From NCBI GenBank assembly GCA_005772895.1, contig SXIH01000040.1, positions 477 through 64,476 of the forward strand: a stretch of DNA of 64,000 bases. The letters are read 5' to 3'. Numbering within the stretch: the stretch's first letter is position 1; the number at the start of each line of letters is the position of its first letter. The position numbers and the translations under genes are program-made. The notes beneath the pieces were generated by a model, which did no database searches, was not told where the DNA came from, and saw only the letters and a list, made by a program, of their open reading frames with translations. Positions 1 through 64,000 of the stretch are shown here, one piece after another. Source of the stretch: Bacteroidota bacterium (GTDB lineage Bacteria; Bacteroidota; Bacteroidia; 2-12-FULL-35-15).

Positions 1-1215
1 CAATTCCAGTCTGAGGGCTCCGCTCCGTTAGTGGTGCGCGTCACTGTAGATGGCATCAGAAAGGAGATTTCTCTTAAGAAAAGAGTGCCAGTTGCTAAAT
101 GGAATAGTTCTAAAGAAACAGTTTCCGGAACCGACCACGAAACCAAATCGCTCAACAATTACATTGCAGAAGTGCGCACAGAGTTACACAATTGCTATAG
201 GACGATGCAAATTGATAAAAAGTTGATAACAGCTTTGGCAATTAAACAAGCTTTCCTTGGCGATGATCCTGACCAAAAATCTCTTTTGGATGTAATCGAG
301 TATCACAACAAAAGTATGCTTGAAACTTTAACATGGGGTACAGCAAAAAATTATTACACTACTAAGAAATATGTTGCTGAATTTTTAAAAGAGAAAAAAG
401 GCACAACGGATATTTATTTAACTCAACTCAATTATAAATTTCTCACAGAGTTCGAAATGTTTTTGCGTGGCCATGTACCAGGTGAAAATCAAAAACCTTG
501 CGGAAATAATACCGTGATGAAACACATTGAACGTTTCCGTAAAATCATTTCAATGGCAGTACGTAATGATTGGTTAAAACAAGATCCATTCATGAAGTTC
601 AAACCTAAGTTCATCAAAAAGGAAAGAGGTTTCTTAACGGAAATAGAATTAGCAGTAATTGAAAACAAAGACATTCACAACGCATCACTGAGAACGGTAA
701 GAGATTTATTTATTTTCTCATGCTACACAGGTTTAGCTTTTGCAGATTCGTACAATTTGAAAGCCGATGATATGAACAGAGGCATTGATGGAGAAATGTG
801 GTTAACAATACACCGTCAAAAAACGAATGTAAAAGCACAGATTCCACTTTTGCCACTAGCGTTAGAAATAATTGAGAGATACAAAGAGCACCCAAAAGCA
901 AAGGCGCACGGTACATTATTACCAATGCTCACCAATCAACGTTTCAATTCTTATCTTAAAGAAATTGCCGATATATGTGACATTTCTAAAAACCTAACGC
1001 ATCACTTGGCGCGCCATACTTTCGCAACAACTGTTTGTTTGCAAAATGGAATTTCTTTGGAAGCGACAGCCGGCATGATGGGTCACGCATCAACACGCAC
1101 CACCCAAATTTATGGTAAAATACTGCCGAAACGAATCAGTGCAGAAATGCAAATACTCAAAAATAAAATGAGTGGCAATGAAGGATATAAAGTTGGTTTT
1201 GTAAGAGAAGGGTAG
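1..1215 (+). CDS. int: Tyrosine recombinase / site-specific integrase, Bacteroidota type (5' end truncated by the window)
   Basis: Frame is open from base 1. Arm-binding-like N-terminus (VRVTVDG..KEISL), then FSCYTGLAFAD, RQKT, HLARHTFAT, GHAS and TQIYGK catalytic-domain motifs. Confidence 0.93.
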   Translation, partial: QFQSEGSAPLVVRVTVDGIRKEISLKKRVPVAKWNSSKETVSGTDHETKSLNNYIAEVRTELHNCYRTMQIDKKLITALAIKQAFLGDDPDQKSLLDVIEYHNKSMLETLTWGTAKNYYTTKKYVAEFLKEKKGTTDIYLTQLNYKFLTEFEMFLRGHVPGENQKPCGNNTVMKHIERFRKIISMAVRNDWLKQDPFMKFKPKFIKKERGFLTEIELAVIENKDIHNASLRTVRDLFIFSCYTGLAFADSYNLKADDMNRGIDGEMWLTIHRQKTNVKAQIPLLPLALEIIERYKEHPKAKAHGTLLPMLTNQRFNSYLKEIADICDISKNLTHHLARHTFATTVCLQNGISLEATAGMMGHASTRTTQIYGKILPKRISAEMQILKNKMSGNEGYKVGFVREG

Positions 1216-1230
1216 TATCCCCCTTCTCTT
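1203..1230. terminator. Hairpin overlapping the integrase stop
   Basis: AAGAGAAGGG-8 nt-CCCTTCTCTT perfect 10-bp inverted repeat. Confidence 0.5.
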
Positions 1231-1231
1231 C

Positions 1232-1293
1232 ATATACACAAATCCCTTATTTGTCTACACAATATACTGCGCATTAATTTCTTCGTATTTTTG
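1232..1293 (+). promoter_or_regulatory. Putative LytTR direct-repeat site plus Bacteroidota -7 promoter
   Basis: ATATACAC (1232) and GTCTACAC (1253) at 21-bp period, then GCATTAA and TAnnTTTG (1286-1293). Same layout as 3035-3097. Confidence 0.55.
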
Positions 1294-1297
1294 AGTA

Positions 1298-2332
1298 ATG
1301 AAAATGGCATCCATAAATCAAACCTTAATGATTTCCTTAAGCATTTTGCTTTGGACTGCTTTTGTGTTTTTACCTGTTGTTATGCCGGAAAGTCAGTACA
1401 ACGAATCGCCATCTAACCTATTTCATTTTCTGTACTTTTTAACACGCAGCATTTTTATTGCAACTTTCTACTTCAATTATTATTACCTGATACCAAAATA
1501 TTTGTACCAAAACAAAAGAGCAAAATATTTCGTCCTTTTTTTCGGGCTATTAATCATAGTTCCGGTGCTTTGTTTTTTTATTCGCAAAATAACGGCAGAT
1601 GCGTTTAATGTTTTTGTTCCAATGGACGCAATATTTACATCCTTTAAATTAATCCCATTGCTTTTTGGCCTACTCATTACATCCCTTGGCATTCGCTTAT
1701 TACAAGATTGGGTAAAAACTCAGCAGAAAAAAAAGGAAATCGAAGAAGAGAAATTAAAATCTGAATTGCTACTTCTTAAATCGCAAATCAATCCGCATTT
1801 TCTTTTTAATACACTTAATAATATTCGATCGCTTGCGCGGAAAAAATCGGATGACACAGAAGTTGCTATCGTAAAACTTTCTCAAATGATGCGTTACATG
1901 ATGAACGAAACATCAGCCGAAAAAGTTCCCCTTGAAAATGAAATCGACTACCTGAAAAATTATGTCGACCTACAAAAAATAAGACTTTCAAATAACACAA
2001 ATGTTACGCTCAATTTAACCGAAGATACTTTTGAAAATACCATTGCACCAATGCTCATTATTCCATTTGTAGAAAACGCATTTAAACATGGCGTAAATTC
2101 AAATGAAAAAAGTTTCATCCATATCAACATTAAAATTAATGGTGATGATTTTGTTTTGCAAGTAGAAAATTCTATAAGTAGATCCGGTTTTTTAAGTCAG
2201 GATGAAACATCTGGAATAGGATTGAAAAATGTAAAAGGGCGCCTTAATTTAATTTATCCTCATAAACATGAGTTAATTGTAAACGAACAACCCGACAAAT
2301 TTAGTATCACGTTAAAAATTAATCTTGCATGA
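1298..2332 (+). CDS. LytS/YehU-family membrane sensor histidine kinase
   Basis: N-terminal TM helices, LKSQINPHFLFNTLNNI, PMLIIPFVENAFKHG, SGIGLKNV motifs. Confidence 0.95.
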   Translation: MKMASINQTLMISLSILLWTAFVFLPVVMPESQYNESPSNLFHFLYFLTRSIFIATFYFNYYYLIPKYLYQNKRAKYFVLFFGLLIIVPVLCFFIRKITADAFNVFVPMDAIFTSFKLIPLLFGLLITSLGIRLLQDWVKTQQKKKEIEEEKLKSELLLLKSQINPHFLFNTLNNIRSLARKKSDDTEVAIVKLSQMMRYMMNETSAEKVPLENEIDYLKNYVDLQKIRLSNNTNVTLNLTEDTFENTIAPMLIIPFVENAFKHGVNSNEKSFIHINIKINGDDFVLQVENSISRSGFLSQDETSGIGLKNVKGRLNLIYPHKHELIVNEQPDKFSITLKINLA

Positions 2333-3027
2333 TTAATTGTATCGCAATAGATGATGAGCCATTGGCGATTGATATAATCGCAGATGATATCAGTAAGGTT
2401 GATTTTTTGCATTTGGTAAAAAAATGTACGAGTGCCAATGAAGCATTAGAAATTTTGGAGAAGGAGAAAATTGAATTGATATTTCTTGATATTCAAATGC
2501 CGGGCTTAAGCGGAATCCAATTCTTAAAAAGTTTCAAAAATCCACCAATTGTAATTTTTACAACTGCATATTCAAAATATGCTCTTGAAGGTTTTGACCT
2601 TGATGTTTTGGATTACCTTTTAAAGCCAATTCCCTTCGACCGATTCTTAAAAGCTTGCAATAAAGCAGCTGAGTTTATTGAATTCAAAAAGAGCACAAAA
2701 GAGGAATCAAAAAATAATTATTTTTTTATCAAGGCTGAGTACAAAACCATCAAAATTTCCAACGATGATGTCCTGCATGTAGAAGGATTGAAAGACTACG
2801 TGAAAATATTTTGCGAGAAAAAAACAACGGCACTCCTTACAAGAATGAACCTTAAAAACATGGAGGAAATACTTTCTACAAATAAATTCATTCGAGTACA
2901 CCGTTCCTTTATTGTCAACATTTCAAAGGTCAGTTCCGTTCAAAAGTCCTATATAATTGTAGGCGATAAGAAAATTCCTGTAGGCGATAATTACCGCGAT
3001 GAATTCATGAAAAGGTACAACGGATAA
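2329..3027 (+). CDS. LytTR-family response regulator
   Basis: Receiver (IDDEP, FLDIQMP, FTTAY, DYLLKP) plus LytTR (FIRVHRSFIVN). 4-bp overlap with the kinase. Confidence 0.96.
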   Translation: MINCIAIDDEPLAIDIIADDISKVDFLHLVKKCTSANEALEILEKEKIELIFLDIQMPGLSGIQFLKSFKNPPIVIFTTAYSKYALEGFDLDVLDYLLKPIPFDRFLKACNKAAEFIEFKKSTKEESKNNYFFIKAEYKTIKISNDDVLHVEGLKDYVKIFCEKKTTALLTRMNLKNMEEILSTNKFIRVHRSFIVNISKVSSVQKSYIIVGDKKIPVGDNYRDEFMKRYNG

Positions 3028-3034
3028 ACCCTCC

Positions 3035-3097
3035 GTCTACACATTTTCCTTCTCTGTCTACTCATTTGATATACGCATTAAACTATAAGTAATTTTG
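3035..3097 (+). promoter_or_regulatory. Putative LytTR direct-repeat site plus -7 promoter
   Basis: GTCTAC at 3035 and 3056 (21-bp period), GCATTAA, TAATTTTG at 3090-3097. Confidence 0.6.
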
Positions 3098-3145
3098 GGC
3101 ATCAAAGTGGTATATTATAAATCAAAAACCATAAAAACAATCACT

Positions 3146-4498
3146 ATGAAAAAACAACTATTAAAAATATTCGGAATTCTGCTTTTTGCAAACACGGTTT
3201 CAGCTCAGTCATTCGACCCGGTAATGGCAGCACAACTTCAAAACACCATTGATAGTATTAGAATTGCAAACAGCATAAAAGGGATTTCTGCTTGTGTTAT
3301 TTATCCCGGTCAAGGAACATGGAAAGGTGTTACGGGAGAATCCTATGCAGGTGTACCAATAACATCAGACATGGAATTTGGTATCGCCAGTAACACCAAA
3401 TTATTTACCGGTGTGTTGACCTTAAAGCTTGCAGAAAACAACATTATTAATCTCGATGATTCGCTTCATGAATGGCTACCTACCTTTCCTAATATTGATT
3501 CGAACATTACCATTCGTCAACTCTTGAATCACACCAGTGGGCTTGCAGACGTAAACAGTGTAGTTGGTTATTCTGATTCAATTCTCCTCGATCCATTTCA
3601 CATTTATTCACCAACTGATTTAATGACATGGGTTGGCACACCTTTATTTGCAGCAGGCACAAGTTGGAGTTATTGCAACACCAACTATTTATTAGCTGCA
3701 ATGATTGCAGAAAGTTCAACAGGTATAACCTATGGCCAACTTTTACATGATAGCATTCTTACTCCGCTTCAATTGGATAGTACATTCCTTGATGTTTATG
3801 ATGCCGTTTTAGGTACAGTTACACATCCTTGGCAAAGTGGAGTAGATAAAAATTCAATTCCGCGCGATGCTCTCAACAGCGCATCATGGTCCGCAGGTGG
3901 TATGTATTCTACTTCTGGAGAAATGGCACAATGGTATCAGGCATTAATGAGCGGTCAGGTTCTAAACAATTATGGATTTAATGAAATGACAACATTTGTT
4001 GGTTCCGGTAATTATGGAGTAGGTTTATATGAAACAACAATTTTAGGAAGAACAGTTTGGCAGCATGGTGGTACTATTTGGGGTGGATATAATTCAACCA
4101 TGATGTACGATACAACAACACAGGCAGTTATTTGCGTTCTTATTAATCAAAATCCTGCCCAGGCATTTCTTATTGCAAAAGAGATTCTTTCCGATCTTAT
4201 CACTTATCCATTGAGTGTAAATGAAAACACTTTGCAAAATACTTCGTTTTCAGTTTATCCAAACCCAACAAGCAATACACTTTTTGTAAAGTCTTTGCAG
4301 AGCCAAAGTAATTCAGTAAACATAGAAATTACAAACTCACTTGGTCAAACAGTTTTACAGCAAACACAAACAAGTACATCAACTGATGGTAGTTTTTCTG
4401 TTGATTTGGATGGAGTAACTCCCGGTTTCTACTTTTTAAAAATCACCTCCACTTCTAGCAATGAAACACAAGTAATAAAATTCATAAAGCAAAAGTAA
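3146..4498 (+). CDS. Serine hydrolase (beta-lactamase/PBP-like) with T9SS type A C-terminal domain
   Basis: Signal peptide from MKKQLL (start moved from 3095), SxxK (SNTK), YxN (YCN), LLNHTSG, HGG, and C-terminal YPNP...G.YFLKI. Confidence 0.88.
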   Translation: MKKQLLKIFGILLFANTVSAQSFDPVMAAQLQNTIDSIRIANSIKGISACVIYPGQGTWKGVTGESYAGVPITSDMEFGIASNTKLFTGVLTLKLAENNIINLDDSLHEWLPTFPNIDSNITIRQLLNHTSGLADVNSVVGYSDSILLDPFHIYSPTDLMTWVGTPLFAAGTSWSYCNTNYLLAAMIAESSTGITYGQLLHDSILTPLQLDSTFLDVYDAVLGTVTHPWQSGVDKNSIPRDALNSASWSAGGMYSTSGEMAQWYQALMSGQVLNNYGFNEMTTFVGSGNYGVGLYETTILGRTVWQHGGTIWGGYNSTMMYDTTTQAVICVLINQNPAQAFLIAKEILSDLITYPLSVNENTLQNTSFSVYPNPTSNTLFVKSLQSQSNSVNIEITNSLGQTVLQQTQTSTSTDGSFSVDLDGVTPGFYFLKITSTSSNETQVIKFIKQK

Positions 4499-4623
4499 AA
4501 AGTCTTTATATTTCGTTTTGCAAAATCGAAATAGTATTGCTGGCTATTTTTTTGATTATTATACCACAGTTTTCATTATTAATAATAGATTAATAAAAGC
4601 AGTTTGAGGTTGTGAATTTTGAA

Positions 4624-4702
4624 TACCTTTGTAATATACATTTTTCATAGTTTATTTTTTTTGTTTAAATCCCTTGTGTGCGTACACAGGGGATTTTTAT
4701 TT
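4624..4702 (+). ncRNA. Candidate ~60-nt small RNA (promoter, short U-rich body, terminator)
   Basis: TACCTTTG -7 box at 4624-4631, TTTTTCATAGTT body, strong hairpin AAATCCCTTGTGT-GCGT-ACACAGGGGATTT at 4667-4696 followed by a T run. Confidence 0.4.
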
Positions 4703-4856
4703 AGAATAACATTCATCTGGCCTTCATTTTGTGCCCCAAAAATCATTAAACAGTAAATCGAAAAAATATTGATAGTAACCAGTCCATTAATAAATTCAGA
4801 CAAGTTTTCAACTTATGCAGTTTTTCATCTCTTGTTAAGCCTAAAACCCATAGATC

Positions 4857-4883
4857 CGACCGTTTTCATTACACCGTTCGTCT
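4857..4883 (+). promoter_or_regulatory. Putative ECF sigma promoter
   Basis: CGACC-N17-CGTCT immediately upstream of the hydrolase-ECF operon. Confidence 0.5.
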
Positions 4884-4884
4884 A

Positions 4885-5769
4885 ATGAATATGGAAGCGC
4901 AATTACACACTTGGGTAGACCGTCAGGAGTATCCCTTTAAATCACAATGGTTATCACTTAAAGCTGGAAATATGCATTACATAGATGAAGGAGAAGGTGA
5001 GATTCTTCTCTTTCTCCATGGCAACCCGGTTTGGTCATATTCTTTCAGGAAATTAGTGAAAGTTCTGTCAAAAAAGTATCGTTGTATTGCAATTGATCAC
5101 TTAGGTTTCGGATTGTCTGATAAGCCACCCGGATTTAGTTACCTGCCGGAAGACCATTCTAAAAATCTAACTGAATTTATTGAATTAAAAGGGTTGAAAA
5201 ACATAACTCTTTTTGTTAATGATTGGGGTGGTCCAATTGGATTGAATTATGCTGTAAACTTTTCTGATAATATTGCAAAACTGGTTATTTTTAATACCTT
5301 CATGTGGTCAGTAAAAGGAGATAAACACTATGAAAAATTCAGTGCACTCATGGGAGGCAGAATTGGTAAGTTCCTCAACTTGAAATTTAACTTTTTTGGA
5401 AAAATTGTTATTCCAAAAGCTTATGGAGATAAAAACAGATTGGATAAGAAGACAAAATATCAATTAACCAGACATGTTCCTAGTCCAGCCGAAAGATTAG
5501 GGGTTTGGATTTTTCCGAAGGAAATAATCGGATCCTCTGAATGGCTAAACTCAATTTGGGAAAAAAGAAAGCAAATTGAGAATAAACAAACCCTATTAAT
5601 TTGGGGAATGAAAGACATTGCGTTTAGGCAAAAAGAGCTTGAAACGTTCAAATTATTTCTTAAAAACTCGCAAACTTTGGTTTTAGAAGATGTTGGTCAT
5701 TATGTTCAGGATGAAGCCGGAGAAAGTATTATAGAGCCGATAAACGAATTCTTAACAAGTAGCACATGA
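4885..5769 (+). CDS. Alpha/beta hydrolase, haloalkane dehalogenase-like
   Basis: HGNPVWSY, IDHLGFGLSDKP, DWGG nucleophile elbow, C-terminal GHYVQDE. Start may be 4891. Confidence 0.85.
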   Translation: MNMEAQLHTWVDRQEYPFKSQWLSLKAGNMHYIDEGEGEILLFLHGNPVWSYSFRKLVKVLSKKYRCIAIDHLGFGLSDKPPGFSYLPEDHSKNLTEFIELKGLKNITLFVNDWGGPIGLNYAVNFSDNIAKLVIFNTFMWSVKGDKHYEKFSALMGGRIGKFLNLKFNFFGKIVIPKAYGDKNRLDKKTKYQLTRHVPSPAERLGVWIFPKEIIGSSEWLNSIWEKRKQIENKQTLLIWGMKDIAFRQKELETFKLFLKNSQTLVLEDVGHYVQDEAGESIIEPINEFLTSST

Positions 5770-6590
5770 ATGATAGTGACACGCAATTGAAAAAAGCGCT
5801 GAATGGCGATATTAATGCATTTGAGAGTTTGTTTTCACAAATTCACCCCCAACTCAAGTCATACCTTTACCGATTGTTTGCTGATAGAAATGATGTTGAG
5901 GATATTTCACACGATACATTTGTAAAAGCATTTGATAAAATTTCAACTTTCAAAGGAGAATCGTCTCTTAAAACCTGGATATTTCAAATAGCAACAAACC
6001 TGGCATACGATGAACTGAGAAAAAGAAAGCGTTGGCAAGTTGATGTTCAGGATAGAGCTCGGGCACTTGCCGGCAGTAGTGATGAGATCAAGGCCGAATT
6101 TAAATCAGTCCAAAACAATTCGCCCTATGGCAACTATGAAATTATAGAACATATTGATTTTTGCTTTACCTGTATTTCAAAAACACTTGTTATTGAGCAA
6201 CAAATCGCTTTAATCTTAAAAGATATTTACGATTTTTCCGTTAAGGAAATTTCTTTAATAATTAATAAATCTGAAGGTGTGGTAAAACATTTGCTAATTG
6301 ATTCGAGAAAAATTATGACTAACATTTTTGATAATCGCTGCGCATTAATAAGCAAAAAAGGTATTTGTCATCAATGTTCAGAGCTTAATGGTTTTTTTAA
6401 TCCAAAACAGAATCAACAGGAAGTAATTCTTGCTCTTGATTTGGTTAAGGCATCTGATAAGTTTAACAGAGAAGAATTATTCGAGTTACGGACAAAACTT
6501 GTAAAGTCGATAAATCCACTGCAATCAAACGGTTCAGACTTACAGGAGGTGATAATGAAATGTACGCATCTGGCAATAACAAAAAATTAA
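5766..6590 (+). CDS. ECF sigma-70 factor with Cys-rich C-terminal extension
   Basis: DVEDISHDTF, FKGESSLKTWIFQIATN region 2, region 4 HTH, extension CALISKKGICHQC. Confidence 0.88.
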   Translation: MNDSDTQLKKALNGDINAFESLFSQIHPQLKSYLYRLFADRNDVEDISHDTFVKAFDKISTFKGESSLKTWIFQIATNLAYDELRKRKRWQVDVQDRARALAGSSDEIKAEFKSVQNNSPYGNYEIIEHIDFCFTCISKTLVIEQQIALILKDIYDFSVKEISLIINKSEGVVKHLLIDSRKIMTNIFDNRCALISKKGICHQCSELNGFFNPKQNQQEVILALDLVKASDKFNREELFELRTKLVKSINPLQSNGSDLQEVIMKCTHLAITKN

Positions 6591-6983
6591 TCAATGTGAT
6601 CTCAACCATTGCAAAGCATTGGAAACAGAATTAAACACCTTTGTTGGAATCCTTGGCTTTTGAAACTTCATAATAAAATTGGCAATAATTGTTTGAGGCA
6701 AAGAATTGGTAACGATAGCTAATGCAGTGATTGGATTAGTTGATTCTTCTGTAGAGGCGTAATTCCTTGCCTCTTCATCACATAAGGCCAGGTTACCTGC
6801 AACAACCATTACTTTATTTGGAATACCGTTCGTAATTGAAATTATGTTAGCGGTAATTTCTTTTGAATCCTTGATTGTAAAATAGTAATCATCTGCTAAT
6901 TGAATTTCTAGTATGCCATTATCATGTATAATGTATTTTGAATGAACACATTCAAATTTCAATTCAGGGCAAATAGCTTTCAT
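6591..6983 (-). CDS. STAS/SpoIIAA-like small protein (DUF7793-like)
   Basis: ALAIVTNS...IANFIMKFQKPRIPTKVFNSVSNALQWL pattern typical of this Bacteroidota family. Confidence 0.6.
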   Translation of the reverse strand: MKAICPELKFECVHSKYIIHDNGILEIQLADDYYFTIKDSKEITANIISITNGIPNKVMVVAGNLALCDEEARNYASTEESTNPITALAIVTNSLPQTIIANFIMKFQKPRIPTKVFNSVSNALQWLRSH

Positions 6984-7069
6984 TTATTCAATCGTTACGC
7001 AATAATAGTAATTATAAAAAAGCAAACAAGATTAATGTTCGCTTTTTTTATTTTTAAGAATTTACATTT

Positions 7070-7486
7070 TTAATCTTCCTTGGCTGCTAGCTGTCGTAAT
7101 TTTTTAAACGCAATAATGTACGGAATTAAAAACACTAAAAATGTTGCCATCATTCCAATTCCTCTAATTGAGAAGTGGTCAAGATAACCTACCAAAACCA
7201 TGTCGTAAAATTCCCTTGTAAAATTCATGATAAAAATTAAGAATATGAATTTTACATTTTGTGATTTTAAGGCGAATAATGTTGCAATTATCATAACAAA
7301 ATTCCTTCCGGCTAATGTGAAAATTGCTTGACGGTTTGCATCAATATTTTCAAATGTCCCATAAGCCCAAGATGGGTTTACGAATGCAGATATCATTTGA
7401 AACAATAAAATACAAACAACAATAACGTTAATTAAATTAATCCACATGGGGATTTTGTTGCGTTTGTAATTTGAACTTGGATTCAT
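7070..7486 (-). CDS. Hypothetical membrane protein (about 4 TM)
   Basis: 138-aa ORF with four hydrophobic segments, co-oriented with neighbours. Confidence 0.7.
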   Translation of the reverse strand: MNPSSNYKRNKIPMWINLINVIVVCILLFQMISAFVNPSWAYGTFENIDANRQAIFTLAGRNFVMIIATLFALKSQNVKFIFLIFIMNFTREFYDMVLVGYLDHFSIRGIGMMATFLVFLIPYIIAFKKLRQLAAKED

Positions 7487-7491
7487 TGTAA

Positions 7492-8328
7492 TTAGAATTT
7501 ACCGTTTGTATTTTTCCATTCTTCTTTAGGTGTTAATGGCTCAATCACATCCCAATGCTCAACAACTTTACCATTCTCAATTCTAAATAAATCATAAAAG
7601 GTCGCTTCTTTACCTCCCATTATTCCTTCGGATTGAACCAGAACAAAGTCTCCTTCAGCTAAAACAAGATGAGTTTTGTTAACCTTAAACCAAAATTGCT
7701 CCTTCGCCATTTTTATCATAAAGGCAAATGCTTCTTTTCCATCTGGTGATCCGGGATTGTGTTGAATGTATTTCTCGGAACTGATGTAAGTATCGATCTT
7801 GGATAAATCTCCCCCGATAAATACATCAGCGTACATGGCCTGAATAAGTTTCTTATTATCTGCGGTTTTATTTAAATCACTGGCTTTGACCACTCCGTCA
7901 ATCATAGTGTGACCACTTTTACTTTGCGTTTCGGTAGTTTGCATGTTGTCCCAATGCTCAACGATTAAACCGTTTTCAAATCTGAAAATATCAATAAATA
8001 TTTTTGGTCCGTAGATATCCCCCTCACTATGGGTAAAAACATAATTACTATCTTCAAATACACGAATTACATTTGTTTTATAACCATTGGCCGGTTTGTA
8101 TTTTATGAAACCATAAAAACCTTGTATGCCATCAGGTGCTCCTGCATTGTGTTGAATGTATTTGTTAGGGTTTATGTATAACGATGCCGCAGTAGTGTCA
8201 CCGGTTTCAACACTTTTTATAATGGCTAATACTTTCTCTTTGTTTGTCATTTTCGTGTTTTTTGTTTGTGCGTTTGAATAGTTAATTGTTGTAGTAACCA
8301 ATAATGCTAATGCGATTAGTTTTCTCAT
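7492..8328 (-). CDS. Secreted tandem SnoaL/NTF2-like protein
   Basis: Signal peptide from MRKLIAL (start moved from 8382). Two repeats of YIQHN..PDG...FRFENGLIVEHWD / FRIENGKVVEHWD. Confidence 0.85.
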   Translation of the reverse strand: MRKLIALALLVTTTINYSNAQTKNTKMTNKEKVLAIIKSVETGDTTAASLYINPNKYIQHNAGAPDGIQGFYGFIKYKPANGYKTNVIRVFEDSNYVFTHSEGDIYGPKIFIDIFRFENGLIVEHWDNMQTTETQSKSGHTMIDGVVKASDLNKTADNKKLIQAMYADVFIGGDLSKIDTYISSEKYIQHNPGSPDGKEAFAFMIKMAKEQFWFKVNKTHLVLAEGDFVLVQSEGIMGGKEATFYDLFRIENGKVVEHWDVIEPLTPKEEWKNTNGKF

Positions 8329-8342
8329 ATTTTCTTTAAATT

Positions 8343-8759
8343 TTAATTGTTTGATTTTAATTGCGCTATTGCAGTCGGCCATTCTTCTAAATGGTAAACC
8401 ATTTTAATTTGACCATTTTCTACAGTATGAATATCGATAGACATTGTTTCGAATGATTTTGAACCATCTAAAACCAAGCCCATAAACTCTCCGGAAGGTG
8501 ACCCGCTAAATTTACTTCTCACAATAACCTTATTGCCTTCTTGTAATATTTCTTGTGGAATCCATTTTAAATCTGGCACAAACTTCCAAAAGAAACCAAT
8601 CTGACCAATTAAGGCTTGTTTAGTTTTTGTTTCCTGTGCATTAACAGATTTAAAATCATCAGCCAAAAGTTTATTCATAATGTCAACCGGATTACTGCGA
8701 TTGTTTACAGTTAAACATTCGGTGTAGAATGTTTTAACCAAGTCTTTTATATTTTCCAT
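8343..8759 (-). CDS. SnoaL-like ester cyclase family protein
   Basis: EGNKVIVR..FSG...GEFMG...SIDIHTVENGQI motif. Confidence 0.8.
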   Translation of the reverse strand: MENIKDLVKTFYTECLTVNNRSNPVDIMNKLLADDFKSVNAQETKTKQALIGQIGFFWKFVPDLKWIPQEILQEGNKVIVRSKFSGSPSGEFMGLVLDGSKSFETMSIDIHTVENGQIKMVYHLEEWPTAIAQLKSNN

Positions 8760-8849
8760 TTTTTTGTTTTTGTTTGAGCAAAACTACTACCTTTGTCTAA
8801 ACAAATAGTTTAGTCAATAATTTAATATATAGTACATTATTATAGACCA

Positions 8850-9218
8850 ATGGCAAACACTAGAAAAAATAAAGATTACAACCCCAATAATTGTCCTGTA
8901 ACAAGTTGCATGAATAAAATAGGCGGCAAATGGAAACCTGTGGTTATATTCTTAATTACTATCGGTAAAAATCGTTTTAGTCTTCTGCAAAAGGCTATTC
9001 CTGATATATCAAAGCAAATGCTGGTAAATCAATTACGAGAACTTGAAGAAGATAATATTATAGAGCGGGTCATTTATGCTGAAATTCCACCAAGAGTGGA
9101 ATACAGTATCAGTAAATACGGAGAAACTATTTTACCAATTATTTCTGTTATGGCCGATTGGGGTAAAAAGGATTTAAAGAAATTTCCGAAAATGAAAGAT
9201 TTTAAGTCGAAAAATTGA
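8850..9218 (+). CDS. HxlR-family winged-helix regulator
   Basis: CPV...IGGKWK...RFS.LQKAIPDISKQML..QLRELE.D...R..Y.EIPPRVEYS. Divergent from the SnoaL genes. Confidence 0.93.
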   Translation: MANTRKNKDYNPNNCPVTSCMNKIGGKWKPVVIFLITIGKNRFSLLQKAIPDISKQMLVNQLRELEEDNIIERVIYAEIPPRVEYSISKYGETILPIISVMADWGKKDLKKFPKMKDFKSKN

Positions 9219-9242
9219 CATTTCAAATAATTTTCACTTCCA

Positions 9243-9284
9243 CCCAACCTCATTACCCCAATTTGTATCTTTAAAATATAGAGA
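9243..9284 (+). promoter_or_regulatory. Putative ECF promoter (autoregulatory copy)
   Basis: CCCAACCT-N12-TTGTATCTT...TAGAGA, repeated with identical core spacing at 11506-11546. Confidence 0.6.
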
Positions 9285-9294
9285 AGTATCGAAA

Positions 9295-9858
9295 TTGAGC
9301 GAAGGCGACTATGATTTAATTAATTCCTGCCTGAAAGGGAACAGGAATTCTTATAATCTGCTATATGAAAAATATGCGGGAAGGATGTTTAATGTATGTA
9401 TGCGATATGCTAATAGCCGTGAAGAGGCCGAGGATTTGCTTCAGGAGAGTTTCATAACTTCCTTTTCAAAACTCAACCAGTTTCAGATGCTTGGATCCTT
9501 TGAAGGATGGCTCAGACGCATTACAATAAACACGTGCCTACTGTCATATAGAGATAAATATAATTCGCTTTCTGTGCACATCGATGACGAATACTTTTCT
9601 GAAACAATTGCCGAAGAAATAAATGTATTACATCAAATGGAAGCTGCCGATCTTATTAAATTAATACAAAAATTACCTTCCGGCTGTAAGGCTGTTTTGA
9701 ACGCATACGCAATAGATGGTTGCTCGCATAAAGAAATTTCTGAGATGCTGGGCATCTCAATCGGCACATCAAAATCACAGCTTTTTGATGCAAGAAAAAT
9801 GCTGCGAAAGATGTTAAATACAGATACTATTACTAAAAAGGCTTATAATGAAAAATGA
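9295..9858 (+). CDS. ECF sigma-70 factor
   Basis: TTG start. EAEDLLQESF, GSFEGWLRRI, SHKEISEMLGISIGTSKSQL. Confidence 0.93.
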   Translation: MSEGDYDLINSCLKGNRNSYNLLYEKYAGRMFNVCMRYANSREEAEDLLQESFITSFSKLNQFQMLGSFEGWLRRITINTCLLSYRDKYNSLSVHIDDEYFSETIAEEINVLHQMEAADLIKLIQKLPSGCKAVLNAYAIDGCSHKEISEMLGISIGTSKSQLFDARKMLRKMLNTDTITKKAYNEK

Positions 9859-11413
9859 ACTCAACGATAAAGATTTTGATGATGCTTTAAGGGCAAAGTC
9901 TTCTGAGTATCATCCTACTCCTTCAGCCGATGTTTGGGAGAAAATTGACTATGCCATTGCTAATCTTGAAGAAAAAAAATCACGCAGAAAGTTGTTTTAT
10001 TTCAGATGGATTACAGCTGCTTTGGTCATTATTTCATCGTCACTAGCTATTTTTATTTTTACTGGTAAAAACAAAAGCAAAATTTCCGAAATAAATAAAT
10101 CGGCTTCCAATGTCCAGGTTTCGGAAAACGATAAAATAGAACAGAGCAACCATTTAAATCAAAACACAAACGATCAAAAATTTGATGACAATTCTGCTCC
10201 CAATAGCAAAGAAAAAATAGATTCAACCACGCTAAATGAAATCAATTACTCAAATAATTTAATCACAAATCAAGTTTTTTCAGGAAAAGTTAGTGTAAAC
10301 AATAACACAATTGTAAATAACAAGAACTTGATTAGCTCTAATAAATCAAATCTAAATCATGATACGATTTTAAAAGAAAATAAAGGAAATTACTCTTTCA
10401 AAAACAACAATGTAAATTCGTTCTCGAATAAGACCAATGTTGACTCCACTATAAAAATCAATAACAACAATTTGATATCACAAAAAATGATTAATAAATC
10501 ATTGCTTAATAAGGATTCAATAGCATTGAATCAAAAAAATCTTGTAAAACATGATACTACTACAGCTACGATTGATAGCGTAGCGAAGCTATCAACCATT
10601 ACAATGATTAAAAAAGACACGGCAATAAATGAAACTCCATTATCCAAAACAGAAATGGATTCCATTCTTAAAACAAAACAAAGTAAATGGTCTTTCGGAA
10701 TTTCCGTCTTGCCAATGTTAACATCAATTCGGGTATCGAATGGCCAAAATCAACCTCCCTCAAATAGTTCATTTCAACCTACAAAAGAATTTAATCAGCC
10801 CTTTGGAATTGTAGCGGGCATTAATGGTCTTTATGATTTAAATACAAAACTCAGCATTTACGGTGCTATCAATTATTATGAACGTTTTGTGCATTCCGAA
10901 TTTTCTAATTGCTATGTGAAAAATTCACCGGCACCTTATCAATCATTTTCCACTGGGGGTGGTTCAACCCGTATAAGTAAAACTGATTTTCAACCATTCT
11001 TTGATTTAAACCCTGGTGCAGACAGTATTAAAATGAACGTTGACATTAAAAATCAATACTACTTTTTGAATATTCCAATTTCACTTCAATATCAAGTAAT
11101 AAGCAAAAAAGTGCAGCTCTCTTTTATGCTAGGTGCAAATGCAAATTATTTTTTCGTACGCAAAACATCAGCACACGTTACTGATTTATCTTCGGGCGAG
11201 TCAAAAATATTATACCCACAAAATCAAATCGCTTACGAAAAACTTCATTTTGGTTTGCAGGGAGGAATGGAAATAGGGTATGGCTTTAAAAAATCTACTT
11301 TCTATTTTTCACCAACTTACATGTATTCGATTACCCCGTTTGTTAAGGGTAATTCAGGCTCTATTTACCCTAAAGGTTATGGCCTTGGTATAGGCTTTAG
11401 GTATCACCTTTAG
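9848..11413 (+). CDS. Putative anti-sigma factor with TM helix, Asn-rich linker and C-terminal outer-membrane beta-barrel
   Basis: Overlaps the ECF stop. N-terminal DFDDALRAK..PTPSADVWEKI, one TM, low-complexity N/K/S linker, alternating beta strands ending GIGFRYHL. Confidence 0.7.
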   Translation: MKNELNDKDFDDALRAKSSEYHPTPSADVWEKIDYAIANLEEKKSRRKLFYFRWITAALVIISSSLAIFIFTGKNKSKISEINKSASNVQVSENDKIEQSNHLNQNTNDQKFDDNSAPNSKEKIDSTTLNEINYSNNLITNQVFSGKVSVNNNTIVNNKNLISSNKSNLNHDTILKENKGNYSFKNNNVNSFSNKTNVDSTIKINNNNLISQKMINKSLLNKDSIALNQKNLVKHDTTTATIDSVAKLSTITMIKKDTAINETPLSKTEMDSILKTKQSKWSFGISVLPMLTSIRVSNGQNQPPSNSSFQPTKEFNQPFGIVAGINGLYDLNTKLSIYGAINYYERFVHSEFSNCYVKNSPAPYQSFSTGGGSTRISKTDFQPFFDLNPGADSIKMNVDIKNQYYFLNIPISLQYQVISKKVQLSFMLGANANYFFVRKTSAHVTDLSSGESKILYPQNQIAYEKLHFGLQGGMEIGYGFKKSTFYFSPTYMYSITPFVKGNSGSIYPKGYGLGIGFRYHL

Positions 11414-11505
11414 CGCTATTATTATTCTTTCTAATAAGTTAGCCCCTACCTCCGTGGAAGTTCTTTTCCATATTTTTCCAACCGTGAAAAATATTTTCCA
11501 AACAC

Positions 11506-11546
11506 CCCAACCTGCTTAAGTCAAATTGTATCTTATTAAATAGAGA
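11506..11546 (+). promoter_or_regulatory. Putative ECF promoter driving the T9SS cargo cluster
   Basis: CCCAACCT-N12-TTGTATCTT...TAGAGA, matching 9243-9284. Confidence 0.6.
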
Positions 11547-11567
11547 CAATCTTAAAAATCAGAAATC

Positions 11568-12887
11568 ATGAAAAAATTAGTATCATTATTAGCCATTTGC
11601 ACCGTATTAAATTCTAATGCACAAACTCCTTTTATGGGAGTGCCTGGCATTTTTGTGTTAGGATCGGTGGATGTTCCAATGTCAACTTCAGAATACACAA
11701 AATCATTTGTTACCGGAACAGCTGTTCGTACAAAATGGGAATCTATTGAACCATCACCGGGTGTCTATGATTGGTCATTTCTTGACAACGAAATTTCGAA
11801 TGCTGCATCGTATGGAAAAAAAATAAATATTTCCATTTTAGGAAAACCAAGTTGGCTTGTCGGTGAAGGCGTTACAATGTATGATTATATTGATCTAAAT
11901 CCTGCTCATACTACTTATTTAGATACATTGCAGGAAGCAATTACCTGGAGTAGTAGTTTCGTCAGTCAGCTAAAAAATCTGGTCACTCAGCTTTCGATAA
12001 AATATGCAAATGACACAAATGTTGTTTACGTTAATTGTATTTCCGGAATGATGAACAATAATCTTCCAACAAATGACATTGCTGGCAATCCATGGTACAC
12101 AACTTATTCATATGACCCTGATACGTTAATTGCAGCAATGGAAGACGTTATGGATCACTACATGAGTGTTTTTCCAAACACTCCACTTTGGAATTCGGTT
12201 GAAAATGTTTCTTTCGAAATGGCAGCTTCAGGAAACGCAAATAAATATGTCCCAGAGCAATATTCAAACTATGGTGTCGCAACATATCCGGATAGATTTG
12301 GTATTTGGCGCGAAGATTTAGCTGGATGCACAAATACTACAACCACAACTGGCCATTGGTCAATTGTTGTGTCAAATCCTTGTCGTATTGGTGCTCAAAT
12401 GCTTTGGAATGTTCAGGATGGTAGCGATGGAACGTTTCGTATGAATAATTGTGGTTTTACACCTAATACCAAAGATCATGTGTTAGACTCCGCTATGCAA
12501 ACAGGGATTTCAATTGGCATGAGATACTTTGAAATTTACAAAGCTGATATTGATGATGCAAGTCTTGCAACAATTCTTCAAAATGGTCATGATAGTTTGA
12601 TGAATATTGCTTCCGCTTGTATGCCTCTCGTTACTGGGGTTAGCAATGTTGAATCATCGGATATTTTTTCATTATATCCAAACCCAACAAGTGATGCGTT
12701 GAATATCGTGATTAGCGAAAGCAAAGGAACATATTTTCTTTATAACACCTTTGGCCAACTTATCTTAACAGGCAACCTTGCGCAGCCACAAATAACTCTT
12801 GATATATCAATGCTACATTCCGGAAACTATTTTCTGCAAATAATTACCGATAACAAAAGTGCATCAAAAATATTCACTAAGGAATAA
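11568..12887 (+). CDS. T9SS cargo, glycoside-hydrolase-like TIM barrel (GH42/beta-galactosidase-like N-terminus)
   Basis: Signal peptide, WESIEPSPGVYDWSFLD motif, C-terminal LYPNPT...GNYFLQI. Confidence 0.6.
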   Translation: MKKLVSLLAICTVLNSNAQTPFMGVPGIFVLGSVDVPMSTSEYTKSFVTGTAVRTKWESIEPSPGVYDWSFLDNEISNAASYGKKINISILGKPSWLVGEGVTMYDYIDLNPAHTTYLDTLQEAITWSSSFVSQLKNLVTQLSIKYANDTNVVYVNCISGMMNNNLPTNDIAGNPWYTTYSYDPDTLIAAMEDVMDHYMSVFPNTPLWNSVENVSFEMAASGNANKYVPEQYSNYGVATYPDRFGIWREDLAGCTNTTTTTGHWSIVVSNPCRIGAQMLWNVQDGSDGTFRMNNCGFTPNTKDHVLDSAMQTGISIGMRYFEIYKADIDDASLATILQNGHDSLMNIASACMPLVTGVSNVESSDIFSLYPNPTSDALNIVISESKGTYFLYNTFGQLILTGNLAQPQITLDISMLHSGNYFLQIITDNKSASKIFTKE

Positions 12888-12918
12888 TCCTGTTAATGAA
12901 AAAGCAAATTATCTAAGT

Positions 12919-13254
12919 ATGAAAAAATCTATTATGATTGTTGCAACTGCATTAATAATGGTTGCTTGTAACAAAGAGTCAGTTACTCCTTCAGGAGAGA
13001 TACAGTTTACAAAACTTTCGGCTGATAAGGTGATGATATCGTCATTGGAAACGAGCACTATTACAGCAAGTGTATCCAATGCCTGCTCTGAACTAACTTA
13101 CGAATGGAGCGCCTCTTCAGGCAGCATTAACGGAAGTAACGCTTCGGTGGTTTTTACTCCACCTGCAAATTCTGACAAGGTTACAGTAACCTGTACATTG
13201 AATCATCCCGGTAAGCAAACAGTAGCAAAATCTATTGAAATAGCGGTACAATAG
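12919..13254 (+). CDS. Lipoprotein with PKD/Ig-like fold
   Basis: Lipobox LIMVA-C from MKKSIM (start moved from 12859), LTYEWSASSGSI Ig/PKD pattern. Confidence 0.7.
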   Translation: MKKSIMIVATALIMVACNKESVTPSGEIQFTKLSADKVMISSLETSTITASVSNACSELTYEWSASSGSINGSNASVVFTPPANSDKVTVTCTLNHPGKQTVAKSIEIAVQ

Positions 13255-13294
13255 ATATTACAATAATAGAATAAAAAACATTCGCATCTTAAAA

Positions 13295-14293
13295 ATGATA
13301 AAAATGAAAACAATTACTTCTCTATTTTGTGCATTGGGTTTAATTATTGTAAGTGTTTCTGTTTCTGCTCAAACCCTACATCCGAGCCTCGGGCTAACTT
13401 CTGTTCCTTTGAGTTCAGACCCCATCTGTTCCTGGACAACATATCTCGATCCTGATGGTACGTATAATTCATCTGGACTACAGGCTGGTGATACAGCAAC
13501 CGACTATACATTATATGAACCAAATGGTACTCCACACAATTTATTTACGGATTTGCAAACCGGTAAACCGGTTTTATTAATTTCTGGAAGTTACACATGC
13601 CCTGTTTTCCGAGGCAAAGTTGCCACAATTAATAACCTTGTTGCTACTTATGGTACACAAGTAATTGTTTATGTTGTTTACCAAAATGAAGCTCATCCCT
13701 ATCCCGATGTAAGCCCTTACCATACTTTTAGCATGGGAGTTCCTAGTTATCCATATCCACAGCATCTTACGTATGGTGAACGCTTAAATGATATTTCTAT
13801 CATGCAGGCTGATATTAGTTCTACTGTAAATGCAACTATTTTAGTTGACGGGGCATGCAACGAATGGCAAGGGGTTTATGGTCCGGCTCCAAATAACTCA
13901 ACACTTATTTTGCCAAGCGGCATAGTTTATTCAAAACATGGTTGGTTCGACAAGGCTCCTGAATTTGATATAGAAACTGATATAAATAATGTGCTTTCTA
14001 CCTTAGGTATGGATATTTCTCAGTCATTTCCTTTGCAAGTATCGGTTTTCCCCAATCCTTCTTCAAGCGATAAAATTATATTTAGCTTGAAAGGTCAGGA
14101 AATATCAGGCAATCCTTCCGTATCAATTTTTAATACACAAGGCCAAATTATTTCTACTTCGACCAATTTGATTTTTGAAGAGAATGAGAACCAATTTATT
14201 TTCATCTCGCATGGTTTACCAAATGGCATGTATTATTATCATTTGACTTCTGACAATAGAAAAACTTCCGGTAAATTAATTATTAATAACTGA
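13295..14293 (+). CDS. Iodothyronine deiodinase-like thioredoxin-fold protein with T9SS CTD
   Basis: GKPVLLISGSYTCPVF and VVYQNEAHP match deiodinase RPLVLNFGSCT(U/C)P.F and IYIEEAH. C-terminal VFPNP...GMYYY. Confidence 0.75.
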   Translation: MIKMKTITSLFCALGLIIVSVSVSAQTLHPSLGLTSVPLSSDPICSWTTYLDPDGTYNSSGLQAGDTATDYTLYEPNGTPHNLFTDLQTGKPVLLISGSYTCPVFRGKVATINNLVATYGTQVIVYVVYQNEAHPYPDVSPYHTFSMGVPSYPYPQHLTYGERLNDISIMQADISSTVNATILVDGACNEWQGVYGPAPNNSTLILPSGIVYSKHGWFDKAPEFDIETDINNVLSTLGMDISQSFPLQVSVFPNPSSSDKIIFSLKGQEISGNPSVSIFNTQGQIISTSTNLIFEENENQFIFISHGLPNGMYYYHLTSDNRKTSGKLIINN

Positions 14294-14297
14294 TACA

Positions 14298-14972
14298 ATG
14301 AAATTTATTAAACGCACTTTGCTAACTGCCATTATTGCATTTTTTCCAATAGCAATATTTTCTCAGAATTTTGCATATACTTATGACGTTGATAGCATTG
14401 AATATGCGCAACCGGGAAATACTATAACGGTTCATGCCACAATCTCTAACCTAACGGCAAATGCACTTACACTGGATATCGTAAGAGCTGAAAACAATAT
14501 TCCTGCAGGGTGGGAAACTTCTATGTGCATTGATATATGTTTACCGCCAAATGCTAATAGTTCTGTTCTATATCTTCCCGCGTACGCCTCTCAGGCTTTT
14601 ACAATGTACTTTTTTACAGATTCAATTGCCTCAATTGGACAAACATTGATTGAAATTACCAATCAGGCTGACACTTCACAAATGCTTTCATTAAAATTTT
14701 ACGGTGAAACTTCTGCCACCGCTTCTATTTTTACCCTCAACTACCAAGATATTGATTGGAGTCTTTATCCAAATCCTGCTACCGATGTGGTTAATGTTCA
14801 ATTGAGCAATATCAATAAACCTTTTGTGTTGATGTTATATTCATCAACTGGAAAATTAATTTCTACAACAACAGAAAATAAAATTTCCATTCTTGATTTG
14901 CCTGATGGCATATATTATTTGATATTAAGATCTGAAAATGAAATTTCAAATAAAAAGGTTATAAAAAAATGA
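14298..14972 (+). CDS. T9SS cargo, small Ig-like domain
   Basis: Signal peptide, GWETSMCIDIC motif, LYPNPA...GIYYLIL CTD. Confidence 0.75.
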   Translation: MKFIKRTLLTAIIAFFPIAIFSQNFAYTYDVDSIEYAQPGNTITVHATISNLTANALTLDIVRAENNIPAGWETSMCIDICLPPNANSSVLYLPAYASQAFTMYFFTDSIASIGQTLIEITNQADTSQMLSLKFYGETSATASIFTLNYQDIDWSLYPNPATDVVNVQLSNINKPFVLMLYSSTGKLISTTTENKISILDLPDGIYYLILRSENEISNKKVIKK

Positions 14973-15574
14973 TTCAAATGTTGAAAGCAGCGTGTTTATT
15001 ATTAATAATGTGTTGTTTCATTAATGCCAACGCGCAAGAAGTAAAAATCTCAAAATATGATTTAATTCAAGCTGATAAGGATGTTTTATTGTTTTGGACA
15101 ATAGATAGCGGATCAACATGTAACGGAATGACCATTATGCGATCATTAGATGGCTTAGACTATAAGGAAATAGGATATATTGGTGGAGTGTGTGGAAATA
15201 GTAGTTCTCCTACGCCATATAATTTTACAGATGAAAATCCCTTATTGAATACTGTAAACTTTTACAAGCTGCGACTTGGCTATGGTCAGTTTACTGAGGT
15301 TAAATCAATCAAGGTGCAGTACATTGAATCTGGTAAACTTTTCGTTTATCCAAACCCCACTATTGACAATACTATTATTGAGTTTAGCAATGATAATAGT
15401 AGACGTTATTCTGTAATTATAACAAGCAGTTTTGGGAATGTTGTTTTTGTAAAAGATGAAATAACCGAAAGTCAAATTTTATTAAACACATTTGGTTGGA
15501 GCCCCGGAGCATATTACATTACTCTTTTTGATAACTCCGGAAGCATTTTAAAAGAAAAATTAATCATTAAATAA
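14969..15574 (+). CDS. T9SS cargo, small beta-sandwich protein
   Basis: Signal peptide, LFW...SGSTCNG...GVCG...FYKLRLG, VYPNP CTD. Paralogous to 25941-26543. Confidence 0.75.
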   Translation: MIQMLKAACLLLIMCCFINANAQEVKISKYDLIQADKDVLLFWTIDSGSTCNGMTIMRSLDGLDYKEIGYIGGVCGNSSSPTPYNFTDENPLLNTVNFYKLRLGYGQFTEVKSIKVQYIESGKLFVYPNPTIDNTIIEFSNDNSRRYSVIITSSFGNVVFVKDEITESQILLNTFGWSPGAYYITLFDNSGSILKEKLIIK

Positions 15575-15580
15575 AATCAA

Positions 15581-16699
15581 ATGAAAAAACGAACAAACTT
15601 AATCTATCTACTCTTGTTCTTATTAATAACTGTAAATGGGTTCTCACAATTGAGTGGTACGACACAACCAATTACATTTTTCGGACCTGTAACAAGTAAC
15701 AATGTCACCTTTACAATTTATCTCCCGCCAAATTATTCTACCAACACTTCAAAATATTATCCGGTAGTTTATCATTTACATGGCGTGAATGGTGCACATG
15801 ATGGCCCTCAGATTAATGATGTGCCTTTGGCATTTGAAACAGCCGCCACAGCCGGGTTATGGGACGAGGCAATAATTGTTTTTCCTGATGGTTATGCCAA
15901 TAGTATGTGGGCAGATAGTTATGATATGAACAAACCTGCCGAGACAAATATCATTCAAGAAATTATTCCTTACGTTGATGCTAACTACAGAACCATTCCT
16001 GACGCGCAACATCGTTTCATGGAAGGATTTTCAATGGGCGGTTTCGGAGCTTTAAAATTTTACACAAAATACCCGAGTTTGTTCTGTAAAGTTGTAAGTT
16101 ATGACGGGGCAATTCATACTTGGTCAACATTAACAGCTGCGCATCCCGATATTACTTTAGAAATATTCAATAACGATTCAACGCTATTCAATACACAAGC
16201 ATCACCTTGGACATTTTTGGTACTTAATCAAGCTTCATTTCAATCTGATACTGTAATTAATCTTAATGTAGGTGTTCTGACAACATATAATGGTTCAATG
16301 AGTAGTTATTTGAACGGACTAAGCATTCCACATGGATATGTTTTAACCGGGTGCCCGCATAATGTGAGTTGCCTTACACTTGCAGAAGGAAATAACACTG
16401 CGTTATTTTTTTCAGAATGTATCAACAATTCCACCACTTCTATTTCTGAAATTGAAAACGATGACCAATCTTTTACCATTTTTCCAAATCCTGCAAATTC
16501 TTTCGTTACGGTTCATCTAAATAACGGCACCAACAACGCTAAATTGAATATTTACAATTCATTTGGACAAAATATTTACAGCACAAATGTAGTGGAGGAT
16601 GAAAGCATAGATATTTCAAACATCCCTGCTGGCGTTTATTATATAAGATTGAATAATTCTGAAAAAATAGAAACAAAAAGACTAATTCTTAACCGATAA
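15581..16699 (+). CDS. Putative esterase (alpha/beta hydrolase) with T9SS CTD
   Basis: IYLPPNY...YPVVYHLHG, GFSMGG nucleophile motif, IFPNPA CTD. Confidence 0.85.
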   Translation: MKKRTNLIYLLLFLLITVNGFSQLSGTTQPITFFGPVTSNNVTFTIYLPPNYSTNTSKYYPVVYHLHGVNGAHDGPQINDVPLAFETAATAGLWDEAIIVFPDGYANSMWADSYDMNKPAETNIIQEIIPYVDANYRTIPDAQHRFMEGFSMGGFGALKFYTKYPSLFCKVVSYDGAIHTWSTLTAAHPDITLEIFNNDSTLFNTQASPWTFLVLNQASFQSDTVINLNVGVLTTYNGSMSSYLNGLSIPHGYVLTGCPHNVSCLTLAEGNNTALFFSECINNSTTSISEIENDDQSFTIFPNPANSFVTVHLNNGTNNAKLNIYNSFGQNIYSTNVVEDESIDISNIPAGVYYIRLNNSEKIETKRLILNR

Positions 16700-16702
16700 A
16701 AA

Positions 16703-16915
16703 ATGAAAAAGAGTATTCTTACTATATTTACAATTGTTACTTCGATAACAATTTTCGCACAATCTCCTTTTATTTGCACTCTTGGTATTTTCGTTCAGAA
16801 ATCAAACACAAAAAGTATTCGTATGGATGTATCATCATACGTAAGTGGAATTTATTTAGTCCGAATAGAATCTCCAGGCAATATATATTATAGTAAAATA
16901 ATCATTTCTGAATAA
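16703..16915 (+). pseudogene. Internally deleted T9SS cargo remnant (signal peptide fused to the last half of a CTD)
   Basis: 70 aa: MKKSIL signal, AQSPFICTLGIFV resembling AQTPFMGVPGIFV of 11568, then DVSSYVSGIYLVRI...KIII with no YPNP. Confidence 0.5.
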
Positions 16916-16939
16916 TTAAAAAACATAGCTCAATTTGTA

Positions 16940-16975
16940 AATGCCTGACATTAACATGTCGGGCATTAATTTTTC
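16940..16975 (+). terminator. Intrinsic terminator after the T9SS cluster
   Basis: AATGCCTGACAT-TAAC-ATGTCGGGCATT followed by a T-rich tail. Confidence 0.7.
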
Positions 16976-17023
16976 TTAAGTTCCGATTAATAAAATCAAT
17001 AAAAAGCTTTCGCTAATCTATTT

Positions 17024-17872
17024 GTGAATGACCGCTGTAAAACTCTTCTATTTGAACTTGAAGAGCAACTTAAATTTATTTCTCTTGAAACCGATAACCC
17101 GATAGCTTCTGCCGAGATTTCGATTCAGGTATCTCAAAAAATACTCGGCAACTTAAAAGCGTTTATAGTAAAATATAAATTCAGAAGTACATCCGAGGAA
17201 ATAAAATTTTTCAAAGAACACAAGCCTGCATTTCACAGCAAACTTATTTATCATTTACTGGTTTACTATATAGAAACCAAGCGACCAAGCGGTGGGCAAA
17301 AGGTCATTAAAAAGTATCTTCAAAATGAATTGGACAAACTAAAAAGATATTTCGATTCCAATTTAGAATTCTACACATACTACCGCACTGGCAGTAATTA
17401 TCTTGACCACAAATATTTTGTCCGCGATAAGTATGATCCTCGATTATCACCTGAACCTTTCTTCTTTGACAATGATCCGAAATTTTGCACAAGTCATGAT
17501 TATCGGGTTTCAATGATTCTGGCAAATGATTTATTGCAGGTGTATTTAGAAAATGAGTTATCAGAACTTGAAATGAAAGAACCTAAAAAAGCAGAAGTCA
17601 ATCAGAAGTCGGAAGTAACCTGGACAGGGCCCAAAGCCGCGCTAATTGAGCTTTTATATTCCTTGCATTCAGAACCGGTTATCAATTACGGCAAAGCCGA
17701 ATTACAACACATTGCTTCAACCTTAGAAAAAGCGTTTAACATTGATTTAGGGCAATATCACCGCACTTTTCTGGAATTAAGAATGCGCAAGAGTGCTCGT
17801 ACTAAATTTCTCGATAGCTTGCGCGAATCTTTAAAACAACGCATGGATAGTGCGGATGAAGATTTGAAATAG
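17024..17872 (+). CDS. rteC: RteC-domain regulator
   Basis: EEIKFFKEHKP, FYTYYRTG..YLD.KYFVR, WTG.K.ALIELLYSL, F.ELRMRK..RTKFLD.L, characteristic of Bacteroidota CTn RteC. Confidence 0.85.
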   Translation: MNDRCKTLLFELEEQLKFISLETDNPIASAEISIQVSQKILGNLKAFIVKYKFRSTSEEIKFFKEHKPAFHSKLIYHLLVYYIETKRPSGGQKVIKKYLQNELDKLKRYFDSNLEFYTYYRTGSNYLDHKYFVRDKYDPRLSPEPFFFDNDPKFCTSHDYRVSMILANDLLQVYLENELSELEMKEPKKAEVNQKSEVTWTGPKAALIELLYSLHSEPVINYGKAELQHIASTLEKAFNIDLGQYHRTFLELRMRKSARTKFLDSLRESLKQRMDSADEDLK

Positions 17873-17979
17873 CTGTCTTTATTGGTAAATGACCAAAAAT
17901 CTATCCGAACTTCTGATTACCTTCTGAAAGAAAGTAAATCAAACAATACATTTTTGTTGCCATAACAAATTAAAAAAAT

Positions 17980-18279
17980 ATGGCAGTAGAACTTATCACA
18001 AAAGATGACCTCAATTCATTCAAAATAGAGGTACTAAACGAAATCCGTCAAATCCTTAAACCAAAGGGCGGTGCACTATCACAAAAAGAATGGCTTAAAT
18101 CCTATGAAGTTCGTAAGCTTTTAGGAATCTCTCCCGGCAAACTTCAAAACATGCGTGTCAACGGCACCATTGCCTTCACGCAAATTGGTGGCTTGATGTT
18201 TTACAAATACGATGATATAGTAAAACTTATGGAAGACCATAAAACCAAGCATCCATTAATCGCCCGAAATGGAAAATGA
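17980..18279 (+). CDS. Helix-turn-helix (MerR/HTH_17) excisionase-like protein
   Basis: ELITKDDL..FK...WLKSYEVRKLLGIS.G.LQ.MR.NG.I.FTQIGG. Confidence 0.88.
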   Translation: MAVELITKDDLNSFKIEVLNEIRQILKPKGGALSQKEWLKSYEVRKLLGISPGKLQNMRVNGTIAFTQIGGLMFYKYDDIVKLMEDHKTKHPLIARNGK

Positions 18280-19103
18280 ACTACATCACTCATTTAAACA
18301 AAACGTTTGCAATTTTTTGTGAAGATGAAAGGCTAACGCCATTTCATGTGAGTTTGTATTTCAGCTTGTTTCAATACTGGAACATGGCAAGGTTTCGTAG
18401 TCCCATTTCAATCAGTCGCGATGAATTAATGCGGAGTTCAAAAATCGGTTCTGTAAATACCTACATCCGATGCATCAAAGAACTGGACAAATGGGCTTAC
18501 ATAAAATACATTCCATCATTCAATCCACAAAAAGGCTCTCAAGTTTACCTGTACAATTTTAATAATAGTAATAATAATGGCTCTGATATATCTGCTGATA
18601 AAGGCAATAATAAAACTGGTAAGAAAACTACTGGTAAAGCAGGTGAAACGCAAGTGATACCTTCTATAAACAATACAAACAAACTAAACAATACAAACAG
18701 TTTAAACGGCAATAAGCCCACACAAAAAAAAGTAATAATTAAAAAATCAATTTCAGATGGAAAAACCAAAAAAGAAAAAAGTTCCGGGAAAAAGAAAAAA
18801 GGCACAAAAGCCGAACATTCCCCCTCTCTATTGGAGAGGGAATCAGGTGGTGAGGCTCCAACTTCCCAAAGCGTTACAACTTATTTTACCGAAAAGCAAT
18901 GGCCAAGTGTTGAAGGTGAAAAATTTTTCAATCACTATGAGAGTAACGGTTGGTTAGTGGGCGGAAAAACACCAATGAGAAACTGGCAAGCTGCAGCACG
19001 TTACTGGATGTTGAACTCAGAAAAATTTAATAATGGCAAAACAAAACGAACAGCAGGAAAACTCCAGGCAAAAACTGGAAAAGATTACAACGAGCCACTA
19101 TGA
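18276..19103 (+). CDS. Putative replication initiator (N-terminal wHTH, C-terminal FFNHY..NGW..NW.AAA.W domain)
   Basis: HVSLYFSLFQYWN...ISISRDELM..SKIGS..TY..CIKEL wHTH, low-complexity linker, conserved C-terminal motif. 4-bp overlap with the HTH gene. Confidence 0.6.
   Translation: MNYITHLNKTFAIFCEDERLTPFHVSLYFSLFQYWNMARFRSPISISRDELMRSSKIGSVNTYIRCIKELDKWAYIKYIPSFNPQKGSQVYLYNFNNSNNNGSDISADKGNNKTGKKTTGKAGETQVIPSINNTNKLNNTNSLNGNKPTQKKVIIKKSISDGKTKKEKSSGKKKKGTKAEHSPSLLERESGGEAPTSQSVTTYFTEKQWPSVEGEKFFNHYESNGWLVGGKTPMRNWQAAARYWMLNSEKFNNGKTKRTAGKLQAKTGKDYNEPL
18821..18855 (+). repeat. REP-like palindrome inside a CDS
   Basis: CCCCTCTCTATTGGAGAGGGAATCAGGTGGTGAGG resembles the intergenic copy at 52314-52349. 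Confidence 0.6.
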
Positions 19104-19695
19104 GCAACAATTAATTTGGTTAGAAAAAAAAGGTATGGAAGTGTACGGGAATCATTTTAAAATAGTTGAGGAAGATAAGTTTTTATTGTGTCGCATTATA
19201 TGCTATTTTCTGCAAGATGAAAAACCTTCCGAAAAATTGAACATTAATTTTCAAAAAGGTATTTTAATCACTGGCCCTGTAGGTAGTGGAAAAACATCAA
19301 TCATGCACCTGATGCGCTTTTTTCTTCCTGCTCAAAATCGCTACAACATTAAATCCTGCCGCGATGTAAGTTTTGATTTCATAAAAGATGGTTACGAAAC
19401 AATACACAAATACAGTCGCCACAGTTTTAATAATCACAATCCGGTTACTTGGTGCTTTGATGATCTTGGAACCGAAAACAACTTGAAATACTTCGGTAAC
19501 GAGTGTAATGTGATGGCAGAAGTTTTATTAAGCCGTTACGATTTATTTGTAAGTCGCAAACTCCTTACTCATCTCACAACAAATCTCTCAGCTTCCGAAA
19601 TTGAAGAGCAATACGGCAATCGCGTTCGCTCTCGCCTTAGGGAAATGTTTAATCTCATTGCATTCGATAAACAAACAAAAGACAAACGAAAATAA
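19033..19695 (+). CDS. P-loop ATPase, DnaC/IstB-like helicase loader
   Basis: Walker A GPVGSGKT, Walker B CFDDLGTE, TTNLS...YG.RVRSRL.EMFN. Confidence 0.8.
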   Translation: MAKQNEQQENSRQKLEKITTSHYEQQLIWLEKKGMEVYGNHFKIVEEDKFLLCRIICYFLQDEKPSEKLNINFQKGILITGPVGSGKTSIMHLMRFFLPAQNRYNIKSCRDVSFDFIKDGYETIHKYSRHSFNNHNPVTWCFDDLGTENNLKYFGNECNVMAEVLLSRYDLFVSRKLLTHLTTNLSASEIEEQYGNRVRSRLREMFNLIAFDKQTKDKRK

Positions 19696-19721
19696 TTATA
19701 AACCTATAAAAAACAGAAATC

Positions 19722-20510
19722 ATGTGTAAATCAAAAATTCAAGCATTCTTTAGAAAATTAAAAACGGTATTCGGTGGAAAAGGCCAAAGAAAAAATCTGG
19801 GACAAAATCCTCGAAACAATTATGAGCAATTAGAAAGAGAAAATAAATTAGTTCTTTCGTACTTAACAGTCCGAAAGATTATTGGAATATTGGGTTTACT
19901 TTTTCCATTAATTTTAGTTCTTGGTTCATTTATTTTAGGTCACTGCTGCAACATTCAAATTTCAATCAGCAATTATTATCACACCAACATGCGCGATGTC
20001 TTTGTTGGTTATGTCTGTACACTTTCAATTTTCATGCTCTCTTACAAAGGCTATGATTTAGCCGACCGTATTGTTTCAGCCCTTACCGGTATATTCGGTT
20101 TGGTGGTGGCATTAATGCCAACCAACCTCAAAACAGATCCTATCACCGGCTTAATCCCACAATGCAACATTTGGTGTAATGTTGAAAGGCACAACTGGAT
20201 AGGTATTGTGCACTTGGTCGCTGCAGGCTTATTCATCCTTGGCATGGCTTATTTTACACTTTTCCTTTTCACCAAAGGCGAAACTACCCCCACACCGCAA
20301 AAACTCATCAGGAACAAAATATACAAGATTTCCGGTTACATTATGCTTGCGTGCATGGGCATAATGATTGTCTTTTTCGCCTTACCCGACAGCCTAACGG
20401 CCGGTCTGCTCAAATTCAAACCCGTATTTTGGCTTGAAACCATCGCATTCGTAGCCTTCGGCTTCTCATGGTTGGTTAAAGGGGAGTTTTTGTTGAAAGA
20501 CAGCGTATAA
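19722..20510 (+). CDS. Multi-TM membrane protein (DUF998-like)
   Basis: SYLTVRKIIGILG...SISNYYHT.MRD.FVG...H.VAAGLF...WLE..AF.AFG.SWLVKG, about 6 TM. Confidence 0.6.
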   Translation: MCKSKIQAFFRKLKTVFGGKGQRKNLGQNPRNNYEQLERENKLVLSYLTVRKIIGILGLLFPLILVLGSFILGHCCNIQISISNYYHTNMRDVFVGYVCTLSIFMLSYKGYDLADRIVSALTGIFGLVVALMPTNLKTDPITGLIPQCNIWCNVERHNWIGIVHLVAAGLFILGMAYFTLFLFTKGETTPTPQKLIRNKIYKISGYIMLACMGIMIVFFALPDSLTAGLLKFKPVFWLETIAFVAFGFSWLVKGEFLLKDSV

Positions 20511-20652
20511 AACAGCTTAAAAATCAATGCTTCCTTAAAAGAAATCAGGGTTTTATCAAAAATAATATACTACCCTGATTTTTAATGTTTTTTTGTTACT
20601 TTCGGGTGGCTGTATTTCAGTTTATTATCTTCATAAATATTCGTTGGTCTAA

Positions 20653-21300
20653 ATGATAAAGAAAAAAATCCCATATAAAAAAGCGATGCCTGCGAAAAAA
20701 GCAACCACAAAAAAGGTGGTGCCCGCAAAGAAGCTTAAAATTATGGTTTCATCCACTGTCTATGGTTCAGAAAGTGATTTAGAGCAGATTTACGGTTTAT
20801 TGAAAGGATATGGTTATGAAGTAATAATGTCAAAGGAAGGGACAGTTTATGTGCCAATTGGATCTTCACCTACCCAGGCCTGTTTAAAAGCAGTTGAAGA
20901 TTGTGATTTATTTTTAGGCATTATCTTTCCAAGATATGGATCAGGTATTACGCATAAAGAATTTCAAAAAGCCCTCGAATTAGATAAACCAAGATGGTTC
21001 ATAACTCATCACTTTGTTCCTTTTTCCCGTGAGATTCTAAAGCAATTTATGTACACTTCTACTAATAAAAGAATTAAAACATTTAAGTTGAATAGAAACG
21101 GTGTTATGGACAGTGAAAAAGTAATTGATATGTATAATGATGCTATACAAAATGATTTAGACCCTAAGAAAAGAAAATCAAATTGGGCGCAACCGTTTTT
21201 TAGAACAAGCGAGATAATGCCTTTTATTAACACTCAGTTTAATGATCTTGAAAAGCGCAGGGAAGAGTTGTCTGAATATAATAAAACAAAGAAAAAATGA
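20653..21300 (+). CDS. DUF4062-domain protein with Lys/Ala/Pro-rich N-terminal tail
   Basis: IMVSSTVY..E.D.EQI...L...GY, CL.AVEDCDLFLGII..RYGSGITHKEF..A. Confidence 0.8.
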   Translation: MIKKKIPYKKAMPAKKATTKKVVPAKKLKIMVSSTVYGSESDLEQIYGLLKGYGYEVIMSKEGTVYVPIGSSPTQACLKAVEDCDLFLGIIFPRYGSGITHKEFQKALELDKPRWFITHHFVPFSREILKQFMYTSTNKRIKTFKLNRNGVMDSEKVIDMYNDAIQNDLDPKKRKSNWAQPFFRTSEIMPFINTQFNDLEKRREELSEYNKTKKK

Positions 21301-22796
21301 AAACAGACCAATTGATAAAAAACCTTATTAAGCAGAAAGAAAGCGAACAGCTTGAATTTGCCGAATCCTTAAGTAAGGAGCATATTGCTAATACTGTTTG
21401 TGGTTTTTTAAATGGTAAAGGTGGTCAGATTTTAATTGGAGTGAAAGAAAACGGAACGATTACAGGAATATCAAATGCAACAAAATACAAGGAGGAATTA
21501 CATAAATATTTTTCAAGCACATTGCTTCCAGAAGCCCCTATAACAATTAGCATTGAAGATGTAGATAATAAAAACATTGCCAACATAGAAGTATGGGAAG
21601 GTGCCAAAAAACCGTACATTTCCAATGGAAGTATATATTATCGTAAAAAAGACAAAACAGTTCGTGCCAGTTCAAAAGAAATATCAGAATTAATACATAG
21701 CCGTCAGTTATCAGAAACACATTGGGAAAGACAAATTGTATTAGGAGTAGAATTAAAAGACCTTGATACTTCCGAGATAAAAAGCACAATAAAAAATTTA
21801 ACTGACTTTGGTAGTGCAAAGAAATTCTCAGGAGATGTATTGGATTTTTTAACTCACTATGGCTTATTTCAGAATGGATATTTCACTAACTCAGCGGTAG
21901 TGTTATTTGCAAAAGAACCTTCGAGATTCCTACCACAGGTAAGATTCAGAGTTTCAATTTTAAAAGATGAAAAAACGGGTAACAAGTTTATTAACGATAA
22001 ACTATTGGAAGGTAATTTATTTAAAAACTTCAGGGATATAGAACAGTATTTGCAGGCAAATTTAGAGCATCAGCGTGTGTTTAAAAGAGGCAAATGGCAA
22101 CGAACAGATGAATATATTTATCCTACCGAAGCTTTAAGAGAAGGAATAATAAACGCTTTGGTACATCGTAATTACGAAAATATTTCTGGAGGAGCCTCTC
22201 TTATTCTTTATAATGATAGATTAGAAATAACCAATACAGGAAAATTACCGGATAATATGACTGTAGCTGATCTAAAGGTTAGTCATATTTCTTCACCTCC
22301 TAATCCCGATATTGCACAGATATGTTTTTTAAAGGGTTATATTGAAAAGATAGGAAGAGGAACAATTAAAATAATAGAAGAGTTTAAAAAAGCTAAACTT
22401 AAAGAACCTGTATGGAAAACAAGTGGAGGAACTGTAAAACTTACATTCTATAATAATCTTAAACAAAATGATAAGGGAGTAACTGAGGGAGTAATTAGGG
22501 GAATAACTGAGGGAATAAGTAAAACTACAATGGCTAAAATTGAGGCTGTAGTTGAGGGAGTAACTGAGGGAGTAACTGAGGGAGTAAAAAGTAAGATAAA
22601 AGATACTGTACTTGCTATTTATAAACATGAAGGTATAAATACCAATGAAATAGCTGACGCTATTGGAGTACCTGTTAAGAGTTTAGAAAGACACATAAAG
22701 CTTTTAAAAGAGGCTAAAATAATTGAATTTAAAGGTGCTCCAAGAACAGGAGGATATCACATTGCTAAACGTATTATTAATAAAACAAAAAAATAA
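21297..22796 (+). CDS. AlbA_2 (Schlafen-like) + HATPase_c_4 (RecG-C-like) + wHTH protein
   Basis: ESEQLEF..., CGFLN.KGG.ILIGV, YP..ALREGIINALVHRNY, IEITNTG.L, PNPDIA.....GYIEKIGRG, C-terminal HTH ending G....GGY. Confidence 0.88.
   Translation: MKTDQLIKNLIKQKESEQLEFAESLSKEHIANTVCGFLNGKGGQILIGVKENGTITGISNATKYKEELHKYFSSTLLPEAPITISIEDVDNKNIANIEVWEGAKKPYISNGSIYYRKKDKTVRASSKEISELIHSRQLSETHWERQIVLGVELKDLDTSEIKSTIKNLTDFGSAKKFSGDVLDFLTHYGLFQNGYFTNSAVVLFAKEPSRFLPQVRFRVSILKDEKTGNKFINDKLLEGNLFKNFRDIEQYLQANLEHQRVFKRGKWQRTDEYIYPTEALREGIINALVHRNYENISGGASLILYNDRLEITNTGKLPDNMTVADLKVSHISSPPNPDIAQICFLKGYIEKIGRGTIKIIEEFKKAKLKEPVWKTSGGTVKLTFYNNLKQNDKGVTEGVIRGITEGISKTTMAKIEAVVEGVTEGVTEGVKSKIKDTVLAIYKHEGINTNEIADAIGVPVKSLERHIKLLKEAKIIEFKGAPRTGGYHIAKRIINKTKK
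22475..22586 (+). repeat. 12-bp coding tandem repeats (GVTE units)
   Basis: GAGGGAGTAACT units in two blocks encoding GVTEGVIRGITEGI and EGVTEGVTEGV. Confidence 0.85.
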
Positions 22797-22797
22797 C

Positions 22798-23136
22798 ATG
22801 CCGGTAAAAGTAACAACAGTTGACATTTTAAAGAAGTACTTTGAAGGAGTTACAAAAAGAGCTAATCACCATGCTCCGCAAGCAGACAGTGTAATCTACG
22901 CTTTACTTGGTATAATAGTTCTCAAAAAAGATGATGGAACAGACATCGAAGTTAGAGGTAGCAGTGATGATGCAACAGGCAATATTCTTTGGGTAACAAT
23001 CAATGGAACAAAGTACGCCTTTAGGTACGAACATTCGGATAATACAATAGAAATCAGAAGAAATTCGTATAGTGGACCGGTATTATTAAAAGTTGATAAT
23101 ACCACTACAGTAAATAATATTTTAGCCTTATTTTAA
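22798..23136 (+). CDS. VCH_CASS14-like (integron cassette protein family) small protein
   Basis: Y..GV..RA.HHA, NILWVTING..YAF.Y.H....IEIR......DN.T matches my recollection of Vibrio Cass14. Start moved from 22723; 1-bp gap to the upstream stop. Confidence 0.7.
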   Translation: MPVKVTTVDILKKYFEGVTKRANHHAPQADSVIYALLGIIVLKKDDGTDIEVRGSSDDATGNILWVTINGTKYAFRYEHSDNTIEIRRNSYSGPVLLKVDNTTTVNNILALF

Positions 23137-23137
23137 T

Positions 23138-23215
23138 GGCGTTCCCTTCGGGCGGTCTTTCTGCTGCTATCTTTTTATGAAGAATAAAAAGGATATCCGC
23201 TGCAATCCCTAACGC
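23138..23215 (+). repeat. Structured palindromic repeat, resembling the Flavo-1 RNA motif
   Basis: GCGTT...AACGC outer stem, TATCTTTTTAT/ATAAAAAGGATA inner stem, two GCTGC direct units. Rfam identity is from memory only. Confidence 0.45.
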
Positions 23216-23299
23216 ATTAAATCCTACTACAAAGAAACATTCCGTTCAAGGAGAGAAGATCCTACACACAAGCCAACACACAGGTTATAAGGTGTTCCT

Positions 23300-23900
23300 C
23301 AGCTTGTGCAGAGCAAAAAGATGCGCCAAACCAATGTAGCATTTGCTTTTTCGTACTGTTTTTTTAAGGTTTTAAGCAAAAGCTACATTGCCCGCTTCCG
23401 TTGCTCATTCCGTAAACTACATTCCGCTACTCAGCGGGTTAAAAGTATTGTCACACTTTTTGCAATTTGCACGAGCTTCGTCACGGCAGCCTCCTTTGTC
23501 CTGTCAAGCCACTTCATTCATTGCGTTGCGGTTGCCCGGTCATTCGCAAAATAAATTTTAAATAGCGGTGCTCATTTCTCTGGGCAATCCTCACTCCATT
23601 CATTTCAGTCGCTTGTCAGTCCACCGGCTGCCCATAATTTTGCTCGCCTGCTGGTCGCTTTGGGCTGCGGGGCTGTCATAGTTTTTGTAAGAAGAACAAA
23701 AACTCCGCCAGCCCCTTGTGTTTACAACATAGGTCGCACCCGTGCCTTAGTCGGCACTCCCGTGCTCCCACCCAAAGCTCCACTCGCAGGACGGCTCGCT
23801 AAAGCTGCACAAGTGTCCGCAAACCGTTCCGCGAAAAGCTTCACTATATGCAGCCACTTCTCCTACCGCACAGCCGCAGGCGCTATAACCCCAACCCACA
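23300..23900. other. GC-enriched non-coding region with multiple imperfect hairpins
   Basis: For example CAATGTAGCATTTGCTT...AAGCAAAAGCTACATTG. Visibly GC-richer than flanks, and its ORFs have atypical composition. Confidence 0.5.
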
Positions 23901-23909
23901 AAAAGCATT

Positions 23910-23951
23910 TATTTAAGTATTTGCTTAAATACGAAAATATAACTACCTTTG
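23910..23951 (+). promoter_or_regulatory. ArsR/SmtB operator and -7 promoter
   Basis: TATTTAAG-N6-CTTAAATA inverted repeat (23910-23931), TACCTTTG at 23944-23951. Confidence 0.65.
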
Positions 23952-23955
23952 TCAA

Positions 23956-24327
23956 ATGGAAGGAAACTCTTGTATCAGGGTATATGCTGACCCAACACAG
24001 ATTAAGAACTGTAAGGAATTATTGCGGACAAACTCTGAAGCCTTTGAGAATCTTGCAAAAGTTCTAGAGTTGGCAGGTAATGAAGTCCGGTTAAAAATTC
24101 TTTTTCTTCTCGAAGAGGAAAATGAATTATGTCCCTGTGATTTGAGTGATATTCTTGGTATGAGTATCCCTGCAGTTTCACAACATTTGCGAAAACTGAA
24201 AGACGGTAATATTCTTATCACAAGGCGTGAGGCCCAAACCATATATTATTCGCTGAAAAAAGAACACCTAAAAATTCTTAAACCATTTTTCAAATTCATT
24301 CGTCAGTCGAATGTTATTACAGAATAG
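23956..24327 (+). CDS. ArsR/SmtB metalloregulator
   Basis: SCIRV...C, LAGNEVRLKIL.LL....LCPCDLSDIL..S.PAVSQHLRKLKD. Confidence 0.93.
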   Translation: MEGNSCIRVYADPTQIKNCKELLRTNSEAFENLAKVLELAGNEVRLKILFLLEEENELCPCDLSDILGMSIPAVSQHLRKLKDGNILITRREAQTIYYSLKKEHLKILKPFFKFIRQSNVITE

Positions 24328-24329
24328 CC

Positions 24330-24926
24330 ATGAAACAAGGTAAACTAATAGGAGCCGGAATTCTATCTGCTATTGCAGCGTCCCTTTGTTGTATCACTCC
24401 GGTATTAGCATTAATAGCAGGTACAAGTGGCGCAGCTTCGGCATTCTCTTGGATTGAGCCATACAGACCATACCTGATAGGCTTAACCGCTGTGGTACTT
24501 GGTTTTGCTTGGTATCAAAAACTAAAACCTCAGCAAAAAACTGATTGTGATTGCGCAGTAGATGAAAAACCAAAATTCCTGCAGAGTAAAAAATTTCTGT
24601 TCATAGTTACAGTATTTGCAGTCTTGATGATTGCGTTCCCATATTACGCAAAATTATTCTATCCAAGCCCTGAGAAGGAAGTAATCATCGTTGATAAGTC
24701 AAATATCCGCAAAGTTGAATTTACTATTTCCGGCATGACCTGTGCCAGTTGTGCGGAACACGTATCGCATGAGGTGAATAAACTAACCGGTATCATCAGC
24801 GTGAATGCTTCTTATGAACATGGCAATGCTATAGTAGAGTTTGAAGATACAAAAACAACTATTACCGAAATCGAATCCGCAATAAATTCTACTGGTTATA
24901 TCGCAGCAGAAAAAAAGGAAAAATAA
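24330..24926 (+). CDS. merTP: MerT-MerP fusion heavy-metal transporter
   Basis: ASLCCITP TM motif, CDC loop, C-terminal HMA domain GMTCASC. Confidence 0.88.
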   Translation: MKQGKLIGAGILSAIAASLCCITPVLALIAGTSGAASAFSWIEPYRPYLIGLTAVVLGFAWYQKLKPQQKTDCDCAVDEKPKFLQSKKFLFIVTVFAVLMIAFPYYAKLFYPSPEKEVIIVDKSNIRKVEFTISGMTCASCAEHVSHEVNKLTGIISVNASYEHGNAIVEFEDTKTTITEIESAINSTGYIAAEKKEK

Positions 24927-24927
24927 C

Positions 24928-25137
24928 ATGGAAATTATCACTAAATCAACCATCACTTGCCCAGTATGTGGTCACAAAAAGGTAGAAGTAATGCCAACTG
25001 ACGCCTGCCAATACTTTTATGAATGTGAGAAATGCAAAACCCTTCTGAAACCAAAGCAAGGAGATTGTTGCGTTTATTGCAGCTATGGTTCCGTTAAATG
25101 CCCACCGATGCAACAAAATAATTCCTGCTGTAAATAG
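24928..25137 (+). CDS. GDCCVxC-domain Cys-rich protein
   Basis: TCPVCGH...MP.DACQYFYECEKC...LKPKQGDCCVYCSYG..KCPP. Confidence 0.9.
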   Translation: MEIITKSTITCPVCGHKKVEVMPTDACQYFYECEKCKTLLKPKQGDCCVYCSYGSVKCPPMQQNNSCCK

Positions 25138-25152
25138 CCCTTTATTTCATTA

Positions 25153-25827
25153 TCACAAGGCGTTTACATCCCGAATTAAAATCTGTCTTCGGTCATAAAA
25201 AATAACACCGTGTTTCTCAAGCTCACTAAAAACATTAGTAACGGTCTGCCTTGAAGTGGCCGTGAGTTTAGCAATATCCTCATGAGTAAGATTTAGTTTA
25301 ACCGAAATTTCATCACCAATAATTTTTCCATGCTCTTCTGAAATTTCTTTAATAAATCCTCTTATTCTTTCTTCCGAGGATTTAAAAATCAACGAGGTTA
25401 GTCTGTTTTGTATTCTTTTTAACTTCAAACCAATGAATTTTGTAATTCGCAAATTGAATTTCGGATTCATTGCCAACATTTGTTCCAAATCGTTTATATC
25501 AACACCGCAAATAACAGCTTCCTCGGTTACTTCTGCTATTTCATTCCTGTTTCCTTGATCCATTAGCGCTAATTCACCAAATATTTCTCCTGGGCCAAGT
25601 ATGTTTATAATGACTTCTTTACCGTCTTGCGAATAGCGGGAAATTTTCACCTTACCAGCTTTAAGAAAATAAATACGGTTGGAAACATCTTCTGAAAAAT
25701 AAATAACCTGTCCCTTACTGGAATTTTTCATCGAGGTCATCTTGCCAAGCTCTTCCATCTCTTTCATTGTCAATGACTCAAGTAGGTTAAAGTTTTCAAA
25801 ATACCATAGTTTCGATTTTTGTTCCAT
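25153..25827 (-). CDS. Crp/Fnr-family transcriptional regulator
   Basis: cNMP-binding domain (G.VKI...GEIFGE), HTH LTHEDIAKLTATSRQTVT. Start moved from 25872. Confidence 0.92.
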   Translation of the reverse strand: MEQKSKLWYFENFNLLESLTMKEMEELGKMTSMKNSSKGQVIYFSEDVSNRIYFLKAGKVKISRYSQDGKEVIINILGPGEIFGELALMDQGNRNEIAEVTEEAVICGVDINDLEQMLAMNPKFNLRITKFIGLKLKRIQNRLTSLIFKSSEERIRGFIKEISEEHGKIIGDEISVKLNLTHEDIAKLTATSRQTVTNVFSELEKHGVIFYDRRQILIRDVNAL

Positions 25828-25940
25828 GAGTGATGATTCGTTGGTTGGTAAAAATACGAAAATGCCAGTCATTCATTATGTCGGCACCACGACAATATTT
25901 TTTCAAATTCCTACAAATATTTGCATTAATCTGAAAACAA

Positions 25941-26543
25941 ATGAGACGCTTTTTTTTAACCATAATTTTCTTCTTTGCATTTGCTCATTTTTCGCTCAGC
26001 CAAGCGGATAGTTTACTTGGTCACTTTTCATTGCAAAAGTTACAAAGCACGGTGATATTAAATTGGACACTTCGCTCTGGCTCCACCTGTAATGGTATAC
26101 AAATATTTCGTTCCGAAGACAGCATGCAATTTGTACAAATTGGCGATATACAAGGCGTATGTGGCAGCTCAGGCACAAGTGTTGATTATTTATTTGAGGA
26201 TACCGCCCCGCTAAATGATAAAACAAATTATTATAAACTTCAACTTGGAACAAATGGCTTTTCCAAGGTTCTTGCTATTAAGATTATTAAAATACCTCCA
26301 AACGGGTCAACGGTAAGACCCAATCCAGTAGCTGAATTTATGGATGTTTATTTCTCAAACCCAAATTCGTTAAGCATGTCCTTTGTGCTTTATGATTTTT
26401 TTGGCCAGGAAGTTTTTCGGAAAGACAATTTAAATGGTGAACATCTGCATTTTGAACGCTCTGGAACAATTTCAGGTATTTACACTTACATGATTGTTTA
26501 CGAAGATGAAATTCATTCCATCGGTAAAATTATACTTCTTTGA
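25941..26543 (+). CDS. T9SS cargo-like protein, paralog of 14969-15574
   Basis: Signal peptide, LNW...SGSTCNG...GVCG...YYKLQLG, VRPNP...GIYTY. Confidence 0.7.
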   Translation: MRRFFLTIIFFFAFAHFSLSQADSLLGHFSLQKLQSTVILNWTLRSGSTCNGIQIFRSEDSMQFVQIGDIQGVCGSSGTSVDYLFEDTAPLNDKTNYYKLQLGTNGFSKVLAIKIIKIPPNGSTVRPNPVAEFMDVYFSNPNSLSMSFVLYDFFGQEVFRKDNLNGEHLHFERSGTISGIYTYMIVYEDEIHSIGKIILL

Positions 26544-26632
26544 ATTCAAAAAAATGTACTTATGTCTTACACAAGACATTTGTTAGAGTACGAAAGAAAT
26601 AGTTTTGAATTGTAATTTAAAATCACTATTCT

Positions 26633-27082
26633 ATGAAACCAAATTTAAAAACCACCCTCATTGGGGGATTAATAGCCACAACAGCAATGACCATGATTAT
26701 GCTCATGGCTCCTATGATGGGTATGCCGGAAATGCCTATTGGTAAAATGTTGGCAGATTTCATGCATCTTCCTGTTTTTTTTGGATGGACGATACATTTT
26801 ATGATTGGATTAATATTCGCATTCATTTATTCTATATTACCTGGTAAAATTTTACCAAATCAAAATTTAATCAGAGGAATTTTGTTCAGCACTATTCCTT
26901 TTTTAATGGCTCAATTGATGATAATGCCTATGATGGGTATGGGCATCTTTACTTCAGGCGCGGGAGAAATGCAAATGAAACTAGTATTTGGTAGCCTTAT
27001 CGGACATCTGATTTACGGAATTGCACTCGGGCTAACAATTAAAAAATTACGACCTGAATATAGTCATGAATGTAAATGTTGA
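26633..27082 (+). CDS. Met-rich membrane protein (DUF6789/DUF2938-like)
   Basis: GGLIATTAMT..M..APMMGMPEM...H...G......MPMMGMG...H.IYG, 4 TM. Confidence 0.65.
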   Translation: MKPNLKTTLIGGLIATTAMTMIMLMAPMMGMPEMPIGKMLADFMHLPVFFGWTIHFMIGLIFAFIYSILPGKILPNQNLIRGILFSTIPFLMAQLMIMPMMGMGIFTSGAGEMQMKLVFGSLIGHLIYGIALGLTIKKLRPEYSHECKC

Positions 27083-27119
27083 TATAAATAATAATTCTAA
27101 TAACTAAAAACAAAATCAA

Positions 27120-27446
27120 ATGAAAAAAGCCCTTACGGTATTAGCATTATCCTTGTTCATAATACAAGTAAATGCACAAACTATGCAAACTGGTGACGAA
27201 AAGAAATCGAAACCAAAAAAACATGTATGTACTTCATCCTGTACAAAGGAAAATCATATGTATGCACATGGCGAAAAAGGTCATGCTTGTAAAGATGAAT
27301 GCAAGAAGATGGAAGGAAAATCTGAAACTAAAATGGCTCTTAAAGACCATGTTTGTACAGATGCTTGTTCCAAAAATGGGAAATGCGTTATGGCTCATGG
27401 AGAAAAGGGACATACCTGTGGCGAAGAATGTAAAAAAATGAAGTAG
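27120..27446 (+). CDS. Secreted His/Cys-rich duplicated-repeat protein
   Basis: Signal peptide, then two HVC-x3-C...AHGEKGH-x-C-x3-CKK units. Confidence 0.75.
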   Translation: MKKALTVLALSLFIIQVNAQTMQTGDEKKSKPKKHVCTSSCTKENHMYAHGEKGHACKDECKKMEGKSETKMALKDHVCTDACSKNGKCVMAHGEKGHTCGEECKKMK

Positions 27447-27468
27447 TTTTAAGCTAACTGTATTTTGG

Positions 27469-27494
27469 AGCCTCACAGATGTGGGGCTTTTTTT
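27469..27494 (+). terminator. Intrinsic terminator
   Basis: AGCCTCAC-AGAT-GTGGGGCT followed by T run. Confidence 0.75.
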
Positions 27495-27529
27495 ATTCAA
27501 CACCATAAATAAAAAACACCGCAAAGTTA

Positions 27530-27691
27530 GGCGGGCGCACAAGCCAACCCTTCAAGCTTATCAAGGTCAAGCCCTCCGGGTTTTGCTAAAAAAATCTCCA
27601 CCCCCTTTCGAAGTATGGGTTTACCCTGAGCGTAGTCGAAGGGGGTAGTATTTTTTTAGTCAAAAACCTTGACAACCTTGGCATGCCCGCC
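27530..27691. repeat. Long imperfect inverted repeat with nested REP (27624-27643)
   Basis: GGCGGGC...GCCCGCC outer arms, CAAGG..TCAAG/CTTGAC..CCTTG and GGTTTTG/CAAAAACC inner arms. Nested CCCTGAGCGTAGTCGAAGGG is the exact reverse complement of 55314-55333. Confidence 0.7.
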
Positions 27692-27789
27692 TTTTGATTT
27701 GGCTTTCTTTTTTATTTTTTTCGGTTTTTGTTTTTTCTTTTAAAAATATATGGGGGGCGCAGCGCAGCATAATTTTTAATGCTCAAGCT

Positions 27790-28212
27790 ATGCTCAAATC
27801 AAAAATCAAAACACACAAAATCGGAAACAGCTACAACCAACCTCACTTTTTTATTCTGAATAAAGGAAGAAATTCAGGTAAACCAAGTCCTGAATGGTAT
27901 AGTAATTCATTTGTTTTCCTTGCAGATTCAGAGGAAGAAAGATGGCACTTTTATTATTTATGTCAAGCCTTATGGCAGGGAAAATATTTTCATCAATTAT
28001 TAATTGGCTCTGTAATTGAGTTTATACGCATTGATGAATTCGCAGTGGCATTGCATCATGCAAATATCACAATCTCTCAAAATAAGGCAGATTTTACAGA
28101 ATTACTTGGGTATTTCAAACAGTTAGATGAACATCAAACTAACCTCACAAAACAAATTAAATTGATTCACCAGGTCAGGCAATCCATGATCTATAAAATG
28201 CTACATAAATAG
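27790..28212 (+). CDS. DUF6943-like protein
   Basis: IKTH...Y..PHFFILNKG.NSGKP.....NSFV...LW....F...L.GSVI.FIRI motif seen in flavobacterial mobile elements. Start moved from 27694. Confidence 0.65.
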   Translation: MLKSKIKTHKIGNSYNQPHFFILNKGRNSGKPSPEWYSNSFVFLADSEEERWHFYYLCQALWQGKYFHQLLIGSVIEFIRIDEFAVALHHANITISQNKADFTELLGYFKQLDEHQTNLTKQIKLIHQVRQSMIYKMLHK

Positions 28213-28654
28213 TGGCAGTTTTTGCCTAATTAAATTTTATATGCAAAGGTAGCAGGTGGGCTGACCCACTTGCCAACACTAATAAAAACAAAAGACTACG
28301 GCATAAACACAGACAAACGCACAGGCTTTCATTTATTTCGTTTCCTTTTGTTTTTATTAATCCACCTACTGAATAAAGCATATAAAATTTAATAATTATG
28401 CTAAAACATCCACGCTTCAAAAAAAATGTCAATCATTCAGGTGTTTGTTCTTTTACACCACAGCTTTTACCTAACAATCTGCAGGTTTCAGCCTATGCTT
28501 TTCAAAGGTATTTGCGCAAATCGTCTTTCACTCATTCTCCAACCCCAAGCATCAAGGCTTATCAGCTTCCGTGCGGTTGCTTTGTTTGGGTTCATTCATC
28601 TGGTGTTCGTCAGCTTTCAGCATTGCCCTTTTAAGGTTTTGCTGAAATAAAAAA

Positions 28655-28675
28655 GGTCGCCCGGTATGGACGACC
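28655..28675 (-). terminator. Intrinsic terminator for the minus-strand module
   Basis: GGTCGCCC...GGACGACC hairpin preceded by an A tract on the + strand. Confidence 0.6.
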
Positions 28676-28703
28676 CTCAATTTACATAACAGATTCTGTA
28701 GGT

Positions 28704-28919
28704 TTATTTCCTCTTACCATTTCGCTTAATGTAGCCCCAAAGCTTTTTTACAGCTTCTTTTAACACAACAGACACAATGAAACTAACCACTGCGCCCAAC
28801 GCTGCAAGGACTACTGTTTTGGTGATGTCTTGCGAATCTATATTCGCTACTACGGTAAAAGCCGTTCCTCCAACAGTGCCTAAAACAGTTCCGCTTTCTA
28901 TGTGTTGATTTGGTGACAT
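28704..28919 (-). CDS. Small 2-TM protein, holin-like
   Basis: GTVGGTAFTVV...DITKTVVLAALGAVVSFIVSVVLK with basic C-terminus. Confidence 0.6.
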   Translation of the reverse strand: MSPNQHIESGTVLGTVGGTAFTVVANIDSQDITKTVVLAALGAVVSFIVSVVLKEAVKKLWGYIKRNGKRK

Positions 28920-28928
28920 TGTTTACTC

Positions 28929-29207
28929 TTAGGAAGTTTGATCAGTTTTACCTGAATCTGCTTTAGTCAGTTTGGAATGAGATTCCAAAGCGATTTTTGG
29001 ACAACCACAACTACCATCATTTTCTGTTGGTTCGATTCGGATGATAACTTTCTCCTCACTGTTATACCCAACGCGGCCGGCATCAGCTTTTGTAAGCTTA
29101 CTGCCTGCTGCTATCGCATCAATCAGTTCGCCTTTGTTCATGTCGAAAGTTTTTACTTTCACATCAAACTCAATGGTTGTGATGTTTTGTTTTTCGTTTT
29201 CTTGCAT
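28929..29207 (-). CDS. Small protein containing an HU N-terminal helix motif
   Basis: MNKGELIDAIAAGSKLTKADAGR versus HU-beta [30 protein letters not shown] is repeated at the C-terminus. Confidence 0.55.
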   Translation of the reverse strand: MQENEKQNITTIEFDVKVKTFDMNKGELIDAIAAGSKLTKADAGRVGYNSEEKVIIRIEPTENDGSCGCPKIALESHSKLTKADSGKTDQTS

Positions 29208-29238
29208 CGCAATTAAATTTTAAAGATTAAACAATGTT

Positions 29239-29463
29239 TTATTTAATAACAGCATCAGTTACTTTCAACTTTCGTTCTGTTTGAATATGAATATTCAAAT
29301 CAAAAGTTTCTTCTGTTTCGGTTTGCTCTTCGCAAACCTCAACTGCAACCATTGTTGTTAATTTTCCCAATTCAGGTCCCGCTTTGAAGCGCGGTACTTT
29401 TTTTGCTTTTACTCGGATGAATAAATCATTTTTAACCTCGTTTTTTTCACATGTATTTTCCAT
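29239..29463 (-). CDS. Small protein containing an HU C-terminal motif
   Basis: IRVKAKKVPRFKAGPEL versus HU I.I.AKKVP.FKAG..L. Start moved from 29511. Confidence 0.55.
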   Translation of the reverse strand: MENTCEKNEVKNDLFIRVKAKKVPRFKAGPELGKLTTMVAVEVCEEQTETEETFDLNIHIQTERKLKVTDAVIK

Positions 29464-29483
29464 TGTGAATGTGATTTTAAGAA

Positions 29484-29750
29484 TTAATACTCTTTTTTTT
29501 TCGGCTCGCACTCTTCGTCTTTCACTGCCACTTGGCTAACCGCAGTCGCTACGCTTCCTGCTACAATTAGGTAACCGCCAGCGGTTACGATCGCAGCGGG
29601 TAGGGCTATTGGTGCTGCCACCAATACGCCACCCACAGCTGCTAATGTTAAGCCAACTAATCGCAGTTTTTTAAAGAACGGAGGAGTGTCAGCTTTGCAA
29701 CGCTCTATGAGTGTTTTTACAAAGCCTTTTTTGTTTCCGATTTCGCCCAT
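29484..29750 (-). CDS. Small 2-TM protein, holin-like
   Basis: ER.KA.TP.FFK.LR.VGL.L.AV.G....AP..LPA.....GGY....G.V..AVSQ. Confidence 0.6.
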   Translation of the reverse strand: MGEIGNKKGFVKTLIERCKADTPPFFKKLRLVGLTLAAVGGVLVAAPIALPAAIVTAGGYLIVAGSVATAVSQVAVKDEECEPKKKEY

Positions 29751-29766
29751 TATTCAGCCTCCCTTC

Positions 29767-30516
29767 TTATGCCACCTCAACAATACTTAAAGTATTGTGA
29801 GCGCCATTTTTAAGTGAATACTGAACTGCATTTACTTCCTGGAAGAATTCAATTTGTAACAAATACAAATCAGTTCCCGCGCCTGCCGGTACACCTGCAG
29901 GCGTTAGCACCACGTTTGTTGCCACTCCATCTATTGGAAGGTTTACTACGTTGCTTGCCTGTAAATCGTACAAGCCAGTCGCAAAATCCAATTTCAGCCA
30001 AGATCCCTTTAAAGTAATGTGTGTAGCACCCGATGGAAAATTAATGTGATTGATTGGCTCCAAACCGTTGATGGTGATTACACCTGTTCCGGTATTTACT
30101 GCATACGGTTGAAACAAGATGCTTCCCAAAATTGCTTTTTTATTGAAGTTGAAATTCTTCAACAACGCTTTTGCAGCTGGTAAAGCAATTGCAACGCCAA
30201 CATTTCTCAAACCTCTTACGCTTGTCGCGTCAAGGTTTTTGATGTCGGTCATTACTTTGGTTAAACGAGAAACAACTCTGTTGTCAGAAGCAGTTTGCAA
30301 CATTGCAAACAATGCTGTTCTCAGGGTTTTACCTGAGCTTGCAGATGAGCCAAACTCCGCACCGTTCTCTCTTGTTCTCACAAAAGCGGGATCGTTTTGG
30401 ATGCGTTCCGCATCCACGCCCCCTTTTTCACGGGCTAAGTGGCCATCTTGCGTTTTGTAAAAGGAAATATCTCCGATTTTCCCTTTTAGCTTGATGATTC
30501 CTTTTTGCCTTGCCAT
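29767..30516 (-). CDS. Conserved hypothetical protein (MARQKG family) of flavobacterial mobile elements
   Basis: Basic N-terminus MARQKGIIKLKGKIGDISFYKT...F.RTRENG.EFG, beta-rich C-terminal half ending EFFQEVN...Y.LKNG. Confidence 0.75.
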   Translation of the reverse strand: MARQKGIIKLKGKIGDISFYKTQDGHLAREKGGVDAERIQNDPAFVRTRENGAEFGSSASSGKTLRTALFAMLQTASDNRVVSRLTKVMTDIKNLDATSVRGLRNVGVAIALPAAKALLKNFNFNKKAILGSILFQPYAVNTGTGVITINGLEPINHINFPSGATHITLKGSWLKLDFATGLYDLQASNVVNLPIDGVATNVVLTPAGVPAGAGTDLYLLQIEFFQEVNAVQYSLKNGAHNTLSIVEVA

Positions 30517-30757
30517 TTTTTATGGATTTAGGTTAATTTTTGATTGAATTTTTGTGTTGCAACACATCAAACGCCACTTTATCGCGAATAAATTTTGTTC
30601 GATATCACAAAAGTATTTCGTGTTCTCTCAGCTCACAACTTCGTTGTTCCGCTTCGTTCACTTTGATTCACTTTGTGCCGATTATGTATAAAAGTGTAGT
30701 AGGTAATCTCGGTATCTTTGCTCTATGTCAACCCCATAGATAAAGCATAGATAAAGT

Positions 30758-30958
30758 ATGAGTAAAACAGTTCGGGCATGTATTTACCCCAAAGATGTGA
30801 TGCGGATAACAGGAAAAAGTGAAAGGTATGCCCGGAAGTTTTTGAATGAGATCAAAAAGCATTTTGAAAAACCCAGCCACCAGTTCGTCACCGTTAGAGA
30901 GTTCTCATCTTATACCGGAATTGATATTTCCACAATAGAAACTTACTTAATTGACTAA
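30758..30958 (+). CDS. Small HTH DNA-binding protein (excisionase-like)
   Basis: CIYPKDVMRITGKSERYARK.L..IK...K..HQFVT..EF..YTGI. Divergent from the MARQKG gene. Confidence 0.7.
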   Translation: MSKTVRACIYPKDVMRITGKSERYARKFLNEIKKHFEKPSHQFVTVREFSSYTGIDISTIETYLID

Positions 30959-31143
30959 TTTATTTTGATTTATTATGTTGCATTTTCACTATATAATAAT
31001 ACCTTTGTCGCAGTTAAAGTTCTTTTTATTACTTCGTCAAATCCGTACATTTTAAGTCAAGATAATGGGGACTAATTCGGTTACTAAATCGGGTTTTGAT
31101 TCGTTAAAATTGTTGATTAACAATATATTGGGAGTGAAACAGT

Positions 31144-31160
31144 AATCTGGCCACCCCGAC
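31144..31160 (+). other. Candidate attR: tRNA-Pro-like 3' end remnant
   Basis: AATCTGGCCACCCCGAC resembles the ...ATCCTGCCACCCCGAC 3' end of CGGGGTG-starting tRNA-Pro genes and lies 78 bp before tRNA-Arg. Confidence 0.55.
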
Positions 31161-31238
31161 AAAATAAATGGTTAATGGTTATTTGTTATATCTTACTTAT
31201 AACATATTCATCGTTAACCTTTTTTTTTCATGTTAATT

Positions 31239-31312
31239 GACCCCATAGCTCAGCTGGATAGAGCAACGGTTTTCTAAACCGTAGGCCTTTGGTTCGAATC
31301 CAAATGGGGTCA
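31239..31312 (+). tRNA. tRNA-Arg (anticodon TCT)
   Basis: GACCCCA/TGGGGTC acceptor stem, GCTCAGCTGGATAGAGC D arm, ACGGT-TT-TCT-AA-ACCGT anticodon arm, GGTTCGAATCC T arm. Confidence 0.97.
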
Positions 31313-31317
31313 CCTTT

Positions 31318-31346
31318 AAAGTCAAGAATTTCTCTTGGCTTTTTTT
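31318..31346 (+). terminator. Terminator after tRNA-Arg
   Basis: AAAGTCAAGA-ATTTC-TCTTGGCTTT followed by T run. Confidence 0.65.
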
Positions 31347-31453
31347 GTTTCTCTAACCTTATACAACAAGTCAATTTTCCCGTATTTTTCATGCAATTAT
31401 CATATCCGAATGCTATATTTGTAATACATTTTAATATCATAAAATTGCCAGAT

Positions 31454-33331
31454 ATGTTTACAAATAATAGGATAGTTTTCTTATTGATTAATTCTGCACT
31501 AGTTCTGCTTACTGCTTGTGGTGGAAATGAAACGGCTACAGTTGTTAACGAAAACAGCAAAAACATCACTGCTGATCAAACAAAATTTATCAAAATTGAA
31601 GATGCTACCACTTTCCTGCCTTCATGGTCGAAAGAAAATGTATTGGTTTACAATGTTGTAGGAGAACCCGATGAGATGCATCCTACAAACGGGATTTTGG
31701 TGTATCGTGGCGAAATTATGGGTTATACACAGGTTTATTTGATCGGAACCGATTTTGAAACACTTACTTTGCGCCCGATTGCTGTGAAAGCAATGCCTAC
31801 CGTTTCTGACAATGGAAAAGAGTATACTTATGAAGTGCGCAATGATATTAAGTTTGATGATGGAAGCACATTATCTGTGGAAGATATTATATACACTTAT
31901 AAGGCAAATAAATGTCCGCTGACAAATAACCCAAGCGCTAAATCCTATCTGGAAAATTTAGTAGATATTGTTGCAGATAAAAACAATCCGAATGTATTTA
32001 CTATCATCATGAAAGAAAAGTACATTCAAAACATTAGTTTTTTGGCTGAGTTTCCAATTATGCAAAGAACTTTTTTTGATCCGAAAAATGTTTTATCAAA
32101 ATATACTTTTACTCAATTCAACGATAAAAAATTTAAAGCCGATGAGCATAAAGATTTAACCGAATGGGCAACGGAGTTCAATAGTGCTAAGTATAGCAGA
32201 GATCCAAAGTATACAGTTGGAGCAGGAGCTTATCGTTTAGAGAAATGGGATGCCGGACAAAGCATAACTTTAGTTCGCAAAGAAAATCACTGGACAAAAG
32301 GAACAGATAAAAAATATTACACTTCTTATCCGGATAAAATTGTTTTCAAACTAAACAAAGAGCCTAACTCTCAGATGTTAGAATTTAAAGCACAAACGTT
32401 GGATGCTTCTACATCTCTTTCTAATAAAACCTTAACGGAGCTTCAGGCTGATACAACTTTTAATGCCAATTATAATTCACGCTTTACTGATACGTATAAT
32501 TATGGTTTCATTGCTATGAATATGAAACCCGATGGAATCAAGAACAAAAAATTGTTTGTCGATAAGAATGTCAGAAGAGCAATGGCTTTACTTGTTCCGC
32601 TTGACGATATGAACAGAATAAATAATAAAGGAAGAAATAAGCGTACTGTCGGACCGGTTTCAATTTTAAAACCCGAATACAATAAAGATTTAAAATTAAT
32701 TCCTTTTGATATTGAAGCTGCAAAAAAATTATTGGATGAAGCAGGATGGAAAGATACGGATGGCGATAATATCCGTGATAAAATGATTGATGGCGAAAAA
32801 GTAAAAATGGAATTCAATTTGAATTATTTTACTACGTCTATCGAATGGAAAGATGTTGCAAAAATGGTTTCTGAACAAATGTATAAAGCAGGAGTGGTGG
32901 CAATCCTTAATCCGCTCGATCCTTCTGTTTTATTTGATCAGGCTGCCAATCACAATTTTGATATGTTAATTGCTTTTTGGGCAGGAAATGTATTTCCTGA
33001 AGACTACACACAAATTTGGCATACGTCTGCTTGGGCTTCAAAAGGCTCAAACTTTGCAGGTTTTGGTAATGCAGAATCAGATGCTTTGATTGATTCAATA
33101 AAATATACACTTGATCCTGCTAAATCAATTCCTATGTTAAAACGTTTCCAAGAAATTGTATACGATGAGCAGCCATATATTTTTATGTTTGCCGGAGTAA
33201 GAAGAAATATTATTCACAAACGTTTTGGTAATCAGGAAATGTATTTTGAACGACCTGGTGTGTGGTTAAGTAATCTTCGCTTACTGCCAAGTTCAGGTAC
33301 TGCTATGAAATTATCTGCCAATCCAAATTAG
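31454..33331 (+). CDS. oppA: Peptide ABC transporter substrate-binding lipoprotein (OppA/DppA-like)
   Basis: Lipobox LLTA-C after moving start to 31454. KFDDG..LS.EDI.YT, GAGAYRL..W, NVRRAMA, YDEQPYIF. Confidence 0.9.
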   Translation: MFTNNRIVFLLINSALVLLTACGGNETATVVNENSKNITADQTKFIKIEDATTFLPSWSKENVLVYNVVGEPDEMHPTNGILVYRGEIMGYTQVYLIGTDFETLTLRPIAVKAMPTVSDNGKEYTYEVRNDIKFDDGSTLSVEDIIYTYKANKCPLTNNPSAKSYLENLVDIVADKNNPNVFTIIMKEKYIQNISFLAEFPIMQRTFFDPKNVLSKYTFTQFNDKKFKADEHKDLTEWATEFNSAKYSRDPKYTVGAGAYRLEKWDAGQSITLVRKENHWTKGTDKKYYTSYPDKIVFKLNKEPNSQMLEFKAQTLDASTSLSNKTLTELQADTTFNANYNSRFTDTYNYGFIAMNMKPDGIKNKKLFVDKNVRRAMALLVPLDDMNRINNKGRNKRTVGPVSILKPEYNKDLKLIPFDIEAAKKLLDEAGWKDTDGDNIRDKMIDGEKVKMEFNLNYFTTSIEWKDVAKMVSEQMYKAGVVAILNPLDPSVLFDQAANHNFDMLIAFWAGNVFPEDYTQIWHTSAWASKGSNFAGFGNAESDALIDSIKYTLDPAKSIPMLKRFQEIVYDEQPYIFMFAGVRRNIIHKRFGNQEMYFERPGVWLSNLRLLPSSGTAMKLSANPN

Positions 33332-33392
33332 GATGAGAATAAATGGTTGAAGAGTAAACAAGATGCTTTTTTCTTTTTGATATCGAAATTCT

Positions 33393-34871
33393 ATGCTTCA
33401 ATACATTCTAAAACGTATCCTGATTTTTATTCCCACTCTTATTGCGATTACACTTTTAGGTTTTATTATTAGTGTAAATGCTCCCGGGAATCCTGAAGAG
33501 AGAATGGTTACTTCTGCACAAGGGAACGGTGAAACAGGAGCACAATCTTTAGGGCAAATTCAAGAAAAAAAACGCTGGAGAACGAAATTAGGATTAGATC
33601 TTCCGGTTTTTTATTTCTCATTAACTTCTCTTTCTCGTCCGGATACACTTTATAAAATTGATGACAGAAATGAAAAAGAAGCACTCGATCGTTTAATTTC
33701 TAAGTATGGTAATTGGGAAAATATACAAGCATATCATATTTCTTTGAGTAAGTATTATGCTGCACAACTTTTATTTGTTGCTGATACAAATCAGTTAAAG
33801 CAATATGATAAAAATGCTGTGCTTGAAACGATCAATCAATTAAAGTTTGAAGTGTCGGCATTAAAAGCTTCGTATGAGCCTGCTATTATTAATGCTAAGA
33901 TGGATAAAGTAAGTGTTTTGCTTTCTTCTTATCCATTTTTATCTTCCTTTAAATCAGATTTCGAAAAAGTAAAGATTGATTATTTAGCAATAGAAAAAAA
34001 TGCTACTGCCTGGAAAAATTATATTCCCCGAATTGCATTTTATGGTTTTAAAAATCAATACCATCGTTGGTTGTTCGGTGATGGAGGAAAATTTTCAAAA
34101 GGTTTATTATTGCATGGCGATTTCGGAACATCTTATGTTACCCGGCAACCAATATCGGATGTGATTTATTCTAAAATCGGGTGGTCGCTTTTCTTTTCTA
34201 TGTTATCGGTTGTTTTGGCTTATGTTATAAGTATTCCAATAGGAGTAAGAGCAGCAGCAAAAAGAGGTTCCCGTTTTGACAGATACTCTTCTGTTATTTT
34301 ATTTTTGTTGTATTCTATGCCATCGTTTTGGCTGGCAACATTGCTAATTATGACATTTGCAAATACAGATGCATTATCGTGGCTTCCTGCATCGGGTGTG
34401 AAACCTGCTTTGGGATATCCTGACGGAGCTTCACTTTGGGAGATGATCAAAATTTCATTTCCATATATAATTCTTCCAGCTATTTGTTATACCTATAGTT
34501 CGTTTGCCTTTTTATCACGCACCATGCGAGTATCTATGTTGGATGTAGTGAATCAGGATTATATCAGAACTGCAAGAGCTAAAGGTTTACCCGAAAGTAA
34601 AGTTATTTGGAAGCACGGATTAAGAAATGCTTTATTGCCTATCATTACTGTTTTTGCAAATGTTTTTCCAGCGGCAATTGGTGGATCTGTAATCATCGAA
34701 AGCATTTTTACTATTCCAGGAATGGGTTCTGAAACAATTTATGCAATTCAGAACAATAATTATCCAATGATAATTGCTGTGCTTACAATTACTGGATTTT
34801 TAACGCTATTAGGTTATTTGATTTCCGACATATTATATGCTATTGTTGATCCCCGAATTTCTTATAAATGA
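33393..34871 (+). CDS. oppB: Peptide ABC transporter permease (OppB-like)
   Basis: MLQYILKRIL..IPTL, GDFGTS, QDYIRTARAKGL EAA motif, RNALLP, DPRI. Confidence 0.93.
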   Translation: MLQYILKRILIFIPTLIAITLLGFIISVNAPGNPEERMVTSAQGNGETGAQSLGQIQEKKRWRTKLGLDLPVFYFSLTSLSRPDTLYKIDDRNEKEALDRLISKYGNWENIQAYHISLSKYYAAQLLFVADTNQLKQYDKNAVLETINQLKFEVSALKASYEPAIINAKMDKVSVLLSSYPFLSSFKSDFEKVKIDYLAIEKNATAWKNYIPRIAFYGFKNQYHRWLFGDGGKFSKGLLLHGDFGTSYVTRQPISDVIYSKIGWSLFFSMLSVVLAYVISIPIGVRAAAKRGSRFDRYSSVILFLLYSMPSFWLATLLIMTFANTDALSWLPASGVKPALGYPDGASLWEMIKISFPYIILPAICYTYSSFAFLSRTMRVSMLDVVNQDYIRTARAKGLPESKVIWKHGLRNALLPIITVFANVFPAAIGGSVIIESIFTIPGMGSETIYAIQNNNYPMIIAVLTITGFLTLLGYLISDILYAIVDPRISYK

Positions 34872-36238
34872 TGGAAGAACAAAAAGAAAATATCTTAATT
34901 TCGGACTCCTGTCACTTCGAGCGGAGCCGAGAAGTTAATTTAAAAAAAATTGCATGGAAACAGTTTAAAAAAAATAAACCAGCATATTTTTCTTTTAAAA
35001 TTTTAATTGTACTTATTGTGCTCGCATTGATTTCGCCAATAATTGCAACCGATCAACCTTTGTACTGCAAATATAAAGGTGTGAACATGTTTCCTGCATT
35101 CTCGTTTTCAAATTCATGTGAAATAAAAAATGAAGACGGTTCAGTAGAAATTCTCCAATATGATATTGCTGAATGGAAATATTTAGATGCTACAACTATT
35201 ATTTTTGCACCTATTGCTTATGCACCAAACAAAACCGATTACGATAATGCTGATTATGTTGCACCAAATGGAAAGCAAGTATTCAAAGATAAAAGCGGAA
35301 ACCTTGTTGAAATGCCAACTAAATTCCGCCATTGGTTAGGAACCGGAAAGGCAGGAGAGGACGTGCTTTCTGGATTAATTAACGGAACGCGTGTTTCATT
35401 ATTAATAGGAATTTTGTCTATGACTATTGCTTCCTTCTTAGGAATTTTTTTAGGAGCAATAGCAGGATATTTTGGAGATAAAAAATTGCAGACTACCAGA
35501 GGTTCCTTCTGGACTATGGTTATAGGATTAGTATTTGCATACTATTATGGTTTTTCTGTCCGTTCATACAATATTGCAGATGCATTTGCAACTTCCGGTT
35601 TCGCAGTATTAACTCAGTTGATTATTAGTTTGATTATTTTTTCATTCGTCTCTTTTTTATTTTATCTCTTAGGAAAACAAATTGGAAAAATTTCATTTTT
35701 AAGCACACGAGTTTTTATTCCTGTTGATTCAATTGTTTCCCGCACAATCGAAATTTTAATTTCAATGCCTTTGCTGATTTTAATTATTTCTATTTCTGCA
35801 ATTGCAAAAGAAAAATCAATGATTAATCTAATGGTGATTATTGGTTTGACTACCTGGACAGGTATAGCTAGATTAACAAGAGCAGAGTTTTTGAGAATTA
35901 CCAATTTAGAATACATTCAAGCAGCAAAGTCCATGGGATTTAAAGAGTTTCATATAATGTTCAAACATGCTTTACCCAACGCACTGGCACCTGCTATGGT
36001 GGCTATTGCATTTGGTGTAGCTTCTGCTATTTTAATTGAGTCTTCATTATCGTTTTTAGGAGTAGGTGTTCCGCCATCTACAGTTACATGGGGTTCTTTA
36101 TTAAATGCTGGTCGGGAACAATTTAGTGCCTGGTGGTTGGTGGTCTTCCCGGGTTTAGCTATATTCTTAACCGTTACTATTTACAACCTATTAGGCGAAG
36201 GATTAAGAGATGCGCTTGATCCCAAATTGAAGAAGTAA
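34868..36238 (+). CDS. oppC: Peptide ABC transporter permease (OppC-like)
   Basis: AWKQFKKNK, HWLGT...G.DVLS, R.EFLR...EYI.AA...G, ESSLSFLG.G, GEGLRDALDP. Confidence 0.93.
   Translation: MMEEQKENILISDSCHFERSREVNLKKIAWKQFKKNKPAYFSFKILIVLIVLALISPIIATDQPLYCKYKGVNMFPAFSFSNSCEIKNEDGSVEILQYDIAEWKYLDATTIIFAPIAYAPNKTDYDNADYVAPNGKQVFKDKSGNLVEMPTKFRHWLGTGKAGEDVLSGLINGTRVSLLIGILSMTIASFLGIFLGAIAGYFGDKKLQTTRGSFWTMVIGLVFAYYYGFSVRSYNIADAFATSGFAVLTQLIISLIIFSFVSFLFYLLGKQIGKISFLSTRVFIPVDSIVSRTIEILISMPLLILIISISAIAKEKSMINLMVIIGLTTWTGIARLTRAEFLRITNLEYIQAAKSMGFKEFHIMFKHALPNALAPAMVAIAFGVASAILIESSLSFLGVGVPPSTVTWGSLLNAGREQFSAWWLVVFPGLAIFLTVTIYNLLGEGLRDALDPKLKK
34911..34932 (-). repeat. REP-like palindrome inside the oppC N-terminal coding region
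   Basis: GTCACTTCGAGCGGAGCCGAGA. Its reverse complement differs by 2 nt from the intergenic copy at 41341-41362. Confidence 0.7.
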
Positions 36239-36344
36239 ATATTAACAAAATCAATTATTTTCTTACATAACTAGGTAGTACTCTTGTATTTACAATTTAA
36301 TTTTCTTAACTTGCAGTATTGTTTAGCTACTCTCATTAAAAACG

Positions 36345-38366
36345 ATGAACATGAAAATCAAAAGTGTTTTAGTTATAATGTTACTCCTGTTTGCTTTCTC
36401 AAGCTTTTCTCAGGTAAAAAAATATATTGGTAAAGCCGAAAATGCAGTCTATATAGGCGACTGTCCCAAAGCAAAAGAATATTACTTAAAAGCCCTTGCA
36501 ATTGAAAAAGATAATTACCAGGCCAATTTAGGCTTAGGATTAACTATGGCTTATTTCATGGAAGATTTTGAAGATTGTTTGCCATATCTCGAAAATGCTT
36601 TAAGATTATCACCTGTGAACAATGTTTCCATTGATCTTTATTATGCATTAGGTAAAACCTATCATTATTTGGGGCGTTATACTGAAGCACTTACATATTA
36701 TGAAAAAATGATTGAATATGATGAACCAGATAACATCATGTTTCAACCGGAATTAAATAAGCGGATGGACGATTGTAAATACGCAATGGCAAATCCTCAA
36801 TTCAGTAATGCAAATAAATGGTATGTTGTAAATGCCGGAAAAACAATTAACACAGCAATGCCCGAATACGTTCCTGTTTTGATTGGTGATAATAAAATGA
36901 TTTTTACTTCTAAACGTAAAGACGATGAAAAAGAAAAAATCAATAAAGACAATGGACAGTATTTTGAAAGCATGTATATAACCGATATTAACAACGGTTA
37001 CACTTCTAATCCTTCGCGTTATTCAATTCCTTCTTTAAATCCAAAATCGAAATTTAAAAATTCTAATGAGTCTATTATTTCAATGATTCCTGGTACAAAG
37101 AAAATTTTTATTTATAAAGATCAGAAATTATATGAAGGCGATTTAACAGCAACTACAAAATCGCCCGATCAAATTAGTAAAGTCATCAATTTTGATGAAT
37201 ACCAGAATCATGCTTTTGTTGGTGAAGCTGGTAAGGAAATTTATTTTACTAGTGATGCCGAAAAAGGTTTAGGTGGGAATGATATATATCGTTCAGTTAA
37301 GTTGTCAGATGGAAGCTGGGGTGCTCCAGAAAATTTAGGCGAAGCAGTTAATACAAAATTTGAGGAAGAAGCTCCGTTTATGAGTGAAGATGGTAAAACA
37401 TTGTTTTTTGCTTCTACCGGACATCCAGGTTATGGAGGATTTGATATTTATAAAACTGTTTATGAAAATGGAAAATGGTCAACTCCAGTAAATATGGGTC
37501 AGCCGTTTAATAGTCCTGCAAACGATTTATTTTATGTTGGCTCATCCGATGGAACAGTAGGATATATGTCTTCTTCCCGTAAAGGTGGAAATGGCGATAT
37601 GGATATTTATAAAATAAATTATACCGATAAATTACCTAAGAATTGTAATTCAAATCTTAGTTCGAGTTTGGTTATAAACTATAAAGAGATTTCTACTGGT
37701 AGTAGTCGTTATGAATTATCTTCAACAATTCCGAATGATTTGAGAGATAAGATAATTTCTTATGAATTAATGGTTAATGATTCAGTTGTGAGTGATTCCT
37801 ATTCAGCTTTGGAATATGATTTTAAATCAAATGGAAATTATTTACTAAAAGCTAAAGTGGTTGCGTGGTGTGATACTTGCATCAATTTATTTGTAGCATG
37901 TAATGAAACCAGATTGGAAATCAAAAAAGCAGAAGCAATTCTTCCTGTTTTAGCTTCATTGGATGATTTAAATATAATTCACGGAGAACTAAATAGTGAT
38001 GTGTTGAAACAGTTAGGCTTTGATTTCACTTCTCTGTATTTTGATAATAATAGTTATACGCTTCGTGCAGATGCAGTTGCATCATTGGAGAAAAATATTG
38101 AATTGTTAAAAAAATATCCTGATTTTAAAATTGTTTTAAATGGTTATACGGATGCTAAAGGTGCGGAAGATCATAACAGACGACTGTCAAGAAACCGTGC
38201 AGATGCTGTTAAACAATTCTTAAAACAATATTCACTTAAAAATAAAGTGGATGTAAATGGCAAAGGAGAAACCGACCTTGTAAATAATTGTGGTAACGAT
38301 TCTGATTGTGATGACACTTTACATCAGAAAAACAGAAGAGTGGAAATAAAAATTGTAAAAAAATAG
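36345..38366 (+). CDS. TPR + PD40 + OmpA-domain protein (PorE-like architecture)
   Basis: N-terminal TPRs, GG.DIY / EEAPF...DG..LFFAS PD40 repeats, C-terminal YFD...GYTD..G....N..LS..RA...NRRVEI. Confidence 0.9.
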   Translation: MNMKIKSVLVIMLLLFAFSSFSQVKKYIGKAENAVYIGDCPKAKEYYLKALAIEKDNYQANLGLGLTMAYFMEDFEDCLPYLENALRLSPVNNVSIDLYYALGKTYHYLGRYTEALTYYEKMIEYDEPDNIMFQPELNKRMDDCKYAMANPQFSNANKWYVVNAGKTINTAMPEYVPVLIGDNKMIFTSKRKDDEKEKINKDNGQYFESMYITDINNGYTSNPSRYSIPSLNPKSKFKNSNESIISMIPGTKKIFIYKDQKLYEGDLTATTKSPDQISKVINFDEYQNHAFVGEAGKEIYFTSDAEKGLGGNDIYRSVKLSDGSWGAPENLGEAVNTKFEEEAPFMSEDGKTLFFASTGHPGYGGFDIYKTVYENGKWSTPVNMGQPFNSPANDLFYVGSSDGTVGYMSSSRKGGNGDMDIYKINYTDKLPKNCNSNLSSSLVINYKEISTGSSRYELSSTIPNDLRDKIISYELMVNDSVVSDSYSALEYDFKSNGNYLLKAKVVAWCDTCINLFVACNETRLEIKKAEAILPVLASLDDLNIIHGELNSDVLKQLGFDFTSLYFDNNSYTLRADAVASLEKNIELLKKYPDFKIVLNGYTDAKGAEDHNRRLSRNRADAVKQFLKQYSLKNKVDVNGKGETDLVNNCGNDSDCDDTLHQKNRRVEIKIVKK

Positions 38367-38376
38367 AATATTATCT

Positions 38377-39201
38377 CTATTCTTTTTTACCGAAGACATA
38401 TTTAATTCCAATATTTGCACCCCAGCTGCTATAAGGTAAATATATCTTTAATGATTTATTGTTTTGGTAAGGTTCTATGCTAACGCTTGGGTTATAACTA
38501 TCTACAAATTCTGTTACTTTTTCTCTCTGATCCAATGTTGCAAGTTTATCTTCTCCATTAATAGTATAGCTGGTTGTTTCTAGTTGTTTTGGTGCCCACG
38601 ATTGAGAAATAAAGTTTATTTCAGCAAATAAACCCCATTTATCTGTTAAGTCAATATCCAATCCTAAATTCCCTTTAAATCCAAAGGACATCCCGCCACT
38701 GAAAACAGCTGTTTCTTCAATCTTATCGATATTGCCACCCCACATAGAATAGTAGCTTACAGATTTATCAGTTAATGTTGTTCCTAAACCAAGTACACAT
38801 CCGATTTTTGCATAAGGTTTTATTCTGTTTTCTGCGGCCGAAAATTTCAAGGTCGGAATAATGCGATACATTCTTCCCCTTAGTTGTTCTGTTTGTGGAG
38901 GGGTATACGGATCCATTGCATCTGTAAATTCTACTTTATCACCAATCAGATAAGTGAAATCAATTTCTGCAGCTAAATTTTTATTGAAATGATATCCAAC
39001 CCCAATCCCAAAATCTAATCCTTTGCCAAAAGAGCTTTTTACAGATTCAATTTTGCTAGGACTATAATTAGCACTTATACTCATAGGAGCTAAGTCAAAC
39101 CCATAAGAAGTGTTTGTGTTAATATAAAACTGTGCTTTAGAGCAAAGCGCTGTAATAATAATAATAATAATAAATGTAGCAGTTGTTTTTAATGTTCTCA
39201 T
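38377..39201 (-). CDS. Outer-membrane beta-barrel protein
   Basis: Signal peptide, amphipathic strands, C-terminal GANIGIKYVFG. Confidence 0.75.
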   Translation of the reverse strand: MRTLKTTATFIIIIIITALCSKAQFYINTNTSYGFDLAPMSISANYSPSKIESVKSSFGKGLDFGIGVGYHFNKNLAAEIDFTYLIGDKVEFTDAMDPYTPPQTEQLRGRMYRIIPTLKFSAAENRIKPYAKIGCVLGLGTTLTDKSVSYYSMWGGNIDKIEETAVFSGGMSFGFKGNLGLDIDLTDKWGLFAEINFISQSWAPKQLETTSYTINGEDKLATLDQREKVTEFVDSYNPSVSIEPYQNNKSLKIYLPYSSWGANIGIKYVFGKKE

Positions 39202-39407
39202 AGTATTATTTTTTTATCAAAGATTGTTCATTATGAAATAGTGCAGAATGATTTATGTCATATTACATGGTGGGTTTTGTCATATACTTATGCTGATATA
39301 TGAATACTATGTATTAATCACATTCAACTGTTAAAAACTTCCTCTATTCCCTTTTTTAACAATCATTTGATTTTCTAAGTTTATCTTTAAATAAACACTT
39401 ATTAATT

Positions 39408-39434
39408 CCTTCCCTTTGGGGAGGTTAGGAGGGG
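39408..39434 (+). repeat. REP-like palindrome directly before the mpl start
   Basis: CCTTCCC-TTT-GGGGAGG-TTAGGAGGGG, same class as 52314-52349. Confidence 0.6.
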
Positions 39435-39436
39435 CC

Positions 39437-40804
39437 ATGAATGTACACTTAATAGCAATTGGCGGAAGCGCCATGCACAATATGGCTATTGCCATGCATA
39501 AAAAAGGTTTTAATGTCACTGGTTCTGATGACGAAATTTTTGAACCATCTAAAAGCCGTTTGTCTAAACTTAATTTGCTTCCTGCAAAAGAAGGTTGGGA
39601 CACAAACAATATTCATTCAGGTTTAGATGCTGTTATTTTAGGTATGCATGCACGTATTGATAATCCTGAATTAATCAAAGCTCAGGAGTTAGGACTGAAG
39701 ATTTATTCGTATCCTGAATATATTTACGAGCAGACAAAAGATAAAACCAGAGTAGTAGTTGGTGGAAGTCATGGAAAAACAACAATTACCGCAATGATTT
39801 TACACGTTTTAAATTTTCATAAGATTGATTGTGATTATTTAGTAGGAGCACAGCTGGAAGGTTTTGATACTATGGTAAAATTAACTAAAGAGGCAAAAAT
39901 TGCAGTAATTGAGGGAGATGAATATTTAAGCTCGCCAATCGACCGCAGACCCAAGTTTCATTTGTACAAACCCAACATTGCTATTTTAAGCGGAATAGCC
40001 TGGGATCATATCAATGTATTCCCCACTTTTGATTTTTATGTAGAACAGTTTCAAATTTTTGTAAATCAGATAGAGCAGGGTGGAAGCTTAGTTTATTGTG
40101 AATTGGATAAAGAAGTAAAGAAAGTATGCGAACTTGCCCGTGCAGACATAAAAAAGTTTCCTTACTCAGTGCCAAGCCATAAAATAGAAAACGGGATAAC
40201 TTATCTTACTGGACAAAACCCAGAAACAGAACTAAACATTTTCGGTGACCACAATCTTATGAATTTGAACGGAGCCCGATTAGTTTGCAATCAGCTGAAC
40301 ATAACTGACGAACAATTTTACCAAGCCATTCAAAGTTTCAAAGGTGCGGCAAAACGTTTGGAATTAGTAAAACGAAATGAAGTCACAGCTATGTATAAAG
40401 ATTTTGCACATTCTCCTTCCAAATTAAAAGCAACTACTCAAGCAGTAAAAAAACAATTTCCGAATCGTAAATTAATTGCTTGTATGGAGTTACATACTTT
40501 TAGTAGTCTTACTGAAGAGTTTTTAAAAGAATACAAAGGTTCCATGGAATTAGCAGATGATGCTATTGTATATTTTAACCAGCATACCATTGAACATAAG
40601 AAACTCAAGCCAATTACTGAAGAGCAAGTAAAGAATGCTTTTGGTGGAAATAATATCAGAGTTATCACCAATACTCAAGTATTACAGGAAGAGCTTTTGA
40701 AAATGAATTTCGAAAATAAAAATCTCCTGATGATGAGCTCAGGGAATTTTGATGGAATTGATTTTAAGGCTTTGGGTGAGAAGATTGTAATTAATTCTCA
40801 CTAA
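39437..40804 (+). CDS. mpl: Mur ligase, Mpl/MurC-like peptidoglycan recycling ligase
   Basis: VHLIAIGGSAM, GSHGKTT, IEGDEY, DFAHSP. Start moved from 39416. Confidence 0.88.
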   Translation: MNVHLIAIGGSAMHNMAIAMHKKGFNVTGSDDEIFEPSKSRLSKLNLLPAKEGWDTNNIHSGLDAVILGMHARIDNPELIKAQELGLKIYSYPEYIYEQTKDKTRVVVGGSHGKTTITAMILHVLNFHKIDCDYLVGAQLEGFDTMVKLTKEAKIAVIEGDEYLSSPIDRRPKFHLYKPNIAILSGIAWDHINVFPTFDFYVEQFQIFVNQIEQGGSLVYCELDKEVKKVCELARADIKKFPYSVPSHKIENGITYLTGQNPETELNIFGDHNLMNLNGARLVCNQLNITDEQFYQAIQSFKGAAKRLELVKRNEVTAMYKDFAHSPSKLKATTQAVKKQFPNRKLIACMELHTFSSLTEEFLKEYKGSMELADDAIVYFNQHTIEHKKLKPITEEQVKNAFGGNNIRVITNTQVLQEELLKMNFENKNLLMMSSGNFDGIDFKALGEKIVINSH

Positions 40805-41303
40805 AAGGAGGTGTGGGATTTTTTCTCTGAAAAATTGCACTTGCAATTAACGAAGAAATTAATCCAAAGAATAGAACCGGAGGAACTAATTTAAATGAAT
40901 TGAAAGTGCTTCTTTCAGCAATTAGAAATTCATTTAATTCATCACCTGAAAGCGTTTTAGCAAACTCAGAATTTTTGGCCTCACTTAAAAAGAAATCAAT
41001 GGTGTCGGGAGTGATGAATTTGTAATAGATGTAGTTAAAAATGACTATTACCAAAGCTATCATTAAGCTATAGACTACTCCAGCCCTTAATCCCTGACTA
41101 AATTCTAAGAACCCATTTTTGCTTTTTCTTGTAAGAAAAATAGTAAGGAAAATACCCGATATTAAAACTCCCAGAGTAACATAGTTTCTATAGATGTAAA
41201 CTTCAACAGAATAAAATCCAAGCGATTTTGCAAACAAATACCAGGCAATACAAATAATTAATCCTGCTATAATTCCTAGTTTTACATTTATTCCAATCTT
41301 CAT
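40791..41303 (-). CDS. DUF4199-like membrane protein
   Basis: 4 TM with K.G.I.G...G.L.FS.GL..G...S pattern. Confidence 0.7.
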   Translation of the reverse strand: MKIGINVKLGIIAGLIICIAWYLFAKSLGFYSVEVYIYRNYVTLGVLISGIFLTIFLTRKSKNGFLEFSQGLRAGVVYSLMIALVIVIFNYIYYKFITPDTIDFFLSEAKNSEFAKTLSGDELNEFLIAERSTFNSFKLVPPVLFFGLISSLIASAIFQRKNPTPPFSEN

Positions 41304-41340
41304 ACTGATTTAACTTTCATTCACTTTATAACTCCCTTGT

Positions 41341-41460
41341 TCTCGACTCCGCTCGAACTGACGGGTGTTTTATTGTCTATTGTATACTGTCTACTTTTCT
41401 TTCGGTTTTTTGTCTTCCGTCTTTTGCCTATTGCCAACTTTTTGAATTTTGACTTTTTTC
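41341..41460 (+). repeat. REP (41341-41362) followed by degenerate heptamer repeats
   Basis: TCTCGACTCCGCTCGAACTGAC, then about 7-bp periodic TATTGTC/TACTGTC/GTCTTCC-type units. Confidence 0.55.
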
Positions 41461-41469
41461 TCGTTTAAC

Positions 41470-43047
41470 TTATCCGTTCATCGAAATCAAAAACTCCTCA
41501 TTTGTCTGAGTATTTTTAATTCTGTCTTTCATAAATTCCATTGCTTCTACCGGATTCATGTCCGACAAGTGTTTACGCAAGATCCAAACTCTTTGCTGTG
41601 TATCTTTGTCCACCAATAAGTCATCTCTTCGTGTACTTGATGCAACAATATCAATTGCAGGGTAAATACGTTTGTTTGCAATTTTTCTATCCAATTGAAT
41701 TTCGGAGTTACCTGTTCCTTTAAATTCTTCAAAGATTACCTCATCCATTTTAGAACCAGTCTCCGTTAAAGCTGTTGCAATAATTGTTAATGAACCGCCA
41801 CCTTCAATTTTACGCGCAGCTCCGAAGAAACGTTTTGGTTTGTGTAATGCATTTGCATCCACACCTCCTGATAATACTTTTCCTGATGCAGGTTGTACTG
41901 TATTGTAAGCACGTGCTAAACGAGTGATTGAATCTAAAAGAATACAAACATCGTGTCCGCACTCTACCATTCGTTTTGCTTTTTCCAAAACAATGTTGGC
42001 AATTTTTACGTGACGATCTGCAGGTTCATCAAATGTTGAAGCAATAACTTCTGCCTTTACGCTACGAGCCATGTCTGTTACCTCTTCCGGACGCTCATCA
42101 ATCAATAGAATGATTAAATAAGTTTCAGGATGATTTGCAGAAATTGCATTTGCGATATCTTTTAATAAAACCGTTTTACCTGTTTTTGGCTGTGCCACAA
42201 TCAATGCACGTTGTCCTTTTCCAATAGGCGTGATCAAATCAACAATACGGGATGAAAGGTTTTGCTGTGCATGACCAGTCATATTAAATTTCTCGTAAGG
42301 AAATAATGGAGTTAAATAATCAAAAGGAACTCGATCACGTACAAATGCTGGTTCGCGACCGTTTATTTTTTCTACTTTAATTAATGGGAAATATTTTTCA
42401 CCTTCTTTTGGCGGACGAATAGTTCCTCTTACAGTATCACCTGTTTTTAAACCGAAAAGTTTTATTTGTGATTGAGATACATAAATATCATCGGGTGAGT
42501 TCAAATAGTTGTAATCCGATGAACGCAAAAAACCGTATCCATCAGGCATAATTTCCAACACACCTTCGCTGGAAACAATTCCATCAAAATTGTATATATC
42601 AGTAGGGCGGGCGTTATTGTATTTCGAACGGTTTTGATTGTCTTTATTATCGCTGTTTCCGTTATTTTCTTGAGAAGATTGATTTTGGTTGGTAACATTT
42701 TCTGAAGAGGTTTCAGAAACTACCGGAGGGTTTTCATTGGTAACAGATGATTCACTTTTTGTTGTTTCAAAATCATCGTCATTAAAAATAGCAGCAGGTT
42801 CTACTTCTTGTTTTGCCTTAGGTTCGTTTTCTGAACTTTCCGGTCTGTTTTTTCGTGGACGAAGTATTCGTTCATCCGATTTTGTATGTGAGGTTTTAGA
42901 TTCTGAAGGCTTTATTGCCTGCTGATCTAAAATTTTATAGATCAATTCTTGTTTTTTTAAAGCTTCGTATTTGGGGATATCCAAGCTTTTTGCAATGTCT
43001 CTTAATTCACCAACAAGTTTGTTGTTTAATTCAATAATGTCGTACAT
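41470..43047 (-). CDS. rho: Transcription termination factor Rho with N-terminal insertion
   Basis: [47 protein letters not shown]. Confidence 0.99.
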
Positions 43048-43228
43048 AGGTTGTTTGTTAGGTTAATACATCAATTCGGATGATTGATTTTTTAGGATAG
43101 AAGTAAAAATAATTTGTGTGTTTTATTCGATAAAATTTTGATTGTTTTTTGTTATGTGAATACATAACAGCGAAACGCAATACAATAATACGAAGAATTT
43201 TTAATATACAAGTAAAAATAACTAAAAT

Positions 43229-43726
43229 TTAGGCTCTTTTCCCTAATTCTATCACCTCTAAATCCTTAATCTTATCACTATCAATTGTAAATCTTACCAT
43301 TGTTTTTACATTATGAAAACCATGATTCCCAGCTGCTCCCGGGTTAATGTGCAGTAATTTAAACTTGTCATCATACATTACTTTTAATATATGTGAATGT
43401 CCGCATATAAATAATTGGGGTTTATGTTCTTTTATTTCTTTTAATGCTTCAGCAGAATATCTGTTTGGATAACCACCAATATGTGTCATAAAAATTTTCA
43501 CTTTTTCACATGTAAAAATTTGATTTAAAGGATGCACTTTTCTGACATCAGTTCCATCAATATTTCCATAAACCGCAATTACAGGTTTGATTTTTGAAAG
43601 TTCATCGGTAATTGAAATGGTTCCTATATCACCTGCATGCCATATCTGGTCACAGGAATCAAAATATTTAAAAATTTTTGGATCTAGATAATTGTGTGTA
43701 TCTGATAAAAGTGCGATGCGTAACAT
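43229..43726 (-). CDS. Metallophosphoesterase (YfcE-like)
   Basis: LSDTH, HAGD, VYGNID, THIGG, GHSH, NPGA. Confidence 0.92.
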   Translation of the reverse strand: MLRIALLSDTHNYLDPKIFKYFDSCDQIWHAGDIGTISITDELSKIKPVIAVYGNIDGTDVRKVHPLNQIFTCEKVKIFMTHIGGYPNRYSAEALKEIKEHKPQLFICGHSHILKVMYDDKFKLLHINPGAAGNHGFHNVKTMVRFTIDSDKIKDLEVIELGKRA

Positions 43727-43740
43727 TGTACAATATTAAA

Positions 43741-43775
43741 AAAAATGTCCCGAGTTTTTAGCTCAGGACATTTTT
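43741..43775. terminator. Bidirectional-type terminator
   Basis: AAAAATGTCCCGAG-loop-CTCAGGACATTTTT. Confidence 0.7.
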
Positions 43776-43797
43776 AAATTTTAATTAAATGCACAAT

Positions 43798-46700
43798 CTA
43801 TTTTACTATAGTCACTGTTCCAATATATTTATGTCGTTTACCCATATTATCTCTTACCTCAATATTGTATACATAAACATCTTGTTGAGCAACTTCTCCT
43901 TTATTCTGAACTTTTCCGTTCCAGCCTTCATTTACAGAAGTAGATCTGAAAATCATATTTCCCCATCTGTCGAAAATACGCATTGTAAATTCTTCAATGT
44001 TTTGTCCCTGAGGAGCAAATATTGGATTCAATCCATCGCCATTAGGAGTAAATCCGCTTGGGATATAGAAAGTGTATTCAGGTTCAATAACCAAGCAGTT
44101 TGTGATAGCATCGGTACAACCACCATTACTTTGAACTGTTAGTGTTACACAATAAGTACCGGTATCAGCGTAAGTATGAGTCGGATTCATTTGAGAACTT
44201 GAATTCGGTTCATAAAGGTTAAGCGGGTCACCAAAATCCCAGGACCAAGTAGTTGCATCTACAGAAAGGTCTGTAAAATTAATTGTTGGATTTACAGTGT
44301 TTGTTGGCTGAGGTCCAAAAATAAATTGTGCAATCGGTTGAGGATAAATTGTGATCATATTATTGATTGTACTTGTTGATGTACATCCACCATTTGAAGT
44401 TACTGTTAAAGTAATATCATAAGTTCCAACAGTGTAACAAACAGGAGCAGGAATTTGTACTGATGATGTTGACCCATTTCCAAAGTCCCAAGCCCAATTT
44501 GTAACAACTCCACCAGTAACGGTTGAGGCATCTGTGAAAGTAACACAAGTAGGATCACAACCAGAAGTCACATCTGAACTGAATATAACAACCGGAACTT
44601 GTAAAACAGTTACAGTTACTGTTCCAGTTGCAGGTAATACAGTACATCCATCAGTAATAGTAATTGTATAAGTTGTAGTTGTTGCAGGAGAAACAGTAAA
44701 TGTACTTCCCGCTCCACCACCAGGCATCCAGCTGTAAGTATATGTTCCATTACCTCCGGATGGTATTGCACTTAAAGTGGTGTTTGCTCCAGGACAGATT
44801 GAAACGTTTGCGCTAGGAGTTACTCCCAAAGGAGGATTTACAGTTACAACAACTGTTTGCGGACTTTGTGAAACACAACCTGCAGTATCTGTCGCTACAA
44901 CAGTATAAGTTGTAGTTATGGTTGGAGAAACAGTATTGCTTGGTCCTGTGAAAGCTGGGGCCATCCAATCAAATGTATAACCTCCGGATGCATATCCGCC
45001 ATTTGCTGAAGCATTCAAAGTTGTACTTTGTCCTATACAAATAGTAACAGGAGGAATAACATCAATAATAATTACGTTTGGTTGAGTTATAGTAGCACTT
45101 GCAGTAACAGTACATCCGCTTGCGTCTGTAATAGTACAAGTATATGAACCAGGGCACAATCCTGTTGCTCCGGGAGTTGTTTGTCCGTTTGTCCATAAAT
45201 AAGTATAAGGCGCAGAACCCAAACTAGCAGTTACGGTTGCTGTTCCATCACATAATCCGTTACAAGAAACAGATGTTGAAGTGATTGTAGCAGTTACACC
45301 AGGAGTGTTAGGCACGGTTACACAAATGCTGTCGAAACAACCATTTGCATCTGTAACCGTAACACAATATAATCCCGGGATTAAGTTTGTTGCAGTAGGA
45401 GTAGTTTGTCCGCCAGGCGACCATAAATATGTGAAACCACCTGTTCCGCCTGATGCGACAACCGTTGCAGAACCATCTGGTTGATTACAATTAGAAGTTG
45501 TTGTTGAACCCGCCAATACAATTTGAGTAGGTTCAGTTACTGTAATTGTATTTTGTGCCGTACATCCGAACATGTCGGTTACTGTAACTGTATAAGTGGC
45601 TGCGCATAGACTGTTAACTACAGTGCCCGTTGAACCTGTAGTCCAACTATAAGTATATCCTCCAAAACTTCCTGATGCGGTTACACTTCCTGTTCCATTA
45701 CAAGCTGCAAAGCAACTTGCCGGAGTAACGCTTACGGTTGCAACTAAAGGAGAACCAACTGTTATCATAACAGCATCTGTTCCTGTGCAGCCAAATGCAT
45801 CAGTAACAGTTACTGTATAAGTAGTAGTTGCTGCAGGTGTAACGTTAGGTGTTGCACTTGTTGAAAAACCTGGTGTTCCCGGAGCATCCCAAGAAAAAGT
45901 ATAACCGCCACCTGAAGGAGTAACTCCTAAAGTGTAATTTCCTCCTGAACAAATACTATCATCAACTCCTGCATTTACGGTAATACTAGCGGCTACAGTA
46001 ACAGTAACAGTTGTCAAAGGTCCGATACATCCCAAAGCATTGCTTTGTACGTAATATGAAGTTGTTGCTGTTAAAGGAGGAGTAGTATAATTTGTTCCTG
46101 TTCCTAATAAAGTTCCACCAGGCGCATCGTACCATTCATAAACTGGTCCCGATGTGCTTGCAGTTAATGTCGCAGTCATTCCATTACAAATTGTAACGTT
46201 TGGAACAACTGGCGCTACAGGTGTTGGATTTACAGTGATGTTTACTGTTCCCGGTAAACTGGTACAACCGGCAGCAGATGTTGCTGTAACTGAATATGTT
46301 CCTGTTGCTCCTGTTGTTGCAGAAGCAATAGATGGATTTTGTAAAGCTGATGTGAATCCACCTGGTCCCGTCCAACTCCATGTTGGGCCTGTAGAAGTAG
46401 TAGATAAATTCAATGTTGTGCCTGAACAAATTGGTGTTGTTCCCGATGCCACTGGTGTAGCAGGAGTAGGATTAATTGTTACTGTAGTTGAAGATGGGGT
46501 TCCAACGCATCCTGACAAAGTAGGAGTAACGGTATAAACTCCCGAATTAGCTACAACAGGTGAAGCTATTGTAGGATTTTGAAGTGCAGATGTAAATCCT
46601 CCTGGACCTGTCCAACTATAAGTCGCACCTGGTATTCCGGGCAAGCAACTTAAATTTAATGCTGTTCCTTCGCAAACTGGTCCGTTATTGCTAGCTGTTA

Positions 46701-47649
46701 CAGCAGGAACGATTGTTTGTAAAACCACAACAGTATCTGTACTTGCCAAAGCCGCTCCACAACCAGAAGTTCCGGTAATGGCTGCATAATAAGAAGTGCT
46801 TGGCTGACCAGCAGGAGGAGTAACTGTAATAGGAGAACCTGTTCCAACTAATGTGTTTGAAGGTAATTCATACCAGTTGATAGTATACGTAGCAACCCCG
46901 TTTGGAGTATATCTATAAGCTTCGTTGGTTGTTGTCCATGCTGTACTGTTTCTTCCTGGTACCGTATAAGCAATTGTTCCTGGTAAATTGTGAATTCCTT
47001 GAACGGCTGTTCCACCTGCCCAAGCCATACAGTTAGGTTTAGTAGCAATGTGATTCTCAATAATATTAGTAGACTCATAAATAACAATTTGAAATCTTCC
47101 CAATGTTGTAGTACAAGAAAACATAGGGCAATTGTTCCAAGATACCACAAGTCTTCTGTTGGGAGCAACTCCTAAAGTCTGATAATTAATGTATGGTCCT
47201 CCCGCAACTCCCGGATGCCAGTCTTGCCATGGTCCCATAATACAATTTTTAGGAACAGTAGCAGCTGTAGAAGGTATAGGGGCAGAGGTAAATGTGGTAG
47301 CTGTTGGAGAGAATGATATCCAACCGTTTGAACCGATGTAAAATTGTGTATAGCTATTTCCGAAGAAACAAAATGTGAATCCAATAGGTAATACTCCACT
47401 TTGAGAGTCATCAGTAAGTGTAACAAATGTTCCTCCAGTATATGAATTTGGAGCATATCCTATATTACTTACGGCATAACTAGTTGTTGGTAAACTTCCT
47501 GGTCCTCCGGGAGTAACAACTGCTGTTAAGTTGGCGCTTCCACCAGCACAAATTGTTTGAGTTTCAGGTGAAGCATCCACCGTTTGAGCAAAAGAAGCAC
47601 TTGATAAAGATAGTAGTGCTGCTATTGGAAATATTTTAAATTTTTTCAT
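43798..47649 (-). CDS. Large T9SS type B (CHU_C / gliding-motility CTD) surface protein with NIDO-like, Ig-like, SprB and PKD repeats
   Basis: Signal peptide, PIGFTFCFFG...GSNG.ISF, YSWTGP.GF, GTYTVTVTD..GC repeats, W.WDFG PKD, C-terminal IP.GFTPNGDG.N..F...IFDRWG. Confidence 0.93.
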   Translation of the reverse strand: MKKFKIFPIAALLSLSSASFAQTVDASPETQTICAGGSANLTAVVTPGGPGSLPTTSYAVSNIGYAPNSYTGGTFVTLTDDSQSGVLPIGFTFCFFGNSYTQFYIGSNGWISFSPTATTFTSAPIPSTAATVPKNCIMGPWQDWHPGVAGGPYINYQTLGVAPNRRLVVSWNNCPMFSCTTTLGRFQIVIYESTNIIENHIATKPNCMAWAGGTAVQGIHNLPGTIAYTVPGRNSTAWTTTNEAYRYTPNGVATYTINWYELPSNTLVGTGSPITVTPPAGQPSTSYYAAITGTSGCGAALASTDTVVVLQTIVPAVTASNNGPVCEGTALNLSCLPGIPGATYSWTGPGGFTSALQNPTIASPVVANSGVYTVTPTLSGCVGTPSSTTVTINPTPATPVASGTTPICSGTTLNLSTTSTGPTWSWTGPGGFTSALQNPSIASATTGATGTYSVTATSAAGCTSLPGTVNITVNPTPVAPVVPNVTICNGMTATLTASTSGPVYEWYDAPGGTLLGTGTNYTTPPLTATTSYYVQSNALGCIGPLTTVTVTVAASITVNAGVDDSICSGGNYTLGVTPSGGGYTFSWDAPGTPGFSTSATPNVTPAATTTYTVTVTDAFGCTGTDAVMITVGSPLVATVSVTPASCFAACNGTGSVTASGSFGGYTYSWTTGSTGTVVNSLCAATYTVTVTDMFGCTAQNTITVTEPTQIVLAGSTTTSNCNQPDGSATVVASGGTGGFTYLWSPGGQTTPTATNLIPGLYCVTVTDANGCFDSICVTVPNTPGVTATITSTSVSCNGLCDGTATVTASLGSAPYTYLWTNGQTTPGATGLCPGSYTCTITDASGCTVTASATITQPNVIIIDVIPPVTICIGQSTTLNASANGGYASGGYTFDWMAPAFTGPSNTVSPTITTTYTVVATDTAGCVSQSPQTVVVTVNPPLGVTPSANVSICPGANTTLSAIPSGGNGTYTYSWMPGGGAGSTFTVSPATTTTYTITITDGCTVLPATGTVTVTVLQVPVVIFSSDVTSGCDPTCVTFTDASTVTGGVVTNWAWDFGNGSTSSVQIPAPVCYTVGTYDITLTVTSNGGCTSTSTINNMITIYPQPIAQFIFGPQPTNTVNPTINFTDLSVDATTWSWDFGDPLNLYEPNSSSQMNPTHTYADTGTYCVTLTVQSNGGCTDAITNCLVIEPEYTFYIPSGFTPNGDGLNPIFAPQGQNIEEFTMRIFDRWGNMIFRSTSVNEGWNGKVQNKGEVAQQDVYVYNIEVRDNMGKRHKYIGTVTIVK

Positions 47650-47829
47650 AGTGTTTATTTTTAAGAAATAAGAGTACTTCCTTAAAATATCTTTCTTAAT
47701 TACTAGACTCTCAAAGGCTTAAAAAGGTTGCATGTTTATCTTGTTTTATCGGGTATGTGAAGATATAGTTAAGAATACTCGACCAACTATGAAAAGTGAA
47801 GGATGAAGTCGGTAAATGGAAAGGGAAAA

Positions 47830-48594
47830 TTATATCTTTTCTAAAAGCTTACTCTTTATCCAGCCCACATTGCCATTTGCTATTTGTATCTCAGTCCAGT
47901 CATCGGTTTCCTGAGTTACAAATACTTTTGTTCCTTTGTGTAAGATAAAAAGCTTTGTTCCTTTTTCATTTGGTGAACCTGTAATGGTTGCAGTACCGGA
48001 AATAACAATCGCATCTGAGCTATTTTTCGTCATTTCATATTTGTTTTGAGCAATAAAAAAGATAAAAATAGTAATCAAACAAATTAATGTTCCTCCAAAG
48101 AAGCCGAGTTTTTTTAATGCATTATTATAAGCTAAAATATAGATGCCAAATAAAAAAAGTGAAACAGAAAACAGAATGATGCAGATAATCGACCACTCTT
48201 TTTCATTGAATATATTGATAATGCCATTTTTCCATTCAGATAAAAACAGTTGAGGTGCAGCATCTATTTTATCTTCTGTTTTTTGATTTACATGCTTTAG
48301 GTTGCTATGTATATCCTCATCATCAGGATTTATTTTTTTTGCTCTTTCATAATTTAAAATAGCAAAACCAATATTGTTTGTTTTGTAATAGGCATTTCCT
48401 AAGTTGAAATATACTTCCGCTGAAACAGAATTACTCTTAATCAAACTTTCATATTGTTCAATAGCTTTTTCGAAATTACCTCTTGCATAAGAAGCATTTG
48501 CACTATCAAATGCAATTTGTTCTTTGCTTGCAAATGTTGTTATGCAAATAAAGAAAACAAATAAAAATGCAGTTATTGTTTTATACAATTTCAT
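47830..48594 (-). CDS. batE: BatE (TPR + SH3)
   Basis: YFNLGNAYYK...AILNYERA, TM pair, F.LH.GTKV...W..I...NG..GWI. Start moved from 48639. Confidence 0.88.
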   Translation of the reverse strand: MKLYKTITAFLFVFFICITTFASKEQIAFDSANASYARGNFEKAIEQYESLIKSNSVSAEVYFNLGNAYYKTNNIGFAILNYERAKKINPDDEDIHSNLKHVNQKTEDKIDAAPQLFLSEWKNGIINIFNEKEWSIICIILFSVSLFLFGIYILAYNNALKKLGFFGGTLICLITIFIFFIAQNKYEMTKNSSDAIVISGTATITGSPNEKGTKLFILHKGTKVFVTQETDDWTEIQIANGNVGWIKSKLLEKI

Positions 48595-50386
48595 TTTCAA
48601 TTTTAGTAATGAGTTCAACCGTGCTGTTGTATATACCATTCAAATCTCCTGATACAGAAGTTGGTGCATATCTGGCAAACTCACAGTTATCCAATGTTGT
48701 AATAAGTTTTTCTATTGTTCCTTCTGAAACACTTCTGTTTTTTAAAGTTTCTGAAATATGTTCCTTGTTTAAATCTGCTACAGGAATATTTAGTTTATCG
48801 CTGATATATCCATACAAGGATTTAAATATTTCGATGTAAAATAATTCTTTGTTGTTTGCTTTTAAATGTTGTGTGGCAATTGACAAACGCTTTCTCGCCA
48901 TCTTAGTCGCCATTCTGCTTTTTACTGCAATGCCGTCTTTGTTTTGTTCTATGTTTTTTCTTCTGATAAATAAAAACAAAATGAAACAAATAAGCGGAGA
49001 AATTAATAGCGTATAGAATAGGGCAGAGCCAAAAAAGAAGTTTTCTTTTTCTTTTAATACTGTTGATGTTTTGATATAACGAATGTCGTTCCCTAAAACT
49101 TTTAATTCCTCTTTAGCGTTTGTGCCGCCTACAACAGTTGCTGAGGTGCCGGTTCCTTTTTCAACATGTAAGTTAAAAGTGGGAGAAGGAAGTGTGATAT
49201 ATTCTTTTTTACTTGGATCAAAATAGCTAAAGTTTAAAGGCTCTATTTGATAGTCTCCTTCGTGACGAGGAATAAAAAGGTAATCAAATGTTTTTGTTCC
49301 GCTAATTCCGCTTCTAGTTACCGAAATATTTTCACTTGTTTTAGCATCATAAGTTTCAAAATCTTCGGGCAAATTTACTTTTGTAGGCTCAATCAATTTA
49401 ATATTTCCATTTCCCGAAAGTGTTAATGTGAGATTTACTGCTTCATCTGCTTTTATTTTTTCTTTCGACATTACAGCTTTATAAGTATAGCTACCAACAG
49501 CACCCGAAAAGCCTTCCGGTTTGCCTGTTTCGGGTAATGCTTGTACATCAATAATGACAGGAGTGCTTTTCATTGGGTGTAAAACTTCTTCATAACCTAC
49601 CCCCATCATTTGTTCAAAAATATCGCGCGGTTTTCGTTTTGATTTCTGGCGGACTACACACTCTATTTCAAAAGGATCAATGGTTAATTTTCCTGTATGC
49701 TGTGGAATAAGATATGTTTTATAAATTTCACCAACTACATAAGTAATTCCATCAATTGTTTCGTTTGTTTGTTTTGTTTGCTCATTCGTTTTTATATTTT
49801 GAACGAAAAATCCATCGTAACTAGGAAGTTTAGTGATGTTGCGGAGCTGCATTTCCATGCGGGTATATACTTTAAAAGTAACATCTATTACTTCTCCAAC
49901 ATATACTTTTGATTTGTTTACTTGTGTACGGACAAAAATATTATCACCTAAATCCGAAGTAGTAGGTTTGGTAACTGCTTGTCCGCTTGTATTGTTATTC
50001 TGATTACCTGAACTAACAGCTCCTTTTGTAACTTCTATTGTAATAGAATTGGATTGAATAGTTTTTCCATTCGATAAAATGGTAGCAGGACCAAGTGTTA
50101 ATTTCCCTTCCTTTTTTGCCGCTATAACGTATGTTAAAGAAGAAGATTGGTTTACCACATTATTTGTAATAGAAGTACTGGAAGATTGATAAGGACCTTC
50201 AAGTATTTCAAACTCCGACATAGGAGGCAACTTGAAATTTTTACCACCACCACTCAAAGAAAACTGCACCTGAAAGCCTTCACCCACAGCAACCTTGGTT
50301 GAACTAACAGTGGTTGTGAGCGTTTGCGCCAACGTATAATTCGTCAGAAGTGTAATTATGAATAATATGTAAGCTACTCTTTTCAA
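48581..50386 (-). CDS. batD: BatD
   Basis: V.VGE.F.V.F, V.VGE.I.VTFKVY, V.PLP...P..F.GAVG, DIRYIK. TTG start. Confidence 0.92.
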   Translation of the reverse strand: MKRVAYILFIITLLTNYTLAQTLTTTVSSTKVAVGEGFQVQFSLSGGGKNFKLPPMSEFEILEGPYQSSSTSITNNVVNQSSSLTYVIAAKKEGKLTLGPATILSNGKTIQSNSITIEVTKGAVSSGNQNNNTSGQAVTKPTTSDLGDNIFVRTQVNKSKVYVGEVIDVTFKVYTRMEMQLRNITKLPSYDGFFVQNIKTNEQTKQTNETIDGITYVVGEIYKTYLIPQHTGKLTIDPFEIECVVRQKSKRKPRDIFEQMMGVGYEEVLHPMKSTPVIIDVQALPETGKPEGFSGAVGSYTYKAVMSKEKIKADEAVNLTLTLSGNGNIKLIEPTKVNLPEDFETYDAKTSENISVTRSGISGTKTFDYLFIPRHEGDYQIEPLNFSYFDPSKKEYITLPSPTFNLHVEKGTGTSATVVGGTNAKEELKVLGNDIRYIKTSTVLKEKENFFFGSALFYTLLISPLICFILFLFIRRKNIEQNKDGIAVKSRMATKMARKRLSIATQHLKANNKELFYIEIFKSLYGYISDKLNIPVADLNKEHISETLKNRSVSEGTIEKLITTLDNCEFARYAPTSVSGDLNGIYNSTVELITKIENEIV

Positions 50387-50394
50387 TTTTTATT

Positions 50395-50450
50395 GTTTCT
50401 AGTTTCTAGTTTTCAGTTTATTGTTTCTAGTTTCTAGTTTTTAGTTTTGT
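50395..50450 (+). repeat. Heptamer tandem repeat (GTTTCTA, 8 degenerate units)
   Basis: GTTTCTA GTTTCTA GTTTTCA GTTTATT GTTTCTA GTTTCTA GTTTTTA GTTTTGT between batC and batD. Confidence 0.85.
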
Positions 50451-50503
50451 TTACTGATTATTTCCAAAAACTGTAAACTAAAAACTTCAGACTCTCAACT
50501 AAA

Positions 50504-51271
50504 CTACCAATCTTTCTCAATTTCCACCTTCACACCTTTAGCTTTTATTTTCTTCATTTTATCCTGAAGATTTTTCTCGTCATTTTGCAATGCATCTAAC
50601 AAACGCTGAGCATCCTCTTTCGAGATTTTATTTTTTTGCTCTTCTTGTTTTTCTTTGTCTTTATTTTCTTTGTTTTCTTTTTCTTTCTCCTCTTTTTCCT
50701 TTTCTTCTTTTTCTTTTTTGTCTTTATCCTTATTCTTGTCTTTGTCTTCTTTCTTCTCTTTGTCTTTTTTCTCCTGCTCCTTTTTTTGTTGTTCTTGCTG
50801 TTGTTTTAAATACTGTTGTGCATACGCTAAATTGTATCGTGTATCAGCATCATTTGGGTTATTTTTTAATGCATTTTTATAAGCATCTACACTTTCCTGA
50901 TATTTTTTTGATTTTAATAGTGAATTTCCCAAATTGTGAAAAGCCTTAGCCAAGGTATCTTTTGAAGTAGCTCTATGTGTTAATAGTTGAAACTGGTTAG
51001 CCGCTTCTTCATATTTTCCTTGTTTGTAGTAGGCATCACCTAAATTGAATGCACCCTTGTATGAATCTTTGTTTTTTTCTAATGCTTTGCCAAATTGTTT
51101 TTCAGCAGTAACATAATCTGATTTTTTATAAGCTTCATTTCCGTCTTTCAAATGTTTCTTTTCCGATTGAGCATAACTAAATGATGGAAAAGCAAACATC
51201 AGCACAAACAGGAAGCTGTTTATGTTATGCAAATTCAATTGTGTATGAATTTTACTGTTTTTCATTTCCAA
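50504..51271 (-). CDS. batC: BatC (TPR protein)
   Basis: FNLGDAYYKQ, HNLGNSL, YK.AL..NP.D...RYNLA, K/E tract, EDAQRLL.AL...EK, EKDW. Confidence 0.9.
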   Translation of the reverse strand: MEMKNSKIHTQLNLHNINSFLFVLMFAFPSFSYAQSEKKHLKDGNEAYKKSDYVTAEKQFGKALEKNKDSYKGAFNLGDAYYKQGKYEEAANQFQLLTHRATSKDTLAKAFHNLGNSLLKSKKYQESVDAYKNALKNNPNDADTRYNLAYAQQYLKQQQEQQKKEQEKKDKEKKEDKDKNKDKDKKEKEEKEKEEKEKENKENKDKEKQEEQKNKISKEDAQRLLDALQNDEKNLQDKMKKIKAKGVKVEIEKDW

Positions 51272-52310
51272 ATAAATTCAATCGTTTGTAAAGTTTACTT
51301 TTGCGCTCCGTTAAAAGCGTTTCAATTAATAGCAATAAAAATGCCCCTGCAATAAACCATTGAAAACGATCTTCATAATCGCTGTACATTTTACTTTCAA
51401 ATTGTTTTTTCTCTAATTTATCAATCGCATCTAGAATATTATTTAATCCAGCATCCGAATTGGTTGCGCGGACATAAATTCCATTTCCTGCTGAGGATAA
51501 TTCTTGCAACATTTGTTCATTTAATTTTGTTACTACAGTATTTCCATCTTTATCTTTTTTAAATCCTTCGCGCACATTTCCTTTGTATACTGGAATTGGA
51601 GCGCCTTCTGCTGATCCCATTCCAATTGTATGAATAGTAACTCCTTTTTCTACTGCATCTTCTGCGGCATCCAAAGCGTTCTGATCATGATTTTCTCCAT
51701 CTGTTATAATTACTATCGCTTTGTTTTTTCCTTCATCTTTTCCAAAAGATGTCATTGCCATTTCAATTGCTTTCCCAATATCTGTTCCCTGGGTAGGAAT
51801 TAAATCGGTGCTGATGCTTTCCAAAAATAATTTAGCAGCAGAATAATCTGTTGTGATTGGAAGTTGAACATAAGCTTCTCCACCAAAAACTATAATTCCA
51901 ATTCTGTCGCCTTCTAGTTTGTCAATTAACTTTGAAAGTGCTTGTTTTGATTTTTCTAAACGGTTAGGAGATAAGTCTTCTGCTTTCATACTGTTGGAAA
52001 CATCCAAACAAATCATTAAATCGGCACCCTTACGTTTTACTTCTTCTAGTTTTGTTCCTACTTGAGGGTTTATTAATCCTATTATTAATAATGTAAACGC
52101 AACTAAATACAATGCTGTTTTCCATACTCGTTTTGTCATTGAAACATCAGGGAACAGTTGTTGAATAACAGAAATATCACCAAATGATTTCAACGCATTT
52201 TTTCTCCATCTTCTCACAAACCATAAAGCAAGCAGAAGCAGTGGAATAATTCCAAAGGCGTAAATGAAATATTTGTTTTCTAATAGAAACATATAAATAT
52301 TTTTCACCAT
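51252..52310 (-). CDS. batB: BatB (VWA)
   Basis: DVSNSM.AED..PNRL, DRIG.IVF.G.A, PITTDY, ITDGENH. Confidence 0.93.
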   Translation of the reverse strand: MVKNIYMFLLENKYFIYAFGIIPLLLLALWFVRRWRKNALKSFGDISVIQQLFPDVSMTKRVWKTALYLVAFTLLIIGLINPQVGTKLEEVKRKGADLMICLDVSNSMKAEDLSPNRLEKSKQALSKLIDKLEGDRIGIIVFGGEAYVQLPITTDYSAAKLFLESISTDLIPTQGTDIGKAIEMAMTSFGKDEGKNKAIVIITDGENHDQNALDAAEDAVEKGVTIHTIGMGSAEGAPIPVYKGNVREGFKKDKDGNTVVTKLNEQMLQELSSAGNGIYVRATNSDAGLNNILDAIDKLEKKQFESKMYSDYEDRFQWFIAGAFLLLLIETLLTERKSKLYKRLNLFGNEKQ

Positions 52311-52313
52311 AGT

Positions 52314-52349
52314 CCCCTCTCCATTTGGAGAGGGGATTTAGGGGTGAGG
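52314..52349 (+). repeat. REP-like palindrome between batA and batB
   Basis: CCCCTCTCC-ATTT-GGAGAGGGG-ATTTAGGGGTGAGG. Confidence 0.75.
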
Positions 52350-52350
52350 T

Positions 52351-53361
52351 TTATGGTATACTTTTTAAAAGCGTATTTTTTAATAAAAATTCAAGTAATA
52401 ATAATATTGCTGCTGTTATTGCAAATGGTAAAAAATGTTCTGATTTATTTGTGAAATTCTTTTCTTCAAAAATTGTTTTTTCTAATCGGTCAATTTCTTT
52501 GTATACTTCTTTCAATTTATCATTATCAGTCGCACGGAAATATTTTCCACCGGTTAAATCAGCAATTTCTGTCATTGTTTTTTCATCAATTACTACTTCA
52601 GCCCATTCATAAGCATAACTGCCATCCGGATATATTCCTGCAAACGACAATGCTTTACCTGTAGTTCCTAATCCAATTGTATAAACACGAACGCCAAATG
52701 CTTTTGCGATTTCCGCTGCTGTCATTGGAGCAACTGAACCTTGGTTGTTTACACCATCCGTTAATAAAATGACAACTTTGCTTTTTGCTTTGCTGTCTTT
52801 GATTCGTGTTGTCGCTGTTGCTAATCCATTTCCAATTGCTGTCCCATCTGCCAACATTCCCAATTTTATTCCTGAGAATAAATTCTTTATTACATCGTGA
52901 TCGGAGGTAAGCGGACATTGAGTAAAACTTTCACCACTAAAAATTACTAAACCAATTCTATCATTCGGACGACTATCAATAAATTTGGTAGCCACTTCTT
53001 TTGCAGCTTCTAATCTGTTTGGTTTAAAATCTTTTGCCAACATACTGGATGAAATATCCAATGCAATCACAATGTCAATTCCTTCTGTTTTTACGTCTTT
53101 GTAACTTGAGCGTGATTGTGGACGCATCAATACCAAAATTAAAATTGATAAAACCGCAAGTCTAATAATAATGATTAAGTGACGTAAATATTGTTTGTAT
53201 GATGTTCTTACTTTCTCAAATCCTTCTAATGATGATGTTTTTAATTCAGCATTTAATGTTTTGTTCTTAAAAAAATACCAAACGATAATCACAGGAATTA
53301 CCAGAAATAACCAGCGTAATTCTTTATTTGCAAATGTGATATCGTTAAAAAATTCAAACAT
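52351..53361 (-). CDS. batA: BatA (VWA)
   Basis: LDISSSMLA.DF.PNRL, DRIGLV.F.GE..TQCPLT.D, GTAIG.GL, LLTDG.NN.G. Confidence 0.94.
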   Translation of the reverse strand: MFEFFNDITFANKELRWLFLVIPVIIVWYFFKNKTLNAELKTSSLEGFEKVRTSYKQYLRHLIIIIRLAVLSILILVLMRPQSRSSYKDVKTEGIDIVIALDISSSMLAKDFKPNRLEAAKEVATKFIDSRPNDRIGLVIFSGESFTQCPLTSDHDVIKNLFSGIKLGMLADGTAIGNGLATATTRIKDSKAKSKVVILLTDGVNNQGSVAPMTAAEIAKAFGVRVYTIGLGTTGKALSFAGIYPDGSYAYEWAEVVIDEKTMTEIADLTGGKYFRATDNDKLKEVYKEIDRLEKTIFEEKNFTNKSEHFLPFAITAAILLLLEFLLKNTLLKSIP

Positions 53362-54368
53362 TACTTTTTCCCTTTTTCCTCTTTTGACTTATCTTCCTCT
53401 CCACTATAATCCTGTTTAGTTCCATGAATAAAATCATAACTGTTAGTCATGCTCATTTCGTTTTCCGTTGGCAAAGGCTGTTCTTTTGCAAACTTCACTA
53501 GATCGGCTAATATCAATACACTTTTTAATTTTGATTTGCTCTCATCGTCAATTGCTACTTTTCTGAAACCAAATAAAATTTCATCTGTTGTTTGCTCAAG
53601 CGCTTGTATTTTAAATCTATTCTCAATGTATTCACGTATAATATCGGTAAGCTGACTGTGATATAATTTAAGTTTGCCGGCTTGCCATAAGTTTTCTGTT
53701 TTTAATTTATCCAGTTTTTCAAATGCAATAATATGAGCAGGAATTTTTGGAATCTCTACTTCAATCATTGGCGGTTTTACTTTTCTTGTATATCTCACAA
53801 TTAAGAAGAAAATAAGAAGAACTAGCAATGCTCCAAGTAAAACCCATACATACACCATATTGTCTTTAATCCAATCTATCCAGGAATAGGTTTCTTCGAA
53901 AGGCTCTTTGATATCTTTGATTGCTTGTGTTGTATCAACAGCCATTGTGCTCACTTGTAGTAAAAGTGGGTCTGTGAAAATTCCATTTGTATCTCCTGCT
54001 AAAAATTTGAAAGGAGGAATTGCCCAATATCCAGAATCGAAAGAAGTAATACTTAATGTTTGAGTTTGAGTAAATAAAAACGGGTCAGCTTTGTCAACTA
54101 TGGTATCAATTTTACTCTGACTAACAACTTCAACTTCTTTTCTGATTGTGTCAGCAATCTCCGGCCATAAAACTTGAATACGTTTTCCATCATCAACACG
54201 ATATTGAATACTCAAAAGTAATTTTACCTGCTGTCCGATTTGTATTTCGTTGCTGTCAAGTTTTGCTGTAGCTTTTATTTGTTGTGCTGATGAAATAAAT
54301 GGAATAGCCAACATACTCAGCATAAGTAATGCTAAAAATATGTTTTTATATGTTGACTTTAGTTTCAT
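53361..54368 (-). CDS. Bat-operon hypothetical membrane protein
   Basis: I.IG.Q..L, TSFDSG...IP, DIK....P, TM, E.TT.EI, ADLVKFAK. Confidence 0.8.
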   Translation of the reverse strand: MKLKSTYKNIFLALLMLSMLAIPFISSAQQIKATAKLDSNEIQIGQQVKLLLSIQYRVDDGKRIQVLWPEIADTIRKEVEVVSQSKIDTIVDKADPFLFTQTQTLSITSFDSGYWAIPPFKFLAGDTNGIFTDPLLLQVSTMAVDTTQAIKDIKEPFEETYSWIDWIKDNMVYVWVLLGALLVLLIFFLIVRYTRKVKPPMIEVEIPKIPAHIIAFEKLDKLKTENLWQAGKLKLYHSQLTDIIREYIENRFKIQALEQTTDEILFGFRKVAIDDESKSKLKSVLILADLVKFAKEQPLPTENEMSMTNSYDFIHGTKQDYSGEEDKSKEEKGKK

Positions 54369-54423
54369 TTTTTTAATTCGTAATTCGTATTTTTCGTACT
54401 AATTAGTATTTCGATGGCGATGG

Positions 54424-55287
54424 TTATCTGCGCTTAAATAAATTCGTCAATGGCGGAATGTACGACTCCTCTGTATTAATATTTGCAGTATCTACACCGC
54501 TTTTGTTAAATGCATCTTTCAAGAAGGCTTCTCGTTTTTTAGCGTTCACAATAAATTGTGTTCTTACATTTTTATCAGAAGTATCTACCCATTTTAATTT
54601 TCCTGTTTCTGCATCAACAAGTTTTAATAATCCTACATTTGGTAATTCTTGTTCACGTTTATCATAAATTCTTAAAGCAACCAAATCGTGTTTTTTGTTG
54701 GCAATTTTTAATGCATCACTGAAGTTGGAATCCATAAAATCAGAAATCACAAAAGCGATACTTCTCTTTTTGATAACTCCAGTCAGATATTTTAATGCTA
54801 ATTCTATGTTTGTCTTTTTGTGTTCCGGTTTGAATTCAATCAAATCACGTATGATTCGCAATACGTGTGTTTTTCCTTTTTTAGGAGGAATAAATTTTTC
54901 AATTTTATCAGTGAAAAAGATAATTCCGATTTTATCATTATTTTGGATAGAGGAGAAGGCAAGTACTGCACACAATTCGGTAATTAAATCTTGCTTAAGC
55001 TGCTTACGTGTTCCAAATTCTCCAGAAGCACTCACATCCACCAAAAGCATTACCGTCATTTCACGTTCTTCTTCAAATACTTTTACAAATGTAGAATTGA
55101 ATCGGGCAGTAACATTCCAATCAATTGAACGAATATCATCACCCGGTTGGTATTCACGGACTTCAGAAAAAGTCATACCGCGACCTTTAAAAGCACTGTG
55201 ATATTCTCCCGAAAAAATTTGGTTGGAGAGACCACGTGTTTTTATTTCAATCTTTCTTACTTTTTTTAGTAACTCGCTTGTTTCCAC
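54424..55287 (-). CDS. DUF58 protein
   Basis: G.Y.S.FKGRG..F.EVREY..GDDIR.IDWNVTAR, EEERE, ISDF. GTG start. Confidence 0.95.
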   Translation of the reverse strand: METSELLKKVRKIEIKTRGLSNQIFSGEYHSAFKGRGMTFSEVREYQPGDDIRSIDWNVTARFNSTFVKVFEEEREMTVMLLVDVSASGEFGTRKQLKQDLITELCAVLAFSSIQNNDKIGIIFFTDKIEKFIPPKKGKTHVLRIIRDLIEFKPEHKKTNIELALKYLTGVIKKRSIAFVISDFMDSNFSDALKIANKKHDLVALRIYDKREQELPNVGLLKLVDAETGKLKWVDTSDKNVRTQFIVNAKKREAFLKDAFNKSGVDTANINTEESYIPPLTNLFKRR

Positions 55288-55313
55288 TTTCAGTAAAAAG
55301 TTTTCTAATAATG

Positions 55314-55337
55314 CCCTTCGACTACGCTCAGGGTGAC
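55314..55337 (+). repeat. REP-like palindrome
   Basis: CCCTTCGACTACGCTCAGGGTGAC, near-identical to 62173-62196. Confidence 0.8.
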
Positions 55338-55421
55338 GTACATATTAGGATTTGACTTTGAAATTTTTAGAACCTTATTAAACACAGATTCGTAAATTCG
55401 TTTTGATTCGTTATCCGTAAC

Positions 55422-56408
55422 CTAAGGGACTTCGACAGTATTCAAGATCTCATTAATAATCATTTCGGTAGTGATGTTTTCTGCTTCTGCTTCGTAGGTT
55501 AATCCAATTCGGTGGCGCAATACATCGTTACAGATTGCGCGAACATCTTCAGGAATGACATAGCCTCTACGCTTAATAAATGCGTATGCTTTTGCAGCCA
55601 TTGCTAAATTGATACTTGCACGTGGAGAACCACCAAAGCTTATTAATCCGGCAAACTTGTTTAATTTATATTCAGCAGGGAATCTTGTTGCGAAAACAAT
55701 GTCTACAATATATTTCTCAATTTTTTCATCCATGTAAACATCTTTCACCACTTTACGTGCTGTTAAAATATCTTCAGGCTTTAAAATCGGATTTACTGCC
55801 GGATATTCATTTGCTAAATTGTGACGGATAATTTTTCGTTCATCCTCTTTTGAAGGATAACCAATTACCACTTTCAACATGAAACGATCTACTTGTGCTT
55901 CCGGTAAAGGATATGTTCCTTCTTGTTCGATTGGGTTTTGAGTAGCTAATACTAAAAACGGATTTGGTAATTTGAATGTTTGCTCACCAATGGTTACTTG
56001 TTTTTCTTGCATGGCTTCTAGTAAAGCACTCTGCACTTTTGCCGGAGCACGGTTAATCTCATCGGCTAAAATAAAGTTTGCGAAAATCGGACCTTTCTTT
56101 ACAGAAAATTCTTCCTTTTTCTGACTATATATCATTGTTCCAACTAAATCGGCTGGAAGCAAATCGGGAGTAAACTGGATGCGGTTAAATTCTGCATGTA
56201 TTGTACTTGCCAATGATTTTATGGCTAAGGTTTTTGCTAATCCCGGAACACCTTCCAAAAGTATGTGTCCGTTTGATAGAAGTCCGATTAATAAACGTTC
56301 AACCATGTGTTTTTGTCCTACAATTACTTTGTCCATTTCCATGGTAAGTAAGTCAACAAAGGCACTTTCCTTTTGAATGCGCTCATTTAATTCTTTAATA
56401 TCCGTCAT
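55422..56408 (-). CDS. moxR: MoxR-family AAA+ ATPase
   Basis: GVPGLAKT, RIQFTPDLLPAD, DEINRAPAKVQSALLE, ATQNP.E.EGTYPLPEAQ.DRF. Confidence 0.97.
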   Translation of the reverse strand: MTDIKELNERIQKESAFVDLLTMEMDKVIVGQKHMVERLLIGLLSNGHILLEGVPGLAKTLAIKSLASTIHAEFNRIQFTPDLLPADLVGTMIYSQKKEEFSVKKGPIFANFILADEINRAPAKVQSALLEAMQEKQVTIGEQTFKLPNPFLVLATQNPIEQEGTYPLPEAQVDRFMLKVVIGYPSKEDERKIIRHNLANEYPAVNPILKPEDILTARKVVKDVYMDEKIEKYIVDIVFATRFPAEYKLNKFAGLISFGGSPRASINLAMAAKAYAFIKRRGYVIPEDVRAICNDVLRHRIGLTYEAEAENITTEMIINEILNTVEVP

Positions 56409-56531
56409 TTGTTTGATTTTTTATTCCCGCCAGAGCGGAATTGTTTAGCATTTTTTTGTTCAGACAAAATTAATACAATGCCTTGCTAATAGGTGTTTCA
56501 GGCTGTTAAAAATTGTTAAAGCAACTCATGT

Positions 56532-56770
56532 GATAGGAACGCAGATCTTTATGATTATTATGATAAAAAATGATTTTTTTAAAGGCTAAATAGTAGGATA
56601 AATTATGTTGAAAAGATATATGTCTCTGTGGAAGAAGCTTGCTTCTCTATGTAAATACACAGTATAAAAAACTATGTGTCTATGTGTTTAAATTTTTTTA
56701 CGCTACGAATTGGGAATTAGGATAGGAACGCAGATTATTATGATGGTTATGATAAAAAATGTTTTTTTTT
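56532..56770 (+). repeat. Pair of ~49-bp direct repeats in the moxR-truA intergenic region
   Basis: GATAGGAACGCAGAT..TTATGAT..TTATGATAAAAAATG at 56532 and 56721. Confidence 0.75.
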
Positions 56771-56880
56771 ATTTGCTGGATGTTTTTATGATTTATTGCC
56801 TTTGGCAATTTGATAGATGCTTGTTGTGTGTTATTTCGATTAGAGACAGAAGCTTTTTAAGTGTTAAATTCCTTACATTT

Positions 56881-56908
56881 GTCGTCCCTCGACTACGCTC
56901 GGGATGAC
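56881..56908 (+). repeat. REP-like palindrome
   Basis: GTCGTCCCTCGACTACGCTCGGGATGAC. Confidence 0.75.
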
Positions 56909-56924
56909 AAATTCGGATATGTTA

Positions 56925-57689
56925 ATGAAACGTTATTTCATTCAGCTTTCATACAACGGAACAGCTTACCACGGTTGGCAAGTCCAGGAGAATACGCTTT
57001 TGACTATTCAGCAGGTTATTAATGAAATGCTTTCTAAATTGTTAAATGAAGGTGTAACAGTAATGGGTTGTGGAAGAACGGATACAGGAGTTCATGCAAC
57101 TGATTATTATGCACATTTTGATACTTCAGTTGATTTGCTTGCTGATGAAGCTAAATGGATTTTTAAATTCAATCATGCATTGCCAGCTGATATTGCGATT
57201 CATAAAATACTGAAAGTAAAAGAAAATGCAAATGCTCGTTTTGATGCTGTTGCCAGAACGTATCAATATGTTATAAATAAGAAGAAAGACCCGTTTAGAA
57301 TTGCCGCTTCTTGTTTTATTTATGGCGATTTGAATGTGGATGAAATGAACAAAGCATGTAAAGTGTTATTTGACTACTCCGATTTTTCTGCATTTGCTAA
57401 AAGTAATACTCAAACAGGTTCCAATATTTGTAAATTGTATAAAGCGGAATGGAGACAGGAAAATGATTTGTTGATATTCACTATTTCTGCCGATAGATTT
57501 TTAAGAAACATGGTGAGAGCAATTGTTGGAACAATGTTGGAAATTGGAAAAGGAAAAAAAACGATTGAAGAGTTTAAAGAAGTTATTGAAAGTAAGAATC
57601 GTTCAAATGCCGGACTATCAGCTCATGCCTGCGGTTTGTATTTAATAAAAGTAGATTACCCCAAAGATTATTTTAATCAACTAGAATGA
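56925..57689 (+). CDS. truA: tRNA pseudouridine(38-40) synthase
   Basis: Y.GT.YHGWQ.Q, GCGRTDTGVHA, ARFDA..RTY.Y, DRFLRNMVRAIVG. Start moved from 56904, which lies in the REP. Confidence 0.97.
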   Translation: MKRYFIQLSYNGTAYHGWQVQENTLLTIQQVINEMLSKLLNEGVTVMGCGRTDTGVHATDYYAHFDTSVDLLADEAKWIFKFNHALPADIAIHKILKVKENANARFDAVARTYQYVINKKKDPFRIAASCFIYGDLNVDEMNKACKVLFDYSDFSAFAKSNTQTGSNICKLYKAEWRQENDLLIFTISADRFLRNMVRAIVGTMLEIGKGKKTIEEFKEVIESKNRSNAGLSAHACGLYLIKVDYPKDYFNQLE

Positions 57690-59521
57690 GCGTAGAAAAG
57701 AAAAAAACGATTGTTGGAAGAGCGGTTGACATTGCCATTCTGAAAAGGATATTTACTTATGTAAAACCTTACAGGAAAAATTTTGCCTTGGCTGTTTGCA
57801 CAACTATTTTTCTTGCGTTTCTATCTCCGGTACGACCAATATTAATTCAATACACTTTAGATAAGTTTGTTTTCGCTTCTCCCAAGATTTCAATTGTCCA
57901 AACTTTTTTTGATAAGTTCATAAGTGTTGGAAATAATTCCAATATGGAAATGTTGTTTATCATGACAATGGTGCTAATCACTTTGCTTATTTCTGAAGCA
58001 GTGATGCAATTTTCCGATTCGTATTTAACAAACAGTCTTGGACAAAAAGTGATTAAAGACATACGTGTTCAACTATATAAGCACATTGTTAACATGAGAT
58101 TAAAATATTACGACAAAAATCCGATTGGAATGTTGGTGACACGTGCAGTTTCCGATATAGAAGTAATTGCAGATATTTTTTCAAATGGATTGATTGTAAT
58201 CATAGGTGATATTTTAAAAATTGTGGTGATTGTAATAGTAATGTTTGTCATCAATGTGGAACTTACATTAATTGTTTTAACTACTATTCCTCTTTTATTA
58301 ATTGCAACCTATATATTTAAAAAATCTGTGCAACGTTCGTTTCAGGAAGTGAGAACACAAGTTGCACGATTAAATTCATTTGTGCAGGAACATATTACAG
58401 GGATGAATATTATTCAGATTTTTAACCGTGAAAAAGCTGAATACAAAAAATTTGATGAGATAAATGCAAAACACAGAAATGCAAATGTGGATTCCATTAT
58501 GGCATATTCTATTTTCTTTCCCGTTGTCGAAATTCTTTCATCCTTAGCGCTTGCATTAATTGTTTGGTGGGGCGGAAAAGGAGTTTTGCAAGGACATACA
58601 ACAATTGGACAATTAATGTCCTTCATTTTGTTTTTGAACATGATGTTCCGTCCGATCCGTCAGTTAGCTGATCGTTTTAATACTTTGCAAATGGGAATGG
58701 TTTCTTCTGAAAGGGTTTTAAAAGTTTTAGATACACTTGAAATAATAGAAAACAAAGGAACAAAACAGGCGACCAATATTCAAGGAAATGTAGAATTTAA
58801 AGATGTATGGTTTGCTTACAACGAAGAAGATTGGATAATCAAAAATATTTCCTTTTCTGTAAAAAGCGGTGAGACAGTTGCATTGGTTGGTGCAACGGGA
58901 GCAGGAAAATCTTCTATTATTAATTTGCTGAACCGCTTTTATGAATACAACAAAGGCACCATTGCAATTGACGGAACAGATGTCAGAGATTATGAATTAA
59001 CCTCGCTGAGAAAAAATATTGGAGTTGTGTTGCAGGATGTGTTTTTATTTTCGGATACGATTGCAAATAATATTTCATTGAATAATCCGGACATTACCCG
59101 TGAACAAATTATAGCTGCATCTAAAATGGTAGGAGCACATGAGTTTATAAGTAAACTACCAAATACTTATGATTACAATGCTATGGAAAGAGGAGGAATG
59201 TTATCTGTCGGACAACGACAATTGATTTCTTTCATCAGAGCATACGTTTACAATCCTAAGATTTTAGTTTTAGATGAAGCAACATCTTCTATTGATACCG
59301 AATCAGAAAAACTTATTCAAAATGCCATTGATATTCTAACAAAAGGAAGAACCTCTATTGTAATTGCACACCGATTAGCAACCATTCAAAAAGCAGATAA
59401 AATTATTGTGATGGACAAAGGTGAAATCATTGAAATGGGTAATCACCAGGAATTGCTGAAGAAAAATGGTCAATATAAACGTTTGTTTGAATTACAGTTT
59501 AAGGAAGAGGGAGTGGTTTAG
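57686..59521 (+). CDS. ABC exporter, fused permease/ATPase (MsbA-like)
   Basis: TM domain, GATGAGKS, LSVGQRQL, LVLDEATSS, IAHRL. Confidence 0.95.
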   Translation: MSVEKKKTIVGRAVDIAILKRIFTYVKPYRKNFALAVCTTIFLAFLSPVRPILIQYTLDKFVFASPKISIVQTFFDKFISVGNNSNMEMLFIMTMVLITLLISEAVMQFSDSYLTNSLGQKVIKDIRVQLYKHIVNMRLKYYDKNPIGMLVTRAVSDIEVIADIFSNGLIVIIGDILKIVVIVIVMFVINVELTLIVLTTIPLLLIATYIFKKSVQRSFQEVRTQVARLNSFVQEHITGMNIIQIFNREKAEYKKFDEINAKHRNANVDSIMAYSIFFPVVEILSSLALALIVWWGGKGVLQGHTTIGQLMSFILFLNMMFRPIRQLADRFNTLQMGMVSSERVLKVLDTLEIIENKGTKQATNIQGNVEFKDVWFAYNEEDWIIKNISFSVKSGETVALVGATGAGKSSIINLLNRFYEYNKGTIAIDGTDVRDYELTSLRKNIGVVLQDVFLFSDTIANNISLNNPDITREQIIAASKMVGAHEFISKLPNTYDYNAMERGGMLSVGQRQLISFIRAYVYNPKILVLDEATSSIDTESEKLIQNAIDILTKGRTSIVIAHRLATIQKADKIIVMDKGEIIEMGNHQELLKKNGQYKRLFELQFKEEGVV

Positions 59522-59541
59522 TAGCAATCTTACTTCTAAGA

Positions 59542-60021
59542 TCATTGTTTGAATTTTATAAAATATTCTTTCCCGCCATAATTCGTTTTTAACCACAACT
59601 CCTTCTCCTTTAATCGCATAATATCCCATGTAATATCTTCTGCTCCATATGGGCCAATAGAAAAATTAATGGGCGGATTCAAACTAACTTGATGAATATA
59701 AATATCATTTTTACCATTTTTAAATTCCCAATAACCAAATGTTTTATAATCATTATTATTTGAGAGGTAAGAAAATGTACATCTTCCATGAGAATCTTCT
59801 GTTTTGTAAAAACCAATTTTTCCAAAATATTGAAGAGACCTAACATAGCTTGTTGAATCATATCCATTTATACCAAAGTAATCTACTTCCCATTCTCCAA
59901 CCAATCTATGCTTTTTTGTATAAATGCTAGCTACTGGACCATCAGGATATTTTTTACATCCCAAAAGAAAAAGAAAACTTAAGACAGAGAGAATTAATGA
60001 TATTCTAATTAATAACTTCAT
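59542..60021 (-). CDS. Hypothetical lipoprotein (lipocalin-like)
   Basis: Lipobox FLLG-C, CKKYPDGP...RL.GEW, W.I.RL...ELWL. Confidence 0.7.
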   Translation of the reverse strand: MKLLIRISLILSVLSFLFLLGCKKYPDGPVASIYTKKHRLVGEWEVDYFGINGYDSTSYVRSLQYFGKIGFYKTEDSHGRCTFSYLSNNNDYKTFGYWEFKNGKNDIYIHQVSLNPPINFSIGPYGAEDITWDIMRLKEKELWLKTNYGGKEYFIKFKQ

Positions 60022-60068
60022 ATGCTAATATAGCAATAATTATTTTAAGATTTGCTTTTTAATAGTGA

Positions 60069-60094
60069 GAGATTACTTCGTTCCTCGTAATGAG
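60069..60094 (+). repeat. REP-like palindrome (third class)
   Basis: GAGATTAC-TTCGTTCCTC-GTAATGAG with ATTAC/GTAAT stem, downstream of uvrA. Confidence 0.5.
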
Positions 60095-60105
60095 GCTCCG
60101 CAAGT

Positions 60106-63003
60106 TTACACCGATTTCAAAACACTCAACTTCTCCTTCAAATAAGCTCCGGTATAAGAACCTTTGCATTTTATTAAATTCTCCGGTACACCTTCAAACA
60201 CAATATTTCCTCCGGCAGTTCCACCTTCTGGACCTAAGTCAATAATCCAATCCGCACATTTAATTATTTCTGCGTTGTGTTCAATGATGATGAGTGAATG
60301 TCCTTGTTTTATTAATGCATTGAATGCATAAAGTAGTTTGGAGATATCATGAAAATGCAGTCCTGTTGTTGGTTCATCAAAAATGAAGAGAGTAGGAGTG
60401 TTGCTGTTTTGTCCTATTCCTAAAAAGGATGCTAATTTAATTCTCTGTGCTTCTCCGCCACTCAATGTGCTACTTGGTTGTCCTAAATGCACATAACCCA
60501 AACCAACATCAGAAAGTGGTTGTAATTTTTGCACAATCTTTTTTTCTGTATTGGTTGGTCGCTGTGGTAAACTGAAAAAATCAATTGCATCATCTACGGT
60601 CATGTTTAAAATATCAGAAATGTTTTTTTCTTGGTATTGAATTTCTAAAATATCTTGTTTAAAACGATTTCCATTACATGATTCACAAACCAAATGAATA
60701 TCCGCCATGAATTGCATTTCTACAGTTACTTCACCTTCGCCTTCGCAGACTTCACATCTTCCTCCATCTACGTTAAATGAAAAGTGTGATGGTTTGTATC
60801 CTCTGTTTTTTGCTAATTGCTGGTCGGCAAACAATGCACGGATTTCATCGTATGCTTTTACATAGGTTACAGGATTAGAACGTGACGATTTTCCAATTGG
60901 ATTTTGGTCAATCATTTCTACGGCTCCAATGTTTCTATAATCTCCGTTTAGTTTTTCGAATGTTCCAGTTGCTTCACCAAATCCTCCGTGAATTTTTTTC
61001 AAGGCAGGATATAAAACTCTTTTTACCAAAGATGTTTTTCCGGAACCACTCACACCTGTAACAACGCACATTACATTTAATGGAAATTTTGCTGTTACAC
61101 CTTTTAAATTATTTTCTCTTACACCAGTGAGTTCAATAAATTGATTCCAATTTCTTCTTGACGAAGGAACAGGAATACTTTCTTTTCCTGTTAAGTATAA
61201 TGCAGTTAAACTTCTTTCTTCGTTTGCTAATTCTTTATGCGTTCCCTGGAAAACTAATTCGCCACCATGTGTTCCGGCATGCGGACCAATATCAATCAAC
61301 TGATCGGCAGCACGCATAATTTCTTCATCGTGTTCAACTACAATAACAGTGTTTCCAATATCTCTTAAAGAATTTAAAACTTTAATTAGTCGCTCCGTAT
61401 CGCGGGAGTGCAAACCAATACTTGGCTCATCCAAAATATACATGGAACCAACCAAACTGCTTCCTAAAGAAGTCGCCAAGTTAATTCTTTGTGATTCTCC
61501 GCCTGATAAAGTATTTGATAAACGATTCAATGTTAAATATCCCAATCCAACATCATCTAAAAATTGCAAACGATTTTTTATTTCAACTAAAATTCGTTTC
61601 GCCACTTCTGTTTCGTAAGTGGTTAATTTTATTTTCGAAAAGAATTCCAATGAATCTTTGATAGGCATCAATACCACATCATTGATAGAATGATCAGCTA
61701 CTTTTACATATGTTGCATCCTTGCGGAGACGTGTGCCTTGACAATCCGGACAAACGGTTTTTCCTCTGTAGCGGGAAAGCATTACACGGTATTGAATTTT
61801 GTAAGCTTGTGCTTCCAGATGTTTAAAGAATTCGGTTAATCCTTGGAAATATTTATTACCAGTCCACAGTAATTTTTTTTCTTTAGCTGTTAAATCATAA
61901 AACGCACGGTGAATCGGGAAATCAAATTTGTGCGAATTGTTAACTAAAACATTTTTCCATTCACTCATTTTATCACCTTTCCAGCAAACAATTGCATCTT
62001 CAAAAACAGAAAGATTTTTATTCGGAATAACTAAATCTTCATCAATACCAATAACACTTCCAAAACCTTCACAAAGTTTACAAGCACCTATCGGATTGTT
62101 GAAACTGAAGAAGTCGGTTGTAGGCTCTTCGAAGGTTAGTCCATCTAATTCAAACTTGTTTGAAAATTGACGCCCTTCGACTCCGCTCAGGGTGACGTTG
62201 GATTTAGGATTTTTAGATTTAGGATTTAGGATTTTGGGTTCTTCGCCCATTATTTGAATAGAGCAATCTCCAGCACCTTCGTAGAAAGCAGTTTGTACCG
62301 AATCGGAAATACGATTTTCGTTGTCTTCATCATCCGGGCGAACTGTTAAACGATCTACTACAATATAGATCTGTTCTTTTTCCGAAAATTTTTTGGAAAT
62401 GAAATCTTCTATTTTAGCAACTTCTCCGTTTTGTTGAATACGGGTAAAACCTTGCTGTGCTAAAAGTTCTAATTGCTTTTTGAAAGTTTTATCAGTTTGT
62501 TTTTTTATAGGTGACAGAACTAAAATTTTTGTTTCAGGAGTCAATGAGTTGATGTATTTAGAAACATCATCAACCGTATCACGCTTCACCTGATTTCCGG
62601 AAAGGGGCGACATGGTTCTGCCAATACGAGCAAACAATAATTTTAAGTAATCATAAATTTCGGTAGAAGTCCCAACTGTGGAACGCGGATTCCGTGAATT
62701 TACTTTTTGCTCAATGGCAATTGCAGGAGAAATACCTTTAATATAGTCGACTTCGGGTTTATCAATTCTACCTAAAAACTGACGTGCATAGGAGGACAGA
62801 CTTTCAACATATCGTCTTTGTCCTTCCGCATATAAAGTGTCAAAAGCCAAAGAAGATTTTCCTGAACCTGATAGTCCGGTAATAACAACCAGTTTATTGC
62901 GCGGAATGGCTACATCAATATTTTTAAGATTGTGAACGCGGGCACCTTTAATAAGGATATATTCTTTGGAATTGAGTTCTTCTATGTTTTTAGGCTTAGC
63001 CAT
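60106..63003 (-). CDS. uvrA: Excinuclease ABC subunit A
   Basis: [54 protein letters not shown]. Confidence 0.98.
62173..62236 (+). repeat. REP + heptamer repeats inserted in frame within uvrA
   Basis: CCCTTCGACTCCGCTCAGGGTGAC followed by GATTTAG-like units. Encodes [22 protein letters not shown] on the minus strand. Confidence 0.8.
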
Positions 63004-63311
63004 TAATGCTGTAAAATGTTAAATTTTGAAAAAATCACCTCAAAATTCGGGGTATTTATCTCAAAGGCCTGCAAAATTAATCAATTCTGTTTTGTTTTTA
63101 GGGATATGTGATGTATATTTGTTAAAGCAAAAGAAATTATTTTCAGGTTCACGCAACATTTGAATAATTTCTGCGTTAAACTCAACATATTTCAATTTAT
63201 TATTCACCCAAGGCGATTTAGCAAAATTTGTGAAAGCCTTTAAAAACTGAAGAAACATAAGGAAACCTCTACTTTTTTATATTAAGTTTTACATAAAAAA
63301 AAGGAGGACCT

Positions 63312-63914
63312 ATGGCAATTCAACAGTTTGTAGACGACCAAGAGCTCGTTAATCAGTACATCAAGGGTGATGAATCAGCACTATCTACCTTAATCACACG
63401 CCACAAACGTAGAATTTTCAGCTACATTATGTTAACTGTTAAAGACAGAGCATTGGCTGAAGACGTATTCCAAGACACCTTTATTAAAGTGATCAACACC
63501 TTGAAAAAAGGACACTATAATGAAGAAGGTAAGTTTTTACCTTGGGTACTCCGTATTTCCCACAACCTTATTATTGATACATTCAGACGTGATAAGCGTA
63601 TGCCGACAATCAGCGGTGGAACTAATGATGAGGGCGAAGAGTTCGACATTTTTAGTGTGTTGGGAGTTTATGATAAAACTGCTGAAGATGAAATTATTCA
63701 GACACAAGTTCGAAAAGACATCCGTAAACTGGTAGAAGCTTTACCTGCAGAACAAAGAGAAGTGTTAATGATGCGTCATTACTATGATATGAGCTTTAAA
63801 GAAATATCAGAACAAACCAATGTGAGTATTAATACTGCTTTGGGACGAATGAGATACGCTTTAATTAATCTCCGTAAGATGATAGAGGAGAAGGAGTTGA
63901 TAATAAGTCTTTAG
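63312..63914 (+). CDS. ECF sigma-70 factor
   Basis: LAEDVFQDTF.K.I, Y.E.GKFLPW..RI.HN, SFKEI...T.VSINTALGRMRYAL.NLR. Confidence 0.95.
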   Translation: MAIQQFVDDQELVNQYIKGDESALSTLITRHKRRIFSYIMLTVKDRALAEDVFQDTFIKVINTLKKGHYNEEGKFLPWVLRISHNLIIDTFRRDKRMPTISGGTNDEGEEFDIFSVLGVYDKTAEDEIIQTQVRKDIRKLVEALPAEQREVLMMRHYYDMSFKEISEQTNVSINTALGRMRYALINLRKMIEEKELIISL

Positions 63915-63940
63915 TTAATTGGGTTAATTAAGTTATTTAG

Positions 63941-63971
63941 AAGGGTTGTTTCGAAAGAAATGACCCTTTTT
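63941..63971 (+). terminator. Intrinsic terminator
   Basis: AAGGGTTGTTTC-GAAA-GAAATGACCCTT followed by T run. Confidence 0.75.
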
Positions 63972-64000
63972 ATTTACTAAGATGCTTATTAGAACTGTCA

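Follow-up and report, generated by a model that had tools for sequence, protein, structure and literature searches.

Two adjacent minus-strand genes in a 64,000-nucleotide stretch of Bacteroidota DNA (the window), referred to here as ORF-A and ORF-B, encode genomic-island proteins that bear copies of HU peptides, probably in order to imitate HU. The peptides are copies from the housekeeping HU of those Bacteroidota lineages in which the element resides. HU is the main bacterial chromosome-packaging protein and a cofactor when many mobile elements recombine, replicate or transpose. The peptide common to the two gene families is a tag of 10–12 residues, [G/H]-S-K-L-T-K-A-D-[A/S]-G-[R/K], which corresponds to HU residues 13–23 at the turn between helix 1 and helix 2. 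As judged from their sequences, ORF-A and ORF-B are intact, conserved, co-transcribed genes under purifying selection. The first-pass annotation had described the pair as a single HU gene, divided between two ORFs whose order is reversed; this description was not supported, as ORF-A and ORF-B have nothing detectable in common except the KLTKAD tag, and most ORF-A homologues themselves end in SKLTKADSGK. The features of the region are listed in Table 1.

Table 1 Features of the HU-peptide operon and its surroundings, in window coordinates.
Feature	Position	Strand	Description
DUF6943 gene	27694..28212	plus	Convergent with the operon; Pfam PF22105, E 1e-40; synteny
Terminator-like hairpin	28652..28678	minus	11-bp stem followed by a T run, 3' end of the operon
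tm71	28704..28919	minus	Last operon gene; 71 aa, hydrophobic, two transmembrane helices read from the sequence
ORF-B	28929..29207	minus	92 aa, small acidic two-tag protein
ORF-B C-terminal tag, SKLTKADSGK	28947..28976	minus	Residues 78–87; equals HU residues 14–23
ORF-B internal tag	29073–29102	minus	Inside the HU 1–23 copy
ORF-B residues 23–45, MNKGELIDAIAAGSKLTKADAGR	29073..29141	minus	Copy of HU 1–23 (helix 1, turn, start of helix 2)
ORF-A	29239..29463	minus	74 aa, small mildly acidic protein, start MENTC...
ORF-A tail, KLKVTDAV	29248..29271	minus	Degenerate tag, from homologue alignment; SKLTKADSGK in most homologues
ORF-A residues 16–32, IRVKAKKVPRFKAGPEL	29368..29418	minus	Like HU 68–85 (C-terminal strand and start of helix 3)
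tm88	29484..29750	minus	88 aa, hydrophobic, glycine-rich; two transmembrane helices read from the sequence
p249	29767..30516	minus	First operon gene; 249 aa, basic (pI about 9.7), hyper-conserved
HTH66	30758..30958	plus	Small HTH protein resembling excisionases or regulators; transcribed divergently from p249
tRNA-Arg(TCT)	31239..31314	plus	Outer island edge

HU-derived peptides in ORF-B and ORF-A

The segment MNKGELIDAIAAGSKLTKADAGR of ORF-B is identical at 23 of 23 positions to the N-terminus of HU from three loci (L043, L045 and L046), and the genuine HU genes of related Bacteroidota MAGs, which encode proteins of about 90 aa, start with exactly this sequence. The second SKLTKADSGK copy in ORF-B reported by the first-pass annotation was confirmed. 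ORF-B residues 23–46 aligned with positions 1–24 of the PF00216 profile at 15.4 bits (E 0.022), which is below the cut-off of 22.4, and the NCBIfam HU-beta model matched ORF-B at E 0.001. When the PDB was searched with a profile built from 42 ORF-B homologues, HU-beta of E. coli was retrieved (E 2.4e-4). Local alignments of ORF-B with related HUs gave z values of 15–17, and none of 3000 shuffled sequences reached the score.

The resemblance in ORF-A is to the other end of HU. Its 17-residue segment IRVKAKKVPRFKAGPEL is identical at 11 of 17 positions to IKIAAKKVVKFKAGAEL of a genuine Bacteroidota HU (z 7.4–8.2; 0/3000 shuffles reaching the score), and a clearer HU-type string, KKFKAGSELADQV, is present in an ORF-A-like gene of another locus (L016). 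The two motifs quoted in the first-pass annotation are both present in the minus-strand ORFs, with resemblances that exceed chance. The C-terminal-like motif is retained by only part of the ORF-A family and has drifted in other members. ORF-A had no match to PF00216 in Pfam, and a PDB sequence search with the ORF-A family profile gave no match and did not retrieve HU. The tail of ORF-A was aligned with the ORF-B tag by hhalign; the canonical tag has been lost from the window's own ORF-A.

Both genes are conserved as intact reading frames. The true start of ORF-A is the ATG at 29463, a GTG at 29511 being unsupported by homologues; its homologues (n = 18) are 73–79 aa in length and all begin with MENT. 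Homologues of ORF-B numbered 164 at 90% clustering and formed 136 clusters at 50%, with constant length. Values of dN/dS were 0.11–0.52 for ORF-A and 0.07–0.29 for ORF-B, so that the homologue search and dN/dS analysis proposed in the first-pass annotation returned intact, fixed-length homologues and a range of about 0.1–0.5, indicating purifying selection. The gene pair is not an assembly artefact, since an identical ORF-B was found on 4 contigs and the pair recurs in dozens of loci. The notion that the pair is pseudogene debris of an island-borne HU, an assembly chimera or a chance similarity draws on the frequency of HU paralogues on mobile elements and on the degenerate tail of the window's ORF-A, but intact constant-length frames in more than 100 sequence clusters, dN/dS well below 1, an identical gene on four independent contigs, a syntenic operon and the shuffle tests (0/3000) leave it with practically no credence. 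It is regarded as already refuted by conservation and selection.

The HU core is absent from both carriers

Neither the ORF-A nor the ORF-B translation contains the remainder of helix 2, the three-stranded HU sheet with GFG[ST]F or the beta-ribbon arms with R-N-P, as the first-pass annotation had stated for the central part of HU and as the range of the PF00216 match also indicates. The genuine HUs of related genomes retain helix 2, GFG[ST]F and the R-N-P arms. The sequence surrounding the HU-like motifs shows alternating beta-strand patterns. The earlier view of HU-derived, or HU-mimicking, modules within unrelated sequence was supported. The carriers have pI values of about 5.2–5.8 as opposed to about 9.7 for p249. 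AlphaFold2 modelled ORF-B from a 42-sequence alignment with strands only, a beta hairpin alone being moderately confident. An HU fold was absent from this model, a comparison limited by its low confidence, the pLDDT of 54.6 being too uncertain to warrant a fold search. ORF-A and ORF-B are probably mostly unstructured, with a beta-strand scaffold.

These observations bear on the proposal, made in the first-pass annotation, that ORF-A and ORF-B form a permuted HU-like architectural protein, or poison HU/IHF dimers, and so modulate intasome formation. Helix 1 and the start of helix 2 lie within the HU dimer interface, and in some relatives the similarity to HU stretches to about HU residue 33 (ALDATIESI). 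The element is integrative, and HU/IHF-type factors aid CTnDOT integration. The dimerisation core of HU is missing, as are its beta sheet, its arms and the greater part of helix 2; AlphaFold2 showed no HU fold, and lone 10-residue C-terminal tags cannot dimerise with HU. Pairing of ORF-A with ORF-B, moreover, is not conserved: the ORF-A slot is often empty, or is occupied by a 112-aa three-tag protein or by a second ORF-B-like copy, and the HU C-terminal motif has drifted. The permuted or dominant-negative protein is accordingly very improbable, and the permuted form was not upheld.

A portable tag conserved at the protein level

Within the tag logo, K-L-T-K-A-D is invariant and G nearly so, as compared with a mean column identity of 51% across the family. 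An operon holds 1–5 tags. Their carriers are of three types unrelated to one another, namely the A type (76 aa), the B type (87–96 aa, or 150–164 aa in its doubled form) and a three-tag type of 112 aa. Nucleotide identity between the ORF-B module and the HU genes of L043, L045 and L046 was only about 72% (20 codons compared), with a mean of 0.73 between the module and the HU copies. Amino-acid identity to HU was nonetheless 23/23 and 10/10, which indicates that identity to HU is kept at the protein level, and the same motif occurs in several unrelated carriers from mobile elements, as is expected of short-motif mimicry. Recent DNA copying or gene conversion from a host HU gene was rejected, synonymous sites being saturated.

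In 4 genomes containing both a tag and HU, the tag variants did not track the exact HU variant beyond the invariant core. Part of the identity to HU could stem from common descent under comparable local constraints on structure, and not from selection for mimicry.

The tag is also found outside the island operon. The tag, or HU 1–23, is inserted in proteins of about 240 aa encoded by Rep-encoding rolling-circle elements of 4.6–6.7 kb, and one of the small Rep elements with a tag was shown to be circular. The tagged protein of these replicons is one of two paralogous proteins of about 230 aa with basic N-terminal arms, and the untagged paralogues adjoin it. A separate GGKGQ repeat family contains 2–3 repeats of the HU N-terminus, tag included. 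Homology of p249 to the protein of about 254 aa that precedes the GGKGQ repeat family was rejected on comparison, as was homology to the Rep-replicon proteins of about 230 aa, for which only a similar-looking N-terminus was left. ORF-B was not found in PLSDB plasmids, and neither p249 nor ORF-B had relatives in phages (tblastn) or in IMG/VR (pattern scans).

The backbone operon

The operon has the order p249–tm88–ORF-A–ORF-B–tm71 with gaps of 9–31 bp between genes, and is flanked by a small HTH gene and the DUF6943 gene. Synteny of the ORF-A/ORF-B pair, and of the operon as a whole, is retained in about 40 of 85 loci, and that of tm88 in about 40 loci. Searches of the operon proteins against Pfam, NCBIfam, PHROGs and PADLOC returned only the sub-threshold match to the HU N-terminus, the DUF6943 match and weak HTH matches; PADLOC gave nothing for p249, tm88, ORF-A, ORF-B, tm71 or DUF6943, and no toxin–antitoxin family matched the operon. 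A RiPP precursor was rejected, as no enzyme domain was present in or beside the operon, either here or in those related loci that were examined.

Homologues of p249 numbered 5106, the top 120 being 73–94% identical. The protein is far commoner than the tag carriers, is present on plasmids too, and occurs without tag carriers, which indicates that it does not depend on the tags. The AlphaFold2 model of p249 (pLDDT 76, pTM 0.71) comprises a helical domain, an Ig-like beta sandwich and an N-terminus that is basic and disordered. There was no Pfam match, a PDB sequence search with the p249 profile was empty, and Foldseek comparison of the model with the PDB and BFVD produced generic Ig-like noise only, with every E above 0.01. 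An encapsulin-type shell of HK97 or Linocin_M18 fold, with tagged cargo encoded beside it, was not supported by the same Pfam and Foldseek results.

Both tm88 and tm71 contain hydropathy windows above 1.6 and resemble holins in being small proteins with two predicted transmembrane helices. A glycine-zipper-like segment and a basic C-terminus, KKLWGYIKRNGKRK, give tm71 a holin-like shape. Neither protein matched the holin families of Pfam or PHROGs, and no peptidoglycan hydrolase was detected in the window operon with Pfam. On Marivirga plasmid p1, a split DUF5675 (peptidase-like) gene precedes a tm88-like gene; DUF5675 has only been proposed to be a C82-like lysin. The locus resembles holin/lysis cassettes and holin-dependent (type 10) secretion in that one operon encodes a pair of small proteins with two predicted transmembrane helices and a charged tail, and that a distant operon version includes a peptidase-like putative lysin. 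It differs from holin/lysis cassettes in that the operon here has no lysin, holin-family match or phage occurrence.

A different function considered for the tag was that of a cargo-loading or export signal taking small proteins, perhaps HU, to a p249 assembly or out through tm88/tm71 in a type-10-like manner. The C-terminal and multi-copy placement of the tags is consistent with such a signal, as are the holin-like gene pair, the lysin-like gene of the Marivirga variant, the extreme, structural-protein-like conservation of p249 with its Ig-like domain, and the occurrence of the Rep-replicon tags in one of two paralogous proteins whose basic N-terminal arms could be structural. On the other hand, p249 matches no shell, capsid or encapsulin fold, p249 and ORF-B are missing from IMG/VR and from sequenced phages, the window operon is without a lysin, and the model gives no reason for a signal equal to HU 1–23. 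A targeting function is judged quite unlikely.

Proteolysis offers another route to the same tag. Here the tag would copy a protease site of HU, and the carriers would be labile antitoxin-like regulators or competitive substrates controlling p249 and/or the holin-like transmembrane proteins, for instance in an addiction or abortive-infection switch. HU-beta is an established substrate that is specifically degraded by E. coli Lon (PMC6098112, PMC3391209). The position of the tags at extreme C-termini and in probably disordered protein agrees with a degron or processing site, and the pair of small proteins with two predicted transmembrane helices and a basic tail, the DUF5675 putative lysin upstream in the distant plasmid version and the defence-cargo neighbourhood agree with a switch. 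Liao et al., in 2010, reportedly placed the preferred Lon site of HU-beta at K18–G22, which is exactly the position of the tag. The substitution A20D in HU-beta is said, in the same study, to have slowed cleavage by Lon; the D of this substitution is the residue present in the tag here, and this counts against the degron reading. The Lon site is known for E. coli HU-beta only. The tag is also hydrophilic, unlike typical Lon or ClpX degrons, and neither PADLOC nor toxin–antitoxin families give a match. We consider degron mimicry unlikely.

Genomic island setting

RteC-type genomic islands with variable defence cargo carry the operon at their edge, often directly after a tRNA gene. Of 31 other loci that were examined, 11 had a tRNA gene for Glu, Lys or Cys 370–450 bp upstream of p249. 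A search of the window for att direct repeats between the tRNA-Arg region and the remainder was negative and so gave no defined island ends. By synteny, the variable cargo region has its inner border at the DUF6943 gene, which probably starts at an ATG near 27790, as its homologues are about 140 aa in length. HTH66 gave weak matches to the Cox-like excisionase phrog_575 and to PADLOC mad1 and is syntenic in many loci, also on plasmids. Literature searches returned nothing on DUF6943 and nothing relevant on an RteC-type defence island.

Proposed mimicry of an exposed HU surface

Our preferred, although tentative and less than evenly likely, interpretation is that ORF-A and ORF-B mimic an exposed surface of HU in multivalent form, and either compete for a factor that recognises HU or recruit it. 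The tags would act as a short linear motif resembling this surface, and the multi-copy carriers would either compete with HU for its reader or serve as adaptors to that reader. The most economical candidate partner would be the basic, hyper-conserved p249 encoded in the same operon, and the alternative would be a host enzyme acting on HU. The output would benefit the island, for example through control of HU-dependent recombination or replication, or of both membrane proteins. HU is a plausible target for an integrative element, given that CTnDOT integration employs a host factor of the classical HU/IHF type and that HU paralogues of Bacteroidetes have been connected with mobile-element conflicts (PMC5499826).

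Charge complementarity between the acidic carriers and basic p249, the disorder of ORF-B, multivalency and the portability of the tag were counted in support of the mimicry model. The roles of both membrane proteins, which mimicry does not explain, the poor conservation of the HU-like motif of ORF-A, the degenerate tag in the window's ORF-A, the far wider occurrence of p249, also without carriers, the possible contribution of common descent and the tag variants that do not follow the HU variant were counted against it.

Relative to HU/IHF (DNABII, PF00216) itself, the likeness is confined to ORF-B 23–45 (HU 1–23), the tag (HU 14–23) and ORF-A 16–32, which resembles HU 68–85. The carriers lack the HU fold, the DNA-binding R-N-P arms, the sheet with GFG[ST]F and the greater part of helix 2; they are acidic whereas HU is basic, and the Pfam score is sub-threshold with no full-length match. 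Their HU pieces are repeated and embedded in unrelated beta-strand sequence. HU-HIG and HU-CCDC81 are lineage-specific Bacteroidetes HU derivatives that have been proposed to act in mobile-element conflicts and to have shifted from DNA to protein binding (Burroughs et al. 2017, PMC5499826). They are, like the carriers, HU derivatives specific to Bacteroidota, but their HU fold is complete, with arms that are shortened or domains that are added, and Pfam models of their own recognise them, whereas the carriers contain peptide-length pieces. Neither ORF-A nor ORF-B matched the corresponding models (PF18291, PF18174/5) in Pfam at E values up to 1.

Small acidic proteins that target the HU system are known. 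Phage SPO1 Gp46 is a small acidic DNA mimic that binds the arms of HU. Neisseria DMP12 likewise is a small acidic DNA mimic binding the HU arms (PMC3643605). The carriers share their size and acidity with these proteins, but DNA is what DMP12 and Gp46 imitate, while the carriers imitate HU itself.

Viral short-linear-motif mimicry provides a further comparison. The C-terminus of influenza NS1 is a mimic of the histone H3 tail. In both cases a few residues are identical to an exposed piece of a host chromatin protein, and the motif has a C-terminal or disordered placement in the protein of a genetic parasite, in unrelated carriers. The system described here differs in having a bacterial host, HU as the protein that is mimicked, multiple copies and a partner that is a candidate only. 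By extension, the portable HU-derived motif might represent a bacterial 'histone mimicry' by Bacteroidota mobile elements, with islands and Rep replicons tapping, or fighting over, one reader of the helix-1/helix-2 elbow of HU, and with the operon possibly acting as an exclusion or decoy device against rival elements that rely on this reader; this broader proposal is possible but somewhat doubtful.

So far, the recognised ways of acting on HU have been to target it with mimics of DNA or to replace it with paralogues that the element encodes. If mimicry is correct, the tags would be a bacterial counterpart of viral short-motif (histone) mimicry, in which HU peptides have moved among unrelated island and replicon proteins. 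It would also imply an undescribed reader of the N-terminal elbow of HU, and the tag would be an affinity handle with which to find that partner. The analysis further defines a widespread and wholly uncharacterised backbone operon, of which p249 alone has more than 5000 homologues. As a marker of a hotspot for defence cargo in the islands of Bacteroidota, the operon can aid island annotation and the finding of new defence systems.

Intact genes carrying HU-like peptides

ORF-A and ORF-B, two small minus-strand genes with HU-like peptides, are intact and under selection, and are located in an operon with p249 (a 249-aa protein) and two membrane proteins, tm88 and tm71 (88 and 71 aa). For ORF-B, clustering at 90% leaves 164 homologues, and a search of 1.84 billion representatives gave 136 clusters at 50% identity; most are 85–96 aa long. 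ORF-A has 18 homologues of 73–79 aa. The first-pass annotation proposed a purifying-selection check, and dN/dS (Nei-Gojobori) was 0.07–0.29 for ORF-B and 0.11–0.52 for ORF-A, with pS ~0.6. Shuffled pseudogene debris or a chimeric assembly is refuted by these intact, selected homologues and by the presence of an identical ORF-B on four contigs. A longer, GTG-started ORF-A (to 29511) is unsupported, as its homologues all begin MENT... at ATG.

Features of the operon and its island in the window
Feature	Position	Strand	Remark
RteC	17024-17872		backbone; precedes HTH_17 gene
HTH_17	17980-18279		backbone
Three conserved unknown or AAA-like genes	18276-20510		backbone
DUF4062 with Schlafen/AlbA_2-HATPase_c_4	20653-22796		cargo; possible defence pair
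VCH_CASS14-like integron cassette protein	22723-23136		cargo
ArsR with MerT-HMA fusion	23956-24926		cargo
Crp	25153-25872		cargo
T9SS-tailed protein	25941-26543		cargo
DUF6789	26633-27082		cargo
DUF6943 gene	27694-28212		convergent with tm71
Terminator-like hairpin	28652-28678		closes five-gene row
tm71	28704-28919	-	last gene of row
ORF-B	28929-29207	-	92 aa, HU-like peptides
ORF-A	29239-29463	-	74 aa, HU-like peptide
tm88	29484-29750	-	between p249 and ORF-A
p249	29767-30516	-	first gene of row
HTH66 (small HTH gene)	30758-30958		divergent from p249
tRNA-Arg(TCT)	31239-31314

Resemblance to HU

Judged at the sequence level, the HU resemblance is real for both motifs, and their presence in two adjacent small ORFs was confirmed. 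Only residues 23–46 of ORF-B match the HU models of Pfam and NCBIfam, below threshold, and a 42-homologue ORF-B profile found E. coli HU-beta in the PDB with an E of 2.4e-4. Searching 185,579 species genomes for the family's peptide patterns also recovered ordinary HU genes of ~90 aa from Bacteroidota MAGs, with the N-terminus exactly MNKGELIDAIAAGSKLTKADAGR and the C-terminus ...IKIAAKKVVKFKAGAEL. Against these proteins ORF-B gave z of 15–17 and ORF-A z of 7.4–8.2 (11/17 identities), scores reached by 0/3000 shuffles in either case. An ORF-A-like gene at a related locus, L016, is closer still to HU (KKFKAGSELADQV). The ORF-A motif is nevertheless weaker evidence than the N-terminal motif of ORF-B, since other members of the family have a drifted form, KATKSPKDQTDLEL, and a PDB search with the ORF-A family profile does not retrieve HU.

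A short tag as the conserved unit

Most ORF-A homologues carry a C-terminal SRAGSKLTKADSGKA, and the same peptide ends ORF-B and sits within its HU-like segment. In profile-profile comparison, ORF-A and ORF-B align over this peptide alone, hereafter the tag (10–12 residues, equal to HU residues 13–23). Its consensus across loci is [G/H]-[S/A]-K-L-T-K-A-D-[A/S]-G-[R/K]; internal copies mostly end ADAGR and C-terminal ones ADSG[K/R], and the tag of ORF-A in the window is degenerate (KLKVTDAV). Between tm88 and tm71, loci have one to three tag-bearing proteins (carriers): an A type (76 aa, one tag), a B type (87–96 aa, two tags, with a doubled form of 150–164 aa) and an unrelated third type (112 aa, three tags). 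This variable slot, with 1–5 tags per operon, shows that the conserved unit is the tag and not the pairing of A with B.

AlphaFold2 on ORF-B (42-sequence alignment) gave a pLDDT of 54.6, with one moderately confident beta hairpin and without an HU-like helix pair; the HU fold is absent. The first-pass annotation had read the pair as an HU split into two ORFs in reversed order. With only the tag shared, the pairing not conserved and the helix pair lacking, that description gives way to one of proteins carrying HU-peptide tags, encoded in a conserved operon of the island, and a permuted HU or dominant-negative HU/IHF partner is very improbable. On neither structural nor model-based grounds do the carriers belong to HU/IHF or to the Bacteroidetes HU-HIG and HU-CCDC81 clades (PMC5499826), and Pfam, NCBIfam, PHROGs and PADLOC contain no relatives of them.

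At the protein level, the peptides are held identical to the HU of their own lineage. In the window, the DNA of the 20-codon module GELIDAIAAGSKLTKADAGR is just 62–75% identical to that of HU genes for an equal or almost equal peptide. Module and HU copies share a mean nucleotide identity of 0.73, and 0.68–0.75 where an operon and an HU gene occur in one genome. This excludes recent copying, gene conversion and chimeric assembly, and indicates that selection holds the peptide to the HU sequence as the remainder of the carrier diverges (mean column identity across the family, 51%).

A conserved operon at the edge of tRNA-associated islands

The five minus-strand genes p249, tm88, ORF-A, ORF-B and tm71 are separated by gaps of 9–31 bp. 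When seven window proteins were run by tblastn against 85 related loci, the layout HTH66 (divergent)/p249–tm88–carriers–tm71/DUF6943 (convergent) was observed in ~40, and all B-type carriers found lie within such an operon. The pattern of HU-peptide carriers in such an operon is unusual and widespread in uncultured Bacteroidota. Some loci have a strong hairpin and T run between p249 and tm88 (in L001, 5317-5390: gcctgtccgcc aaa ggcgggcaaggc tttt), against a gap of only 16 bp in the window; this hairpin could be an attenuator yielding p249 in excess over the downstream genes.

Content past DUF6943 is variable and often defence-like at related loci, including Piwi/pAgo with Fic, a DUF4365-dynamin-like GTPase, a caspase-like peptidase with GAP1-N1/EAD1, and HamA with an OLD-TOPRIM ATPase and a UvrD helicase. 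At locus L091 the cargo is followed by the same three conserved unknown genes and HTH_17 gene as at 17980-20510 of the window, with Gabija-like and HamA genes in the cargo place. One backbone with different cargo makes this a cargo hotspot, and the matching layout places the window element at ~17.0–31.0 kb. In 11 of 31 other loci, p249 is preceded at a distance of 370–450 bp by a tRNA gene (Glu, Lys or Cys) that runs in the same direction; the operon is thus the one that lies farthest out in tRNA-associated islands, and it reads inward. A search of the window for att repeats gave none. A tyrosine integrase (Arm-DNA-bind_5 and SAM-like domains) at 31-1215, 16–30 kb from the island, to which it could not be linked, is probably cut N-terminally by the window start.

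A 680-aa SBP_bac_5 ORF (31289-33331), as mechanically called, begins within the tRNA-Arg(TCT), so the true start of this oligopeptide-binding gene must be downstream of the tRNA; Opp-type permease genes follow (33393-36238). Just upstream of RteC, at 11568-16699, the products of five genes in a row have a C-terminal T9SS sorting domain: one is glycosyl hydrolase 42-like, one deiodinase-like and one an esterase, and two lack a recognised catalytic domain. A 1283-aa minus-strand ORF at 43798-47649 lies in a stretch with a G+C of 0.40–0.41, clearly above the window average of ~0.34.

The tag in other mobile elements

An exhaustive profile search also gave larger tag-bearing proteins. Three proteins of ~235–242 aa bear HU 1–23 or the bare tag at two places, as insertions within an N-terminal loop and close to the C-terminus. 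Their genes each lie directly downstream of that for an untagged ~226-aa paralogue, on a 4.6–6.7 kb contig that also encodes a rolling-circle Rep (PF23343, phrog_3419). Two assemblies, made independently, differ only by rotation of a single 4,912-bp circle. This circle was assembled in at least 12 samples. The small Rep elements (L094 and L095, whole; L096 and L097) encode two paralogous ~226–242-aa proteins with basic N-termini, the second one tagged, and may represent an undescribed Bacteroidota plasmid or ssDNA-virus group.

A separate family of 100–140 aa contains two or three HU-N-terminus repeats (M-x-K-x-ELIDAIA-x-x-SKLTKADAGR) and ends KLKVVFGGKGQ (L040, 4506-5637; L080, 5166-6252; also L038, L041, L057 and L079). 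It lies directly downstream of an unrelated, unannotated ~254-aa helical protein (upstream read in L040 and L080). In some operon carriers (L019, L034, L035) KLKNVFGGKAQ replaces one HU-like unit, and the shared KLK-x-VFGGK-x-Q motif links them with this family. The multi-copy tag is thus a portable module of several kinds of Bacteroidota mobile element. That it serves as a cargo or export signal is unlikely.

p249 and possible roles of the tag

p249 has 5106 homologues, and the best 120 are 73–94% identical and all annotated hypothetical. It is basic (pI ~9.7), while the carriers are mildly acidic (pI ~5.2–5.8). In its AlphaFold2 model (pLDDT 76, pTM 0.71), a helical domain and an Ig-like sandwich accompany an N-terminus that is basic and disordered, with no significant fold match in the PDB or BFVD; no PDB sequence match was obtained, and p249 was not found in sequenced phages or IMG/VR. 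Distant copies (32–42% identity) are present on one Marivirga plasmid and on seven different plasmids of one Fulvitalea axinellae strain (pFA3, pFA7, pFA9 and four others; L087-L089). Those examined adjoin a divergent HTH66-like gene and are devoid of tag carriers; on the three Fulvitalea plasmids examined, the small divergent gene upstream of p249 is HTH66-like by sequence on pFA9, and the p249 region once adjoins a tyrosine recombinase and is twice near a replication initiator. This setting suggests a replicon-level function.

Marivirga sp. plasmid p1 (L086, 5352-7024) carries a decayed operon variant without tag carriers: p249, broken in two by a frameshift (5352-5732 and 5931-6197), a split DUF5675 gene (6206-6343 and 6356-6613), and intact tm88-like and tm71-like genes. 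DUF5675 was proposed as a C82-like peptidase or lysin (2026 preprint), and this neighbour is the sole hint that tm88/tm71 may be holin-like.

Tentatively, the tag may be a short linear motif imitating the solvent-exposed helix-1/helix-2 elbow of HU, through which carriers would link up with a factor reading that elbow or compete for it. Being co-operonic, complementary in charge and highly constrained, p249 would be the favoured reader, the alternative being a host enzyme. Less likely, the tag would serve a protease as degron or processing site, making the carriers labile proteins that regulate p249 or the holin-like pair. Liao et al. are said to have reported in 2010 the exact Lon site in HU-beta. 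The degron reading draws on HU-beta being a specific substrate of E. coli Lon (PMC6098112, PMC3391209).

For HU-elbow mimicry, the closest analogue in logic would be the way viruses mimic host chromatin proteins with short motifs, an example being the histone-tail mimic of influenza NS1. DMP12-type HU inhibitors address the same host system but imitate DNA, whereas the carriers would imitate HU.
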